Positions 1-64,000 of a DNA stretch of 64,000 bases are shown piece by piece (position 1 is the stretch's first letter; every line of letters starts with the position of its first letter). The stretch lies in the NCBI GenBank assembly GCA_977020255.1, contig CDROCS010005781.1, positions 62,001-126,000 on the forward strand, written 5' to 3'. Made by a program: the position numbers and the translations under genes. The notes under the pieces are model-generated. The model made no database searches. It had not been told where the DNA came from and saw only the letters and a list, made by a program, of their open reading frames with translations. This stretch comes from Obrimoposthia wandeli (taxonomy: Eukaryota).

Positions 1-1237
1 AACCTTTCAGGTTTTCACCACACTGTTCACGCAACAGGACAAAATCATAGGCCGCGCGGAAACGATTACTTTCAGCAGCTTCAGCGGCTTTCTTGCCTCT
101 TTTTCGTTCTAGGCGAGACTGCATATCCCAAATTTCTTTCATCGGAATCGTAAAACGCTTAGGAATAGAAGTGCGCTTCAGCTGTTGCTCGATGACTCGG
201 CTAGCGGCTTTATGCAAGGCTGGCTGAGGAGGAATTCCTTGCTCTAAAAATTCCGCTTGGACTCTTTGTAGAGATGGCCATAGTAAAGCCGCAAAGAAAT
301 AATAAGGCGTTACTGACTTGCCTGATTGAATACGCGTATCGGTATTAATCATGGTCTGTTCAACAAAGCGTGCAGCAAATTCATCGTCTGCCACGCACTG
401 CTCCGTTAACGGAAACAACTCACCAAATAGCTTATATTCACGCAATAAACGGTAGGTTACTAGAGCATTACCGGATAAAAACAGCTTCAAAACTTCTTCA
501 AATAAGCGCGGCGCAGGGATCTGCTCCATTAGCGGCGCCATCATTTCAATCGGAGCTTTAGTCTTGTGCTCTATTTCAAAATCCAATTTACCCGCAAAGC
601 GAATAGCTCGCAGCATGCGCACAGGATCTTCGCGGTAGCGGGTCTCAGGATCACCCATCAAACGGATTAATTTATCTTGAGCATCTTGATAGCCACCGGC
701 ATAAGACAGCACAGTAAAATCATCAACGGCGTAATACATAGCATTAATGGTGAAATCACGGCGCATAGCATCATCATCGATGTTGCCATAGACGTTATCA
801 CGTAAAATCATGCCGCTATCGCCAGTTTTAGCCTGGTTACTATTGTGCTCTTCTTTCGGAGACGTTCTGAATGTGGCGACTTCAATCACTTCGCGGCCAA
901 ACAAAACATGAACCAATTTAAAGCGACGGCCAATTAAGCGAGAGTTGCGAAACAGTTGATTGACTTGTTCTGGAGTTGCACTCGTCGCCACGTCAAAATC
1001 TTTGGGGTGTGCGCCCAACATGGAATCGCGGACACAGCCGCCTACAAGATAGGCTTGATAGCCCGCGCTATTTAAACGATACAGGACTTTCAGTGCATTC
1101 TCGCTCAGCTGACGACGGCTAATGCCGTGCTCTTTGCGCTGAAGAATTTGCGGTTTGATCTCATTATCCGCGTTTTTAGCTTTGCGGCCCCCCATTAAAG
1201 AAGGGAAGAAGCGCGCTACAGTATTAACTATGGACAT
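1..1237 (-). CDS. pcnB: Poly(A) polymerase I (3' end runs off the window)
   Basis: Absent from the ORF track. Manual translation from the ATG at 1237 gives MSIVNTVARFF...LKVLYRLNSAGYQAYLVGGCVRD...HPKDFDVAT...IGRRFKLVHVLFGREVIEVATFR. It lies downstream of cbrB, as in Pseudomonas. Confidence 0.95.
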   Translation of the reverse strand, partial: MSIVNTVARFFPSLMGGRKAKNADNEIKPQILQRKEHGISRRQLSENALKVLYRLNSAGYQAYLVGGCVRDSMLGAHPKDFDVATSATPEQVNQLFRNSRLIGRRFKLVHVLFGREVIEVATFRTSPKEEHNSNQAKTGDSGMILRDNVYGNIDDDAMRRDFTINAMYYAVDDFTVLSYAGGYQDAQDKLIRLMGDPETRYREDPVRMLRAIRFAGKLDFEIEHKTKAPIEMMAPLMEQIPAPRLFEEVLKLFLSGNALVTYRLLREYKLFGELFPLTEQCVADDEFAARFVEQTMINTDTRIQSGKSVTPYYFFAALLWPSLQRVQAEFLEQGIPPQPALHKAASRVIEQQLKRTSIPKRFTIPMKEIWDMQSRLERKRGKKAAEAAESNRFRAAYDFVLLREQCGENLKG

Positions 1238-1419
1238 CTATGGTTGCCTGAATTTTCGCGATTGCAGGGGAAAGGTACTTCAAAGAAGAACTTGCGCCTG
1301 TCGAGTATGATTATTGTTCGATATTAGTTAGTTAGCGAGTTTACATGATGGGTTGGCGCTTTCAAAGCACCTGTGGCTATAAAAGCCTTGCCTGTAAATA
1401 AAAGGGGGGTAATAAAGGA

Positions 1420-1728
1420 AGTAAAACTCAGGTTTGGCGATTGTTATTTTTATTATTGCCAAACCGAGATAAGTAAACCAACTGTTTTGAATACGCAGGA
1501 ACTAAAAGCTCCGTTATTATTCTTATTATATGTGTGCTAAGTGATGCTCACTTCGCACTCAAAACAACTGATTTTTCATTTTTCTATGCCTCTTTATTGT
1601 TTTTATTGTGAGACCACCTCTTCATGGGTGTTTTGATATTCATAAACGCGATTTTTATTTTTATTATTGCGTTTAACTTCAATCTTACGTTTTAGCTTTA
1701 TTATTTTTGTTAGTGCTTAACGTTATAT
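1420..1728 (-). ncRNA. CrcZ/CrcY-like A-rich sRNA candidate, copy B (distal, about 310 nt)
   Basis: No ORF. Starts about 12 nt below a sigma54 promoter and carries 5-6 AANAANAA-type tracts (AACAAAAATAATAA, AATAATAAAAATAAAAAT, AATAAAAACAATAAA, AATAAGAATAATAA, AATAATAAAAATAACAA). Ends in hairpin CTCGGTTTGGCA...TCGCCAAACCTGAG followed by TTTT. Ends are estimated. Confidence 0.7.
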
Positions 1729-1737
1729 TTAATATAT

Positions 1738-1785
1738 AGCCATAACCGTGCCAACTTTATAAAACTCTTTAAAATCAATGGCTTG
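1738..1785 (-). promoter_or_regulatory. Sigma54 -24/-12 promoter (TGGCACGGTTATGGCT, 1753-1738) plus IHF site (AATCAATGGCTTG, 1773-1785)
   Basis: Matches TGGCAC-N5-TTGC with a variant -12 element. The IHF site is an exact match to WATCAANNNNTTR. Confidence 0.85.
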
Positions 1786-1813
1786 AGTAATCTAGTGCTT
1801 TAGATGAACAACT

Positions 1814-1877
1814 TGTTACGCCAAAAGTGTTACCTGAAGTAATGTTCTCCCGTAACAAAAGTAACGATTAAGTAACA
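1814..1877. promoter_or_regulatory. Putative CbrB upstream activating sequences (TGTTAC x2, GTAACA x2, GTAACG x1)
   Basis: TGTTAC at 1814 and 1828, GTAACA at 1852 and 1872, GTAACG at 1861. TGTTAC/GTAACA subsites are the described CbrB boxes at Pseudomonas crcZ. Confidence 0.65.
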
Positions 1878-2087
1878 CTGTGTAAGTTTTTACCTAAAGT
1901 GAGCCACTTTAAGCCTTGATTGACGGATTTTGTAGTAAGTTTCTGAAGGTATAAAAGTCAGGTGCTGGTTGAGTGTTGGGTTTATTGGCGGCAATTTGGC
2001 CCAGAAAGAAACAAATTTAGAGGATTGAGGATTGAAGGAGTGTTAAGGACTTGATATTGGCGCTGAAGTGAGCGGAAAGCAATTAAC

Positions 2088-2112
2088 CACAGAGGGCACA
2101 GAGAACACAGAG
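2088..2112 (+). repeat. CACAGAG x3 with a 9-nt period
   Basis: cacagag-gg-cacagag-aa-cacagag read directly from the sequence. Confidence 0.9.
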
Positions 2113-2129
2113 AAAAAGCAAAATTGAAG

Positions 2130-2157
2130 GATGAATATGGAACGATGAATATGGAAC
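2130..2157 (+). repeat. Perfect 14-bp tandem duplication (GATGAATATGGAAC x2)
   Basis: Read directly from the sequence. Confidence 0.9.
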
Positions 2158-2221
2158 GGTGTTGCCTGTTTGATTTTAAAACTGAGAAGCGAGTAGGAGG
2201 TGAAGCAGGAAAGGGTAGATG

Positions 2222-2399
2222 AAGAACCCATTGCTTTACACTTCATTCTGGAGTGTAAAGCAATGTGTGCTTAGTGAGCCCGGGGTATTATTATTATTGT
2301 AAGCTCTTGATCAGCGTTATTATTTTTATTGCTGCCGATCTATTGTCATTCCGCTCTAATTTTATTTTTATTATCTGAGCAGTATTGTTGTTATTAATA
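2222..2399 (-). ncRNA. CrcZ/CrcY-like A-rich sRNA candidate, copy A (proximal to cbrB, about 180 nt)
   Basis: Lies below a sigma54 promoter. Has 4 A-rich tracts (AATAACAACAAT, ATAATAAAAATAAAA, AATAAAAATAATAA, AATAATAATAATA) separated by short stems. Occupies the position of crcZ. The 3' end is uncertain. Confidence 0.7.
2229..2265. terminator. Perfect 14-bp stem hairpin, probable 3' end of sRNA copy A
   Basis: CATTGCTTTACACT-9 nt loop-AGTGTAAAGCAATG. The U-tract on the minus strand is weak (GGTTCTT). Confidence 0.55.
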
Positions 2400-2409
2400 C
2401 TTTAGATAT

Positions 2410-2457
2410 AGCAGAGACCGTGCCAACTTTTAAAAGTCCTTTTAAATCAATGGCTTA
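2410..2457 (-). promoter_or_regulatory. Sigma54 -24/-12 promoter (TGGCACGGTCTCTGCT, 2425-2410) plus IHF site (AATCAATGGCTTA, 2445-2457)
   Basis: Consensus matches, and near-identical to the 1738-1785 module. Confidence 0.88.
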
Positions 2458-2476
2458 TGTAATGCGTGGAGAAGGT

Positions 2477-2506
2477 GGTAACAAATTGGCGCTCATATTT
2501 GTTACC
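2477..2506. promoter_or_regulatory. Putative CbrB UAS palindrome GGTAACA-N16-TGTTACC
   Basis: Inverted repeat about 50-80 bp upstream of the sigma54 -24 element. Confidence 0.65.
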
Positions 2507-2584
2507 TATAGAGAAGAAATTGGATGGTATTTGATACTTTAGTGGCGACTTATGACCGAAATTTGTATGGACAAAGCCTGAGCC

Positions 2585-3976
2585 TCAACTAGACTTTGTT
2601 GCTTTTTTGCGTGGAATGCCCAAACGCTGGCGACGTTCCCATAAGCATTTCCGCGAAACCCCTAATTTACGTGCTAGGTCGGTTTCATTCATGCCATCTT
2701 CGTTTTCCAGTACAAAGTGCATAAAGTAATCATCCAGAGAAAGATCCCCTTGATTGGTATCATTACTATTTATCGCTTCGGGCTCTAGTAAGTTTTCTTT
2801 CAGTGCTTGTGGTACGTACTGGTCAGGAGAAACATCAATGGCCATGTTCTCAGGTGTGATGTCATCACCATCAGCCAAGATCACGGCTCTTTCAATCGCA
2901 TTTTCAAGTTCACGTACGTTACCGGGCCATTGATATTGTGAAATCGCTTGGCGTGAAGCATCAGTGAGCAGCATGGTGCTGCGGTTCATTTTTTCACAGC
3001 TGCGCTGCAGCATGAATTCAGCCAGCTCAATCACGTCTTTGCCACGTGCGCGCAAGGGTGGCAGGTGCAGTTCTAATACGTTAAGGCGATAGTAAAGATC
3101 TTCACGGAACTCGGCTTTTGAGGCTAGTTCTTTCAGGTTTCTATGGGTCGCCGCGATTAAACGAACATCTACCTTTCTACTTTGCACAGAGCCAACGCGG
3201 CGAATCTCACCTTCTTGTAACACGCGTAATAAGCGCGCTTGTGCTTCAAGTGGTAGCTCACCAATCTCGTCTAAAAATAAGGTGCCACCGTCAGCAGCTT
3301 CGACTAAGCCTAAGCGTAACGTTGCAGCACCGGTGAACGCGCCTTTTTCGTGGCCAAATAATTCAGATTCAATCAATGATTCAGGAATGGCGGCGCAGTT
3401 GACGGATATCATGGGGGCATCTTTACGACGGCTTTGGGTATGTAGTGCGCGGGCGACCAACTCTTTACCGGTGCCGGACTCGCCTTGAATTAATACCGTC
3501 GCGTCAGTGGGTGCTACTTTGCTGATTTTGGAGAATAAATTTTGCATCAACTGGCAGCTGCCAATAATGCCGGTTACCGGATATTCTTTGGCAATTTCAT
3601 GCTGCAGCACTTCGTTGGTACGGCTGAGAGTGCGTTGCTTAAGAATACGCTCTACAGTGAGGAGCATTTCTTCATGATCGAAGGGCTTAGCAATATAATC
3701 GACGGCGCCTAGCTTCATCGCATCAACAGCAGATCTTAAGCTGGCATAGCTGGTCATGATCAGCACAGGAACCTCTCCCGCCAGCTCAATCAAATCAGTG
3801 CCATTACCGCCAGGAAGGCGTAAGTCACTGATGATCATGTCGTAATCGCTGAAGGTCAGGTCTTTTGCGATATGCAGAGAATCCGCTTCAAAAATTTCAT
3901 GGCCTTGGCGTTCTAATAAGCGCTTTACTGCTTGGCGAATAATCTTTTCGTCTTCAACGACTAAAATACGGCTCAT
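2585..3976 (-). CDS. cbrB: Sigma54-dependent response regulator CbrB (REC-AAA+-HTH)
   Basis: REC domain, GESGTGKE, GAFTGA, WPGNVRELEN, and C-terminal LGVSRKCLWERRQRLGIPR. Follows cbrA. Confidence 0.92.
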   Translation of the reverse strand: MSRILVVEDEKIIRQAVKRLLERQGHEIFEADSLHIAKDLTFSDYDMIISDLRLPGGNGTDLIELAGEVPVLIMTSYASLRSAVDAMKLGAVDYIAKPFDHEEMLLTVERILKQRTLSRTNEVLQHEIAKEYPVTGIIGSCQLMQNLFSKISKVAPTDATVLIQGESGTGKELVARALHTQSRRKDAPMISVNCAAIPESLIESELFGHEKGAFTGAATLRLGLVEAADGGTLFLDEIGELPLEAQARLLRVLQEGEIRRVGSVQSRKVDVRLIAATHRNLKELASKAEFREDLYYRLNVLELHLPPLRARGKDVIELAEFMLQRSCEKMNRSTMLLTDASRQAISQYQWPGNVRELENAIERAVILADGDDITPENMAIDVSPDQYVPQALKENLLEPEAINSNDTNQGDLSLDDYFMHFVLENEDGMNETDLARKLGVSRKCLWERRQRLGIPRKKATKSS

Positions 3977-6975
3977 TCGGATTTATCCTCAAGCAAATGA
4001 TTCTGAACTTTGGGTAAGCGTAAAGTGACACAGGTGCCTGCAGTATTTTTTTCAAATGCGGCGTCTGGTTCTAGGGTGCTTGGTAAAGCAGCGCTAGGCT
4101 GTGAATCTAATATGTGACTCGGTACGGGGCTATCAATACTGATATGTCCGTAGTGCTCTTCGATAATACTATAAACCAAGGCCAAACCAAGCCCGGTGCC
4201 TTTACCTACTTCTTTGGTGGTAAAGAAGGGGTCAAAAATATGATCGAGCTTATCTTCAGCTATCCCGCTGCCTTGGTCAACTACATGAATAATTGCTTGG
4301 TCTGGATCGACATGACCAAAAACGCGGATGCTGCTGAAATCAGGACTGGCATCGCGGGCATTGCCTAGCAGGTTAATAAACACTTGTACCAAGCGTTGAG
4401 AGTCGCCGACGACTTGCCAGTTTGGGTCGCATTCGTTGATGTATTCAATATCCCGACCTTCATTACTGAGGCGTAATAATTGAATCGCTTCATCAATGCA
4501 AATACTGATATAGACGGGTAGATGTTCTGTTGTTAGGTGGCCAGAATGAGAGAAATTCATTAATGACTGCACGATACGGGTGACCCGTTTCGTTTGCTCT
4601 TGAATTTGATTCGCCATGTCTAAGATTTCTGGATTATCAGTTTCATAGCGCATGCTTTGGGCCAAGCAGTCGATACCGGTAATGGGATTACCGATCTCAT
4701 GAGCAACCCCGGCCGCTAAGCGCCCAATGGATGCTAGGCGTTCGCTGTGCATCAGTTCTTCTTCGAGCATCTGAGTTTCAGTTTGATCTTCTACTAAGAT
4801 GACGGTACCGCCGGGCTGACCACCCGAGGCTTTAATAATCGACTTATGCAGGTTGTACCAATGTGGTCGCCCCTTTTGTTCAATGCGCTTTTTATGCTGG
4901 TGGATGGCATTATCGAGTAAAAACTCATTCAGCATGCTGCCCCAGGGTTCTGCGGCTGATGTTAGGCGCGAGCCGGTAACATCGCCGGGAGTAATTTCCG
5001 TTAACTCTTCCATCGCGGTATTCCACATCAGTACCTCACCCTCGTCAGATACTGAACAGACTCCGATAGGGAGGCGTTCAAGGGTTTGGCGGTGGTAGCG
5101 GCGTAAGTTATCCAGCTCACCTGCAAGTCCGCTTAAGCGATCGTGAAAGCCCTCAATGCGCTGTTCAATTTGATAAATATCTTCGCTTAACTCAGCGTTC
5201 GCTTGGAAAGGTAGGTTCCGGTTGATGATATCGTGAGCCACGGTGGGGCCCATTAATCCTGATAAATTGGCTTCTAAGCGAGTGCGCAAACGACGGAGTG
5301 CATAAGGGCGATCTTCATAGGAAGGTAAGCTCAAATCGGCCAGTGCCTGATGAACTTCTCTTTCCGCCACATAGCGTCCTAGCGGTTTACTGAGGGAAAT
5401 AATGATGTCATTGGAGTTGCCCGCAATAAGCGGCTTGCGACTTGGGCGCGATACCGTATCGACGGAGCAGGCTTCAGCGGCGGATTTTTCAGATTCTTTT
5501 TGGGTTGTCGTTAAGCTGACGATGACAAAGAGAACCAGATTAATACCAAAGCTTCCCATCGCGGCAACGTGCCAGTTATCCATGTTGGTGGCGGGTAATG
5601 GAATCGGGAATTCCCAGCCTAGGGTCAAATGAGAAAGTGGCAGTAATAGGGTATAAGCCCAGACGATAATACCAATGCTGAGGCCGGTAATCAGCCCCCA
5701 GCGGTTGGCTTTAGGCCAGTATAAAACACCGAGTACTCCGGGCAAAAACTGCATGGCGGCAACAAAGGCCAATATGCCGAGTAAGGTGATTTCAAGGTCT
5801 GCGCCAATGATGCGGTAAAAACCGTAAGCGGCCAGCAGTATGGCGCCAATTAGGTAGCGTCGCATCCATAATAGCCATTGGTAAAAATCTTGTTTTGGCC
5901 CCGGTTTGTAGCTAGGTAATACAATATGGTTTAAAAACATCGCCGCAGTGGCCAATGTCGTCACAATAATAACGCCCGATGCAGCGGCTAATCCGCCGAC
6001 AAAGGCCATGATAACCAATACTTCAGAATCAAGTGCCATGCCAATGCCCAAGGCATAAAACTCGGGTGGCACCTCAAGTTCCAGATAAATACCTGCCCAT
6101 AAAATAGGAGGCACCGAAAGGCTCATGAGTAATAAAAATAACGGCAGGCCCCAGCTGGCTGGGCGCAGTGCTTTTGGATTGAGGTTTTCGGTAAAGGTAA
6201 CGTGGAACATGTGCGGGGCGACGACGGCCGCGGCAAAGAAAACCAATAACAGGGTGCGCCATGGGCCTTCTTGTAAATTTGTTTGGCGACTAATCAACTG
6301 TTCCTGATTGGCGGCTAGCCAACTTTGCATATCCCCCGAACCATCAAAAACAAAGAATAACGCTGTGATTCCAAGTGCGGTAATCGCGATCAGTTTTAAT
6401 AGTGACTCAAAGGCCAGAGCGAATACCAGACCTTCGTGTTTTTCGCGTGGCGACACATGGCGTGCGCCAAATAAAATAGCGAAAACCACCATTGTGATAC
6501 AAAAGCCAAAGGCTAAGGTCGTAGAGGGAAGGTCGGCGTTGAGTAAGTGCATACTCTCGGCGACAGCAGCAATTTGTAAGGTGAGTAGCGGTAATGCCAC
6601 GGCCAAAGTAAAAAGCGTGACCATCACCCCCGCGAGACGACTGCGATAGCGAAAGGCAAACAAGTCTGCTAACGAACTGAGTTGATAGGTGCGGGTAATG
6701 TGCAGTATTGGCTTGAGCAATATGGGGGAGAGTACGAATGCCCCGCTAATGCCCATGTAATAGGCTAAAAAACCATAACCGTATTTATCGGCCATCGCCA
6801 CCGAGCCATAAAATGCCCAAGCACTGGCATACACACCTAAAGATAAAACGTAAACCACAGGATGGCGAACCCAGCGTTTGGGAACCCAGCCACGTTCAAC
6901 CACGTAAGCGGCCAAGAATAAGAAAAAGAGGTAGCCAAATACTATTAGACTCAGCTGAATCAGACTAAAGCTCAT
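3973..6975 (-). CDS. cbrA: Transporter-kinase fusion CbrA (SLC5/STAC-PAS-HisKA-HATPase)
   Basis: About 13 TM segments of SSS type, H-box LAAGVAHEIGNP, and DQGSG / FDPFFTTK / GTGLGL boxes. 4-bp overlap with cbrB. Confidence 0.92.
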   Translation of the reverse strand: MSFSLIQLSLIVFGYLFFLFLAAYVVERGWVPKRWVRHPVVYVLSLGVYASAWAFYGSVAMADKYGYGFLAYYMGISGAFVLSPILLKPILHITRTYQLSSLADLFAFRYRSRLAGVMVTLFTLAVALPLLTLQIAAVAESMHLLNADLPSTTLAFGFCITMVVFAILFGARHVSPREKHEGLVFALAFESLLKLIAITALGITALFFVFDGSGDMQSWLAANQEQLISRQTNLQEGPWRTLLLVFFAAAVVAPHMFHVTFTENLNPKALRPASWGLPLFLLLMSLSVPPILWAGIYLELEVPPEFYALGIGMALDSEVLVIMAFVGGLAAASGVIIVTTLATAAMFLNHIVLPSYKPGPKQDFYQWLLWMRRYLIGAILLAAYGFYRIIGADLEITLLGILAFVAAMQFLPGVLGVLYWPKANRWGLITGLSIGIIVWAYTLLLPLSHLTLGWEFPIPLPATNMDNWHVAAMGSFGINLVLFVIVSLTTTQKESEKSAAEACSVDTVSRPSRKPLIAGNSNDIIISLSKPLGRYVAEREVHQALADLSLPSYEDRPYALRRLRTRLEANLSGLMGPTVAHDIINRNLPFQANAELSEDIYQIEQRIEGFHDRLSGLAGELDNLRRYHRQTLERLPIGVCSVSDEGEVLMWNTAMEELTEITPGDVTGSRLTSAAEPWGSMLNEFLLDNAIHQHKKRIEQKGRPHWYNLHKSIIKASGGQPGGTVILVEDQTETQMLEEELMHSERLASIGRLAAGVAHEIGNPITGIDCLAQSMRYETDNPEILDMANQIQEQTKRVTRIVQSLMNFSHSGHLTTEHLPVYISICIDEAIQLLRLSNEGRDIEYINECDPNWQVVGDSQRLVQVFINLLGNARDASPDFSSIRVFGHVDPDQAIIHVVDQGSGIAEDKLDHIFDPFFTTKEVGKGTGLGLALVYSIIEEHYGHISIDSPVPSHILDSQPSAALPSTLEPDAAFEKNTAGTCVTLRLPKVQNHLLEDKSE

Positions 6976-7141
6976 CGGGGCCTCGTTTGAATTCTACCCA
7001 GATATAAACCGCGATTAATAAAAACCACAATGCAAAGGGGTGATACCAAGTGCCGTTAGGCGCTAGCCACCAATCAATGATAACGGGTGAGAAAATATAC
7101 AATCCCACTACCAATAGCAGCGAGACTCGATAATCGTACAT
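6965..7141 (-). CDS. cbrX: CbrX small membrane leader peptide (58 aa)
   Basis: Absent from the ORF track. Translates as MYDYRVSLLLVVGLYIFSPVIIDWWLAPNGTWYHPFALWFLLIAVYIWVEFKRGPDEL, with its stop overlapping the cbrA start by 11 nt. Resembles Pseudomonas CbrX. Confidence 0.85.
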   Translation of the reverse strand: MYDYRVSLLLVVGLYIFSPVIIDWWLAPNGTWYHPFALWFLLIAVYIWVEFKRGPDEL

Positions 7142-7221
7142 AGCAGGCTCTTATTATTAATTAACCGTTTATAGTGTTACTGAGAGTAACATATTGACGA
7201 CTTTTGCGATATTTGATGCGC

Positions 7222-8148
7222 TTAAATCGCCGCTTGATTTTGTATACCTTGCAGTTTTAGCGGCTGCCAATGGGCAATTGCCCAAGTTAACATTTCTTTG
7301 ACGCTGGCAGTGCGTAGATTTTCTGGCGGTGCTTGTCTAAGCCAAGACAAGGCGCGCCATATTGTTTCTTGTGGGTTATCAAGATCCAGTGCCGGGGCTA
7401 AATTCTGTTTGCTCAACTTTTGGCCATTATCACCGCAGGCGACAGGAATATGAGCGTACTCCGGCACGGGGTAGTTGAGACTATGCTGCAGCATATTTTG
7501 GCGTAAGGTTGAATCGATCAAATCGATACCCCTAACGACATGAGTCACCCCTTGTTGATAATCATCGACCACCATGGCTAATTGATACGCCCAAAGTTGA
7601 TCTTTGCGCTTAACCACAAAATCACCGATAGACTGTTCAACCGACTGGCTGAAGTTACCTTGCAGGTGATCGTGAAAAGAAGCATGACCTTGTAGATTGC
7701 TGGTGGCTGCGTGCTGGCTATCAAAGCGCCAAGCGAATTCGATTTTTTCGTCTTGAACAAGAGAGCGACAATGACCAAAATGAATACCACTTCTATCCGC
7801 GAGCTGCTTGCGTGAGCAGGTGCAAGGAAATACCGAATGCTGCTGGATTAATTGCTCAAGTGCTTGCTGATATAAGGGGCTGCGCTGGCTTTGATAAACG
7901 ATTTTTTGATCAGAAAAAAGACCATAAGTATCAAGGGCTTTTAGAATAACTGCTTGTGCGCCTTCAATTTCACGCGGAGGATCCAGATCTTCAATTCGAA
8001 TCAGCCATTGGCCGTGATTCGCTTTAGCATCAAGGTAGCTGGCTAGAGCAGCCAAGAGTGAGCCAAAGTGCAGCGGCCCAGTAGGAGAGGGAGCAAAACG
8101 GCCAATATAAGGAATGTTGGCCGTTTTATTCACCGAATTGCTAAACAT
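7222..8148 (-). CDS. gluQ: Glutamyl-Q tRNA(Asp) synthetase
   Basis: GRFAPSPTGPLHFGSL, IRIEDLDPPRE, KLSKQN. Downstream of dksA. Confidence 0.95.
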   Translation of the reverse strand: MFSNSVNKTANIPYIGRFAPSPTGPLHFGSLLAALASYLDAKANHGQWLIRIEDLDPPREIEGAQAVILKALDTYGLFSDQKIVYQSQRSPLYQQALEQLIQQHSVFPCTCSRKQLADRSGIHFGHCRSLVQDEKIEFAWRFDSQHAATSNLQGHASFHDHLQGNFSQSVEQSIGDFVVKRKDQLWAYQLAMVVDDYQQGVTHVVRGIDLIDSTLRQNMLQHSLNYPVPEYAHIPVACGDNGQKLSKQNLAPALDLDNPQETIWRALSWLRQAPPENLRTASVKEMLTWAIAHWQPLKLQGIQNQAAI

Positions 8149-8221
8149 CTAATTTGTGAGCATCTAGTTTTCAAGTACTTAGTTTTAAATATCTAGTTTC
8201 AAATATCTAGGTACTTAGCGA

Positions 8222-8656
8222 CTAAACACCCAGCTGACGTTCTTTGATTTCGGCTAACGTTTTGCAATCAATGCAAAGATTTGCAGTTGGGCGAGCTTCT
8301 AAGCGGCGAATACCGATTTCCACACCGCATTCATCGCAAAAACCATAATCGTCTTTGTCGATCAGCTCTAACGTTTTATTGATCTTCTTGATCAATTTAC
8401 GCTCACGATCGCGAGCTCGGAGTTCGAGACTAAACTCTTCTTCCTGACTGGCACGGTCGCTTGGATCCGCAGCGTTATTCGCTTCGGATTGCATATGTTC
8501 TTTCGTACGATCAACTTCTTCCATCAATTCTTGCTTCCAACGGGCAAGGATCATGCTGAAGTGCTTACGCTGCACGATGTTCATGTACTCTTCACCCACT
8601 TTTTCCTTATAAGGGACAAAGTGTGTGATTGTAAAAGCTTTATTATCTTGTGGCAT
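8222..8656 (-). CDS. dksA: RNA polymerase-binding factor DksA
   Basis: [11 protein letters not shown] coiled-coil tip and C4 zinc finger CDEC...CIDC. Confidence 0.97.
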
Positions 8657-8898
8657 AATTGCAGCAGCCTCGTATCGCTACAGAGCTCGAATTAAACTCG
8701 AGCCGAGCATTATTCCGTGCGTTCTTCCGGAGTTTGAACGCTTTATTTTTCAACGGAGGCAAGCTATCAGATAAACCACCAAATGACTAGGCGCTTGCTC
8801 CACTTTCTTCAATTAAATTAACACTTTAGTGGTCAGTTGGCATTAATCTGGCACAATATGACGATTAGTTCCACTTTCAATATTCTTAGGATATTCCC

Positions 8899-17971: not shown

Positions 17972-18796
17972 TTATGCTTGAGTGCCAACATTAATCGGGG
18001 TGTTTTCATCGTTACCCCATTCGGCCCAAGAGCCTGCATAGGCTTTCATGTTTCGGCCTAAAATTTTACCGACAAGATAAGTGAATCCTGAGCGGTGGTG
18101 AGTCTGGCAATGGGTTGCGATTTCTTTGTCCTTGGTCAGACCTAAAGAATTTAATAAAGCATCAAATTCTTCTAAATTGTTAATTCGTAAACCTCGGTCG
18201 CTATCCATGCCTAGCGTCCATTCGTAGTTTACCGCTCCAGGAATATGACCACCGCGCGCAGAGATTACTTTTTCTCCGCTGTATTCTTTAGCTGAGCGAG
18301 CATCCCAGATAGCAAAGTCATCAGCGCCTAAACGCTCAATAATCTGTTCTTTGGTTAATTGAAAACCATCGGTCAGTTCAGCCACGGTATAATCACTTTT
18401 AACGGCCTCTTGTGGCCCTTGATCTGTCGCTAATCCTGCTTGTAACCAAGCATGAATACCGCCATTTAGATAAGAGTATCGAGTATGGCCAATAGCATCT
18501 AAAGCCCAAATTAAGCGCCCAGCCCAGCCACCGCCTTCATCATCATAAACAATAACGTGTTTATCTAAAGTAAGGCCGAGGTTGGAAAATACGATGCTTA
18601 GTTGTTCTAAGCTAGGCAATGCGCCTGGGGTCGGTTTTTGGCCTAGTTGTAGATCTTTAAAGTCTAAATGCACAGCACCGGGGATGTGTGCATTTAAGAA
18701 AGTCTCTAGCTTACCCTGGTCGATAATCAGTAAGTTTTCATCGGCCAAAAAAGGTTGCAGTTCTTCTGGTTCAATTAAAAGTGGGTAAGTCGACAT
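17972..18796 (-). CDS. rhdA: Two-domain rhodanese / thiosulfate sulfurtransferase
   Basis: HIPGA twice and active-site HCQTHHRSG. Probable start MSTYP at 18796. Confidence 0.88.
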   Translation of the reverse strand: MSTYPLLIEPEELQPFLADENLLIIDQGKLETFLNAHIPGAVHLDFKDLQLGQKPTPGALPSLEQLSIVFSNLGLTLDKHVIVYDDEGGGWAGRLIWALDAIGHTRYSYLNGGIHAWLQAGLATDQGPQEAVKSDYTVAELTDGFQLTKEQIIERLGADDFAIWDARSAKEYSGEKVISARGGHIPGAVNYEWTLGMDSDRGLRINNLEEFDALLNSLGLTKDKEIATHCQTHHRSGFTYLVGKILGRNMKAYAGSWAEWGNDENTPINVGTQA

Positions 18797-18882
18797 AGTG
18801 CCATCCAGTGCCATCGGTAGATAGTATTCAATATTGACCCGCATTGTACTATCGCTATTTGCACTCTGGCAAATAGCGTCTG

Positions 18883-20556
18883 TTAGGCTTGACGCTGATT
18901 TGCCTTACCATTATTCGCCTTCATTTTCTTTTGAGTTGCACTGGCCAGCTTACTTAAGCTTTTACTGGCGGCGAGGCAGAGGGATTTGAATGCCATATAT
19001 TCAGCTGGCTGCATCGGTGGATGATGAGGCGCGCTGCCAAGATCGGCAAAAATAATTCCGATAGGGCGATCATTTGAGAACAGAGACATCATCATAAATT
19101 GTTCGGGTAATACATTTTGCTTCGTGGCTGGGACACCTCTGAGCATTTTTTCTCTGTTTTGGTCGGTAATCATTAAACTGGCGGGTTTCTCCAGCATTTT
19201 TTTGAAAATACTCACTTTATCTAAACCAATGCCAAAGTGGCATAGAGGGTCTGTCTCTGCGAGCCCTTGCTGGTAATAGACTTTGGCCGCATTACCTGCT
19301 TTATTTTGCACCATAATGTAGGCGTGTTTAAGACCGATGCCTTCGGTAATACCTTTTAAAACAGAGCGCATTAAATAATGCCAATCACCAAAACTTTCGG
19401 GCGTTTCATTCAGCTGCTGCATTAAGCGTTTTAATATTTGTTGATCAATATTACGTTCTTTAAGCTTGAACGTAGGCTTAGGAACGGCTTTTGGAGAGGG
19501 TGGCTCCGTTATGAATTCGGCGGGATTTTTCTCACAGAGATAAACTAAGCCTTTGGGTGCTGACGTATTTGTTGGCGCGAGTAGTGTTAAAATTGCGGTT
19601 AAGTGATGGCCTTCTCTGGCCAGCTGCAAGTTCATTGCCACCATCTCGTGGTGAAGCTGTTGTGCATCACAATTAAGAAAGTGCGCGCTTAAGCATAACC
19701 AGCGTTTGGTTTTAAAGCGGTAGGCTCCTAGCTGATATTGGCTAGCCAAAGCATTGGCCATATAAATTAGCATTTCAGGCTGCTGGCATTGATGCTTTAA
19801 AGCGCGGTGGTCTTCTATGCTGGTGAGCTTTTGTGCCCGCAGAACCTTCCATTCTTTAGCTTTAGGCCAGCATTGCTGCTGCCATAATGACTGACAAATA
19901 TTGGGTAATGCTAATGCGTGGGCCAGCTTCTCCCATTGCCCAAGACGGCTTTTTGTGAGCTTACCAAAACCGGCTTCTAAGGCAGGAATTAAATCTTTTC
20001 CTTGGCTCATGTGATTGAATGATTCTTGGCTGGCGCTGACCTGTAACAACTGCCAAGGCCACAATGGTGCCGAGGCTAGCATGGCTGACCATTGTGCTTG
20101 ATGTTGATTTAAACCCGGTTTATTTTTTGCCCATTGGGCCGCAATACGTCCTGCCAGTACAGCCGTATACAGCAGGGCCATATAGTTACGTTCTGAGCGA
20201 TTTTTGGGCGAGGCATCTAATGCTGGCAACTGTTTGACCAGCTTGACCACTTCCTCCATGCCGAGCAATGATATACAGCCTGCGGCGGTATTTATCTGCT
20301 CTAAGCTGGCGGGATTTCTCTGTTTAATACGCAGCAGCATATGCAAGCAAATCGCGGGATCTTGCTCTGCAATTGCGGCCAAACCATCAAAACTCAGACT
20401 GGCTTTGCGCATTAACTGCTGGAATGCTTTTCGCGTACTTGGCAATAACGGGAATTGTTGAAATTCCAGTATGTTTTGCCAATCTTCTGCGTCAGGCAGT
20501 GAATATGTCTTACTTGTATTTAATGTCATCTGTGTATTTGAGAAAACCCTAAACAT
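18883..20556 (-). CDS. HDOD domain signal-transduction protein with a C-terminal GAF-like region
   Basis: LAAIAEQDPAICLHMLL, ISLLGMEEV. Conserved position beside motAB. Confidence 0.75.
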   Translation of the reverse strand: MFRVFSNTQMTLNTSKTYSLPDAEDWQNILEFQQFPLLPSTRKAFQQLMRKASLSFDGLAAIAEQDPAICLHMLLRIKQRNPASLEQINTAAGCISLLGMEEVVKLVKQLPALDASPKNRSERNYMALLYTAVLAGRIAAQWAKNKPGLNQHQAQWSAMLASAPLWPWQLLQVSASQESFNHMSQGKDLIPALEAGFGKLTKSRLGQWEKLAHALALPNICQSLWQQQCWPKAKEWKVLRAQKLTSIEDHRALKHQCQQPEMLIYMANALASQYQLGAYRFKTKRWLCLSAHFLNCDAQQLHHEMVAMNLQLAREGHHLTAILTLLAPTNTSAPKGLVYLCEKNPAEFITEPPSPKAVPKPTFKLKERNIDQQILKRLMQQLNETPESFGDWHYLMRSVLKGITEGIGLKHAYIMVQNKAGNAAKVYYQQGLAETDPLCHFGIGLDKVSIFKKMLEKPASLMITDQNREKMLRGVPATKQNVLPEQFMMMSLFSNDRPIGIIFADLGSAPHHPPMQPAEYMAFKSLCLAASKSLSKLASATQKKMKANNGKANQRQA

Positions 20557-20678
20557 AACCTTTACTTACTATAGTCAGTTTCTTTGAAGCTGCTTATTTT
20601 CCTAACATGACTTTCAAAGCATCTTGAAACGTATCTTAAAGTTTAGGGACATCCGTTGAATAACCAGGAACGGTTTAC

Positions 20679-21530
20679 ATGCTGTTTATAATCGGAATTA
20701 TTGTTGTATTTGGTAGTGTTGGCTGGGGCTTTGTATTGTCTCATGGTCAGCTGGCAGCGCTGTGGCAGCCATTTGAGGTTTTGATTATTGTAGGGTCTGC
20801 CGTGGGTGCTTATCTAATATCGAATCCTTTTCATCTCATTATCGATACCTTGAAATTAATGCCACAAGTCATTTTGGGCTCGAAAGTCAATAAAGCCATG
20901 TGCATTGATGTACTGAGTTTGATCTTTGATATTCTTAATAAATCACGTCGTGAAGGCATGATGGCGATTGAAGCCGATGTTGAAAATCCACACGCCAGTG
21001 CGATTTTTGCACGTTACCCTGCGATATTAATGAATGATACCTTGGCGCGTTTTATTGCAGATTATTTCCGAATAATTTCTTCTGGCAACCTAGCCTCGCA
21101 TGAATTGGAAGCGCTAATGGATCAAGAAATCGAAGCGCGTTTACATGAGCTAGAACAGCCGGGTGCAGCATTAGGTAAAGTCGCTGACGCACTGCCAGGC
21201 TTTGGTATTGTTGCGGCGGTACTCGGTATTGTTATTACCATGGCCTCCATTGGCGGTGATCCTGCGGTTATTGGTAAGCATGTTGCTGCGGCCTTAGTCG
21301 GAACCTTTATGGGGGTCTTATTTGCGTATGGACTAGTAGGTCCTATTAGTACTCGCATGAAACACATTGCGGAAGATGAAATTAAATTATACGACGCAGT
21401 AAAAGCCTCCATTATTGCTTCTATGAATGGTTTAGCACCTCAGCTAGCGATTGAGTTTGGTCGTAAATCATTATTCACCCATGGTCGTCCTTCTTTTGAT
21501 GAAGTGGATAGCAAGGTTCGTGGGCGCTAA
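20679..21530 (+). CDS. motA: Flagellar stator MotA
   Basis: LWQPFEVLII, DALPGFGIVAAVLG, ALVGTFMG, AIEFGRK. Confidence 0.95.
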   Translation: MLFIIGIIVVFGSVGWGFVLSHGQLAALWQPFEVLIIVGSAVGAYLISNPFHLIIDTLKLMPQVILGSKVNKAMCIDVLSLIFDILNKSRREGMMAIEADVENPHASAIFARYPAILMNDTLARFIADYFRIISSGNLASHELEALMDQEIEARLHELEQPGAALGKVADALPGFGIVAAVLGIVITMASIGGDPAVIGKHVAAALVGTFMGVLFAYGLVGPISTRMKHIAEDEIKLYDAVKASIIASMNGLAPQLAIEFGRKSLFTHGRPSFDEVDSKVRGR

Positions 21531-21557
21531 TATGATGATGCTAGAAAAGAGGTCGGC

Positions 21558-22595
21558 ATGGAGAATTTAGGCCAGCGTAATATCATCGTTAGGCGTATTA
21601 AAAAAAATCGTCATGAAGAGCACGGTGGTGCTTGGAAAGTAGCGATGGCCGATTTCGCCATTGCCATGATGGCATTATTTATTGTGCTCTGGTTAACCAA
21701 CTCTACCAATGAAGCAGAGCGTGAAGCGATTGCAGGTTATTTTCAAGATCCACAAGCGTATGAAGATGGAAAGCGTATGCCGAGTGCTTATGTTATTGAT
21801 TTGGGAGGCACTCCTACCACCGCAGATAATCATGCAGTTTCTGAAACCCTCGACCCAGAAAAAATCTTGCAAGCGGAAGAAATTGAAAGCCTAGCAGAAG
21901 CGATAGAGCGTCAGCGACTAGAGAAATTAAAGGCAGAAATCGAAGCTAAGATTGAAGCGAGCCCAACATTAAGTCCGTTTAAAGATCAGATGACCATTGA
22001 TATCACAACCGAAGGTTTGCGTATTCAAATTGTCGATCAAACAAATCGCCCGATGTTTAATGCGGGTAGTGCCGTTTTAAAATATTACAGCGAAGATATT
22101 CTGTATGAATTAGCACCCATGTTGATGACGGTAGACAATAAATTATCCATCACAGGGCATACCGATGCGGACGCGTATTATGAAAATAATCCAGAAGATG
22201 ATGTGAATTGGGAACTGTCAGCCCGCCGGGCGAACTCAGCACGCCGAGCATTGATGGAGGCGGGGATAGAGAAATCACAAATTGGGCAGATATTAGGCAT
22301 GGGAGATACCGCCCCGCTGGATGTTAATAATCCAGAAAGCGACATTAACCGTCGTATCGCCATTGTATTGCTGAATAAAAAAGCTCAAGAAGGCCTTGCA
22401 TCACGCACGGGAACCAGTAATTCAGGGATTAAATTTGTCAACGATGGCAAAGGAGCCGTTGATAGTAAAAATAAAGATGTTCGTAAACCAGTAATTAATA
22501 CGTCGGGTTCACTCATTAAAGATTTAAAAGATGATCGCGAGCGTTTAGATAATAGCTACGATAGCCCCCCGAACGAGGAAGAAAGTTTCTGGTAA
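21558..22595 (+). CDS. motB: Flagellar stator MotB
   Basis: HGGAWKVAMADFAIAMMALF and OmpA-like GHTDA...NWELSARRAN. Confidence 0.95.
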   Translation: MENLGQRNIIVRRIKKNRHEEHGGAWKVAMADFAIAMMALFIVLWLTNSTNEAEREAIAGYFQDPQAYEDGKRMPSAYVIDLGGTPTTADNHAVSETLDPEKILQAEEIESLAEAIERQRLEKLKAEIEAKIEASPTLSPFKDQMTIDITTEGLRIQIVDQTNRPMFNAGSAVLKYYSEDILYELAPMLMTVDNKLSITGHTDADAYYENNPEDDVNWELSARRANSARRALMEAGIEKSQIGQILGMGDTAPLDVNNPESDINRRIAIVLLNKKAQEGLASRTGTSNSGIKFVNDGKGAVDSKNKDVRKPVINTSGSLIKDLKDDRERLDNSYDSPPNEEESFW

Positions 22596-22649
22596 AAAAT
22601 AAAATGAGTATAGTCAGTAATTATTTAGCGAACCGCCTAGTATTACTTC

Positions 22650-22991
22650 CCATAGGCATATCTGAAGCAGACGCCGACCTAATCGCTATACCGTATTTTT
22701 GGTGCGGCGGTCGAAAAAGAACTGAAAAAAGAACTGAAAAAAGAACTGAAAAAAGAATACAGCAAGATCGATTGTGATGCCGAAACCTGCAACCAGAATG
22801 TCGCCATCGCCTTTAACGGCGAACTGATTGCCGAAGCTGTGACAGCTTCAGCGTAATGGGGCGATAGCAAAACCCTGTCACTACCCCTGAGTGACATCAT
22901 AAAAGAACTCGGCATGAAATTTGTGAAAATCCCTGCGCCAGCTTTCAAATGGGCAGTAATGACGTGGACAACGAAAAACCGATTCACAGTG
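22650..22991 (+). pseudogene. Degraded ORF remnant of unknown family
   Basis: One frame reads RIFGAAVEKELKKELKKELKKEYSKIDCDAETCNQNVAIAFNGELIAEAVTASA*WGDSK..., with no start and an internal stop. Confidence 0.4.
22714..22757 (+). repeat. 12-bp tandem repeat AAAAAGAACTGA x3.7
   Basis: Read directly from the sequence. Confidence 0.92.
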
Positions 22992-23082
22992 TGAATGTGC
23001 CTGCTTTTAAAATCATGACTACTTTTTATTTAAGTCGAAATAAAAAGCCATCTCTTTAAATAATGAAACAAGGGCATGGGCT

Positions 23083-24573
23083 TTATGTCATTACAAATCG
23101 ATGCTGACTCAGCGCCTGCATGTACTCTAAGCGATGCGAATGTCTAACGACGGCCCAAGGGTAACCCCCCATGACAAACAAAAAGTTCATTAAAAATCTG
23201 GCGCTTCTGCCATTGCCATCAAAGTAAGGATGGATATAGCCAATAAACCAATGAGCCAGAATAGCTCGGACAATAGGGTTTTCTTCACCTGAGATAAGTT
23301 CTTTCAATGCCGACATACAGTCCATTATATGCTCGCTTGCCGGAGGAACATGTTTTGAGCCACGAATATAAATCGGGCCTTTACGGTATCCCGCAATATC
23401 TTCAATTTTAATGATGCCTACATCAACGCATGGCTGGAATAAGGCCGTAGCCCATTCGGTTAAGCCGACGCCAACAAGGTACTCCAAATCATCCTCTTTA
23501 TTTTTATGAGCCTCCTGCAGAAGTGCGCAGACCTTATTGAATGCGCCGCGATAGCCCTTTGCGGCAAGCGTATCTTTGGCATTTTTATCTTGCTGAATTG
23601 TTTCAGGCGACCAATCGCCTTTAGCGACCTTCTCAATAAGCTCGGTCGTTACTTTATAGCCTTCAATGGAAAGAGAGTTGTAGGCGTCTTTGACATAAAT
23701 GTCGTCGATCATACTCAGAGTCTCTTTAATATTTCGGTCTAAAAATACAAAATCAGGGGTATACCCAGCAAAAATATCGCACACGTCGCCTCTAACATGT
23801 GCCCATGAAATCCTGATGCGAGTAGCTGCCGGTGATTCTTTTTTGTTCATTCCAAGCGAATGGTGCATTATGTGGGGCTTTACGGGGGCGACAGCCCGTG
23901 GCCACAAAGTATTCATGGTTGTGAGTAAATTTCTGGCTTCTACTTTTCTACCAATGGCTAATAAAGCACCGCAAAGTCTGTTCCCCGCAGTCAGTTTCTT
24001 TTTGATACTCACCGCTTTTGTTAGCTCGCTAATATCAACCATTTTCATAGCCAGTTGTGTGCCAACGATGTTATTAGCAAAAGACATTGGCCCTACCAGC
24101 ACCAAAGCACTCTCTAGTGAATGAACGTTAATACCATTCAATTTTTCTATTTGGTACGGCCTATTGGTAGACGAGGCGATAAACAAGCTCATTCCGTTGG
24201 GCATATTAATCGTTCGAGAAGATGATTTATCGGCATAAACGATAATTTGAGGGGGGAGATTGTTATTACACGTATGGATATCCAGAGAAGTCTCGGGGCT
24301 TAGCCAATAATCAGGCCCGCACATAGTTTCAACGTACTGGGCAATGAAATGCCAAATTGAATCAAACCATAATGCCGATTCTCCGGCACGTTCTTGGGAT
24401 ACATCGGCATCCAGCAGATACCAGCCTCGAATGATTTGCTTCAAGTATCCTTTATTCACCAGAAGTGTTCTTTGAGTGGCCGTTATCGCGACGGATTGAA
24501 CGATATTATTCAACTCCGCCTTTTTTGCCGCCTGCAGTGCTTCCACTAGTAGATGATCTGTTGTTTTAGCCAC
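23083..24573 (-). CDS. Large Fic-family protein with an N-terminal HTH/AbiEi-like region; C-terminus probably frameshifted
   Basis: Intact Fic motif HPYFDGNGRSAR and GTG start. The alternative frame after QAL reads (E)SASICNDIKP. Confidence 0.85.
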   Translation of the reverse strand: MAKTTDHLLVEALQAAKKAELNNIVQSVAITATQRTLLVNKGYLKQIIRGWYLLDADVSQERAGESALWFDSIWHFIAQYVETMCGPDYWLSPETSLDIHTCNNNLPPQIIVYADKSSSRTINMPNGMSLFIASSTNRPYQIEKLNGINVHSLESALVLVGPMSFANNIVGTQLAMKMVDISELTKAVSIKKKLTAGNRLCGALLAIGRKVEARNLLTTMNTLWPRAVAPVKPHIMHHSLGMNKKESPAATRIRISWAHVRGDVCDIFAGYTPDFVFLDRNIKETLSMIDDIYVKDAYNSLSIEGYKVTTELIEKVAKGDWSPETIQQDKNAKDTLAAKGYRGAFNKVCALLQEAHKNKEDDLEYLVGVGLTEWATALFQPCVDVGIIKIEDIAGYRKGPIYIRGSKHVPPASEHIMDCMSALKELISGEENPIVRAILAHWFIGYIHPYFDGNGRSARFLMNFLFVMGGYPWAVVRHSHRLEYMQALSQHRFVMT

Positions 24574-24800
24574 AAAATTGTACCTCCATATCGATTCTTA
24601 AATCATAGCAGTTAAGAGGTTGTATATCCTGTAGTTACGCATTTTAACACTTTGCCGCCGCTACCGCAGTTATGCATTTAAAATCTATGCAGGTTACAAT
24701 GATTCAATATGCCAGAATTATCTGGTCGCATTCCATACTTATGCAGCGGATGCTAGCAGCGATGCTTCCTTCTTGGAGGGGTTGGGGCTCCCATTAATAT

Positions 24801-25079
24801 TTACTCATAAACATCTTTTCGATGTCCTACGCGTAAAACAAGCACGACGAGTTTGTCATCTTCAATAGCGCTTATTATTCGGTAATTACGAAAGGGGTAG
24901 CGCCACAATTCTGTTAAGTCTTGGGATACGAAGTTAATGGCGTGAGGTACTTGTCTCTCTCATTTCAGCAAGTATACTAAAATAGCTTTTCTGGCATAAA
25001 ACGTTTTTGTGCGCCCTGTTTGAGCTGCTAAAGTATTTAATCTCGTTTCTATGTCTTTTGGTAGTCGAATTGCTAGCAC
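24801..25079 (-). pseudogene. Collapsed RelB/StbD-RelE/StbE toxin-antitoxin remnant
   Basis: 25079-24960 reads MLAIRLPKDIETRLNTLAAQTGRTKTFYARKAIL (RHH antitoxin N-terminus). After the stop, in frame, it reads ...LWRYPFRNYRIISAIEDDKLVVLVLRVGHRKDVYE* (RelE C-terminus). Confidence 0.85.
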
Positions 25080-25276
25080 AATATTCTTCCGCTATACGTG
25101 TATTGCATAGCGGTTATTTATTTAAATTGCACCGTACGTATAGTACAGACCATGCGATGCAAGCTTAAAAACCCTTATCAAATTCCCCCAGCGTCGACAA
25201 AATACGCTTATAACTATTAAAACGTAATTGACTGATCTTGCCTTGCTTTTCTGGGTGCCACAGATCGCGCACTTTT

Positions 25277-26209
25277 CTAACTCGTTAACGCCGACAATCG
25301 CGGAACAGTACCAATCATGTCACGCAATTCTTTAAAGCCATACAGCACATCATCAGGTTCCATGTGCCACAAACCAAATTCACGAATTCCTGGGGAATCG
25401 ATTAAGTCACCGCCTGCTGGGAAGTGATATAAGCGTGCGGTAGTGGTCGTATGGCGGCCTTTCTTACTGGCGACAGAAAGAGGACCAACTCGCAACTCTT
25501 GCTTCGGTAGTAGAACTTGAATCAAGCTCGATTTACCTACGCCAGATTGGCCAACAAAAACGCTGATGCGACCATTGAGCTTTTGCTTCAGCTCTTCTAG
25601 ACCATCTTCTTGCGTGATCGACAACGTCATCGTTTGATAACCCAGCTTCTCATAATCCGCCATCATATTGCGCATATAAGGGCCAGATACTTCATCGAGT
25701 AAGTCTGTTTTATTGAGCAGAATAATCGGCTCGATGTTGCAGTTCTCTGCGGCCACCAAATAGCGGTCAATCAGGTTCGGATGCACCACCGGTTCGCAGG
25801 CGACTACCAAAACGATAAAGTCGATATTCGCCGCAACGGGCTTAATCTCGTTATAAGGATTTGGGCGTGACAGTTCGCTATCGCGCGGTAAAATCGCGAC
25901 CACAACCCCCAGCTCACTTTTCTCCATGCGATAGACGACGCGGTCACCTGTTACTAGAGAACCTAGGTTCGCTCGCATGTGGCAACGACGAGTATCATCA
26001 AAGATACCCTTTTCGATGCTATCGAGGGATTCGACTTCTACTTGCGTGCCAAAGTGCGCGATGATTATGCCCTGTAATTCGGGGCCTAATTCATTGCCAG
26101 TTAGCTGCTCAGTAATGTCTGATTCTTTACGAGTCGCACGGTCGGTACGTTCTTGTTGAATCTTTTCGATACGCCATTTCTGACGTTTATTTAATTTTCT
26201 TTTAGCCAT
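25277..26209 (-). CDS. rsgA: Ribosome small subunit-dependent GTPase A; native C-terminus (to 25165) broken by frameshifts
   Basis: [29 protein letters not shown]. Probable start MAKRKL at 26209. Zinc-finger remnants lie in shifted frames. Confidence 0.92.
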
Positions 26210-26284
26210 AACCGCTATTGTCGGTGTTGGCCGCGGCGGACGCAAGTTGCTAAACTACATACATTGATTAGGAGTGGTGAAAAA

Positions 26285-26827
26285 ATGAGTAGAACAGATA
26301 CCTTGGTCTGGATGGACCTAGAGATGACAGGGCTAGATCCTGAAGATAACGTGATCATCGAAATAGCCACTATTATTACCGATGATCAATTGAATATCGT
26401 CGCTGAAGGCCCCGTCATTGCTGTGCATCAGCCAGATTTTGAACTGGATAAAATGGACGAGTGGAACGTCAAAACTCACGGCGGTTCTGGCTTGGTTGAG
26501 CGTGTAAAAACCAGCACTGTGAGCATGGCAGAGGCCGAAAAGCTGACCTTAGAATTTATTGCTCAGCATGTAAAAAAAGGTCACTCACCGCTGTGTGGCA
26601 ACAGTATTCATCAAGATCGCCGCTTTTTAGTGAAGCAAATGCCGCTTTTAGAAGAATTTATGCATTATCGCAATATTGATGTCAGCACGTTAAAAGAGCT
26701 GGCGAAGCGCTGGAAGCCATCGATTTTGCCCGGCTTTAAAAAGAGTGGTTCGCACAAGGCGTTGGACGATATTTTAGAATCAATTGCAGAAATGAAGTAT
26801 TACCGTGAGCACTTTTTAGCCGATTAG
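26285..26827 (+). CDS. orn: Oligoribonuclease
   Basis: [44 protein letters not shown]. Confidence 0.97.
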
Positions 26828-26845
26828 GCGCAAAGTCTTAGAATA

Positions 26846-26867
26846 GCCCCTCGGGAACATGAGGGGC
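26846..26867. terminator. GC-rich hairpin between convergent orn and LOG genes
   Basis: GCCCCTC-8 nt-GAGGGGC, without a U-tract. Confidence 0.4.
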
Positions 26868-26895
26868 GTCTTGCGAGCTATTTATTTTGAGCTGT

Positions 26896-27444
26896 CTATT
26901 TCGAGCTATCCGCTAACATCTGGTTTAACAGCTCATCGACATTATCACTGCGCAGCAATAGGTTCTTATCCTTTGGCAATAAAAAGCCCTCTTCTTCAGA
27001 GTGCGTTAACATTTTTAGCATCGGCGCAAAATAGTTATTCACATCCAATAGCGCGCACGGCTTATTATGAAATCCCAGTTTCTTCCAAGTATACACTTCA
27101 AAGAATTCCTCCAGCGTTCCCAAACCGCCAGGATAGGTAATAAAGCCTTCGGCTAAGCTCTCCATCATTGCTTTGCGCTGGTGCATAGTTTCGGTCACAT
27201 GAAGCTCTGACAGGCCCTTATGGAAGATCTCTTTATCGTGCAAAGCCTTGACGGTGACACCGATTACTTTCCCGCCTGCTGCGAGCACGCTATCAGCGAG
27301 CACTTTCATTAGGCCAGTATTCGAGCCGCCATACACACAGGTAATTTGGCGTTTAGCCAGTTCGGTGCCTAGTTGCTGAATAGTTTCTGCATAAATAGGA
27401 TTGGAGCCCATATTGGCTCCTAAAAAAACACAAATAGATTTCAT
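26896..27444 (-). CDS. LOG family (TIGR00730) nucleotide phosphoribohydrolase
   Basis: Probable start MKSICVFLG at 27444. VYGG..GLM, RKAMM, PGGLGTLEE. Confidence 0.9.
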   Translation of the reverse strand: MKSICVFLGANMGSNPIYAETIQQLGTELAKRQITCVYGGSNTGLMKVLADSVLAAGGKVIGVTVKALHDKEIFHKGLSELHVTETMHQRKAMMESLAEGFITYPGGLGTLEEFFEVYTWKKLGFHNKPCALLDVNNYFAPMLKMLTHSEEEGFLLPKDKNLLLRSDNVDELLNQMLADSSK

Positions 27445-27478
27445 TGTTGTAGGTGTACCAATGTTGTAGGTGTACCGA

Positions 27479-28348
27479 TCAATTATGGGGCATGCAGCAG
27501 CGTTTGTACTTTTTACCACTGCCACAAGGGCAAGGGCGGTTTTTTCGCGGTGCAATATCGGCGTTTATTTCTGCGAGATTTTGTTTATAAAAATTGCTCA
27601 AATAATCGTATAGCTTAGGGTGCTTACGTTGCAGCATTTTTGGGCGTTCAAAAAAATATTCCGATGATACCGCAAAGAACTCGGCGCTATTGGTGGCAGA
27701 GTAATCATTAATATTACTATTGCCAAGTTCCACTTCATTGATCTTATGTTGAACAAAATCAAACCAAGGGGCGCTGTATTCAAACTCGGTCACACGTTCT
27801 GGAAAACCATCGCACTGGCCATCAGCCATATCAATAAGATGCACAAATTCGTGAATACCGACATTTTGTTTGTCGCGGCTATTCTCAAACCCACGGTGTA
27901 AATCAGGCTTGCTTAATACCATTTTCCCCGACATAACGCCCGTGCCCACCATACCGCTAATGCGAGAATCAGGCATGCCATACTGATATTGTTCGTTGAA
28001 ACGAGCAGGTAATAAAATGACACTTTCTATATTAAAGTAGTGCCAGCCAGGAAAGCCCCAAACCGGAATAATGGCACTGGCCGCGACTAATAATTTGTCG
28101 TTATCATCTACGCTGACGTCTTGGCTGCCTTCAACTCGAGTGGTTGCTAAAAATAATAAACAGCGCTGTTCAAAACATAACTGCTCTTCTGTGGATAAGT
28201 TGCGATAGAAACTCACATTTTGCTGTAAAAAAATGCTCCACTGAGGTTGCCAGTTTTTGCTGTGATTTTCTTGCATCGATGCGACAGAAGGTTTAAATAA
28301 ATTGTCGAAGAAGCTTTGAATACTGTTTATTAATTTAGAGAAGAGCAC
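27479..28348 (-). CDS. MtfA/M90-family zinc peptidase with C-terminal SEC-C motif
   Basis: HEFVHLID, YSATNSAEFFAVSSEYFFE, RNRPCPCGSGKKYKRCC. Confidence 0.88.
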   Translation of the reverse strand: MLFSKLINSIQSFFDNLFKPSVASMQENHSKNWQPQWSIFLQQNVSFYRNLSTEEQLCFEQRCLLFLATTRVEGSQDVSVDDNDKLLVAASAIIPVWGFPGWHYFNIESVILLPARFNEQYQYGMPDSRISGMVGTGVMSGKMVLSKPDLHRGFENSRDKQNVGIHEFVHLIDMADGQCDGFPERVTEFEYSAPWFDFVQHKINEVELGNSNINDYSATNSAEFFAVSSEYFFERPKMLQRKHPKLYDYLSNFYKQNLAEINADIAPRKNRPCPCGSGKKYKRCCMPHN

Positions 28349-28433
28349 TGTTAACGACCTTGTTCTAGCAGGCTAAAAGGAATTTTTTAAAGGCAGAAGG
28401 AATAGAACAAGAAGTGCGCACGACTATGAAAAG

Positions 28434-28994
28434 CTATACGACCTTCATAGTCGCAATGGTTGGCGCGCCTGAGTTCTCAACAATGCTTGGCTCAGTGCCT
28501 TCAGACATTGCTTTCAGTTCTTTATCGATAAAGTACAAACCACGGCCATCTTCGCCAATGATTTCGATTTTATCCAAAATGCTTTTGAATATTTTCTCTT
28601 CTTCATGCTGCTCAGCCACATACCACTGTAAGAAGTTGAATGTAGAGTAGTCATGCTCACTGAACGCAGTATGAGCCAATTCATTAATCGCTTTAGTAAT
28701 GGTGCACTCGTGCTTATGAGTTTCTACAAAAACATTGGTCAGCGTATCAAACTCAAGCGGTGGCGCTTCAATTGTGCCTAAAACGGCTAGGTTGCCTGTT
28801 TCATTCACGTAGGTGAATAAACGCTGCATGTGTTGCATTTCTTCGTCGGCATGTACTTTCAAAAATGCGGCGGCACCTTCAAAGCCTTTATATTCACACC
28901 AAGCACTCATCTGTAAATACAGGTTGGATGAATAAAATTCTAAATTAATTTGGTCGTTTAATTGCGTAACCATTTTTTTGCTTAACATAATCAT
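28434..28994 (-). CDS. ftnA: Non-heme ferritin
   Basis: [41 protein letters not shown]. Confidence 0.95.
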
Positions 28995-29054
28995 TCCTAC
29001 TTACTTATTTAACGCTTAAATTTATTTCTTTGATCTATTTGCAATATCGATTTT

Positions 29055-30389
29055 TTAATTAAGATCTTTAATAAAAATCTTTGAGTTTCTCTGGAAATTA
29101 TACAGTGACTGCCGCTCTTGTGGCAGGGCAGAAATATTAGCTTCACTGAATCCTCTTTCCATAAACCAATGCGCCGTACGCGTGGTTAATACAAAAATTT
29201 TATTGGTTTTCTCAGCTTTAGCCTGTGCGCTGATCGCATTTAATAAACGATCCCCACGTTGGCCCGAGCGGTATTCGCTGCTCACGGCGACACACGCGAG
29301 TTCAGCCAAGTCTGCAGAATAGGGGTACAAGGCCGCGCAAGCGATGATCATGCCGTCGCGCTCAATCACTTTAAAGCGATTGATTTCAGTTTCTAACAAC
29401 TCGCGTGAACGACGTACCAAAATGCCTTGCTCTTCGAGAGGGGTTAATAATTCTAAAATTCCGCCCACATCTTCAATATTTGCTTGGCGTAACAGCTCAT
29501 AATCGTCGGCAGTAATCAGCGTGCCCGCGCCTTCATGGGTGAACAGCTCTTGCAGTAAAGCACCATCAACCTTGTAGCTTAATAAGTGCGCTCTATTAAT
29601 ACCGGCTTTAACCGCGGTTAAAGCCGCTTGAGCGTGCCCTTTATGTTCGCCCGATAAACTGCCTACCAGTTGAGACAGTTCAGCGGTGGTGATTTGCGAA
29701 ATAATAGCCGCATCATTGCTGTCTGGGTGTGTCTCTGCTTTATTGGCGGCGGAAGGCAAACCTTCGTCTTCCCCCATTAATACTAATTTTTCAGCGACTA
29801 ATGAAATGGCCGTTTGCGTGGCCACATCTTCGGCCGCTAAGTTAAACATTTCACCACTGGGTGAATAACCACAGCTGGATAATAAAACAACATTGCCTTG
29901 ATCAAGCTGTTGGCTAATCGCCAGCCTATCAATACGACGGACTTCGCCGGTATGTTGAAAATCAATACCGTCAATCACACCTTTAGGTTTTGCCGTAACA
30001 AAGTTACCACTCACCACACGAATGCGAGCACCGTGCATGGGGGTATTTGGCAAACCTACGGAGAGTCTGGCTTCGATATCGGATTTCACAATGCCAATCG
30101 CCGCGCGCACAGCGTTCAGCGCGGCTTGGTCGGTAATGCGTAAATCACCGTGAAACTGGCTTTTAATATTCAGTACATTAAGTGCTTGGTCAATTTGTGG
30201 GCGTGCGCCATGAACGATCACTAAGCGCACCCCAAGACTATTCAGCAAAGCAATGTCTTGCACTATGTGAGCAAAGTTATCATCGGCAATCGCATCACCT
30301 TCTAACATCAGCACAAAGGTTTTTCCTCTGTGTGCATTGATGTAGGGTGACGAGTGTCTAAACCATTTAACGTACTGGCTATTATCCAT
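29055..30389 (-). CDS. argA: N-acetylglutamate synthase
   Basis: WFRHSSPYINAHRGKTFV, AAK plus GNAT domains, FVLTTRTAHWF. Confidence 0.96.
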   Translation of the reverse strand: MDNSQYVKWFRHSSPYINAHRGKTFVLMLEGDAIADDNFAHIVQDIALLNSLGVRLVIVHGARPQIDQALNVLNIKSQFHGDLRITDQAALNAVRAAIGIVKSDIEARLSVGLPNTPMHGARIRVVSGNFVTAKPKGVIDGIDFQHTGEVRRIDRLAISQQLDQGNVVLLSSCGYSPSGEMFNLAAEDVATQTAISLVAEKLVLMGEDEGLPSAANKAETHPDSNDAAIISQITTAELSQLVGSLSGEHKGHAQAALTAVKAGINRAHLLSYKVDGALLQELFTHEGAGTLITADDYELLRQANIEDVGGILELLTPLEEQGILVRRSRELLETEINRFKVIERDGMIIACAALYPYSADLAELACVAVSSEYRSGQRGDRLLNAISAQAKAEKTNKIFVLTTRTAHWFMERGFSEANISALPQERQSLYNFQRNSKIFIKDLN

Positions 30390-30536
30390 TGTGATTTATC
30401 AGTTATCTATTAGTTATCTATTCGCTATAGAGCAAATATATGAAGGTGTATTTAGGTTAAGCAACATAGCACAAACTCACTTTGGCATTAAGTTGAGATT
30501 GGTAAAACGTATAAATAATCGACAATTAAGTCAGTA

Positions 30537-31736
30537 TTAACGGCTTTTAAGGCAATACTCATTAATAAACTGCGATAACAATTCTACCGTAGGCTGCATT
30601 TGGTCTAGCGAAATAAATTCATCCAGCTGGTGGGCCTGATCGATAGAACCCGGCCCAAGCACCAAGGTTTCCATACCCAGTTGCTGCATAAAAGGCGCTT
30701 CCGTCGCAAAGGCAACGGCGTGAGCTTGGTGATTGGTTAACTTTTCGGCCAGCTTCACTAGGTCGGCATTCTTATCGGTGGCAAAAGACGGCACACCAGG
30801 GAATAACGATTCTAATTCGAACTGAACGTTATGACGGCTGGCAATCGGTTTAATCCGCGCTTCCATCTCTGAACGTAATTGCTCGTTGCTCATGCCGGGC
30901 AGCGCGCGTAAATCAAACGCCAATTCACAACTACCACAAATACGATTCGGATTATCGCCGCCATGCAAGCAGCCGAAATTTAACGTAGGCACTTCAATTT
31001 CAAAATCTTGATTATGATTTTCAGCCGCTAGCTGCAAGCGATAGGCTTTGAGTTCTGTCATCACATCGTGCATCGCATCAATAGCATTAATACCGAGGCT
31101 AGGGTTTGATGAATGGCCCGCATTCCCCGTGAGACGAATGGTCTCCATCATAATGCCCTTGTGCATGCGAATCGGCTTTAGCCCAGTCGGTTCACCGATA
31201 ATCGCATAACGACCTTTCGGCTTCCCTTGTTCAACTAAAAGCCGTGCACCACTCATCGAACTTTCTTCGTCAGCGGTGGCAAGAATAATCAGCGGCTGCT
31301 GCAAATCGAGCTGCTTAGGATTACCCAGTTGATTAAGAATATTTTCAATGGCCTCAATCGCCAGCGCAAAGAACCCTTTCATGTCGCACGTGCCTAAGCC
31401 ATACAGCTTGCCATCGCGCTCGGTAAGTTTAAAAGGGTCACTGCTCCAACGTTCAGGATTACACGGCACAGTATCGGTATGACCGCTGAGCACTAATCCA
31501 CCGGGGCCACTGCCTAGCGTTGCAATTAAGTTGTATTTATCTGGCTCGCCAGTACGTTCTTTTGGCACAGGCATTATTTCGCAGTCAAACCCCAGTGGTG
31601 TTAGCCACTCTGCCAGCAAGTCAATAACGGCCTTATTGCTACTATCGTATTCCGGTAACGCAGAGCTAATACTCGGCGCGGCAATAAGCTGCTGAAAGCG
31701 AGAAATAAGTTGTGACATGGCCAGATACCCATTCAA
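30537..31736 (-). CDS. argE: Acetylornithine deacetylase
   Basis: LSGHTDTVP, GLGTCDMKGF, ADEESSM, IGEPT, GPGSIDQAHQ. Confidence 0.95.
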   Translation of the reverse strand: MNGYLAMSQLISRFQQLIAAPSISSALPEYDSSNKAVIDLLAEWLTPLGFDCEIMPVPKERTGEPDKYNLIATLGSGPGGLVLSGHTDTVPCNPERWSSDPFKLTERDGKLYGLGTCDMKGFFALAIEAIENILNQLGNPKQLDLQQPLIILATADEESSMSGARLLVEQGKPKGRYAIIGEPTGLKPIRMHKGIMMETIRLTGNAGHSSNPSLGINAIDAMHDVMTELKAYRLQLAAENHNQDFEIEVPTLNFGCLHGGDNPNRICGSCELAFDLRALPGMSNEQLRSEMEARIKPIASRHNVQFELESLFPGVPSFATDKNADLVKLAEKLTNHQAHAVAFATEAPFMQQLGMETLVLGPGSIDQAHQLDEFISLDQMQPTVELLSQFINEYCLKSR

Positions 31737-31879
31737 TTCTATGAATAATGTTTTAAAGATATTTTAAATCAGTCTTAAGCATAACGTATTCTGCCAATTA
31801 GTTATCAAAAGTGCCGACAAATAGCGCTTATCCACATGGCTTGATGGTAACTGGCTCTAATCCGTCTTATCATCCAATA

Positions 31880-32968
31880 ATGAATCATGAAATCGAATTA
31901 AAGCTGCGTTTAAATACCAGCGAGCTGCCTTTGTTAGAAAAGGCCTTAGCTAACCCTCAATTTATCAGCGAACCAACACTTAAGTTGCTTAATCGCTATT
32001 TTGATACTCCTGATATGGGGTTAAGCCAAGGTGGCGCGGCGTTACGCATACGCCAGCAAGGTATCGTTGATTTTAAAAACGGTATTGCCAGCGGCACACT
32101 CTCAGATGAACGTATTATTCAAACGTTAAAAACGCGCGGCACCAGTTCGGCAGGTTTGCATCAGCGTATGGAATGGGATTGGCCGCTAACCGAGGTTGAA
32201 CTTGACCTCAGCTTGATTAAAAACGGTGATGCACAAACGCACTTATCCCCAGCCTTATCGCTAGAGGCCATTGCGCCTTTATTTACCACCGACTTTCAGC
32301 GCAAAGTATGGATGTATCAGCAAGGTGAAACCCTGATTGAATTGGTATTAGATCAAGGCGAAGTCTCGACCGACGAACACCGCATCGATTTATTAGAACT
32401 CGAATTAGAATTGAAGCAAGGTCAGCCTGAAGTGCTCTTTCAGGTTGCGCAACAGTTAGCCGACCAGTGCCCGGTATTAATGAGTGATATTAGTAAAGCC
32501 GAGCGCGGCTATGGATTGCTCGCGCGATCAGCCCGTTATGCTGGTATTAAAAAAGATTGGGCAGAAAAAATTCCTAATATTGATGAGCAGCAAGATGTGA
32601 TTAGCTGTTTTAAAGCGTTCTTTACCTTTCAGCTATCCAGTTTTCAGCGCAGTTTAGAATACAGTATTTGGGATGGTCAGCATGACCAACAAGCGCAAGT
32701 GGTTTCGCAGATGATGTTATTACGCAATCTGCTTTCTGTATTTGCGCATATAGATTGTCTGCCAGATGCTCAACTCTTACAGCGCCAACTAGACCAAGCC
32801 AGTCAAGCACCGCTAGAATTGTCACGTCTTTGGGGACAGCTCAGTTTAGCCTGCGGGCAATGGTTATTTAGTTTATCTAATGACTGTGCAAAATTTGAAA
32901 TGAGCGCAGAAGAAAAAATCTCAATAGACTTACATATTGAAGCGCTAGCAAAAGGAATACGTTCATGA
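31880..32968 (+). CDS. CYTH-domain inorganic triphosphatase (YgiF-like)
   Basis: Probable start MNHEIELKL at 31880. YFDTP, LRIR, ELELELK, SKAERGY. Confidence 0.88.
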   Translation: MNHEIELKLRLNTSELPLLEKALANPQFISEPTLKLLNRYFDTPDMGLSQGGAALRIRQQGIVDFKNGIASGTLSDERIIQTLKTRGTSSAGLHQRMEWDWPLTEVELDLSLIKNGDAQTHLSPALSLEAIAPLFTTDFQRKVWMYQQGETLIELVLDQGEVSTDEHRIDLLELELELKQGQPEVLFQVAQQLADQCPVLMSDISKAERGYGLLARSARYAGIKKDWAEKIPNIDEQQDVISCFKAFFTFQLSSFQRSLEYSIWDGQHDQQAQVVSQMMLLRNLLSVFAHIDCLPDAQLLQRQLDQASQAPLELSRLWGQLSLACGQWLFSLSNDCAKFEMSAEEKISIDLHIEALAKGIRS

Positions 32969-34722
32969 ACTCGGTTGCAGATCGCCCCGTCGCGCTTAAT
33001 GTCTTGCTGGATGATTTAAAAAAAGCAGGCATGTTAGATGATGACAATTATCAGTTAGGACAATTTGCTCGCCGTGGCCCGTCCGAATTAAAAATGCACC
33101 CTTTTGCATTCATCGGCAAACAAAAACTCACCAACCACAAAACCGGTGGCAAGCTGAGTGAAGAAATTATTTGTGAATGGGCCGCAGCAGAAAAAGGCCT
33201 AAGCTATGCTCGTATCGATCCGCTAGAAGTTGATGTGGCCGCGATTACCTCAGCCATGTCGTATGCGTTTTCAGAACGCCATAAAATATTAGCGCTAAAA
33301 GTTAATAAAGAAGAATTAGTCGTTGCGTGCAGTGAGCCCAATATTACATCTTGGGTACAAGATTTAGAGCATGTATCACGTCGTAAAATTGTACGCATTA
33401 TCGTGATGCCTACCGAAATAGAACGTCACCGTGTTGAATTTTATCAACTCGCCAACTCGATTAATCGAGCATCTTCACAGCACGATGGCATTAGTGGCAT
33501 TCAAAATTTAGAATCAATGCTAGAGCTTGGTAAAGCCAGTGCGCCTGAAGCTAATGACGAGCACATTGTGAATGTCGTTGATTGGTTATTGCAGTACGCC
33601 TTTGAACAGCGCGCCAGTGATATTCATATTGAACCTAGGCGTGAACTGGGGAAAGTACGCTTTCGTATCGATGGTGTTTTGCACCTAGTATATGAATTGC
33701 CCGCGCAAGTCACCCAAGCGGTTGTTGCCCGAATCAAAACCTTAGGCCGCATGAATATTGCAGAAAAACGTAAGCCACAAGACTCACGTTTAAAAACTAA
33801 AACCCCTGCGGGTGAAGAGATTGAATTACGCCTATCAACCTTGCCAACAGCGTTTGGCGAAAAACTCGTTATGCGAGTTTTTGACCCGAGCGTATTAGTT
33901 CGAAACTTTGCCGAACTTGGTTTCAGCAAAGAAGATTACCGCCGCTGGAAAGACATGACGGCGCAAAACAACGGCATCATCTTTGTAACAGGGCCAACAG
34001 GGTCGGGTAAAACCACGACCCTGTATTCAACCTTAAAAGAACTCGCGACGGTTGAAGTGAACGTTTCAACCATTGAAGATCCGATTGAAATGATCGAACC
34101 CGCGTTTAACCAAATGCAGGTTAACCACAGCATCGGTCTCGATTTTGCCACGGGCGTACGCGCGTTATTACGACAAGATCCCGATATTATTATGGTCGGT
34201 GAAATTCGTGATTTAGAAACCGCAGAAATGGCGGTGCAATCAGCGCTAACCGGCCACCTAGTATTATCAACACTGCACACCAACGACGCACCCACCGCGA
34301 TTACTCGATTATTAGAGCTGGGCTTGCCGCCGTATTTAATTCGATCAACGACGTTGGGCGTTATGGCGCAGCGACTGGTGCGAATCCTTTGCCCACACTG
34401 CAAAGAAGAAGGCGAGATAGACGCTGTTACATGGAAAGATCTTGTCGCCCCTTGGACCGTAACCAAACCCGCAAAAATATACCACCCCAAAGGTTGCTTA
34501 GAATGCCGTGATACAGGCTTTATTGGCCGTATGGGTATTTATGAAGTGCTGCCGATGAGTAATGAGATTAGTAAATTGATTGATGGTGACTCTGATCACC
34601 TGAAAATACGTCAGCAAGCCATGAAAGAAGGCATGCACAGCTTACGCTTAAGTGGCGCGCAGAAAATTGCGTCGGGCTTGACCACCATAGAAGAAGTTAT
34701 GAGAGTGGCACCAATGTCTTAA
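32965..34722 (+). CDS. Stand-alone GspE/PulE/PilB-family secretion ATPase
   Basis: ASDIHIEP, GPTGSGKTTTLY, LRQDPDIIMVGEIRD, STLHTN, CPHC...CLEC. Confidence 0.9.
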   Translation: MNSVADRPVALNVLLDDLKKAGMLDDDNYQLGQFARRGPSELKMHPFAFIGKQKLTNHKTGGKLSEEIICEWAAAEKGLSYARIDPLEVDVAAITSAMSYAFSERHKILALKVNKEELVVACSEPNITSWVQDLEHVSRRKIVRIIVMPTEIERHRVEFYQLANSINRASSQHDGISGIQNLESMLELGKASAPEANDEHIVNVVDWLLQYAFEQRASDIHIEPRRELGKVRFRIDGVLHLVYELPAQVTQAVVARIKTLGRMNIAEKRKPQDSRLKTKTPAGEEIELRLSTLPTAFGEKLVMRVFDPSVLVRNFAELGFSKEDYRRWKDMTAQNNGIIFVTGPTGSGKTTTLYSTLKELATVEVNVSTIEDPIEMIEPAFNQMQVNHSIGLDFATGVRALLRQDPDIIMVGEIRDLETAEMAVQSALTGHLVLSTLHTNDAPTAITRLLELGLPPYLIRSTTLGVMAQRLVRILCPHCKEEGEIDAVTWKDLVAPWTVTKPAKIYHPKGCLECRDTGFIGRMGIYEVLPMSNEISKLIDGDSDHLKIRQQAMKEGMHSLRLSGAQKIASGLTTIEEVMRVAPMS

Positions 34723-34862
34723 TGAATAGCAAAAATCAGCATTAGGCATTAAAAAATACGATGCATTCATAGTTCCTGATCAAAATAACCGCTAAGCTAG
34801 TTAAAAGCGTAGAATCAGGCGCATTAAAAGAATCACACCACACAAAACCATAGATACCAATA

Positions 34863-35366
34863 ATGGCAACAGACATAGACACAGTACCTCCTATTATCGA
34901 CTTGGAAGCCTCGGGATTTGGCCGAGGCAGCTATCCAATAGAAGTAGGCTTTGCGCTAGAAAACCGAGAAATTTACTCCTTTTTAATTAAACCAGAAGCC
35001 GATTGGACTCATTGGAGTGAAGAGGCTGAGGAAATTCATGGCATTAGCCGTGAACAACTGCAAGCCGAAGGCATGAGCATAGAAGACATTGCCCTTAAGC
35101 TAAATGACATGCTGCATGGACAAACACTTTATTCAGATGCTTGGAGTTTCGATAGCTCTTGGATCGGACGTTTATTCGACAGCGCTGGTATAGTGCAGCG
35201 CTTTCGAATAGAAACCATCAACAAGTTGCTTAAACCAGAGCAAGTAGAATTTTGGCACCCAACCAAAGAAGCCGTACTACAAGAACTAGGCATGAAAGCC
35301 CACCGAGCAGCGATTGATGTGCAAGTACTGCAAGAAACCTATTTACGAATTGCCAACATGAGTTAG
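34863..35366 (+). CDS. DEDDh 3'-5' exonuclease-like protein
   Basis: IIDLEASG, YPIEVG, HRAAIDV. Confidence 0.8.
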   Translation: MATDIDTVPPIIDLEASGFGRGSYPIEVGFALENREIYSFLIKPEADWTHWSEEAEEIHGISREQLQAEGMSIEDIALKLNDMLHGQTLYSDAWSFDSSWIGRLFDSAGIVQRFRIETINKLLKPEQVEFWHPTKEAVLQELGMKAHRAAIDVQVLQETYLRIANMS

Positions 35367-35397
35367 CGGTACGAGAACATGCTTAAACATAATGCAT

Positions 35398-35438
35398 AAA
35401 AAAGCCTTAATCATTGATAGTGATTAAGGCTTTTTTTT
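35398..35438. terminator. Strong intrinsic terminator at the core/cassette-array boundary
   Basis: AAAAAAGCCTTAATCA-7 nt-TGATTAAGGCTTTTTTTT. Confidence 0.85.
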
Positions 35439-35714
35439 GTTTTTAATAATGGCTGTTCGCATATCACAATTAAGGCTAATCATTAAATCGTTGAAAAATA
35501 TAAGAAAACTTAGCCATATATTGATAAGCCCTGATAAGCGAACACACGATGAAAGTGATATCAAATTGACAAAAGCGAACGGTAAATATAGTGTTGTGTC
35601 TATTATTAACAGGGATAGTCGTATGATTTCAAACAAGTTTCCTCTTCATTCGCCTTTCCCAGATATAAGGGGTTATGCGAACTCGGTTCGTATAACTCAC
35701 TTGTTATAGCTGTA

Positions 35715-36083
35715 ATGAATATTATATTTAGAGTTGTTGGTTACCTTCTTGGAGCCCTGATAGTTATTACTTTAGGTGTATATCTGTATATGTTTCGAGA
35801 ACAGAGCATAGATATAGATCTTGTTCCTACAGAGTTTAAATATTGTGGGAAGCAGATCTATGGAAATGATGAAAGTTACGAAAACATAGTGAAGTGGCTG
35901 AAGAGCAATAGTGATGATTGGGTTCTTTCATTTGCTAGTTACGTTCCTATACACAGATATTATCATGGCGCTTTTAACGTTAATGTACATAGAGAAGCTG
36001 TAATAGTCTCTTACAAAACTGATTACGGCTACCCACAATTTATTAAACAAGGGCAGCATAATTTACCACTGTCTTGCAATTAA
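35715..36083 (+). CDS. Cassette 1: membrane-anchored hypothetical protein (122 aa)
   Basis: N-terminal TM helix, followed by an attC. Confidence 0.75.
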   Translation: MNIIFRVVGYLLGALIVITLGVYLYMFREQSIDIDLVPTEFKYCGKQIYGNDESYENIVKWLKSNSDDWVLSFASYVPIHRYYHGAFNVNVHREAVIVSYKTDYGYPQFIKQGQHNLPLSCN

Positions 36084-36085
36084 AC

Positions 36086-36143
36086 AGCTAACAAGAAAAG
36101 GCATTGGACGCGAAAATCCGCGCCCATGCTTTTGGCGTTAGGG
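36086..36143 (+). repeat. attC site 1 (58 bp)
   Basis: AGCTAAC...GCATTGGACGCG-AAAATC-CGCGCCCATGC...GGCGTTAGGG. Confidence 0.88.
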
Positions 36144-36147
36144 TTGT

Positions 36148-36690
36148 ATGTTTAAAATCATTTTTACTTGTGCAGGTTTAAGTCTATTAGTCTGGTTGGT
36201 AGCTATTTTTAGTCTGTGTACATATGGAGGCTGTACTGGAGATCTAAGTAGGTATTTATTAAGCTTACTTGGTTTTTTAGCTACGGGGACTGTGATTGGA
36301 TTATTGTTATCTAGTTATACTTATCGAAAAATATCAGAGATTCTACTTTTGATTCCCGAAAGTATTATATTGATTTTATATTCAGTAATAACTTCAATTT
36401 CATTCATGCCTCTGAAGTCAGAAAATGAGTTAGATCATTATCTAATCGCTATCGTTGCCTTCACATCATGTCTCGGAATTAAATATACCCAAATATTGTT
36501 TGGGAATATGAAAATTTATATTAAGTTGATAATCACGGTTGTGTACTTTTTTGTATTAGTTGTTGCATCTGTATTCATGCTGGTAATTTTTTGGCCCATC
36601 ATATGTATAATGCTCGCGTTATACATTGGAGTTCTTTCTTTGGGATGGCTTATTATTGTACGAGTTCGTAATATTTCAGTAGGCCCCTAA
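36148..36690 (+). CDS. Cassette 2: multi-TM hypothetical protein (180 aa)
   Basis: About 5-6 hydrophobic segments. The stop codon lies inside the attC R'' (CCCTAAC). Confidence 0.8.
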   Translation: MFKIIFTCAGLSLLVWLVAIFSLCTYGGCTGDLSRYLLSLLGFLATGTVIGLLLSSYTYRKISEILLLIPESIILILYSVITSISFMPLKSENELDHYLIAIVAFTSCLGIKYTQILFGNMKIYIKLIITVVYFFVLVVASVFMLVIFWPIICIMLALYIGVLSLGWLIIVRVRNISVGP

Positions 36691-36776
36691 CGATCAGTTG
36701 GTGTACGCACCTACGGTGCTGGGACGGTTACTCGTTCCTCGCTACGTTTCACCGCCCCACAACAAAAGCGTTAAGC
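36685..36776 (+). repeat. attC site 2 (92 bp)
   Basis: CCCTAAC (complement of the preceding GTTAGGG)...CAAAAGCGTTAAGC. Confidence 0.9.
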
Positions 36777-36782
36777 AGTATT

Positions 36783-37223
36783 ATGAATAAAGAATTAATA
36801 TCATATTTAGATGGCTATCTACATTCACTTAGACGGCTTAGTGGTAATTTATGTGATTTTTGGGCGGAAACATTTGAATTTGAAAGTGATATAGAGAAAG
36901 GTTTTCGGGATCATTTGGCTGATATAGAAGTATCAATAATTAATAAGTCTCAAATAGGATACAAAGAGATAGATCAAGTCTTGAAAGAAAATGCTTTATC
37001 CAAATTATTAGTTAAAGATACATCCTTACTAGAAATGTTTTCATGGGATATAGTTGAGTATCTCCAAATGACCTATCAACTAATTGAGCCAGAGATTAAT
37101 CCTATATATAAAAAAGAGGCACTGCTTTTTACTGCGAAATCTGAATTCCATGGTGAGTTTGTTTATATTGTAGTGCCTGTTCTCAATCAAGCAGTCGTAG
37201 TGGGGTTGGCAACTCGTGCTTAA
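36783..37223 (+). CDS. Cassette 3: hypothetical protein (146 aa)
   Basis: ATG 7 nt after the attC core, with the stop inside the next R''. Confidence 0.8.
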   Translation: MNKELISYLDGYLHSLRRLSGNLCDFWAETFEFESDIEKGFRDHLADIEVSIINKSQIGYKEIDQVLKENALSKLLVKDTSLLEMFSWDIVEYLQMTYQLIEPEINPIYKKEALLFTAKSEFHGEFVYIVVPVLNQAVVVGLATRA

Positions 37224-37316
37224 TAATCAGTTGGTGACCCCCCCCTTCGGGGTGGGACGGTTACACTTCGCTCGTTCCTCGCTACGTTTCACCGCCCCAC
37301 AACAAAAGCGTTATAA
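37218..37316 (+). repeat. attC site 3 (99 bp), sibling of site 2
   Basis: GCTTAAT...GTTATAA. Its 43-nt 3' part is identical to site 2. Confidence 0.88.
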
Positions 37317-37337
37317 CCCCATACAAGGAAGGCAACA

Positions 37338-37937
37338 ATGATTATGAAGATATCGTTAATACTTATGATTATTCTGATGGCCAATAATTCGTACGCTGAA
37401 ATGTACAAGTGGGTTGATAGTAATGGGGCAACACATTTTTCTGATAAGAAACCAGATAATGAGAACGCTATTGATGTTGTTCTTAATTCGAGCAATATAT
37501 TTGACGGTAGGAAAGAAAATTCAGGTGACCTTTCTTCCCCCTACGTTAAGGATAAATTTAAAATGCCTTTTAAGGCGTCTACAGTTCCATATAGATTTGT
37601 AATGACATCAGCAATGAATGTGGATGAGCCTGTAGATAGGCTGTCAGAGATTAAAATTAGTCTTGATCAAAAAAGCTTCTACTCATATGTAAAACTCACT
37701 GGAGTAGAGTCAGGAGTAAACTACAACCTCAGAATAAGAGTAATTGATGAAAAAGGGGAACTTGTTTTTGATAAAAATAAGGAACTAAAGACTAAAACTA
37801 ACTCATTATGGTTTGCTGCTAGAATATCACCAAACATAAGTATTGATGAACCTGGTGGCTGGACAATTCAGGCAACTTTGAACAATAAAAAATTATTTTC
37901 TGAGAAGCGTTTAATTTCATTTAATAAAAAGTTATAA
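37338..37937 (+). CDS. Cassette 4: secreted DUF4124-domain protein (199 aa)
   Basis: Signal peptide followed by AEMYKWVDSNGATHFSDKKP, with a beta-rich C-terminus. Confidence 0.8.
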   Translation: MIMKISLILMIILMANNSYAEMYKWVDSNGATHFSDKKPDNENAIDVVLNSSNIFDGRKENSGDLSSPYVKDKFKMPFKASTVPYRFVMTSAMNVDEPVDRLSEIKISLDQKSFYSYVKLTGVESGVNYNLRIRVIDEKGELVFDKNKELKTKTNSLWFAARISPNISIDEPGGWTIQATLNNKKLFSEKRLISFNKKL

Positions 37938-37988
37938 CTAATAAAAGCAACGAACAGCTAAAGCTGCGCCCTGTTTTAGGCGTTATGT
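37932..37988 (+). repeat. attC site 4 (57 bp)
   Basis: TTATAAC (complement of GTTATAA)...CAGCTAAAGCTG...AGGCGTTATGT. Confidence 0.82.
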
Positions 37989-38009
37989 GAAAAGTACTGA
38001 GGACGCATC

Positions 38010-38408
38010 ATGAAAGGTAGTTGTCTCTGCGGCGAAATAGAATATGAAGTTAGTGAACTAGATTCACCGATTCAGCATTGTTCTTGTAATACGTGCAGAA
38101 AAGCACATGCTGCGGCGTTCAATACGGCATCAGGAGTTCAAAGTAGCAATTTCCGATGGTTAAAAGGAGAATCGCTGCTTTCTAAATTTGAATCGTCGCC
38201 GGGAAAAATAAGGTATTTTTGTTCAAAGTGTGGAACTCATTTGATTAAAGAAAAGAAGGGAAGTTCAGTTCTAGTCTTGAGGGTGGCAACTCTTGATGAA
38301 GATCCTGGTAAAATACCGGAGTTCAGAATTTGGTCTTCACATGAAGTTCCTTGGTTAAACTACACCTCAGCAATACCTACTTACGATGAGTGGGAACCTG
38401 GGAGATGA
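38010..38408 (+). CDS. Cassette 5: GFA/CENP-V family protein
   Basis: MKGSCLCGEI, HCSCNTCRK, RYFCSKCGT. Confidence 0.92.
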   Translation: MKGSCLCGEIEYEVSELDSPIQHCSCNTCRKAHAAAFNTASGVQSSNFRWLKGESLLSKFESSPGKIRYFCSKCGTHLIKEKKGSSVLVLRVATLDEDPGKIPEFRIWSSHEVPWLNYTSAIPTYDEWEPGR

Positions 38409-38412
38409 AATC

Positions 38413-38502
38413 ACATAATAAGGCCAAGCAACATCAACCACTTCGTGGTTTGGACAGCCTGGACGCGCAAAAAGCCGAGCGCCCATTATTTTAGCGTTAG
38501 CA
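38413..38502 (+). repeat. attC site 5 (90 bp)
   Basis: ACATAAT (one mismatch to the complement of GTTATGT)...AACCACTTCGTGGTT...AGCGTTAGCA. Confidence 0.82.
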
Positions 38503-38510
38503 GAATAGAT

Positions 38511-38867
38511 ATGAATGGAAAAATAGGTCCACACAGAGGAATTGAATTTATTCTTTTTGATAGAGGAGAAAAACATGTAGCCTACTTTGATTGGGACTCA
38601 TGGCCTGAAGAAAATTTCCCAGCAGTAGAGTTGGTTCGAGCCAATACGTTAAAATTTAGACAGCCTGAAAGTGAAAGCGAATCATACATATTTTATCGAA
38701 GCGGATACTTCGCTGAGGCAGAGGAGCTACGAGATATAATTCTTTCAGGATTTACTGTTCATGATGATGATTTCGAAACCAAAGAGTATCGTATTGGAGA
38801 AATACTTGGCTATACCAAAGAAGATGTTTCGTTATATATTAGTACCTTTAAAGCTAGATGCTGCTAA
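38511..38867 (+). CDS. Cassette 6: hypothetical protein (118 aa)
   Basis: True start MNGKIGPHRG at 38511; the track's 38445 start reads through the attC. Confidence 0.8.
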   Translation: MNGKIGPHRGIEFILFDRGEKHVAYFDWDSWPEENFPAVELVRANTLKFRQPESESESYIFYRSGYFAEAEELRDIILSGFTVHDDDFETKEYRIGEILGYTKEDVSLYISTFKARCC

Positions 38868-38928
38868 CAAAACATTCGTGATCGCCCCTGCGGGGCTGTG
38901 ATCTTGCCCCACAATATTGGCGTTAGCA
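38862..38928 (+). repeat. attC site 6 (67 bp)
   Basis: TGCTAAC...GCCCCTGCGGGGC...GGCGTTAGCA. Confidence 0.88.
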
Positions 38929-38938
38929 CTTTTAAATT

Positions 38939-39346
38939 ATGGATATTGAAAAGTTATTGAAAAAAAGACAGCTGAATGTTCAAGAACAGAACATTCTTAC
39001 TAAGCATAGAATTTTTAAAGATGCCTCTTTCTGGCGAAACAATGGAATTCCTAAAGCTCTAAACTCTATTTTCCGAGGACATGGTATAAATACTTCAAAG
39101 TGTATTCTCATTGATTATGAGCAAGACTTCCCTGGAATTAGTACCGATGAAGGATCAGTTCTAACTGAAGATGGGAAGTTTTATGAGTTCGAGGCTGATC
39201 TTAATCTTGAAAGAGATAAAACTATTGAGCTTTATAGATTTGAAGAGATTACGGACACTATCGAAATAAATAAACATAAGCTTGGTACTGGCGCTACTGA
39301 AGGTTTTTTGGCATTAGAAGTTCTCGGTGAGTTGAATCAGTGCTAA
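38939..39346 (+). CDS. Cassette 7: hypothetical protein (135 aa)
   Basis: Flanked by attC sites, with the stop inside TGCTAAC. Confidence 0.8.
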   Translation: MDIEKLLKKRQLNVQEQNILTKHRIFKDASFWRNNGIPKALNSIFRGHGINTSKCILIDYEQDFPGISTDEGSVLTEDGKFYEFEADLNLERDKTIELYRFEEITDTIEINKHKLGTGATEGFLALEVLGELNQC

Positions 39347-39428
39347 CAATCAGTTGGTGGTTCAGCCCCCCTAAAGCTTGACGCTTTCAGGACGTAAGCA
39401 GATGCATGTCTTTAGTTAAACGTTATGC
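39341..39428 (+). repeat. attC site 7 (88 bp), poorly paired
   Basis: TGCTAACAATCAGTTGGTG (left arm like sites 2 and 3)...AAACGTTATGC. Confidence 0.72.
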
Positions 39429-39451
39429 ACTAACTGGGTTGAGAGATATTA

Positions 39452-39871
39452 TTGAATATTGAACATTTATTTGAAGAGGCTGTCGATGAAGATGACAGTG
39501 AGAAACTTGAGCATTTTCTTGAGGCGCTAATGGATTCGTGGGTCTATTTTTTTCTGCATGAAACTTCTGGGAAAAAGACACCTATAAGTTCAGAAAGAGT
39601 CGTGCATATTATTAGTGTTAGCAAGCAGAATCCCATTAACCTTTTTACAATTAATAATGAAATGGGACATAATGGCGTCATTTACACTGATGGCGATTTG
39701 GCGGTAAGTCTAGCTGAGTTTGATTGTAAAGTTGGGAAAATGAAGGGGCGTAACGCTTTTAAAATGTTTCTAGGAATTCAAAATGTTGATGGTGTTTATG
39801 TTCAAGCAAGCTCTTGTAATGTGCACATACCTAAAAACGAAATTAATCGTTTGCTTTCCAGTTATGCATAA
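39452..39871 (+). CDS. Cassette 8: SseB-like hypothetical protein (139 aa)
   Basis: TTG start. The pattern FLEALMDSWVYF...VIYTD resembles SseB N-terminal domains (recognition only). Confidence 0.65.
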   Translation: MNIEHLFEEAVDEDDSEKLEHFLEALMDSWVYFFLHETSGKKTPISSERVVHIISVSKQNPINLFTINNEMGHNGVIYTDGDLAVSLAEFDCKVGKMKGRNAFKMFLGIQNVDGVYVQASSCNVHIPKNEINRLLSSYA

Positions 39872-39963
39872 CAAAAGTAGGTAAACGACAAGTTTTACGT
39901 CGCTCCGTTTGTGTAATGGCTTCGCCCATTTTACACAAAGCTGTCTTTATCAAGGTGTGGGAA
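39866..39963 (+). repeat. attC site 8, degenerate right core
   Basis: GCATAAC complements GTTATGC. Inner stem TTTGTGTAA...TTACACAAA. The right end reads CAAGGTGTGGG instead of CAAGGCGTTA. Confidence 0.65.
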
Positions 39964-40160
39964 ATGGATTTCAAAATAGAAGCAACAAACTGTATACCAT
40001 TCTATATAATGACTATATGGGGTTTGGGTATCTAGTATAAATTGCAGTTATCTTTGGTATTTTGATTGATATGTCTTTTAATCAGGCCAAACTTACTACA
40101 CGGACTATCAATGGGGTTACTAATGTTGCAGGTTCTGGATTCCTTGTTAACGGCATTTAA
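39964..40160 (+). pseudogene. Frameshifted, truncated remnant of a ninth cassette ORF (membrane protein)
   Basis: MDFKIEATNCIPFYIMTIWG, then in a shifted frame VWVSSIIAVIFGILIDMSF. Confidence 0.45.
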
Positions 40161-40232
40161 TCTTAAGCATGAAATAATCCAAAGATTAGATGTCGGTGAA
40201 ATTAAAAGTTATTAATAAGGATGGTATAGAAC

Positions 40233-40892
40233 ATGGATATGAATTTAATCGGGATTTTTCTAACGGTCGCTCTGGCTCACTTCTTGGCGCTTCTTAGCCC
40301 GGGGCCAGATTTCGTTATTCTGGTAAAAAGTGCTATAAAAAATGAAAGGAAAAAGGCTTTGGGAGTTGCCTTCGGTATATCCATTGCCAATGCATTATAC
40401 ATAGTGCTTTGCTTAATTGGAGTAGGTGCATTATTAGCAAGTTCGGTCTATATCATGATTGCTCTAAAAGTTGCGGGTGGGCTGTTTTTAATCTATTTAG
40501 CTATTCAGGCTTTACGTGCAAAGAAGAGTGATTACGCAAGTTTATCTGCTCAGATTAATAAAGATGAATTGGGGGCTACTACATTTTTCAATGAATTTGT
40601 TGTTGGCTTTATGTCGGGAATATTAAACCCTAAGAATATTTTATTCTATTTAAGTTTGTTTACTGTTGTGCTGACGAATGATGTAAGTCTTACATTTAAG
40701 ATCATGCTTGGTATCTGGATGACCTTGTTAGTTTTTATGTGGGATGCTGCAATTGTTTTTGTTTTGTCAGGAGATAAGGCACGAAGAAAGTTTACGAAAG
40801 TATCGTATTACATTGATAAAGTTACTGGTGCTATTTTAGGTTTGGCTGGTTTTGCGATTGTAAAGTCAGCACTGACTAAATCAAACGTATGA
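40233..40892 (+). CDS. LysE/RhtB family translocator
   Basis: LLSPGPDFVIL, GILNPKNILFYLSLF. Confidence 0.92.
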   Translation: MDMNLIGIFLTVALAHFLALLSPGPDFVILVKSAIKNERKKALGVAFGISIANALYIVLCLIGVGALLASSVYIMIALKVAGGLFLIYLAIQALRAKKSDYASLSAQINKDELGATTFFNEFVVGFMSGILNPKNILFYLSLFTVVLTNDVSLTFKIMLGIWMTLLVFMWDAAIVFVLSGDKARRKFTKVSYYIDKVTGAILGLAGFAIVKSALTKSNV

Positions 40893-41003
40893 ATTATAAA
40901 AGGTTGTAGGGTGTTGATTTAATCACTTTTAATTCTACCGATGGAATATAATAATGACACTCCGCATTGCTCTCAAGCCATTTTTTGGATTAATAAATAC
41001 ACG

Positions 41004-41927
41004 ATGAACAGCATAGATTACCACAAAATATTTCTCGAAATTACAGCCGAGCTTAAAGGTGTTGATGATCTTGGTGAGGTTGCTAGTTATATTCCAGAAT
41101 TAGGTAAGGTGAATCCAGACAAGCTGGGTATTCATCTTACGACTGTTGATATGCAAGAGTATTCATTCGGTGACTCAAATGAAAAGTTTTCAATTCAAAG
41201 TATCGCAAAAGTATTGTCTCTGACCTTAGCTCTGAAAATTATGGGTAGAGAGATGTGGAATCGAGTAGGGGTTGAACCATCAGGTTCTGCTTTTAACTCG
41301 TTAGTGCAGTTAGAATATGAAAAAGGTATTCCTCGCAATCCCTTTATCAATGCCGGTGCGATTGTTGTTTGTGATATTTTGGTTTCTTGTTTGAAAGATC
41401 CAAAGGTGGAGTTGCTTGAGTTTATTCGAAAGACATCGGGTATTGATAGCATCGATTATTGTTCTGATGTAGCCGATTCAGAGAAAAAAACGGGCTATAG
41501 GAATTATGCACTGACTTACTTTATGAAGAGTTTTGGCAATATTCATAATGACGTCGAATCGGTTCTCGATTTATATTTCCACTTATGTTCAATAGAAATG
41601 ACCTGTAAAGAACTCACGCAAACATTTTTATTTCTTGCTTTTGGGGGTGTAAATCCTATAACCAATGAGCGGGTTATTAGCCAGGAGCGATCAAAGAGAA
41701 TAAATTCGGTGATGCAGATGTGCGGTTTTTATGATGAAGCGGGGGAGTTCGCTTTTAAAACCGGGTTGCCCGGTAAGAGTGGTGTGGGTGGTGGGATTGT
41801 TGCTATTCATCCTGGACAATTCTGTATTGCAGTTTGGAGTCCTAAGCTTAATGTTAGCGGTAACTCTTACAAGGGTATGAAGGTGCTTGAAACTCTTACT
41901 AGTAAAACTCAGTCTTCTATATTTTGA
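41004..41927 (+). CDS. glsA: Glutaminase
   Basis: GEVASYIPEL, FSIQSIAK, VGVEPSG, PRNPFINAGAI, GLPGKSGVGGG. Probable start 41004. Confidence 0.93.
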   Translation: MNSIDYHKIFLEITAELKGVDDLGEVASYIPELGKVNPDKLGIHLTTVDMQEYSFGDSNEKFSIQSIAKVLSLTLALKIMGREMWNRVGVEPSGSAFNSLVQLEYEKGIPRNPFINAGAIVVCDILVSCLKDPKVELLEFIRKTSGIDSIDYCSDVADSEKKTGYRNYALTYFMKSFGNIHNDVESVLDLYFHLCSIEMTCKELTQTFLFLAFGGVNPITNERVISQERSKRINSVMQMCGFYDEAGEFAFKTGLPGKSGVGGGIVAIHPGQFCIAVWSPKLNVSGNSYKGMKVLETLTSKTQSSIF

Positions 41928-41931
41928 TTGG

Positions 41932-41967
41932 GTGCTCGCTTCAGCGATTATTAATCCGGCGTTAGCT
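41932..41967 (+). repeat. Right-half attC remnant
   Basis: GCTCGCTTC...TTATTAATCCGGCGTTAGCT directly after the glutaminase stop, with no left arm. Confidence 0.55.
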
Positions 41968-42243
41968 AGGCATTCCTGTTTTTATGGCTAGTTTCTACGA
42001 TTAATTACTGATTTTTTAATTATTTTCTTTTAGAGAAAATTAAAGTGGTGCAGCGCTCGCTTCGCCTGATCTTCAGTTTAAATAGATATTTAGCTACGAA
42101 TAATGGCTGATATTTTAAGTCTTTTTCTTTCACTTTATTGCTAGAACTAGGGTTTCACCTTTTTGACAGCCGTTAAAAGAATATCTAAAATCTGCGCGCT
42201 GACTTTTCAAGTCAAAAAATTCATTTACCCAAGGAAGGTTGTT

Positions 42244-44493
42244 ATGTCATTACGATTTATAAGGTCCGGTGTCATTGCTATTATAGCATTGGCGCTATCA
42301 GGTTGTTTCAACGTCGAGCTAACGGCTCCCGATTCTGTAGAACAAAATACAGTATTTGCCATGACGGCTACTCCCGAAGATAATAATGGCGATGTTAGTT
42401 ATCAGTGGTCATTAAATGATGGCGTTATTTCTGAAGATGAAACTCATCACACCATGCTTCCAGTTTTAGGTGAATATACCCTAACGGTTGTTGCAACGGA
42501 TGAAAAAGGCAATGAGGATACGCAAAGTAAAACCATTTCTGTAGTAGCACAAGCCTCTCTTAACCCTGACTTCTCATTTGGTATAAATGTATCTGATAAA
42601 GCAGGGTATGCGTTGCCTGAAACTCCGGTCACGATCAACGGTACAACCGTTATGACTGATCAATATGGACTTGCCCAGTTTGATGGAATTTCTCAAACAT
42701 CACTTATGTTAGTCAGTGCTAGCAAAGAAGGGTATTTGACTCAAACTTATCAATACAGTTTCGATGCCATGCAAGAAAGTGCAATGGCTAGTTTAACGCT
42801 TCAAAATATTAACCCTGTTAGCCACATTATTGATAGCACAGAAGCTGTTGATATTACTGAGACTGAGCTGCATTCAAAATTAATTTTAGCGCCTAATAGC
42901 TTTGTTGATGCTAATGGTAATGCGGTAACGGGTGATGTAGAAATTACGATTACGCCTATTGATATTCGTGCTGTTGATAATGCGTTTTTAGGCGGCGGTC
43001 AAGCGCTAACAGATTCTGGTGAAGCGGTTGCATTAATATCTACGGGTATGGCTGATTATCAGTTTTCACAAAACGGCTCTGCTGTTTCTTTAGCAGAAGG
43101 TGTTAGTGCAACAATTGAAATGGACCTTGCCGTTGCTATTGGTGATGACGGACGTGTTTTTGCTGAAGGTGATACCATTGAAATGTGGTGGTTTGATGTT
43201 AAAACAGGTTTTTGGATTGAAGATGGCGTAGGAACAGTTCAACTATCTGATACAAGTGAAACTGGTTTGAAGCTTGTCGCAACCGTTAAGCACTTTACCA
43301 CGTGGAATTGGGATTATTATAAGCAAGATGATCGCTCAAGTATTACCTTTAATTGCCTTAAAGATGGTCAACCTTTAGCAACGAATGACAGCTGCCGAAT
43401 TACGGCTTCTAGTACTTCGATCAGTCGTGAGTTTCTTGCGAGTAGTGAAGGTGTTACCGCAATCAATACGCCTCCTAATGTGGCTTATTTAGTTGCTGCA
43501 AGTTCAACAGCTGGAAGTTCTTTTTGGACGGGGACTGCAATATTAACCACAGTGCCAGGAGAGAATACTGTTTCAGTTAATATGATCTCAACAACCACTC
43601 ACACCGGTTACATTCAATGTCGAGTAATTAATAATGCAGTGACTAGCATTGTGCCATGTGACACCGTTATTACTGACACATCTATTGGGTCTCAGAATAT
43701 TGATACCACAGAGTTCAAAAACTATCGGGCCAGCTTTACTTATGTTAATGGGGAAGTATTGAATATTTCTGCAACAACGGATAGTGGACTAAATAAAACA
43801 ACTCTCTTTGATACAAGCGGCATAAATGGAACGTTGGATATTGAAGTTATATTTGATATTAAATACGGTTCACTACAATGTTCAGCGACATTAGACGGTT
43901 CTGATTTGCAGTATTTTCCATGTGATGCGTTAGTGTCAGATTCTGAGGGTTCATCTTTTCCTCTCTTTGCTAACGACTTTTCAGGAACACCTCCAAAGGC
44001 CAACTTCACGTACTCTAAGAATGCACAAGAGCTATCGATTGAAGTAGCCTCTATCTTTGATGAAGCTCGTTTACGTCAAAGTTATGCTTATGAAAGAAGT
44101 TTCAACGGAAATAATAGTCGTTTTTATATTTCAGGTGAAGGTACGCTTATTACAATTGACCTAGCTCGTGAGGCTGCTATTGCTCATGCTGTTTATGATG
44201 CAAAGGCTGAGAATTTGTATACTTTTAAATGTGTTGATTTTATGGGGTCAGACATTAACTGTAATATAACGTGGTACAACTCTATGGAGGCCATTATTTT
44301 CGAAGGTAATATTAATGAGTTATCTGCTCCTGATGTATTGCCAACATGGATGAGCGGCAAAGTATCCATCGAAGCGCCTCTTGAAGGATTTGGTGATGCA
44401 AGAGATTGGGAGTTAGGCTTGTATTCAACAAATACTGAGATCGATGCTGTGAATCGAGTCATTACATTTACTTTAGAAAACATACCTATGTAA
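42244..44493 (+). CDS. Large lipoprotein with PKD-like and carboxypeptidase-regulatory-like beta-sandwich domains (about 749 aa)
   Basis: Start MSLRFIRS at 42244, lipobox LSG-C, SYQWSL...GEYTLTVVATD, MWWFD..TGFWIEDG, HFTTWNWD. Confidence 0.8.
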   Translation: MSLRFIRSGVIAIIALALSGCFNVELTAPDSVEQNTVFAMTATPEDNNGDVSYQWSLNDGVISEDETHHTMLPVLGEYTLTVVATDEKGNEDTQSKTISVVAQASLNPDFSFGINVSDKAGYALPETPVTINGTTVMTDQYGLAQFDGISQTSLMLVSASKEGYLTQTYQYSFDAMQESAMASLTLQNINPVSHIIDSTEAVDITETELHSKLILAPNSFVDANGNAVTGDVEITITPIDIRAVDNAFLGGGQALTDSGEAVALISTGMADYQFSQNGSAVSLAEGVSATIEMDLAVAIGDDGRVFAEGDTIEMWWFDVKTGFWIEDGVGTVQLSDTSETGLKLVATVKHFTTWNWDYYKQDDRSSITFNCLKDGQPLATNDSCRITASSTSISREFLASSEGVTAINTPPNVAYLVAASSTAGSSFWTGTAILTTVPGENTVSVNMISTTTHTGYIQCRVINNAVTSIVPCDTVITDTSIGSQNIDTTEFKNYRASFTYVNGEVLNISATTDSGLNKTTLFDTSGINGTLDIEVIFDIKYGSLQCSATLDGSDLQYFPCDALVSDSEGSSFPLFANDFSGTPPKANFTYSKNAQELSIEVASIFDEARLRQSYAYERSFNGNNSRFYISGEGTLITIDLAREAAIAHAVYDAKAENLYTFKCVDFMGSDINCNITWYNSMEAIIFEGNINELSAPDVLPTWMSGKVSIEAPLEGFGDARDWELGLYSTNTEIDAVNRVITFTLENIPM

Positions 44494-44505
44494 GTAGGTC
44501 TCTAA

Positions 44506-44540
44506 AATATAAAGGCTGATTCATCATCAGCCTTTATATT
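44506..44540. terminator. Intrinsic terminator
   Basis: AATATAAAGGCTGAT-5 nt-ATCAGCCTTTATATT. Confidence 0.8.
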
Positions 44541-44802
44541 CCTCCGCTCCTCCTCGTAAAATTTAGCATCAACTACATCACTACCCATAAACTAGATTTA
44601 ACTTTATCCCCAGCTTAACAGCGCTTAACTCGATCCTCCATTTCTGAAAATAATAAATCTGCTATTGTATTGGTTTATTTCAAAATTCAGAGCGCGATAT
44701 CCATAAAATAGCCTTGATTGTTAAAGATACTTATTGTCGTTAAGATTCAAGTAAATCTGTGTATCTTATTGTGAAATCGCTATTAGCCCTTATCGAGAAA
44801 AT

Positions 44803-45171
44803 ATGAATATAAAGCAATTTTCAGAACTTGTAGATGTTTCGGCGTATACCATTCGCTATTACGAAAAGATTGGTTTATTAAAAAATATAATTCGAAATTC
44901 GAGTGGTCATCGTGACTTCACTGAAAAAGATGTTGAGTGGATTTCGTTTGTTAAAAGACTGAAAGATACTGGCATGCCTCTTGAAACTATTGCTGCTTAT
45001 GCTGATTTAAGGCATCAAGGTCAAAGTACTAGTGGATGTCGGATGAATCTACTTGAGGAGCATACTAAGCTGCTCAAAGATAAAATTGATATAGAAATGC
45101 TTCACCTTAAAAAATTAGAAGAAAAGATTAAGTATTATAAAAAAGTGATTGAAGACGAAATTGTTACTTGA
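44803..45171 (+). CDS. MerR-family regulator (AdhR/NmlR-like)
   Basis: TIRYYEKIGLL...RNSSGHRDF, LKDTGMPL. Confidence 0.92.
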   Translation: MNIKQFSELVDVSAYTIRYYEKIGLLKNIIRNSSGHRDFTEKDVEWISFVKRLKDTGMPLETIAAYADLRHQGQSTSGCRMNLLEEHTKLLKDKIDIEMLHLKKLEEKIKYYKKVIEDEIVT

Positions 45172-45198
45172 CTTAGAGTTAGCTCTAAGATGTAAGGT
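45168..45198 (+). promoter_or_regulatory. MerR-type promoter with 19-bp spacer and dyad operator
   Basis: -35 TTGACT (45168-73), 19-bp spacer, -10 TAAGGT (45193-98), dyad CTTAGAG-TTAG-CTCTAAG. Confidence 0.85.
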
Positions 45199-45235
45199 TG
45201 CTGAGTGAAAGTAAATAACCTTACAAGGACAGATT

Positions 45236-45622
45236 ATGAATAATAAACGTTTTGAATCCGGGCTGAATAAACTGAAAGAAATTGATGGTGAGGCTGGCCA
45301 GAAAGTTATTGAGAGCTTGGCGACTATTTCACCTGACCTCGCAAAGATGATTATTGAGTTTGGGTTTGGTGAGATTTATCAACGACCAGGGCTTGATTTA
45401 AGAGCTAGAGAGTTAGCGACTGTGGCCGCATTAACGGCTCTAGGGTGTTGTCAGCCACAGTTGCATGTTCATATTAACGGTGCTTTAAACGTTGGTTGTA
45501 AGCCGCAAGAAATCACCGAAACTATTATACAGATAGCGCTTTATGCAGGTTTTCCTGCATGCTTAAATGCGATGTTTGTTGCGAAAGAAGTTTTTATTGA
45601 ACGTAATATTATTAAGGCCTAA
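45236..45622 (+). CDS. Carboxymuconolactone decarboxylase family protein
   Basis: FGFGEIYQRPGLDLRARELATVAAL, QLHVHINGALNVG, YAGFPA. Confidence 0.92.
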   Translation: MNNKRFESGLNKLKEIDGEAGQKVIESLATISPDLAKMIIEFGFGEIYQRPGLDLRARELATVAALTALGCCQPQLHVHINGALNVGCKPQEITETIIQIALYAGFPACLNAMFVAKEVFIERNIIKA

Positions 45623-45853
45623 TAAACCGTACATAAAAAGAAAAGTGCCCTCTTATATTTGCTCTCAAGTCTATTGGTTATATCCGCAGATAAATGTGAC
45701 CAGTAGTCTTAGAATATGCTTATATAATATGAGGGTAGCAAGGCATGATACGCTTTCCCTTGAATTAACGGTGCCACGAGAATAGAAATCCCTTAAGATG
45801 GATGCTATTAGCATCTAAATTGTGTAATACACTTTGATTTCTGGATTAGTTGT

Positions 45854-46192
45854 ATGAAAAACTTATTACCTTTACAAGACGACAAAAAGCTATCGGTAAC
45901 TTATCGAGTTGAGCCTGGGTGTCTTGGGCCTGAAGGGGCGAGTCATGTTGCCAAGTTTTGTGGTTTTGCTCATGCCGAACTGCAATCACTGGACTCGGAC
46001 TATATCGTTTTGAATATTGTGCCCAGAGCAGATAAGATGCTGCCTGAGATGGAATACAGTATTGTTGGTAAAAAAATCAATTACTCTCAAGCCGAGCAGT
46101 ATTTGGAAGCCTTTGATAAAAGTCTTGATGACTTTGAAAGCCAATTGAGTGATAGGTTAGCAACCTTGATTGATGATTTTATGGGTCATTAG
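45854..46192 (+). CDS. Conserved hypothetical protein (112 aa)
   Basis: YRVEPGCLGPEG motif, normal coding pattern. Confidence 0.75.
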   Translation: MKNLLPLQDDKKLSVTYRVEPGCLGPEGASHVAKFCGFAHAELQSLDSDYIVLNIVPRADKMLPEMEYSIVGKKINYSQAEQYLEAFDKSLDDFESQLSDRLATLIDDFMGH

Positions 46193-46260
46193 TTAGTAGT
46201 TAACTCTACAAGCCAGCATCCGCATTAGTCCCCGTATTAGTACCTAGAATAGGAAGAGAT

Positions 46261-46497
46261 ATGAAAGACGCAAAGAGCACTATAATCCCGCTAGAGCCTG
46301 ATACTCAAGTAGAGCTAGATAAGGTGTTAAAAGCCGGAGGATCTGGCAAGGTGATGCTGGAAGGCAGTGATGAGGTATTCATCATTAAAAAAGCTGAGAA
46401 GGGCAGTGATTACGAATTGTCTAAAGTTCCTTCTGAGTCTTCTAGCGATAATATGCGCAGTGCGTTAGAAAAAATCAAAGAGAAGATGAAGTCATAA
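46261..46497 (+). CDS. Hypothetical protein (78 aa)
   Basis: AGGAAGAG RBS and a terminator after the stop. Confidence 0.65.
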   Translation: MKDAKSTIIPLEPDTQVELDKVLKAGGSGKVMLEGSDEVFIIKKAEKGSDYELSKVPSESSSDNMRSALEKIKEKMKS

Positions 46498-46498
46498 A

Positions 46499-46564
46499 TA
46501 AAAAATCGCTCAATACCTAGCTCAATATCTGTATTAGATATGAGTCAGGTATGAGCGTTTTTTG
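46499..46564. terminator. Long interrupted bidirectional terminator hairpin
   Basis: AAAAAA-CGCTCA-ATACCT-..-CTCA-ATATCT loop AGATAT-GAG-..-AGGTAT-GAGCG-TTTTTT. Confidence 0.75.
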
Positions 46565-46566
46565 TG

Positions 46567-47532
46567 CTACTTATTCAATAGATCTAAATACGCACGAGTT
46601 CCTTCTTCTACGGTGGCGAAAGGTTGGTCGTAACCCATATCGCGCAGCTTGGAAATATCCGCTTCGGTAAAGCTCTGATAAGCACCTTTAAGATGCTCAG
46701 GGAACGGCATGTACTCTTTCGTTGCTTTCGTAACGTGAGTGCCTTTCTCGTCGTGCCAATCGATAACCGCATTCGCAACATCGTTAAAGCTCTGACAACG
46801 GCCAGTCCCTAAGTTAAAAATTCCTGACTTATCTGGGTTATCTAAGAACCAAAGATTAACCTTTACGACATCGCCAACGAAAACAAAATCACGACGCTGT
46901 TCACCATCGCCATAACCACCAGAACCGCCAAATAACTTAGCGATACCGTTTTCTTTAACTTGGTTGTTAAAGTGGAACGCAACTGAAGACATGCTGCCTT
47001 TATGCTGTTCGCGTGGGCCGTAAACATTGAAATAACGGAAGCCAACAACCTGAGATTTAAACGTATGCTGAATCTCACGTACGTATTGGTCGAATTGCCA
47101 TTTTGAATAACCATAAACGTTTAATGGCTGTTCGTGTTCACGCTGTTCTTTAAAGACTGAACCTGCGCCATAAACCGATGCGCTAGAGGCGTACAAGAAT
47201 GGAATTTCACGAATGATGCAAGCGTGTAAAAGTGTTTTAGAATATTCGTAGTTATTTTCCATCATGAATTTACCGTCCCACTCTGTGGTAGAGGAGCACG
47301 CGCCTTCATGGAAAATCGCTTCGACGTTATTCAAAATTGGATCGTCGATTTTTACCAGCTGCAAGAAATCATCTTTATCAAGATAATCTGCAATGTCGCA
47401 GTCGCTTAAGTTATAAAACTTTTTACCGTCGGTTAAATCATCCACTACGATAATGTCTTTACGACCTTGTGCGTTTAAAGTCTTAACGATGTTGCTGCCA
47501 ATGAAACCAGCGCCGCCTGTTACGATAATCAT
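46567..47532 (-). CDS. hldD: ADP-L-glycero-D-manno-heptose 6-epimerase
   Basis: [46 protein letters not shown]. Confidence 0.97.
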
Positions 47533-47553
47533 ATAATTAACTCATCCAATTTT

Positions 47554-48984
47554 TTAAGCTTTCTCAGCTTGAATACGTTTAACGATGGCGCTGGTTGAGC
47601 AGTTGTCTTTAAAGCTCAAAACAATCACCTCACCGCCTGCGTCCATCACGGCTTCGCCGCCTGCAATTTCTTCGATTTTATAATCGCCACCTTTTACTAA
47701 AATACTCGGTAGCACTTTAGTAATTAAGCGCTCCGGCGTATCTTCAGTAAAAGGTACAACCCAATCGACGCTTTCTAATCCAGCCAATACCGCCATGCGG
47801 TGATCGAGTGGATTGATCGGGCGAGTAGGGCCTTTCAATCGTGATACCGATTCGTCGCTATTCACTGCGACCAATAAACGATGGCCTAAGGTCTTCGCTT
47901 CTTTTAAATACTGTACATGGCCAGGATGAATAATGTCGAAACAACCATTGGTCATCACTAGGCTTTCGCCACGCTCTTTGCATTCACGTACCAGCTGCAT
48001 TAATTCATCTTCGTCGAAGAATGCTGCGCCGCCATGTTGCTCGCTACGAATATCACTGCGCAGTTCGTCACTGGTAACGGTTGCTGTACCCAGCTTACCA
48101 ACCACAATGCCTGCGGCAATATTAGCAAATGCCGTTGCGTGTTCTAACGATTGTCCGGCTGCAAGCGCCGTCGCTAAAACAGAAATCACGGTATCGCCTG
48201 CGCCAGTGACGTCGAACACTTCACGAGCGCGAGTTGGCAAGGTTAAAGGTTCTGCATCACGCTGAATTAAGGTCATACCTTTTTCACTGCGTGTCACCAA
48301 CAAGGCCGTAAGGTCATGTTCTTCTAATAACGCTTTGCCTTTTGCCAGTAGCGTTTCGTCGTCTTTGCAATAACCGACAACGGCTTCAAACTCGGCTAGA
48401 TTCGGGGTAATTAATGTCGCGCCACGGTAGATGCTAAAATCAGTGCCTTTAGGATCGACCAATACCGGAGTGCCGACTTTACGAGCGGCTTGAATCAAAC
48501 GCTGTGGGTCGGTTAACGCACCCTTGTTATAGTCGGATAATATAACCGCGCCAGCATTGGCAACCTGTTGGTCAAATTGCTGATAGATCGCACTGAGGTC
48601 AACGTCGTGAAAGGCTTCTTCAAAATCCAAGCGAATCAACTGTTGATTACGACTTAAAATACGCAGCTTGGTAATGGTTGGGCTGGTTTTGTGACGCAAG
48701 AAATCACAGTCAACGCCTTTGGTCTTTAGCATATACTCAAGGTCGTTGGCGTTTTCGTCGTCACCGGTAATGCCGAATAGGTGCGCTTTGGCACCCAAGG
48801 TCGCGATATTTAACGCCACGTTGCCCGCGCCGCCAGCACGGTTTTCAATGTCTTGTACTTTCACCACAGGTACTGGCGCTTCAGGGGATATGCGCGATGT
48901 AGGCCCCTGCCAATAACGATCCAGCATAACATCGCCGAATACTAATACCTGTGCTTGATGGAAGTTTGGAACTTGTAAATCCAT
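47554..48984 (-). CDS. hldE: Bifunctional heptose 7-phosphate kinase / heptose 1-phosphate adenylyltransferase
   Basis: [37 protein letters not shown]. Confidence 0.97.
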
Positions 48985-49130
48985 CTTGATCCGCCACGTA
49001 AATTAAAGAAGACTCAGTCTAACAAAACTAGTCAGAAGGAACTAGCAGGCAAGCTATATAAGCTGGGAGGGTTTTGTTAATATGTGATGTTAGTTTATTC
49101 CAGCTGTCTTAATGTATTTGGAGATCACGA

Positions 49131-50426
49131 GTGGCGCGTTTTTTATATAACTTCGTTTTTACTTTAGCCATTCCTGTTATTTTGCTTCGTATGTGGCTGC
49201 GTGGCAGTGCCAACCCCGGTTATCGCAAGCGCTGGGCAGAACGCTTTGCGGTGTTTACCTTTAAGGGTAAAGCCCATGGTTTATTGATTCATTCGGTGTC
49301 AGTGGGGGAGACCTTAGCTGCCGAGCCGTTAGTACGCAGTTTACAAAACGCTAATCCTGATTTAACCCTAACGATTACCACCACAACCCCGACCGGTTCT
49401 GACCAAGTACTGCGTTTGTACGCGGACGATTTAGCGACAGGGCGTATTGTTCATCTGTATTTACCCTATGATCTGCCGTGGTTGATGAATCGTTTTTTGA
49501 AGAAAATTCAGCCCAGTATTTGCATCATTATGGAAACGGAGCTGTGGCCGAACATTATTCGCAGTTGTAATAAGCAGCAAGTACCAGTGATTTTGGCAAA
49601 TGCTCGCTTGTCTGAAAAATCAGCTCGCGGTTATGCCAAGTTCCCTAAGCTGACATACCCTATGTTGCAGGGATTGGATTTGGTGGCGGCGCAGCATCGC
49701 AATGATGCAGAACGTTTTATAGCGCTTGGCATTGATGATAGAAAAGTCGATGTGACGGGCAGTATTAAATTTGATATCAGCGTACCCGAGCAGGCATTAG
49801 CTCAAGGTGAGGCGCTTAAAATATTGTGGGGCGAGACCCGACCTGTCATGGTTTTGGCCAGTAGTCATGAGGGGGAAGATGATCTTATATTGGCAAGTTA
49901 TCAACAGCTATTGGCTGACTTTCCAGATTTATTATTAACCATAGTGCCACGCCATCCTGAGCGTTTTGATGAAGTAGCGGCTTTGGTTTTAGATCGTGGT
50001 TTGCACTTGGTAAGACGCAGTGAGTCGTTTGACAAAGGCAACTTACAGCCTAGTAGGATGACCCAAGTTTATTTGGCCGATACCATGGGTGAGATGCTGT
50101 TATTACTCGCCAGTGCGGATATCGCCATTATTGGCGGCAGTTTTATTGAGCACGGCGGCCATAATCCGCTGGAAGCGTGCGCGTTATCCAAGGCCGTAGT
50201 AATGGGGCCTAGTGATTACAATTTCGCTGCCATCTCGCAGCAATTGATTAGCCAAGGCGCGATGCAGCAAGCTTCGGCTGAGAAGTTAACCATCTGTTTA
50301 CGACAGCTACTAGAGCGCCCTGAATTGCGGGCTGACATGGGAAAAAATGGCCAGCGAGTCGTTGCGGATAACCAAGGTGCTGTGGCGCGCTTAACTGAAT
50401 TAGTGGGCGTGCAGCTTCATCAGTAG
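49131..50426 (+). CDS. waaA: Kdo transferase
   Basis: HSVSVGE, YLPYD, IMETELWPN, NARLS, LADTMGEM, GGHNPLE. Confidence 0.96.
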   Translation: MARFLYNFVFTLAIPVILLRMWLRGSANPGYRKRWAERFAVFTFKGKAHGLLIHSVSVGETLAAEPLVRSLQNANPDLTLTITTTTPTGSDQVLRLYADDLATGRIVHLYLPYDLPWLMNRFLKKIQPSICIIMETELWPNIIRSCNKQQVPVILANARLSEKSARGYAKFPKLTYPMLQGLDLVAAQHRNDAERFIALGIDDRKVDVTGSIKFDISVPEQALAQGEALKILWGETRPVMVLASSHEGEDDLILASYQQLLADFPDLLLTIVPRHPERFDEVAALVLDRGLHLVRRSESFDKGNLQPSRMTQVYLADTMGEMLLLLASADIAIIGGSFIEHGGHNPLEACALSKAVVMGPSDYNFAAISQQLISQGAMQQASAEKLTICLRQLLERPELRADMGKNGQRVVADNQGAVARLTELVGVQLHQ

Positions 50427-50486
50427 CGTTTAATGCTTGGTTGTTAACTTTTAGGCACTAATCTATTTACTTTCTGTTAATAGACT

Positions 50487-50530
50487 CTCCTATAATTTCA
50501 GCGTACATTCGTATGCTGAAATTATAGGAG
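50487..50530. promoter_or_regulatory. 44-bp palindrome with a FabR/DesT-like operator core, overlapping a TATAAT -10 and the RBS
   Basis: CTCCTATAATTTCAGCGTAC-ATTC-GTATGCTGAAATTATAGGAG, with core AGCGTACATTCGTATGCT at 50500-50517. Confidence 0.8.
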
Positions 50531-50536
50531 TCCATC

Positions 50537-51730
50537 ATGAACTCATTAACACAACAAGGCTGGACTTGGTTTAGCCAAGCATTAACCCAGCACAGCTCAT
50601 TTTCTGGCTACTTCCAGCCATTGATTCAGATGATCGTTCCTCAATGGACAACAGACGCTTATCGCGCCCAAATTGTAGCAATACGCGATGAAATGGCCGA
50701 CATGTATACCTTAGTGCTAAAGCCTAAAACCGGATTAATCGATCGTAACTGGCCTGGATTTCAAGCGGGTCAGTTTATTGAACTCATGATTGAGAAAGAA
50801 GGCCGCCGCACATTACGCTGCTTCAGTATTTCATCATCTCCTGCTTATTATAAAAAAACAGGCTTGATTGAACTAAGCATTCGTATTCAGCAGCAAGGCC
50901 GTATCACGCCCTGGATTCGGGAGTATATGAGCGTAGGAAGCTTGATTAATATTTCTGCTGCTCAGGGTGACTTTGTTTTGCCTGAAACGGTTTTGTCTAA
51001 GGCCATTTTTCCTAATGCCGTTATATCTAAGGCGGCTTTATCTGATGCGGTGACGGATAACACAGGTGCAGAAAAGTATCTGTTTATTGCTGGCGGTAGT
51101 GGCATCACTCCATTTCGCTCTATGTTGCAGCAACAAGCCCTGAATAAACCATCACCTGAACTTGATATCCATCTGCTGTATTACTCACGTAATAGTCAGC
51201 ACATTGTTTTTCAGCAAGAGCTAGAACAGCTACAGCAAGACTACCCAAGTATTACGGTAACGTTTGTTGATGGCGAAAAAGACGGTTTTATTTGTAGCCA
51301 GCATTTGCAAAATTATTGCCCCGATCATCGTCAGCGTACTAGCTATATTTGTGGTCCAAGCCCGATGATTCAGCAAGCACGAAAAGTATTAGCTGCATTG
51401 GATGTTGCCAGCGATAGAATACATTTTGAATTTTTTGGTGCTGCGCCGATCGAAATGGAGAATAACGAACAGGCTGTTGTGCATTTTCAAGCATCTGAAA
51501 AAGTTGTGATTAGCGAAAAAGATAAAACCGCTACGTTATTAGAGCAAGCAGAAGCCCAAGGTTTAACCCCTGTTTCGGGTTGTCGTATTGGTGTTTGCCA
51601 TCAGTGTATTTGCAAAAAGAAAAGTGGCGTTGTTTTTAATACTCGCACGCAACAATATTCAGATACTGGCAGCGAAGAAATTCAGCTGTGTATCTCCGTC
51701 GCCCAAGGCGATGTTGTTCTCGATCTTTAA
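50537..51730 (+). CDS. Ferredoxin-NAD(P)H reductase partner of the desaturase (FAD/NAD-binding plus 2Fe-2S)
   Basis: RCFSISS, IAGGSGITPF, YICGP, GCRIGVCHQC. Confidence 0.9.
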   Translation: MNSLTQQGWTWFSQALTQHSSFSGYFQPLIQMIVPQWTTDAYRAQIVAIRDEMADMYTLVLKPKTGLIDRNWPGFQAGQFIELMIEKEGRRTLRCFSISSSPAYYKKTGLIELSIRIQQQGRITPWIREYMSVGSLINISAAQGDFVLPETVLSKAIFPNAVISKAALSDAVTDNTGAEKYLFIAGGSGITPFRSMLQQQALNKPSPELDIHLLYYSRNSQHIVFQQELEQLQQDYPSITVTFVDGEKDGFICSQHLQNYCPDHRQRTSYICGPSPMIQQARKVLAALDVASDRIHFEFFGAAPIEMENNEQAVVHFQASEKVVISEKDKTATLLEQAEAQGLTPVSGCRIGVCHQCICKKKSGVVFNTRTQQYSDTGSEEIQLCISVAQGDVVLDL

Positions 51731-51751
51731 CCGACGATAAGGAAACATATT

Positions 51752-52879
51752 ATGACTACTAATCTCGCCAGTAATCGTCCGGATGCCGAATCATTAAAAG
51801 CATTTGAAAACGATCTGAACAACATTCGTGAAGCAACCATGGCAAAGATTGGGCAGAAGGATGCCCGCTACATTCGAAACGTAATCCGTATTCAACGCAG
51901 TAGCGATATCTTTGGCCGTTTAGGGCTTGTGTTAGGTTTTTTTAATCCATTATTCTGGGTTGCTGGGGTTGTGTTATTAGCCCTGTCGAAAATTCTAGAT
52001 AACATGGAGATTGGCCATAACATCATGCACGGCCAATATGATTGGATGAACGATCCACATATTAATTCGCGCAAGTTTGATTGGGATATTTGGGGAAGTG
52101 GTGAATCTTGGAAGCGTTATCACAATCATGAGCATCACACGTATACCAACATCATCGGCAAAGATCGTGACTATGGTTATGGCTTATTACGCTTAAGTGA
52201 TGATATTAGTTGGCGTCCGAAAAACCGTTTTCAGTTTATTACCTATACGTTATTAAGCAGCTTCTTTCAGTTTGGTATTGCGTATCATGAAGTGGCGGGT
52301 GAGCGAATTTTTGCCGGTAAGCGTAAAGAAGAATCGAGCTTGCCTATTAGTCGTGAAGCATTAAAACATTCTTTTTTTGCTAAGATTAAAAAACAGGTTT
52401 TTAAAGAGTACTTATTCTTTCCATTACTAGCGGCTTTAATTTCATGGCCGATGTTTTTTGCGGTATTGGCTGGGAATATGATCGCGGAGTTTATTCGTAA
52501 CTGGTGGACAGCCAGTGTGATATTTTGTGGACACTTTACTGAAGATGCGCAAACCTTTGATGAGAAAGAGTGTGAAAATGAAACTCGTGGTGAGTGGTAT
52601 TATCGCCAGATTTTAGGTTCGTCTAATTTTTCAGGCAGTCGTGCTTTTCATATTTTAACCGGACACTTAAGTTGTCAGATTGAACACCACCTGTATCCCG
52701 ATGTACCTGCATATCATTACGTTGAAATGTCAAAGCAGGTTCAGGCCGTCTGTAAAAAATACAATATCCCTTACAATACAGGGTCATTTGTCCAGCAGTA
52801 TTGGACGGTTGTTAAACGTGTTGCCAAATACTCTTTCCCTACCAAAGAAGAACAGAGACTGGCGACAAGTTCGCAATAG
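51752..52879 (+). CDS. Membrane acyl-CoA desaturase (DesB/DesA3-like)
   Basis: His boxes HNIMH, HNHEHH, QIEHH. Confidence 0.92.
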   Translation: MTTNLASNRPDAESLKAFENDLNNIREATMAKIGQKDARYIRNVIRIQRSSDIFGRLGLVLGFFNPLFWVAGVVLLALSKILDNMEIGHNIMHGQYDWMNDPHINSRKFDWDIWGSGESWKRYHNHEHHTYTNIIGKDRDYGYGLLRLSDDISWRPKNRFQFITYTLLSSFFQFGIAYHEVAGERIFAGKRKEESSLPISREALKHSFFAKIKKQVFKEYLFFPLLAALISWPMFFAVLAGNMIAEFIRNWWTASVIFCGHFTEDAQTFDEKECENETRGEWYYRQILGSSNFSGSRAFHILTGHLSCQIEHHLYPDVPAYHYVEMSKQVQAVCKKYNIPYNTGSFVQQYWTVVKRVAKYSFPTKEEQRLATSSQ

Positions 52880-52918
52880 CAATATGAATAATAAGTCGCA
52901 AGACATTAATAAGTAACA

Positions 52919-52960
52919 GACATAAAAAAACCACTCAATGTGAAGTGGTTTTTTTATGTC
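52919..52960. terminator. Bidirectional terminator between the desaturase and tolC
   Basis: GACATAAAAAAACCACT-8 nt-AGTGGTTTTTTTATGTC. Confidence 0.9.
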
Positions 52961-52983
52961 TAGCATTTAACGAAATAGAAAAC

Positions 52984-54279
52984 CTACTTCAACCAAGCAT
53001 TCAATGCTTGAATATCCGTCTCACCTAATGAACCGGCAAAGAACTTCAAGTTTAATAAATCAATAATGTAATCATAACGGGCATTGGCATAATCACGCTG
53101 GGCGCTGAATAAGTTACGCTGTGCATTTAATACTTCAACAATGTTACGAGTACCCACTTGGTAGCCTGTTTCCGTTGCTTCTAAAGCGCTCTGCGATGAT
53201 ACCGTTGCACGCTGACGGGCTTTAACCGTTAATACATCGGTTTGTACTTTGCGGTATAAGCTGCGGATATTGTTTTTAACCGTACGCTGTTGCAAGTCTA
53301 GGTTAGCACTGGCTTCAGTTGAGCGCGCTGCGGCTTGTTTTGCTTTGGCATAATTACTACCGCCAGCAAATAAAGGAATAGTTGCAGAGAATGCCAATGT
53401 GGTTGTCGTTGAATCAGCCACCATTCCGTTGCTGACGCTCTCGCCATCGGTATAGCTCCATTGAGCATTAATTTGTGGCGCGTAGTTAGACCAGCCAGCT
53501 TTACGTGTATATTCCGCCGCGGTAACACCTTGGTGTGCTAGCTGAATACCTGCGTACTTGCCTAGGCCTGCTTCAACCCATTCATTGGCGGCTTTTTTGG
53601 GTGCAGAAAATTCTACATTAGTTTTCAGTTGAGCAAGATTTTCAAAGCGCTGGCCTGTGATTTGCTCTAAGGCTTCGTAGCTAATATCCAACGCGGCTTC
53701 TTGGCCGATCAAATTGGCATACGATAAATCGTAAGACGCTTCTGCTTCATGTACTTCGGTAATGGCAATTAGACCCACTTCGAAACGTTGCTGAGTTTGT
53801 TCAAGCTGACGTTTTACGGCCTTTTCTTCAGCGCGTGCAGTGTCTAAATTTTCTTTAGCGCGTAGCACGTTGAAATAGGCTTCAGCACTGCGTAAAATTA
53901 ATTGTTGTTCACTTAACACATACTCTAATTCGGAAGCATCACCGCCAGCAGAAGCAGCTTGGTAGTTATACCAGCTGTTTAAGTTGAATAGCGTCTGACT
54001 AATCGTTGCGTTATACGAAAACGTATCAAAGTCAGATGAACCGGCATCGCTTTCTACTTCAGAAGTCGCTTGGTTAGCGCCTAGGCTAACTTGCGGTAAA
54101 AGTGCAGCGCGTGCTAAATCAACTTGATAGTTACCCGCGTCACGCTTTGCTTTAGCTGCAGCCAGCTCAGCATCGTTGGTTAGCGATAGCTGATAAATTT
54201 CGTTAAGGTCTGCTGCCATAATATTACTGGCAAAAAAAGCAGAGGATAGTACCGATGTTAGTGCAATAATTTTTTTCAT
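52984..54279 (-). CDS. tolC: TolC family outer membrane channel
   Basis: Signal peptide, ARAALLPQ, RFEVGLIAITEVHEA, GYQVGTRNIVEVLNAQ. Confidence 0.95.
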   Translation of the reverse strand: MKKIIALTSVLSSAFFASNIMAADLNEIYQLSLTNDAELAAAKAKRDAGNYQVDLARAALLPQVSLGANQATSEVESDAGSSDFDTFSYNATISQTLFNLNSWYNYQAASAGGDASELEYVLSEQQLILRSAEAYFNVLRAKENLDTARAEEKAVKRQLEQTQQRFEVGLIAITEVHEAEASYDLSYANLIGQEAALDISYEALEQITGQRFENLAQLKTNVEFSAPKKAANEWVEAGLGKYAGIQLAHQGVTAAEYTRKAGWSNYAPQINAQWSYTDGESVSNGMVADSTTTTLAFSATIPLFAGGSNYAKAKQAAARSTEASANLDLQQRTVKNNIRSLYRKVQTDVLTVKARQRATVSSQSALEATETGYQVGTRNIVEVLNAQRNLFSAQRDYANARYDYIIDLLNLKFFAGSLGETDIQALNAWLK

Positions 54280-54439
54280 AACAAGGTCTCAAGCGGCTTG
54301 TAAAAACAGATTGACCAGAATTTTAACAGATTAATCAGCTAATACATGGCTAAATTGTACCAGTATCAGCAACAGTGCGTTACAGGGAGTCAATCTTGTA
54401 ATTGTATAATATTCCAAATGAGTAATATAGTGAATCACA

Positions 54440-55063
54440 ATGTCAGAATTAAGCGTCAGTTTTAGTCAGGGCGATTACAAAATTATAGCCAAAGAATCGT
54501 TATATCGCGGTTTTTTTAAGATGAGCCGTTTTGACATTCAGCATCGGCTATTTGCGGGTAGCAGTACAGAAACGTTTAGCCGTGAGTTATTTGAGCGTGG
54601 AGAGGCCGCAGCAGTATTGCTGTATGACCCAATGGCAAAGGTTGTGGTGCTCACTGAGCAGTTTCGCATTGGTGCGGCTCTGGATGATACCGGCACTTCG
54701 CCTTGGTTATTAGAAGTAGTTGCAGGCATTGTAGAAGAAGGTGAGCAGGCTGAAGAGGTTGCCCGTCGTGAAGCACAAGAAGAAGCCGATTGCATTGTTC
54801 AGGATCTAATCCCAATTTCCAGTTATTGGTCATCGCCGGGTGGCTGTTCAGAAAAAATACATTTGTATTGTGCTTTGATTGATAGCGCAGGCATGGGCGG
54901 CATACACGGCCTTGAGCATGAGCAGGAAGATATTTTGGTGCGTATCATTCCATTTGATCAGGCGTATAACGGCATTGCCAGTGGTGAAATCAATAATGCG
55001 GCGACGATTATTGCGTTGCAGTGGCTTAAGTTAAATGAGCACTCGTTAAATCAGCCTCGTTAA
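54440..55063 (+). CDS. nudF: ADP-ribose pyrophosphatase (Nudix)
   Basis: RELFERG, Nudix box AGIVEEGEQAEEVARREAQEEA, GGIHGLEHEQEDI. Confidence 0.93.
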   Translation: MSELSVSFSQGDYKIIAKESLYRGFFKMSRFDIQHRLFAGSSTETFSRELFERGEAAAVLLYDPMAKVVVLTEQFRIGAALDDTGTSPWLLEVVAGIVEEGEQAEEVARREAQEEADCIVQDLIPISSYWSSPGGCSEKIHLYCALIDSAGMGGIHGLEHEQEDILVRIIPFDQAYNGIASGEINNAATIIALQWLKLNEHSLNQPR

Positions 55064-55200
55064 AGCAAGAAAAGTAAAACGATATAGCCAGAAAGACGGA
55101 TTAGCTTTGTTGTTAAATCATATAAGTCTTTCCTCTAGGCAATATGGATACTTTTCGTTAGGGTGGCGATTGATATGATAAAAAATAGAAGGATGAAGGT

Positions 55201-55674
55201 ATGGCATTAAATCGCCGTTATGTGCCGGACTTAAAAAAAATGGCTGCGGCCTGCGAAGGAAACTACATTCGCTTAAACAAGCTAATGCCTGATTTTGAGA
55301 TGGGTTATGAAAAATCCTTCTTTATTAGTGGCGATGTGGCTAATGAGAGTCCTGAGCGCCAAGCGCGAATACATTTAAAAGTGATTGAAAGCTTTCCTTA
55401 TACTTCGACGATAGAAGTGGTGCAAAAGGGCCTTTGCCCTGGCTGGATTCAGCCACCTTGTATGATTGTGCGTATCTATCACGATGCGCGTTCGGCGGAA
55501 GTGACCAGTTATCAGAATGAAAAGCGCATTCAGGGCAAGTATCAATATCCTAATCCGCAAATGCGTATGCCGGATGAAAAGGCGCAACTTAATCAATTCT
55601 TAGCCGAATGGCTTACTCATTGCCTCAAATATGGTCATGCAGAAGTCGCATTAGATTTTGCACCCTTGCGTTAA
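55201..55674 (+). CDS. yqiB: DUF1249 family protein (YqiB)
   Basis: CEGNYIRLNKL, VRIYHDARSAEV, PDEKAQLNQFLAEWL. Confidence 0.9.
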   Translation: MALNRRYVPDLKKMAAACEGNYIRLNKLMPDFEMGYEKSFFISGDVANESPERQARIHLKVIESFPYTSTIEVVQKGLCPGWIQPPCMIVRIYHDARSAEVTSYQNEKRIQGKYQYPNPQMRMPDEKAQLNQFLAEWLTHCLKYGHAEVALDFAPLR

Positions 55675-55766
55675 TCGTTCTAGAATTGAATAGAATGTGA
55701 TCTAATTCTTATTAAATTAGAAAAATGGTCTATATAGTAAGAGGCTAGTTTAAAAAGTATTAACAC

Positions 55767-56591
55767 TTGGACATGGAGCTCCTATTGTATTCGCTAGATA
55801 ATGAAGGACCAATTCAGTTTATTCAGATAACGGATACGCATCTAGTTGAGGCTGTGGACGGCCACCTGCTGGGTTTAGAAACCCAAAATAGCCTTGAGCA
55901 TGTGTTGAGAAGTGTTAAGTCTGAGAATGATCACTTTGATTTTTTTGTCATGTCGGGGGATTTATCTCAAGACGGCTCGCTTGCTTCCTATCAGCGACTG
56001 CATGAATCATTAGTACCTTTCAATGTGCCATCATTCTGGTTTCCCGGAAATCACGATGAAATGTCGAATATGAAGGTTGTCTGCCAAGATACTGAACATC
56101 TAGAAAACATAATTCGTAGCAAACACTGGCAATTAGTGCTGTTGAACTCTCAAGTTGAAGGTGCCGTATTTGGCAATTTAGCGGATGATCAGTTCGAACT
56201 GCTGGAGCGCGCTTTAACAGAACGTCCCGATTTACATACCTTGATTAGTCTGCATCATCATCCTATTCCAATGGAAAGTGGCTGGATGGATAAAATAGGG
56301 GTGAAAAATGGCGAAAAGCTTATGGCGATGGCGCGTAAATACCCTAAGGTGAAATGCATATTATGGGGACACGTTCATCAAGATAGCGATCGCATGGTTG
56401 ACGGCATTCGGATGTTATCCACACCGTCAACGTGTGTGCAGTTTACGCCAAAATCTAAAGACTTTAATATTGATATGCTCGCCCCCGGTTATCGTCGTCT
56501 ACAGCTTAATCCTGATGGCACGATTGAAACAGAGATGTCGCGGGTAGAAGGCATTAAGTTTGAAATCGATTTATCCGTTAAAGGGTATTAA
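55767..56591 (+). CDS. cpdA: 3',5'-cyclic AMP phosphodiesterase
   Basis: ITDTHL, SGDLSQDG, PGNHD, HHHP, WGHVHQ. Confidence 0.94.
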   Translation: MDMELLLYSLDNEGPIQFIQITDTHLVEAVDGHLLGLETQNSLEHVLRSVKSENDHFDFFVMSGDLSQDGSLASYQRLHESLVPFNVPSFWFPGNHDEMSNMKVVCQDTEHLENIIRSKHWQLVLLNSQVEGAVFGNLADDQFELLERALTERPDLHTLISLHHHPIPMESGWMDKIGVKNGEKLMAMARKYPKVKCILWGHVHQDSDRMVDGIRMLSTPSTCVQFTPKSKDFNIDMLAPGYRRLQLNPDGTIETEMSRVEGIKFEIDLSVKGY

Positions 56592-56657
56592 GCAAAGTTA
56601 GACAAAAGTTAAATAATAGTTAAACAAAAGTTAACCAGGTTATAACCTCCCATTATC

Positions 56658-57257
56658 ATGATTCTTCCTAGTAATATCGCCTGTGTTTATTTACACGGGT
56701 TCTTAAGCTCTCCAAAATCTAAAAAAGCCCAAGAATTAATCCACTTCTTTGCCGACCATCACATGCAAGGCCAGCTATGCGTACCGACCTTGTCGTTTGA
56801 GCCAGCAGAGGCCATTCAGCAAGCTCAAGAGGCTATTCATACGCTGCAACAGCAAGATGGTATTGATCAAGTATTTGTTATGGGAAGTTCATTGGGTGGT
56901 TTTTATGCCACCTACCTCGCACAGCAAGAAAATATAAAAGCGGTACTGATTAACCCTGCGGTTCGTCCTTATGAGCTGTTTGAACAATACCTTGGCCCGA
57001 ATAAACACTTTTATGACGGCAATACATATATGTTAGAGCTGAAACATATTGAGCAATTACAAGCGATGAATATTGAGAATCTGGCTACGCCTAGCGATTA
57101 TCTTTTATTGCTGCAAACAGGGGATGAAACCTTGGATTATCGATGGGCAATCAAAAAGTATATCAATTGCCCCAGCTGGATCGAACCTGGCGGTAACCAC
57201 AGCTATGAAGGCTTTATGGAAAGGTTAGCGTCTATCTTCTATTTTGTTCAGCGCTAA
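56658..57257 (+). CDS. yqiA: YqiA/YcfP alpha/beta hydrolase
   Basis: YLHGFLSSP, GSSLGG, INPAV, QTGDETLDY, GGNH. Confidence 0.92.
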   Translation: MILPSNIACVYLHGFLSSPKSKKAQELIHFFADHHMQGQLCVPTLSFEPAEAIQQAQEAIHTLQQQDGIDQVFVMGSSLGGFYATYLAQQENIKAVLINPAVRPYELFEQYLGPNKHFYDGNTYMLELKHIEQLQAMNIENLATPSDYLLLLQTGDETLDYRWAIKKYINCPSWIEPGGNHSYEGFMERLASIFYFVQR

Positions 57258-57774
57258 CAGGGGTTAGCGGCTTCGCCTTGATGCGGTTATTCATATCGCG
57301 GCTTTGGCGGATCAGCTCGTTGCCTTCTTCGGGCTGTTGAGATTTAGCAAGGCGATCATACAAAACGATATTGACCGTGGCTGCAAGATTCAAGCAACCG
57401 CGAGTGGGAATATAAACAACACTATCCGCTTTATTCACAATTTTTTGTTTTACCGTGCCATCTTCAGGGCCAAAAATATAAAAAGCATTATCAGGATGCT
57501 TAAAATTGGCTAATGATTCGGCATCTTCTGCCAATTCAATCACTACAATCTTGGCACCTTCTGGAGCGCTTTCTAATAAACAACTTACGCCGGTGAGCGG
57601 AATGTTTTTGCTCTGACTCTGTGTATCAGTACAGAAGGCCGCTGCACGGTCATAGCGCACGCCCGTATATAAAATACTGTTAGCCTGAAAGCAGCCAGCG
57701 GCCCTTAATACGGCACCGACATTGGTAGGGCTTTTGGGATTACTAAGGCCCAGGGTAACTTTAGAATGGCTCAT
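57232..57774 (-). CDS. TrmH/SpoU family RNA methyltransferase
   Basis: NPKSPTNVGAVLRAA, YIFGPEDG, CLNLAATVNIVLYDR. Confidence 0.92.
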   Translation of the reverse strand: MSHSKVTLGLSNPKSPTNVGAVLRAAGCFQANSILYTGVRYDRAAAFCTDTQSQSKNIPLTGVSCLLESAPEGAKIVVIELAEDAESLANFKHPDNAFYIFGPEDGTVKQKIVNKADSVVYIPTRGCLNLAATVNIVLYDRLAKSQQPEEGNELIRQSRDMNNRIKAKPLTPVSAEQNRR

Positions 57775-57976
57775 TCAGCAATGTATCTCGTATCTATGCG
57801 TTTAGGGAATAAGAAGATATTCGGGAGCATTATAATACATTTTTGAGGTGATCACTGAATAACAAAAACAACGCTATTACGGTCAATAAAGATGTAAAAA
57901 ACGGTTACTTCGTTCTTCTGACTTAGAGTCTTTATGCTAGTCTTTAGGGAACTATTCGATTGGCGCAATAATGTAG

Positions 57977-60520
57977 ATGTTGTTTAAGGAAAAGCTCAAA
58001 CATTCTCTAGCATACCTAGTACTGGCCCTGTTTATTATGCTGGTCTATCAGTATGTGGTTGCTATTTCAGATCCAACGCAAAACGCACTTCAGAATGGGC
58101 AAAAAGGTTTCCAGATTGATGAGGCATTTTTAATTGATACGAGTGGAGAGCTGACGCTGAGCCAATTATTGGCTGATCAATCATCACTCGTGCAGCAGCC
58201 GCTCAGTGAAATACCTTGGAGTTTTACCCAGCAAGCCTATTGGATTCATCTGGTAATACATAATAACAATCAGCACGGCGTTGATATCGTCAGTCATTTT
58301 TCCAATCCCATGCTGGAGCAGCTAACGGTTTATCAAGTATTAGCCAATACGCTGGTGGATGAAAAAAAATTAGGCTGGCAAGCACCTGAACTGGATAGAT
58401 TGAGTCGCAGCATTCCTTCGTATGAAGTTAAAATAGAAAGTGAGCAAGCGGTTGAGTTATACATTCGTATTGCAACTAAAGGCATCGCCAAAACGCCCAT
58501 TAACTTATACGTTAAAGATGATTACTCTAACCTAGTACGTTTTACCTTTTTGATCTGGGGAAGCTTTGTCGGCATTTTAATTGCGATGGCTTTATATAAT
58601 TTAGTCTTATTCTTAGGCTTAAAAGACAGCGTTTATTTATTGTATATCGGCTATATCACTTCGGTATTGATGATGTTGGGAGTCGTTATTGGTTTTGGCC
58701 ACTATATTTGGCCCGAAACTATTATTCGTTTTCTGCGTGAGAACATCATCGCCGTCAATACGTCTTTGATGATTTTTACTTTATCCTTTGCTTTATCCTT
58801 TTTTAATGCACTTGAAAATAAAACACGAACCGCCATTTTTTGCAGTGGTTATGTGGTCTATCTCATCGTATTTTCGTTCATTAGCATGTTCTTGCCAGAA
58901 TATATTGCAGCGCCCATTTTCTTTGTGAGCATGGCCTTTCTTTATCCTGCCGCTTTCTTTCTTATTGTTCAGCAATATAAAATTAATCATCAGTGGGCAA
59001 GGTTATATATTGCTTCTTGGGTGCCTCTAATTGTTGGTGGCACCCTTCAACCTATGGTCTTAACCGGAGTTATTGAAAATTCATTCATCATTCATCATGC
59101 GCTCATGATCGGTGTATTATTTGAAATTGTATTAATGGCCATGGCGCTGGCTAAGCGCATGCAATATAAAAAAGAACAAGCTTTGTATAATGCGACGCAT
59201 GAACCTGAAACTCGGTTGGCTAATACTCATTTTTTAGAAACTAAAATGAAGGCTCTATTAAAATCCGATCGTTGTTTTGCCGTCTGTATTATTGAAATCA
59301 CTGATTTTACCAGTTTGTTACCCTACATCAGTAATCGCGACAATAATGACCTAACGTTAATGGTCGCTCGTTCTATTGAAAGAAAACTCTATCATCAGGA
59401 TAACTTTTTAGTACTAGAACATGATAAAAACAAAACGACTAAGTTAGCAAAAATTAATGAAGGTGTTTTCGCTGTTCTTGTTGATATTACCTCTACGTCA
59501 CTAAAAGAGCAGGTACGTCTGAAAAAACAACTGGTTTTTTTACAGAATGACATGGCGCAGGGCGCACAGATCGGTAAGTTATTTATTAATCTTTCAACCA
59601 GTGTAGGTATCTCTCTGCTTGAACAACAGAAAAAAATATTACCGTCCGATATTATTAAACAAGCATATCAAGCATTAGAGAAAGGGAAGCGAGAAGGGAT
59701 GGGTTTTGGGGTTTATCAGCAAGAAGAAGCCTTTAATGTTGCGCAACGCTTAGCGTTAGCATCGGATTTGCAACAGGCCCTTAGAAATAACGAATTAGAG
59801 CTTTTTCATCAACCGCAAATAGATATCGATAAAAATATTGTTGATGGTTCGGAAGTCTTATTGCGCTGGCAGCATCGAGATTTTGGATTCATCGCCCCAG
59901 ATATATTTGTTAAACTGGCCGAAGATACCGGCATTATTAACGAACTAACCCTGTGGGTTGTTGATAGGGCGTGTCGTGATTTAGAAAAAATAATTAGCTT
60001 AGGTTATAACGATTATAATGTGTCGGTTAATATCAGTGGTAAAGATATTTCAGAACCTCACTTTTTGACTCATATTAAAAAGGTAATTGGTCAGTATGAA
60101 ATTCCGCTATCAAGCTTAACCTTTGAATTGACAGAATCGGTAATGGTCGATGATTTCCATCATCTAAGCCAAATAATGAATGAACTAGCCTCGTTGGGAA
60201 TACATGTCGCGATTGACGATTATGGAACCGGATATTCATCCTTGTTATACATTTCTCAGTTGCCCTTTAATGAACTTAAAATTGATAAAAGTTTTGTGAT
60301 GAATTTAGAACATTCAGAACGAGATTTGACCATTGTTAGAACTACAATCGAAATGGCAAAGAATTTAGGGTTAAAAGTTGTTGCTGAAGGAATTGAATCG
60401 AAAGCGATAGAAGAAATATTGAAGCTGCATGGTTGCCAAATAATGCAGGGTTACTACTACCAAAAACCAATAGGATTTAGCGAGTATTTATCTTGGTTGG
60501 CTCACTATCAAGTCGATTAA
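57977..60520 (+). CDS. 7TM-DISM receptor with degenerate GGDEF and intact EAL domain (c-di-GMP phosphodiesterase)
   Basis: Periplasmic DISM-like domain, 7 TM, no GGDEF motif, EVLLRW, ELTES, DDYGTGYSS, LKIDKSF, QGY. Confidence 0.88.
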   Translation: MLFKEKLKHSLAYLVLALFIMLVYQYVVAISDPTQNALQNGQKGFQIDEAFLIDTSGELTLSQLLADQSSLVQQPLSEIPWSFTQQAYWIHLVIHNNNQHGVDIVSHFSNPMLEQLTVYQVLANTLVDEKKLGWQAPELDRLSRSIPSYEVKIESEQAVELYIRIATKGIAKTPINLYVKDDYSNLVRFTFLIWGSFVGILIAMALYNLVLFLGLKDSVYLLYIGYITSVLMMLGVVIGFGHYIWPETIIRFLRENIIAVNTSLMIFTLSFALSFFNALENKTRTAIFCSGYVVYLIVFSFISMFLPEYIAAPIFFVSMAFLYPAAFFLIVQQYKINHQWARLYIASWVPLIVGGTLQPMVLTGVIENSFIIHHALMIGVLFEIVLMAMALAKRMQYKKEQALYNATHEPETRLANTHFLETKMKALLKSDRCFAVCIIEITDFTSLLPYISNRDNNDLTLMVARSIERKLYHQDNFLVLEHDKNKTTKLAKINEGVFAVLVDITSTSLKEQVRLKKQLVFLQNDMAQGAQIGKLFINLSTSVGISLLEQQKKILPSDIIKQAYQALEKGKREGMGFGVYQQEEAFNVAQRLALASDLQQALRNNELELFHQPQIDIDKNIVDGSEVLLRWQHRDFGFIAPDIFVKLAEDTGIINELTLWVVDRACRDLEKIISLGYNDYNVSVNISGKDISEPHFLTHIKKVIGQYEIPLSSLTFELTESVMVDDFHHLSQIMNELASLGIHVAIDDYGTGYSSLLYISQLPFNELKIDKSFVMNLEHSERDLTIVRTTIEMAKNLGLKVVAEGIESKAIEEILKLHGCQIMQGYYYQKPIGFSEYLSWLAHYQVD

Positions 60521-60557
60521 ATAAAAATCATTTTCCCAGACCGGATCGATATGATCT

Positions 60558-61418
60558 CTAGCGAGATTCTTTATCTTGATACATGAGTCTATCCGCATGA
60601 AGCAACAGCTCATCAGAATTATTGCCATTGATAGGGTAGGTTGAAAAACCAATACTACAGCGAATGTTAAGGCTTACCTGATCGACATTGATATCTTCGT
60701 GTAACGCGGCTGTTAGATTATCAATGACATGGGCAATATTTGATTTTTTAAACGTATTTTCAAGTAGAATTACAAATTCATCCCCACCAATACGAGCGGC
60801 CATATCGGATTTACGGATACAGGTCGATATGCGATCAGCGACTTCTTTAAGAACCTTATCCCCAAAGACATGACCATGGTTATCATTGATTTGTTTAAAG
60901 TGATCAAGATCGAAATACAGCAATGTAAACGCTGCTTTATTGCGCTCGTATTGGTCAATTAAATGATCTATTCGATCGAGAAGTAAGAAGCGATTAGGGA
61001 TTTGAGTTAAATGATCATATTGAGCCAAGTGACGTAATCGCTCGGTTTCATTGATGCGTTCAGTAATATCCCGATTAATCCCTAAAGCGCCTGTCATTTC
61101 GCCTGCGTCGTTTAAAATAGGAATGCACATAGATTCAATCCAACCAATTGAACCATCTTTGTGCATCATGCGGACTTCACCTACCCACTTTCCTGTTTCA
61201 GCAACGGCGGCTAAAACGTTGCTTGTGATGTGCTCAATATCACCAGGCACATGCAGAATACCTACAGGCTGACCAATAGCCTCTTCTTCGGTATAGCCAT
61301 ATAAGGATTCAGACCCTTTGTTCCAATCGATAATTATCCCTTGTTGATCCGTCACTACAACGGCATCAAAAAGATAGTTAAAGGCTTTTGCACGTAAAAG
61401 TAATTGATCAGATTTCAA
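60558..61418 (-). CDS. PAS-GGDEF diguanylate cyclase
   Basis: PAS domain, DHLTQIPNR, DLDHFKQINDNHGH, I-site RKSD, GGDEF. TTG start. Confidence 0.9.
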   Translation of the reverse strand: MKSDQLLLRAKAFNYLFDAVVVTDQQGIIIDWNKGSESLYGYTEEEAIGQPVGILHVPGDIEHITSNVLAAVAETGKWVGEVRMMHKDGSIGWIESMCIPILNDAGEMTGALGINRDITERINETERLRHLAQYDHLTQIPNRFLLLDRIDHLIDQYERNKAAFTLLYFDLDHFKQINDNHGHVFGDKVLKEVADRISTCIRKSDMAARIGGDEFVILLENTFKKSNIAHVIDNLTAALHEDINVDQVSLNIRCSIGFSTYPINGNNSDELLLHADRLMYQDKESR

Positions 61419-61589
61419 CGATTTATATCCACATTAATCATCATACAGGTAAAGAATAGCAACTAAATGCTAAACGCGCTGGTGAAAAGTAAGGATATTA
61501 TTTGATACCCGCCAGATTATGGCGATTCATTCAGTGGGTATGCCAATGTTTAAGCATACCCAAATTAAGTGTTTAGGTACGCTCAATGA

Positions 61590-62132
61590 CTAACGCTCAA
61601 TGAGTGGAATGCGATCTGTATTTTGTGACGCTGATAATTCAATCAATTCAATCATCTTGGTCTGAATCGCAAGCAAGTTTCGAGATTCTACAGCCTCTTC
61701 TAAAGGATGATTAATAGGCAAACCATAACTACGAAAACCCTTGCGAGTAGGAATAGACATCGACATAGGAATTCCTTGCGCGACACCGCCTCCAATTAAC
61801 TCAATGGCTCGGGCACTGGTCAATACTTCTTTAGGATCGCGTATTGGCTGAAAAATAATGCCATCTTCATCTGAACGTAACAAAATACCAGAGCGATCAG
61901 GTCGCCAGTTATCGTCTAGTTGTGCCATGAAACGCCATGCACAATGCCAGTCTTGGCATACAGAAGGTCTTTTTGTGTAGATTTTACAGCCACCTTTTTC
62001 CATCAAGTTAGAGCAAACTTGGTCGGCAGGTTTTTTAAAATCCTCATCGTCAATCAGCAGAACAACACAGCACGCTGTGCATTCTCCACATTCTCGACCA
62101 GGCACTAAATGCGATTCGTTTTCTTTACTCAA
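61590..62132 (-). CDS. YkgJ-like cysteine-cluster protein
   Basis: CGECTACC...C..L...GGCKIYTKRPSVCQDWHC. TTG start. Confidence 0.78.
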   Translation of the reverse strand: MSKENESHLVPGRECGECTACCVVLLIDDEDFKKPADQVCSNLMEKGGCKIYTKRPSVCQDWHCAWRFMAQLDDNWRPDRSGILLRSDEDGIIFQPIRDPKEVLTSARAIELIGGGVAQGIPMSMSIPTRKGFRSYGLPINHPLEEAVESRNLLAIQTKMIELIELSASQNTDRIPLIER

Positions 62133-62179
62133 TTTTTTTACCTAGCGTCTAATTAAGGCATGCGTAGCGTATTTTTTAG

Positions 62180-62413
62180 CTACTTCAGCCACTCTTCTAT
62201 TTCCTTTCTATCAGGCATAGATCCGGAGTGCACCAATTGGTTATTTATAACAACAGCTGGCGTACTCATTACACCGTATTCTAACATGACTTCGGGGCTG
62301 GTCTCCTTAACGACGTGTACTGAAATGCCACCATCATCGGCAACCGCTTGAATAAGCTCAGCAGTCTTCGTACATTTTTTACATCCACTGCCAAGTACTT
62401 TAATTTCTTTCAT
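62180..62413 (-). CDS. Small redox-active disulfide protein (thioredoxin family)
   Basis: IKVLGSGCKKC, YGVMSTPAVVIN. Confidence 0.9.
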   Translation of the reverse strand: MKEIKVLGSGCKKCTKTAELIQAVADDGGISVHVVKETSPEVMLEYGVMSTPAVVINNQLVHSGSMPDRKEIEEWLK

Positions 62414-62422
62414 GATCTTTCC

Positions 62423-63406
62423 TTATAACACATAGAGTATATTAATTATCCACCCGACTAGGGTGAATGACATAAGCAACAGCATAAAAATAATAGCCAG
62501 TAATTTCCAAGTCATTACCTGCTTTAATAATATGAACTCAGGGAAACTCGCAGCAACGGTGCTCATACAAAATGCCAATGTTGTGCCGAGTGGAAGACCC
62601 TTCACAATTAAGCTTTCCATAATCGGGATAATACCCGTGGCATTTGAATAGAGAGGAATCCCCGCTAATACGGCCATGGGTACAGACCACCACTGCCCGT
62701 TTCCTAGGTTTTCTTGAAACCATGTATCAGGCACAAAACCATGCAAGGCAGCACCTAACCCGACACCAATAAATACCCACTTCCAAACCCGCCCCAGAAT
62801 ATCCAGCAGCTCTTCTTTGGCGAAGTCGTGGCGCTCTCTAAATGAAAGCTTAGTTTTTGTGCTGTTATCATCATTAGAAAGATTGGCCGTTTGATAGGCC
62901 TTGAGCGCAAAAGGTTGCAGAAGCTTTTCTGCACGAATGAAGTCAAGAAAAATGCCCCCCGCGATCCCTACGGCCATCCCCACCAAGACATAAATAAGGG
63001 TTATTTCCCATCCCACCAAGCTCAACAACAGTAAAACGGCTACTTCATTAATAAGGGGGGAGGTTAAAAGAAATGACATCGTAATACCGACGGGTATACC
63101 AGCGGAGGTGAAGCCAAGAAAAATCGGTATGCTAGAGCAAGAACAAAAGGGGGTTATTGCCCCGAAAGTCGATCCCATAAAATAACCAAAGAATTTATTG
63201 TTTTTGGCTAAATAACCACGCACCCTCTCAATATTGAGCGAAGCGCGAATAAGAGCAATAATATAAATCATCAAAACAAGTAGGAAGAAGATCTTTGTTG
63301 TATCTTCGATGAAGAATTGAACGGCTCCACCCAGTTTAGAGCCTGACACTAAACCAAATACCGAGTAAGTCAGCCAATTAGCGAATGTGGTAAAAATGGA
63401 TAACAT
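62423..63406 (-). CDS. ArsP/DUF318 family permease
   Basis: GAITPFCSCSSIP, FLLTSPLINE, AGIPLYSNA, TVAASFPE. Confidence 0.9.
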   Translation of the reverse strand: MLSIFTTFANWLTYSVFGLVSGSKLGGAVQFFIEDTTKIFFLLVLMIYIIALIRASLNIERVRGYLAKNNKFFGYFMGSTFGAITPFCSCSSIPIFLGFTSAGIPVGITMSFLLTSPLINEVAVLLLLSLVGWEITLIYVLVGMAVGIAGGIFLDFIRAEKLLQPFALKAYQTANLSNDDNSTKTKLSFRERHDFAKEELLDILGRVWKWVFIGVGLGAALHGFVPDTWFQENLGNGQWWSVPMAVLAGIPLYSNATGIIPIMESLIVKGLPLGTTLAFCMSTVAASFPEFILLKQVMTWKLLAIIFMLLLMSFTLVGWIINILYVL

Positions 63407-63512
63407 AAACTTTCTCTGTCTCTATGGCCCTAGTCTATTCACTCTATAAGTATTGCTCGCAGGCATCAATCTTGTTTCTCAGTCTTTCAGCCAGAAACTG
63501 ACTTACCTCACC

Positions 63513-63696
63513 TTAGGGTCTAACAAAAATATCAATCCCTTTGTGAACCCCAGAGCTACCCCAAGGCTGATAGCAAAATGTATCTTTGTTCCAATCATTC
63601 ACTATTGCCCTGTTACTGACATGACCGTTTTCCGGGTAATAAAAATCCAATAGCCAGTACGATAAAAAGTGTGACGGAAATATCAGTAATTTTTTA
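63513..63696 (-). pseudogene. Frameshifted, truncated M23 metallopeptidase remnant
   Basis: Across frames: KKLLI / ISVTLFIVLAIGFLLP / VMSVTG / AIVNDWNKDTFCYQPWGSSGVHKGIDIF, then a stop. Retains the M23 HxxxD motif. Confidence 0.7.
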
Positions 63697-63729
63697 TATT
63701 ATAACCTTGTTGTAACGCATTGAATTGAA

Positions 63730-64000
63730 TTACGTATCAAAGACATACCGACCCTTTAATACATCTACGTTGGGTGGTCTTCTGTATTTGTTGAAGTAAT
63801 CATAACCTTCTTTCAAATTCAGCCAAAAAGGATACCACTGATGAGCGCTGTATTTTGAGAGTACGTTAGACTCAAGCTTAAAAGGGAATACATGCACTCT
63901 AAAAAAGGGCTGGCCTGATTTAAGCGCAGCAACAGAAAGAGCATAGATTTCATTGATATAAGCATCTGTCATTGCATAGCAGCCAATGGAAACACAATTA
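63730..64000 (-). CDS. YafK/DpaA-like L,D-transpeptidase family protein (5' end outside the window)
   Basis: The frame is open to the window end: NCVSIGCYAMTDAYINEIY...VHVFPF...FWLNLKEGYDYF. Confidence 0.88.
   Translation of the reverse strand, partial: NCVSIGCYAMTDAYINEIYALSVAALKSGQPFFRVHVFPFKLESNVLSKYSAHQWYPFWLNLKEGYDYFNKYRRPPNVDVLKGRYVFDT

Follow-up and report, generated by a model that had tools for sequence, protein, structure and literature searches.

What does the long gap between cbrB and pcnB encode in this genome? The DNA analyzed was a window of 64,000 nucleotides from an Oleispira-like bacterial contig within a 1.35-Gb mixed assembly, and its minus strand carries, in order, a cbrX-like open reading frame (ORF), cbrA, cbrB, an intergenic gap, and pcnB (Table 1). 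The gap had been put at 1.35 kb in a first-pass annotation and measured 1347 nt (positions 1238 to 2584). CbrB is 91 to 97% identical to proteins that their sources name Oleispira and 62 to 65% identical to Pseudomonas CbrB, and some of its orthologues are already annotated as CbrB. The gene order at cbrA was identical in all related loci examined. The 58-amino-acid ORF occupied the cbrX-like position in all but one of the 9 related loci retrieved and gave no match in a Pfam search; we call it cbrX-like after what we take to be its counterpart in the Pseudomonas putida literature. Two predicted small RNAs (sRNAs), here called sRNA1 and sRNA2, lie directly after cbrB and before pcnB, an order that was also found in 9 related loci and, as cbrB-sRNA(s)-pcnB, in 37 of 40 sampled Pseudomonadales regions. 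From the cbrX-like ORF through to pcnB, the layout is that of Pseudomonas. The CbrB-based search of genome contigs for related loci returned mainly NtrC-family paralogues, together with 5 true CbrB loci. The sigma-70-like promoter near the far end of the gap probably serves pcnB.

Table 1. Features of the cbrX-to-pcnB region in window coordinates
Feature	Position	Strand	Basis
cbrX-like ORF, 58 aa	6965..7141	-	ORF listing; cbrA start overlapped by 11 nt
cbrA, 1000-aa sensor kinase	3973..6975	-	Long membrane N terminus, then PAS, HisKA, and HATPase domains
cbrB, sigma-54-dependent response regulator, 463 aa	2585..3976	-	Sigma-54 activator
Enhancer 1, GTAACA-N16-TGTTAC, two CbrB-type half-sites	2478..2505	-	Conserved in alignment
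IHF site 1, AATCAATGGCTTA, exact WATCAANNNNTTR	2445..2457	+	TTGAT core kept in relatives
Sigma-54 promoter P1, TGGCACGGTCTCTGC	2411..2425	-	−24 GG, −12 GC
sRNA1, ~188 nt, predicted start 2399	2212..2399	-	Conservation, fold, RNA contigs
sRNA1 terminal hairpin, 24 bp, then U-rich tail	2222..2272	-	Inverted repeat; covariation
Hypervariable spacer, C/T-rich, short tandem repeats	1878..2211	-	36% identity to close and 14% to distant relatives
Enhancer 2, TGTTAC, GTTAC, TGTTAC, GTAACA, GTAACA, five CbrB-type half-sites	1814..1877	-	Strongly conserved block
IHF site 2, AATCAATGGCTTG, exact WATCAANNNNTTR	1773..1785	+	Pattern match
Sigma-54 promoter P2, TGGCACGGTTATGGC	1739..1753	-	TGGCACG-N6-GC in all related loci (n = 9-10)
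sRNA2, ~310 nt, predicted start 1727	1420..1727	-	Conservation, fold, RNA contigs
sRNA2 terminator, stem CUCGGUUUGGC / GCCAAACCUGAG, fifth A-rich tract in loop, then UUUUAC	1421..1468	-	Covariation, fold
Sigma-70-like promoter, TTGAAA-N16-TAAACT	1338..1365	-	Inside conserved alignment block
pcnB, poly(A) polymerase I, 5′ part; gene runs off the window	1..1237	-	TIGR01942, 494 bits

A repeat search detected a direct repeat of 67 nt (1725-1791 and 2397-2463; 78% identity), the two units of which are copies of one promoter module. Such a duplication had been claimed in the first-pass annotation, and each copy indeed comes with CbrB-type boxes, an IHF site, and a sigma-54 promoter of the form TGGCAC-N7-GC. 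The IHF consensus had been placed 20 bp upstream of each promoter; in both copies, an exact WATCAANNNNTTR precedes the −24 element by 19 nt. The half-sites TGTTAC and GTAACA are the F and R subsites of P. putida CbrB, and the combination of a CbrB site, an IHF site, and GG-N10-GC is laid out as in crcZ and crcY (PMC6296734); by the definitions of that paper, both modules contain predicted elements of all three kinds. A composite of the IHF half-site and the −24/−12 elements matched twice in the 64 kb versus 0.06 times expected by chance; a pair of matches was not obtained in any of 100 shuffles. When the same promoter pattern was sought across the 1.35-Gb assembly, matches beyond the two true sites were mostly due to chance. 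Relatives whose CbrB is as little as 74% identical still have both modules. Of the two promoters, P2 shows the stronger conservation, and P1 retained a full −24/−12 match in 7 of 9 to 8 of 10 related loci over the same range of relatives. We conclude that the gap contains two candidate sigma-54 promoters, both of which would depend on CbrB and RpoN.

The transcripts predicted downstream of these promoters have the makeup of A-rich, noncoding RNAs. Lengths of about 180 and 310 nt had been proposed, close to the predicted values of approximately 188 and 310 nt, and the description of both transcripts as free of ORFs and with several tracts also held, as neither contains a conserved ORF, and the shorter has 4 and the longer 5 A-rich tracts of at least 11 nt. 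A 67-amino-acid ORF on the minus strand (2043-2246) was rejected as coding because it is located in the hypervariable, unconserved spacer. On its minus strand, the gap contains 27 occurrences of the motif AANAANAA versus 3.7 ± 2.2 in dinucleotide shuffles (maximum, 12 in 1000), and the reverse complement of the motif, counted as a control, occurs once, a strand asymmetry of 27 to 1. Tracts of at least 11 nt number 9 in the two RNAs together, compared with 0.38 expected (4 versus 0.1 in sRNA1 and 5 versus 0.4 in sRNA2). The (AAN)n tracts of sRNA1 are at 2385-2395, 2362-2372, 2317-2330, and 2288-2298, the last three within hairpin loops, and those of sRNA2, all in loops, are at 1698-1711, 1652-1668, 1594-1607, 1514-1527, and 1441-1457. 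Both minimum free energy (MFE) and consensus structures place several AANAANAA motifs in unpaired regions.

Structure prediction gave an MFE of −42.5 kcal/mol for sRNA1 (z, −5.1 versus shuffles) and −69.9 kcal/mol for sRNA2 (z, −6.0), the latter with a long central stem (1475-1498/1551-1574). Compensatory changes were found in 20 of 28 pairs of the sRNA1 consensus structure and in 21 of 50 pairs of that of sRNA2, in whose terminator stem 4 of 10 pairs have four compensatory sequences each. Conservation sets these elements apart from the spacer: identity is 0.71 to 0.80 across both RNAs and both promoter regions versus 0.36 in the spacer. A low-threshold Rfam scan of positions 1 to 6000 also returned a mir-1 match, rejected as a spurious result of the sRNA1 terminator hairpin, and snoZ30a and sR14 matches, rejected as chance.

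Contigs matching the region were found in RNA libraries. Contigs from 4 marine metatranscriptome studies cover 1113-1763, including sRNA2, and sRNA1 was covered by contigs in one study (2207-2354, run X1) at a depth of 52 to 66, such contigs giving no strand, exact ends, or true abundance. Depth in the same run reached 1240 on the sRNA2 core versus 0 to 6 on the spacer, cbrB, and the body of pcnB; the run was flagged as possibly DNA, but coverage as uneven as this speaks for RNA. On the 5′ side of sRNA2, where the start is predicted at 1727, a contig stops at 1722 and an adapter-joined end lies at 1715. RNA contigs do not stop at the terminator predicted for sRNA2 but extend 40 to 120 nt into pcnB, and thus the predicted 3′ end is provisional. 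Short words of sRNA1 occurred in RNA runs of 4 studies, and run X3 contained 4 of 14 such words but no contig over sRNA1, both of which are weak evidence. We conclude that RNA from both sRNA regions is probably present in marine samples.

A search for genes of the predicted partners located hfq on the window's own contig, crc in the mixed assembly and in the genome of a close relative, and rpoN in the relative's genome only. The best PDB match of the relative's Crc was P. aeruginosa Crc (263 bits versus 173 for true exonucleases), and the assembly's Crc copies are 96 to 97% identical to the Crc of the relative; as the assembly is mixed and these copies are not on the window's contig, identity alone ties them to the window strain. 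A search for the IHF and sigma-54 pattern revealed no unlinked sRNA copy in the close relative's genome. A third match in relative G295 was followed by no A-rich tracts, and the strand opposite to it had no frame free of stop codons; it is thus most likely an intragenic chance match.

Taken together, the gap probably encodes two separately transcribed sRNAs that function in carbon catabolite control as sponges for proteins, and to this extent the interpretation given in the first-pass annotation, whose predictions at the level of sequence were all borne out, is supported by sequence, not by experiment. When the preferred carbon source runs low, CbrA would phosphorylate CbrB, and CbrB bound to the TGTTAC/GTAACA boxes, aided by an IHF-induced DNA bend, would cause sigma-54 RNA polymerase to fire at P1 and P2. 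The resulting RNAs of about 188 and 310 nt would expose 4 and 5 (AAN)n tracts of 11 to 17 nt, mostly in hairpin loops of 18 to 20 nt, each tract being of a size that would roughly fill the distal face of a single Hfq hexamer, Crc serving as a cofactor. Hfq and Crc would thereby be soaked up, and A-rich target mRNAs would be freed from translational repression. As to origin, the long, pcnB-proximal RNA is probably the positional orthologue of CrcZ and the short RNA a diverged tandem paralogue.

One could instead suppose that the long RNA alone is the working CrcZ equivalent and that the short copy is a duplicate in decay that has lost most or all of its function. Such decay might explain why the U-tract after the sRNA1 terminator is poor in this strain (UCUUCAUCU; relatives have CUUUAUUUA after the terminal stem), why in loci L095 and L096 P1 keeps TGGCAC with a degenerate −12 element (TTGT/TTGA) in place of GC, why sRNA1 lacks any Rfam signal, and why it appears in contigs of 1 of 4 runs at a depth 10 to 20 times below that of sRNA2. 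A decaying copy is nevertheless improbable, as sRNA1 is as conserved among close relatives as sRNA2 (79% versus 80% identity) while the adjoining spacer has decayed to 36%, all four of its A-rich tracts are kept, and the compensatory changes in its stems, its words in runs of 4 studies, and the persistence of the short RNA type with its AUUGCUUUA hairpin in Bermanella and Oceaniserpentilla point the same way. The weak sRNA1 terminator would also suit a single transcription unit in which P1 or read-through from cbrB generates a long precursor that is processed to both RNAs, with P2 minor. Part of the CrcZ of P. putida arises by processing of a cbrB-crcZ cotranscript, which is a precedent for such a unit, and the RNA contigs that cross the sRNA2 terminator are compatible with it. 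The superior conservation of P2, with its full IHF site and five CbrB half-sites, argues for an independent start, however, and the spacer is not only low in depth (0 to 6 versus 52 to 66 and up to 1240 on the RNAs) but also widely variable in length across related loci and partly deleted in some strains. We consider a single unit very unlikely.

Least probable, in our view, is that the RNAs are real but serve as base-pairing sRNAs or as cis-acting pcnB leaders, not as Hfq/Crc sponges. The dominant conserved feature of the RNAs is the set of nine loop-displayed (AAN)4-6 tracts, although a 15-nt conserved motif that is not A rich, UCACUUAGCACACAU, was found by repeat search in both sRNA1 and sRNA2 and might serve as a seed or mark a site of processing. 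Contigs that join sRNA2 to the 5′ end of pcnB would be expected of a leader, yet the conserved sigma-70-like pcnB promoter lies downstream of the sRNA2 terminator, and the module is present in 2 to 4 copies in relatives, which fits the dosage of a titrator and not a leader. Also to be set against a nonsponge role is that the gathering score of the Rfam CrcZ model was reached by Pseudomonas-type loci only, the positive controls (4 of the 20 loci scanned, at 307 to 350 bits). We therefore retain two sponge RNAs as the preferred reading.

The label "CrcZ-like" in the first-pass annotation applies to architecture and position but not to membership in RF01675. The Rfam CrcZ model scored 16.0 bits on sRNA2 (E = 0.4; 1397-1667, minus strand) against a gathering threshold of 95 bits and gave no signal on sRNA1 in the low-threshold scan of positions 1 to 6000, and no Rfam model matched at gathering level in the whole 64-kb window. 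Because both RNAs fall below the CrcZ threshold, the label denotes a resemblance in architecture and position and not curated family membership. We conclude that sRNA1 and sRNA2 are likely novel representatives of the known CrcZ-type kind of sponge.

The tandem arrangement of a short and a long RNA, which had been attributed to this lineage, is present here but is not peculiar to it, as 7 sampled genomes of the Oleispira/Thalassolituus/Bermanella group have 2 to 4 tandem copies. Arrays of 2 to 4 were found in the examined genomes of Oleispira, Thalassolituus, Bermanella, Bacterioplanes, and Oceaniserpentilla; most other sampled Pseudomonadales have a single copy, Marinobacterium sediminicola has a recent duplicate of its own, and one sampled genome has an RNA of about 830 nt with about 20 tracts. 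Of 301 sampled Pseudomonadales genomes, 229 contain a CbrB orthologue, and downstream of almost every orthologue examined lies a sigma-54 promoter with a cluster of A-rich tracts behind it. The data suggest that marine oil degraders also use the CbrAB/CrcZ circuit of Pseudomonas for carbon choice, and in tandem copies. Evenly poised is the broader proposal that a circuit of CbrAB, sigma-54, and an A-rich sponge is ancestral to most Pseudomonadales (as delimited by GTDB), including marine Oceanospirillaceae, Cellvibrionaceae-like, and Marinobacterium lineages, with sponge capacity tuned by copy number (2 to 4 tandem genes in Oleispira and Thalassolituus) and by length (the RNA of about 830 nt).

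Oleispira and Thalassolituus are obligate hydrocarbon degraders and key oil degraders in cold water, and the alkane pathway of P. putida is repressed by Crc/Hfq; the sRNAs are therefore obvious candidates for a switch in hydrocarbon consumption. If the broader proposal holds, the order in which substrates, including alkanes, are consumed by the bacteria blooming after oil spills would be set by these RNAs. CbrAB/CrcZ has been treated as exclusive to the Pseudomonadaceae (PMC6296734), and a search of the open literature returned no paper tying either CrcZ or CbrB to marine relatives such as Oleispira and Thalassolituus. Since Rfam does not detect these RNAs, they have probably been missed by annotation based on its models, a gap that a broader model would close. 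Moreover, tandem duplication has occurred repeatedly and independently, which provides a natural series for dosage studies of protein-sponge RNAs.

Three known systems resemble the locus. CrcZ of Pseudomonas (RF01675), an sRNA driven by CbrB and sigma-54 by which Hfq/Crc is sequestered, likewise follows cbrB and precedes pcnB, has a sigma-54 promoter, an IHF site, and TGTTAC/GTAACA CbrB subsites, and combines several unpaired AANAANAA tracts with a terminal hairpin and no conserved ORF; its partners are matched here by crc and hfq in the assembly and rpoN in the close relative's genome. There, however, one gene of about 400 nt with CA-rich tracts is found in Pseudomonadaceae, whereas here two genes of 188 and 310 nt with AU-rich tracts (AAUAAAAAUAA) are found in tandem in Oceanospirillaceae. 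CrcY (P. putida and Azotobacter) and CrcX (P. syringae) offer a parallel in that more than one CbrB-controlled, A-rich sponge would be present per genome, presumably by duplication and with joint action. Those paralogues are unlinked to cbrB, whereas the copies described here are arranged head to tail in a single intergenic region and have separate enhancers. PrrF1/PrrF2 of P. aeruginosa and OmrA/OmrB of Escherichia coli are also duplicated sRNA genes that lie side by side, with a copy of one regulated promoter before each. Their sRNAs act by base pairing and are controlled by Fur or OmpR, and in contrast to the pair proposed here, they involve neither a protein sponge nor a sigma-54 activator.

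The contig carrying the window is densely coding and bacterial and belongs to a 1.35-Gb assembly of 6912 contigs with several bacterial genomes inside. The CbrB encoded in the window was 91 to 97% identical to publicly named Oleispira proteins and 62 to 65% identical to Pseudomonas CbrB. Gene order on the minus strand was a 58-amino-acid ORF, cbrA, cbrB, a gap, and pcnB. The ORF had no match in a Pfam search, and of the nine related loci that were compared, eight had it at the same place and of the same length. It resembles cbrX, a small ORF known from the region upstream of the P. putida cbrA gene.

The first-pass annotation had proposed that the cbrB-pcnB gap encodes two tandem CrcZ-like Hfq-sponge RNAs, each with a sigma-54/IHF/CbrB promoter, and all of the sequence features that it described at the gap were found. 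The promoter module was present twice, as a 67-nt direct repeat with 78% identity. The sigma-54 promoters of the short RNA (sRNA1; P1, TGGCACGGTCTCTGC) and the long RNA (sRNA2; P2, TGGCACGGTTATGGC) both fit the -24 GG/-12 GC rule, each lay 19 nt downstream of an exact IHF consensus, WATCAANNNNTTR, and both modules carried TGTTAC/GTAACA-type boxes further up. A composite pattern of IHF half plus -24/-12 elements matched twice in the 64-kb window versus 0.06 times by chance, and no shuffled sequence had two such matches. Moreover, the CbrB-type subsites in the window were identical to the CbrB subsites defined in P. putida (PMC6296734).

Features of the cbrB region in the window
Feature	Coordinates	Strand	Remarks
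58-aa ORF (cbrX-like)	6965-7141	-	11-nt overlap with cbrA start codon
cbrA	3973-6975	-	membrane N-terminus, PAS, HisKA, HATPase domains
cbrB	2585-3976	-	
cbrB-pcnB gap	1238-2584		1347 nt
CbrB-type half-sites, P1	2478-2505		GTAACA-N16-TGTTAC, upstream of IHF site
Direct repeat	2397-2463, 1725-1791		
IHF sites	2445-2457, 1773-1785		
P1	2411-2425	-	
sRNA1	2399 (predicted) to ~2212	-	three hairpins, A-rich tract in each 18-20-nt loop
sRNA1 terminal hairpin	2222-2272		24 bp, then U-rich tail
15-nt motif	2263-2277, 1530-1544	-	
Spacer	1878-2211		C/T-rich on minus strand
CbrB-type half-sites, P2	1814-1877		five half-sites, upstream of IHF site
P2	1739-1753	-	
sRNA2	1727 (predicted) to ~1420	-	five tracts displayed in loops
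sRNA2 central stem	1475-1498/1551-1574		25 bp
sRNA2 terminator	1427-1468		last A-rich tract in loop; UUUUAC after
Sigma-70-like promoter	1338-1365		conserved
pcnB	1237 to window edge	-	TIGR01942, 494 bits

Several A-rich tracts had been claimed behind each promoter. Within the gap, the minus strand had 27 matches to the pattern AANAANAA, compared with 3.7 +/- 2.2 in dinucleotide shuffles and a single match for the complementary control. The matches grouped as nine tracts of 11 to 17 nt, of which four followed P1 and five followed P2. With 5' ends predicted 12 nt past the -12 C, both RNAs folded stably (sRNA1, minimum free energy [MFE] of -42.5 kcal/mol, z = -5.1; sRNA2, -69.9 kcal/mol, z = -6.0). 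The Hfq distal face binds (ARN)n. An (AAN)4-6 tract would be roughly long enough to occupy this face on a single Hfq hexamer, and thus sRNA1 and sRNA2 are predicted to offer up to four and up to five Hfq sites, respectively. A 15-nt non-A-rich motif, UCACUUAGCACACAU, was common to both RNAs at 93% identity, in the 5' flank of the sRNA1 terminator and inside the sRNA2 central stem-loop, and is probably a trace of duplication.

Conservation was assessed in nine metagenomic or genomic relatives (CbrB 92% to 74% identical) and in a GTDB species representative (CbrB 91% identical). All comparison loci had cbrA, cbrB, a gap of 1.1 to 1.44 kb, and then pcnB, and all contained both modules with promoter, IHF core, half-sites, and both terminal hairpins; the number and order of A-rich tracts were unchanged, and the P1 -12 element was degenerate in two relatives. 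Identity between the window and its close relatives was 0.79 for sRNA1, 0.80 for sRNA2, and 0.71 to 0.72 for the two promoter regions, in contrast to 0.36 for the spacer between the genes. RNAalifold consensus structures retained the hairpins, with compensatory double changes at 20 of 28 pairs in sRNA1 and 21 of 50 in sRNA2. The contrast with the spacer and the compensatory changes argue that both sRNA genes are under purifying selection as structured RNAs, and the same evidence speaks against sRNA1 being a relic. The spacer itself was hypervariable between strains and held short tandem repeats, such as two copies of CGTTCCATATTCAT.

To look for transcripts, contigs that Logan provides for four studies of marine metatranscriptomes were mapped to positions 801 to 3000; such contigs carry neither strand nor true ends. 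Contigs from all four studies covered approximately 1113 to 1763, and none covered cbrB or the pcnB body. In one run, X1, summed contig depth was 825 to 1240 over the sRNA2 core (1541 to 1688), 52 to 66 over sRNA1 (2207 to 2354), and 0 to 6 over the spacer, cbrB, and pcnB. X1 was flagged as possibly DNA, but so uneven a profile argues that it is RNA. Low-depth X1 contigs also jumped within the spacer, from 2067/2069 to 2214 and from 1908 to 2003. Two contig ends lay near the predicted sRNA2 start, one at 1715 that ran straight into Illumina adapter sequence and one at 1722, bearing in mind that these contigs lack true ends. In a second word search, with sRNA1 as the only query, RNA libraries from four studies matched portions of it, a weak signal from few words. 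Several contigs in the four studies ran beyond the predicted sRNA2 terminator and stopped 40 to 120 nt inside pcnB. The overlap may reflect transcripts from the sigma-70-like promoter that were merged in assembly or may be due to read-through past the terminator, or it could indicate an attenuated pcnB leader.

Both partners of the proposed sponge were found. A 263-amino-acid protein of an Oleispira-like relative (G295) had P. aeruginosa Crc (4jg3) as its best PDB match at 263 bits, versus at most 173 bits for true exonucleases III, and was 42% identical to a putative Pseudomonas Crc chosen by its 259-amino-acid length. The window's assembly held two Oleispira-like crc copies, 96 to 97% identical to that protein, and six distinct hfq genes. 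An hfq gene lay 54 kb upstream on the contig that carries the window; rpoN was present in G295. Because there are several hfq genes and two such crc copies, the assembly is a mixture that includes two or more close Oleispira strains. The contigs behind this observation were C4441, C1564, C5705, C3739, C578, C506, C1760, and C253.

CbrAB has been described as exclusive to Pseudomonadaceae (PMC6296734). Of 301 evenly sampled genomes from the GTDB order to which Pseudomonas belongs, 229 encoded a CbrB orthologue (E <= 1e-130). The region downstream of cbrB was fetched from 40 of the 229 and had clustered A-rich tracts (40/40), a sigma-54 promoter (39/40), and pcnB within the fetched stretch (37/40). 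Thirty-two regions had a single module, and every sampled genome with CbrB at least 71% identical to that of the window had several: two in G295, Bermanella marisrubri, Oceaniserpentilla sp., and Bacterioplanes sanyensis, three in Thalassolituus maritimus and a Thalassolituus sp. metagenome-assembled genome, and four in an uncultured Thalassolituus sp. (L105), the names having been assigned by exact protein look-up. Many Thalassolituus copies had clean GC-stem and U-run terminators, and two L105 copies were almost identical, enhancer included. Marinobacterium sediminicola also had a nearly identical pair, duplicated recently and independently. The three to four Thalassolituus copies and the near-identical pairs (the L105, L101, L104, and L130 set of loci) indicate that duplication at this locus is recurrent and ongoing. 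Neither a promoter-pattern search nor whole-locus BLAST found an unlinked copy in G295. At locus L108 (G036:C1:518122-521022), from one sampled Pseudomonadales genome, a single sigma-54 promoter downstream of cbrB preceded some 20 (AAN)n tracts spread over approximately 830 nt (gap positions ~500 to 1330) and two strong terminators, an arrangement that resembles a greatly enlarged sponge. Locus L117 had about 11 tracts in approximately 330 nt.

The gap very probably contains two real sRNA genes. The best-supported reading, which we consider likely as a whole mechanism, is a tandem pair of CbrB- and sigma-54-driven CrcZ-like RNAs that sponge Hfq/Crc. The window RNAs are unannotated and were missed by Rfam, and the tandem layout is common to a clade of marine hydrocarbon degraders. 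In the open-access literature, no paper relevantly connected CrcZ or CbrB to Oleispira, Thalassolituus, Alcanivorax, Marinobacter, Halomonas, or Oceanospirillales, and one Thalassolituus proteomics paper mentions CbrA abundance only; within that literature, a CrcZ-like system is new to this lineage.

The Rfam CrcZ model recognized only Pseudomonas-type loci (307 to 350 bits) and gave 23 to 66 bits on the equivalent RNAs of other sampled families. In four Pseudomonas-type loci (L098, L115, L121, and L133), a match to Rfam P36 ("Pseudomonas sRNA P36") lay ~95 to 100 nt upstream of CrcZ, within the crcZ enhancer/promoter region, and the P36 family may describe a promoter rather than a separate RNA. 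The CrcZ-like label of the first-pass annotation held for architecture and position but not for the model search: in the architecture that defines the function, the window RNAs agree with CrcZ in where they lie, in the type of promoter, in their CbrB subsites, and in having several AANAANAA tracts that are unpaired, whereas the CrcZ model gave no more than 16 bits, below its 95-bit threshold. Such an architecture with a subthreshold score points to RNAs that would be CrcZ-like by mechanism and position and lie outside RF01675.

What the first reader, a model, noticed from the sequence alone, without database searches (positions are those of the whole stretch)
35703..40160. Integrase-less integron cassette array (CALIN) with eight attC sites
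Seen: core complementarity is preserved cassette by cassette: GTTAGGG/CCCTAAC, GTTAAGC/GCTTAAT, GTTATAA/TTATAAC, GTTATGT/ACATAAT, GTTAGCA/TGCTAAC twice, and GTTATGC/GCATAAC. Stops fall in or beside R'' and starts follow R' closely. No intI or attI lies upstream; a strong terminator (35398-35438) insulates the array from the exonuclease gene. Known: CALINs can be re-mobilised by an IntI in trans. Most of the cargo is of unknown function.
Basis: partly seen in the sequence, partly recalled or inferred. Interest (0 to 1): 0.78.

Follow-up and report, generated by a model that had tools for sequence, protein, structure and literature searches.

The report
Integrase-less integron array that keeps attI
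This stretch of an Oleispira-like marine bacterium is a real integron gene-cassette array whose integrase gene is missing but whose docking site (attI) and leader survive; it is an ordinary kind of element, though the clean, recurrent way the integrase is missing bears on how such orphan arrays arise.

Summary
Eight co-oriented small cassettes lie at 35703 to about 39935. Each starts at G|TT and ends in an R'' box complementary to its own start. That chain has 6-7 links, against 3 at most in 200 shuffles.

A covariance model built only from clinical class 1 attC sites places 4 of its top 5 window hits on the predicted sites, to the base. A second model, built from attC sites of other genomes, scores five sites at E 1e-6 to 2e-3; the next hit is E~1.

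Three sites are decayed: attC5 is chimeric, attC7 has lost its L' arm, and the last is a remnant without R'. No intI or intI fragment lies anywhere in the 64 kb.

Positions 35455-35709 are 80-92% identical to the intI-attI spacer of integrons found in 17 metagenome contigs. Some of those carry a bona fide integron integrase beside it (TIGR02249, 367 bits). Conservation stops exactly at G|TT, with 16 different first cassettes.

So this is a CALIN derived from an Oleispira-type chromosomal integron, a known kind.

One point is unexplained. Eight intI-less copies in unrelated flanks all begin within 3 nt of the same GTTCGC motif, which hints at site-specific formation.

The parts
35398..35438 (+). 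Intrinsic terminator of the upstream RNase T-like exonuclease gene (34863-35366)
   Evidence: 18-bp stem plus T run. The exonuclease matches PF00929 only weakly.
35455..35671 (+). Integron leader, homologous to the intI-attI intergenic region of related integrons. intI and its 5' UTR are absent to the left.
   Evidence: 80-92% identical to 17 metagenome loci and 89.6% to L006. In L109 the same segment starts about 40 nt from the intI start codon. Invariant blocks are shown.
35455..35465 (+). Left-end motif GTTCGCATATC, where homology starts in all intI-less copies. It is an inverted repeat of the attI hairpin's left arm.
35566..35594 (+). Candidate cassette promoter (Pc-like). TTGACA at 35566-35571, then TATAGT after 15 nt or TAGTGT after 17 nt. 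Inferred, not shown.
   Evidence: The block is invariant in 14 leaders and partly kept in L008. The consensus scan did not report it.
35672..35709 (+). attI-like site: GTTATGC (direct repeat), hairpin 35672-35696, L box GTATAAC 35690-35696, 6-nt spacer, R box GTTATAG 35703-35709. Crossover lies between G35703 and T35704.
   Evidence: Conservation in 19 loci stops at G|TT and 16 different sequences follow. attC sites follow on the same strand only. intI lies divergently beside it in L109, L106, L107, L111 and L114. The window has one extra T in the spacer and a TA insertion after GTTA.
35704..36143 (+). Cassette 0: ORF 35715-36083 (122 aa, unknown function). attC1 at 36086-36143 (58 bp), canonical.
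   Evidence: attC1 scores R2 E=3.3e-6 and R1 E=0.36 with exact ends. The bottom-strand MFE is the canonical hairpin with two bulged bases on the 3' arm. The cassette is found alone in runs X4 and X7.
36138..36776 (+). Cassette 1: ORF 36148-36690 (180 aa, no family). attC2 at 36685-36776 (92 bp), canonical.
   Evidence: R2 E=0.0017. Canonical bottom-strand fold equals the MFE. 90% identical to an attC of L006.
36771..37316 (+). Cassette 2: ORF 36783-37223 (146 aa, unknown). attC3 at 37218-37316 (99 bp), same family as attC2. Its R'' reads AAT instead of AAC.
   Evidence: R2 E=2.4e-4, R1 E=0.59. The canonical fold costs 3 kcal/mol more than the MFE.
37311..37988 (+). Cassette 3: ORF 37338-37937 (199 aa, DUF4124). 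attC4 at 37932-37988 (57 bp), canonical.
   Evidence: PF13511 at 34.8 bits. R2 E=4.9e-4, R1 E=1.3.
37983..38502 (+). Cassette 4: ORF 38010-38408 (132 aa, GFA family). attC5 at 38413-38502 (90 bp), chimeric and decayed.
   Evidence: PF04828 at 83.6 bits. The protein is 100% identical in 74 blocks of the public collection, in other arrays. DNA identity of 98% runs only from 37984 to 38424, and the rest of attC5 resembles a different attC of L081. No model hit. R'' reads AAT.
38497..38928 (+). Cassette 5: ORF 38511-38867 (118 aa, unknown). attC6 at 38862-38928 (67 bp), canonical and the best-scoring site.
   Evidence: R1 E=0.0021 and R2 E=1.2e-6 with exact ends. Canonical fold equals the MFE.
38923..39428 (+). 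Cassette 6: ORF 38939-39346 (135 aa, unknown). attC7 at 39341-39428 (88 bp). Its left half is of the attC2/3 type; the L' arm does not pair.
   Evidence: No model hit. No canonical fold, z-score -0.3.
39423..39935 (+). Cassette 7: ORF 39452-39871 (139 aa; weak SseB-like match below cut-off). attC remnant from 39866: R'' GCATAAC plus an inner hairpin at 39909-39940, with no R'.
   Evidence: In run X2 an attC R' is followed directly by a relative of the sequence from about 39933 on (tables 5 and 5c).

Best explanation
This is the cassette array, attI site and leader of a chromosomal integron of the kind carried by Oleispira-like marine Gammaproteobacteria. The integrase gene is entirely absent, so by IntegronFinder's definition it is a CALIN.

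Shown:
- Eight promoterless, co-oriented cassettes were each captured by IntI-type recombination at G|TT.
- Five attC sites are canonical: attC1, 2, 3, 4 and 6.
- The upstream 255 bp is the integrase-proximal platform, with the attI crossover at 35703/35704.
- The same platform sits beside a bona fide intI in related contigs.
- Individual cassettes of this array occur in other arrays and other genomes.

Inferred:
- The cassettes are read from a conserved promoter in the leader.
- An IntI supplied in trans, from elsewhere in the genome or from an incoming element, would fold the attC bottom strands and cut between G and TT.
- It could then excise cassettes 0-3 singly and cassettes 4+5 as a pair, and insert new cassettes at attI.
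- Cassettes 6 and 7 are locked in by decayed sites.
For: - Cassette-wise R'/R'' complementarity forms a chain of 6-7 links, against 3 at most in 200 shuffles.
- Model R1 was built only from 8 clinical class 1 attC sites. Run on the whole window, both strands, filters off, it gives attC6 E=0.0021, attC1 0.36, attC3 0.59 and attC4 1.3. These are 4 of the top 5 hits, all on the + strand with base-exact ends.
- Model R2 was built from 22 attC sites of L006, L081 and L082, none from the window. It gives E=1.2e-6, 3.3e-6, 2.4e-4, 4.9e-4 and 1.7e-3; the next hit is E=0.99.
- R2 gives 0 hits in 90 kb and one stray hit (E=0.28) in 82 kb of array-less Oleispira loci.
- Bottom strands of attC1, 2, 4 and 6 fold canonically at or near the MFE; attC1, 4 and 6 show bulged bases on the 3' arm.
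- No IntI is found by tblastn with IntI1 (E up to 10) or with the L109 IntI (E up to 1) in the 64 kb.
- None of the six 308-330 aa ORFs scanned against Pfam (the size expected for IntI) is a recombinase.
- A metagenome scan with the hairpin motif found 17 loci. The leader is 80-92% identical to the window up to G|TT, and 16 different sequences follow.
- attC sites are found only downstream of the motif, on the same strand.
- A divergent intI lies next to the leader in L109: TIGR02249 at 366.9 bits against a cut-off of 265, PF13495 plus PF00589, and 43.5% identity to IntI1. intI pseudogenes lie there in L106, L107, L111 and L114.
- The GFA cassette is 98% identical in DNA to copies in unrelated arrays, and identity starts at the G|TT boundary.
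- Cassettes 0, 1, 2, 4 and 6 occur singly in other sequencing runs. For cassettes 1, 2, 4 and 6 the matches start within 3 nt of the predicted start; cassette 0 matches from its ATG on, with a variant start in X7.
- L006, another Oleispira species, has the same leader after the same exonuclease gene but seven entirely different cassettes.
Against: - IntegronFinder's own attC model could not be run, and Rfam has no attC family.
- R1 hits other than attC6 are individually not significant.
- R2 is not fully independent for attC2, 3 and 6, because L006 carries related attC sites.
- Three of the eight sites are decayed, and the attI junction has 3 extra nucleotides, so present-day activity is uncertain.
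- The rest of the genome could not be searched for intI.
- No RNA data were available, and the promoter was not picked up by the consensus scan.
- The right-hand end of the array is not resolved.
Confidence: 0.9

Rival explanations
1. Fossil array. The element is a dead remnant being absorbed into the chromosome. No integrase acts on it any more, and the cassettes behave as ordinary fixed genes.
For: - No intI in 64 kb.
- attC5 is chimeric, attC7 has lost L', and the last attC has lost R'.
- R'' reads AAT in attC3 and attC5.
- The attI spacer is 6 nt instead of 5, and there is a TA insertion at the first junction.
- Close relatives L008, L010 and L012 keep only a diverged leader fragment in front of ordinary genes.
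Against: - Five attC sites and the attI core are still canonical and score as well as sites in intI-bearing contigs.
- The non-coding leader is better conserved between the window and L006 (89.6%) than the flanking genes (80.3%).
- The window and L006 share no cassette.
- The GFA cassette is 98% identical to copies elsewhere, so its acquisition is recent.
Confidence: 0.3
2. Split integron. A functional intI with its own attI lies elsewhere in the same genome. This array was separated from it by a rearrangement and remains part of one functional system.
For: - About half of CALINs are in genomes that encode IntI (PMC4889954, read).
- In the source-like run X1, the leader/attI and the attC2/3-type repeat have about 5-10 times the word depth of the cassettes. 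Several contigs with variant letters cover the leader, so further copies exist in that sample.
Against: - The array has its own attI and leader, which a simple split downstream of attI would not give.
- The break lies at the same point as in seven other intI-less copies, which does not look like a random rearrangement.
- X1 may hold more than one organism.
Confidence: 0.3
3. Not an integron. The palindromes between the small genes are terminators or REP-like repeats, and the core complementarity is coincidence.
For: Some of the sites were also flagged as terminator-like hairpins on the minus strand. Free folding z-scores of several sites are unremarkable.
Against: - Chain statistics.
- Base-exact hits of a model trained on clinical attC sites.
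- Homology of the upstream region to intI-linked attI regions.
- The same cassettes occur in other arrays, bounded at G|TT.
Confidence: 0.02

Closest known systems
CALIN (cluster of attC sites lacking an integron integrase; Cury et al. 2016, PMC4889954)
   Same: At least two attC sites within 4 kb, co-oriented promoterless cassettes of mostly unknown function, and no intI or recognisable intI pseudogene within 10 kb.
   Different: Here the attI site and the whole intI-attI spacer are retained, and cognate intI-bearing versions of the same platform were found. The origin from a complete integron is therefore shown rather than assumed. The paper reports that 95% of CALINs have no intI pseudogene nearby and leaves their origin open.
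Genus-level chromosomal integrons with progressive integrase loss, e.g. the ilvD-linked Xanthomonas integron (bioRxiv 10.1101/2025.06.18.660453)
   Same: A platform at a recurrent chromosomal position in one genus (downstream of the exonuclease gene in the window, L006 and L101). intI is intact, pseudogenised or gone depending on lineage. Cassette content is lineage-specific.
   Different: Only 2-3 of 13 Oleispira loci have the array. The same platform also occurs in other flanks (hisC, LysR, lipoyl synthase, dCTP deaminase). Loss of intI has a precise common end point.
Class 1 integron (intI1-attI1-cassettes, e.g. In2 of R100)
   Same: The same cassette grammar: G|TTRRRY starts, complementary RYYYAAC ends, stops in R''. 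A model built from aadA1, VIM-2, aacA4, arr-3 and dfrA attC sites recognises the window's sites. attI has the same layout of an inverted L/R pair plus upstream direct GTT repeats.
   Different: There is no integrase. The cognate IntI is only about 43% identical to IntI1. There are no resistance genes, and the setting is chromosomal.
attC x attG insertion of cassettes into genomes (Loot et al., bioRxiv 10.1101/2022.09.11.507474)
   Same: It offers a route by which cassette DNA arrives at non-integron sites and gives integrase-less attC clusters.
   Different: That route moves cassettes, not an attI and leader. Here the unit found in new flanks starts with the platform itself.

Membership tests
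Integron cassette array / CALIN | Two or more attC sites less than 4 kb apart, recognised by an attC covariance model | tested here: met
   The model from class 1 attC sites puts 4 of its top 5 window hits on the sites. The model from attC sites of other genomes gives 5 hits at E 1.2e-6 to 1.7e-3. IntegronFinder's own model is not available here.
Integron cassette array / CALIN | attC anatomy: R'' RYYYAAC and R' GTTRRRY, an L''/L' stem, an unpaired spacer, and extrahelical bases on the bottom strand | tested here: met
   The canonical hairpin fold is met for attC1, 2, 4 and 6, with bulged bases evident in attC1, 4 and 6. attC3 has AAT in R''. The anatomy is not met for attC5, attC7 or the last remnant.
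Integron cassette array / CALIN | No integron integrase gene nearby (4 kb by default, 10 kb relaxed) | tested here: met
   tblastn with IntI1 and with the L109 IntI finds nothing in the 64 kb. Pfam on the candidate ORFs shows no recombinase.
Integron cassette array / CALIN | Cassettes are independent mobile units bounded at G|TT | tested here: met
   GFA cassette boundaries. Single cassettes in other runs. Cassette-wise core complementarity.
Integron cassette array / CALIN | Sites are recombined by an IntI | not testable with these tools
   Needs a recombination assay.
Complete integron | intI adjacent and divergent to attI | tested here: not met
   The leader abuts the exonuclease terminator at 35439-35454. 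intI is present at that position only in related loci L109, L106, L107, L111 and L114.
attI site | A conserved integrase-proximal site where conservation ends at the G|TT crossover and varied cassettes follow | tested here: met
   In 19 loci, 16 different sequences follow TCACTG|TTA. attC sites occur only downstream. The site is adjacent to intI in 5 loci.
attI site | Bound and recombined by the cognate IntI as double-stranded DNA | not testable with these tools
   Only the layout (L box, spacer, R box, upstream direct GTT motifs) was read from the sequence.
Sedentary chromosomal integron (Cury et al. criteria) | More than 19 attC sites, or present in all genomes of the species | tested here: not met
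   Seven sites plus a remnant. Absent from 9 of the 11 related Oleispira loci scanned with R1 or R2. Species-level frequency is not testable.

The most novel reading that the evidence does not exclude
The integrase-less unit 'leader with promoter + attI + cassettes' may be made or moved by site-specific recombination, rather than by random decay of intI.

Eight intI-less copies sit in unrelated flanks: the window, L006, L099, L100, L101, L104, L105 and L108. All begin within 3 nt of the same GTTCGC(C/A)TATC motif, about 40 nt from where intI starts in the complete integron. That motif is the inverted repeat of the attI hairpin arm. Two further homology breaks (L008, and the second copy in L099) fall at the next GTT core, G|TTATGC.

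This would mean IntI-type crossover at secondary GTT cores of the platform. The product would be portable, promoter-equipped docking sites that still capture cassettes from an integrase acting in trans.
Probability: 0.35. Interest if true: 0.75.

Novelty: new member of a known kind. Interest (0 to 1): 0.5.

Why it matters
CALINs are about as common as complete integrons in bacterial genomes, yet 95% have no integrase remnant nearby and their origin is still debated (PMC4889954; bioRxiv 10.1101/2022.09.11.507474). In this case the parent integron family, its integrase, its attI and several stages of integrase loss can be laid side by side. The integrase-less form also has a precise, recurrent end point. 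That makes the question of how orphan arrays form, and whether they stay active, testable with a defined attI, a defined cognate IntI and defined good and decayed attC sites. For Oleispira, a cold-water oil degrader, it marks a variable locus downstream of the exonuclease gene that exchanges small genes with a large seawater cassette pool.

Tried and rejected
- Rfam holds no attC family. A gathering-threshold search of the window and an E-value search of 35000-41000 gave only noise.
- My first ad hoc scanner for R''/R' plus L-box pairing missed the sites and was dropped.
- Single cassette-like triplets (start, complement, next R') are common by chance, about 25 per shuffled strand. Only the chain length is informative.
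- RNAalifold gave no consensus structure on the top-strand alignment of class 1 attC sites, so I supplied the R/L pairing by hand.
- cmsearch with default filters found nothing. All model searches were repeated with filters off.
- The MAFFT alignment of the window's own attC sites was too poor to build a window-derived model, so the reverse test (window model against class 1 sites) was not done.
- Exact-protein look-ups for the exonuclease, cassette 1 and cassette 6 found nothing.
- ORFs inside the leader have no family, so they are not an intI relic.
- PADLOC found no family for any of the eight cassette proteins. NCBIfam added only a weak, below-cut-off GFA-type match for cassette 4.
- The leader motif is absent from viral contigs.
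- Earlier-findings look-ups by sequence and by words were blank.
- No R'' partner was found for the L008 junction.
- The right-hand boundary could not be fixed by comparison with L010. Homology resumes only about 20 nt before the glutaminase start, so lysE also lies in the variable segment.
- No papers on Oleispira integrons or on CP101527 are in the library.
- I considered the leader being itself an ORF-less first cassette whose short attC is the hairpin. I rejected this because new cassettes always follow the hairpin and never sit between intI and the leader.

Full report
**What is there.** Between an RNase T-like exonuclease gene (34863-35366, with a strong terminator at 35398-35438) and a LysE-family gene (40233-40892) lie eight small ORFs. 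All are on the + strand and are separated by 57-99 bp imperfect palindromes.
- Each unit begins at a GTT followed by four bases. It ends in a seven-base box that is the reverse complement of its own start. This match is 7/7 for five cassettes and 6/7 for two, where AAC has become AAT.
- The first cassette fits once a TA insertion is allowed. A copy of that cassette in run X7 has the uninterrupted complement.
- This cassette-by-cassette rule is what recombination between G and TT of circular cassettes produces. The known class 1 cassettes I extracted obey it as well: VIM-2 with GTTATGC/GCATAAC, and aacA4 with GTTAGGC/GCCTAAC.
- Single triplets of this kind are frequent by chance, but a chain in which every end site is the next start is not. 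The + strand has 7 links and the - strand 2. In 200 shuffles the maximum was 3, reached 6 times.
- Six of the eight stop codons are the TAA inside R''.

**Are they attC sites?** Rfam has no attC family, so I built models.
- R1 was built only from eight attC sites of clinical class 1 integrons (aadA1, aac(6')-29a/b, VIM-2, arr-3, aacA4, dfrA5, dfrA27). These were taken from annotated plasmids, and I imposed the textbook R''/R' and L''/L' pairing.
- R1 was run on the whole window, both strands, with filters off. Its best hit is attC6 (38862-38928, E=0.0021). Hits 2, 3 and 5 are attC1, attC3 and attC4. All are on the + strand, with ends identical to the base with my delineation.
- The same model finds more than 20 sites in L081, 4 in L082 and 5 in L006.
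- R2 was built from 22 of those sites, none from the window. It scores attC6, attC1, attC3, attC4 and attC2 at E=1.2e-6 to 1.7e-3, and the next hit is at E=0.99.
- As a negative control, R2 gives no hit in 90 kb and one stray hit in 82 kb of array-less Oleispira loci.
- One caveat: L006 carries relatives of attC2, 3 and 6, so R2 is fully independent only for attC1 and attC4.
- Bottom strands of attC1, 2, 4 and 6 adopt the R-stem / unpaired spacer / L-stem hairpin at or within 1.3 kcal/mol of the MFE; attC1, 4 and 6 carry bulged bases on the 3' arm.

**Three sites fail.**
- attC5 is chimeric. The GFA cassette is 98% identical to copies in other genomes from its G|TT start to 5 nt past R''. After that it switches to the left half of a different attC, whereas the copies elsewhere carry a 138-bp attC that R1 recognises.
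- attC7 has an attC2/3-type left half but no pairing L' arm.
- The last site has R'' and an inner hairpin but no R'.

**No integrase, but an attI.** tblastn with IntI1 (E up to 10) and with a marine IntI (E up to 1) finds nothing in the 64 kb. None of the six 308-330 aa ORFs scanned against Pfam, the size expected for IntI, is a recombinase.

The 255 bp upstream of the first cassette are not anonymous, however.
- They are 89.6% identical to the DNA upstream of a different seven-cassette array at the same position in another Oleispira species, L006. The flanking T2SSE and exonuclease genes are only 80.3% identical.
- A metagenome scan with the hairpin motif at 35672-35696 returned 17 contigs. 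All share the leader at 80-92% identity.
- In all of them conservation runs to TCACTG|TTA and then stops. Including the window and L006, 16 different sequences follow.
- R2 finds 19 attC sites in these contigs. All are downstream of the motif on the same strand and none is upstream.
- In L109 the other side of the leader is a divergent gene that scores 366.9 bits on the integron-integrase model TIGR02249 (cut-off 265). It has PF13495 plus PF00589 and is 43.5% identical to IntI1, with one frameshift near residue 286. L106, L111 and L114 have multiply frameshifted copies, and L107 a truncated one.

Hence 35455-35671 is the intI-attI spacer. Positions 35672-35709 are the attI site: an L box GTATAAC, a spacer, and an R box G|TTATAG, preceded by direct GTT repeats. 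The crossover lies between 35703 and 35704.

**Evidence for movement.**
- The GFA cassette protein is identical in 74 blocks of the public collection. One copy lies inside a long array rich in toxin-antitoxin cassettes (L081). Others lie in unrelated MAG contigs.
- In runs X2, X4 and X7, cassettes 0, 1, 2, 4 and 6 occur on short contigs. For cassettes 1, 2, 4 and 6 the matches start within 3 nt of the predicted starts; cassette 0 matches from its ATG on, and in X7 its start reads GTTAGCTGT. Cassettes 5 and 7 are absent from these runs.
- The leader/attI and the attC2/3-type repeat reach word depths 10-100 times those of the cassettes. No piece spans several cassettes, so cassette order in other strains is not known.
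- The window and L006 share the platform but not one cassette.

**Setting in the genus.** The segment between the exonuclease gene and an epimerase gene (46567-47532) is variable in all 13 Oleispira loci.
- Only the window, L006 and probably L101 carry the platform there.
- L008, L010 and L012 keep a diverged leader fragment in front of ordinary genes.
- The same platform is also found after hisGDC (L108, followed by an RraB-like cassette and Thoeris-type genes). It also follows a LysR gene (L100), lipoyl synthase (L109), dCTP deaminase (L111) and a heptosyltransferase (L107).

**What remains unexplained.** In all eight intI-less copies with a visible left flank, homology to the complete integron begins within 3 nt of one point. 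This is the motif GTTCGC(C/A)TATC, at window 35455, about 40 nt from the intI start codon in L109. The DNA to the left is unrelated in each case.
- By contrast, intI decay in the other contigs is irregular.
- The motif is the inverted repeat of the hairpin's left arm, and GCGAAC recurs three more times in the leader.
- Two further homology breaks fall at the next GTT core, G|TTATGC: L008 keeps the leader without the hairpin, and the second copy in L099 has the hairpin without the leader.
- I read this as a hint that IntI-type crossover at secondary cores of the platform creates or moves integrase-less docking units.
- The right-hand junction and empty sites could not be examined, so this stays a hypothesis.

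**How it most likely works.**
- Shown: the anatomy, the relationship to intI-bearing integrons, and past capture at G|TT.
- Inferred: transcription from the invariant TTGACA...TATAGT/TAGTGT block at 35566-35594. The consensus scan did not report this block, and no RNA run was available.
- Inferred: an IntI acting in trans could excise cassettes 0-3 singly and cassettes 4+5 together, and could insert new cassettes at attI. Cassettes 6 and 7 are fixed by their decayed sites.
- The extra T in the attI spacer and the TA insertion at the first junction may lower attI activity.

**Cargo.** Only the GFA domain (PF04828) and DUF4124 pass family cut-offs. PADLOC found nothing, and NCBIfam added only a weak, below-cut-off GFA-type match for cassette 4.

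**Verdict.** This is a genuine CALIN, a known kind and a common one (PMC4889954). It is documented here with its attI, leader and cognate integrase family, and it is partly decayed. The recurrent precise end point of the integrase-less form is the one feature a specialist might not expect.

Noticed in passing
window 38010-38408; L081 (CP101527.1) 1-20399; L082-L088: The 132-aa GFA-family cassette protein is 100% identical in 74 blocks of the public collection. In CP101527.1 it sits in a long cassette array with HicB, RelB/ParE, ParD/ParE and Phd/YoeB pairs, directly after an IS110-family transposase gene. A class 1-derived attC model finds more than 20 sites there.
   Followed up: partly
L108 7544-10290 (= L115 6174-8920), contig PJEL010001557.1: The same leader/attI lies downstream of hisG-hisD-hisC. 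The first cassette is RraB-like with a strong attC (E=7.6e-8). It is followed by ThsA-like (SIR2_2 + STALD) and ThsB-like (TIR) genes, i.e. a Thoeris-type defence pair in an integrase-less array.
   Followed up: partly
L099 412-436 and 3253-3277: This contig has two copies of the attI hairpin. The second has no leader, follows about 2 kb of larger genes without attC sites, and is again followed by cassettes with attC sites.
   Followed up: partly
window 39936-40232: An unassigned 300-bp spacer lies between the last attC remnant and lysE. In run X2, a relative of the sequence from about 39933 follows directly after an attC R', so it may be the start of a further, eroded cassette. lysE itself lies in the segment that is absent from relative L010.
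   Followed up: partly
window 35400-40300 laid on runs X1, X2, X4, X7: In seawater metagenomes the leader/attI and the attC2/attC3-type repeat reach word depths of thousands, against tens for the cassettes. Contigs of the source-like run X1 break at exactly these elements, and several contigs with variant letters cover the leader. Further copies therefore exist in that sample.
   Followed up: no
window 35455-35702 versus 32965-35366, compared with L006 and L008: The non-coding leader is 89.6% identical to L006, but the adjacent protein-coding genes are only 80.3% identical. L008 is closer in the coding genes (83.4%) yet has only a 69%-identical leader fragment and no array.
   Followed up: partly
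window 40941-46192: The rest of the variable segment up to the conserved epimerase gene holds a glutaminase, a 776-aa PKD-domain protein, a MerR-family regulator, a CMD-family protein and a 112-aa ORF. None is flanked by attC sites.
   Followed up: no
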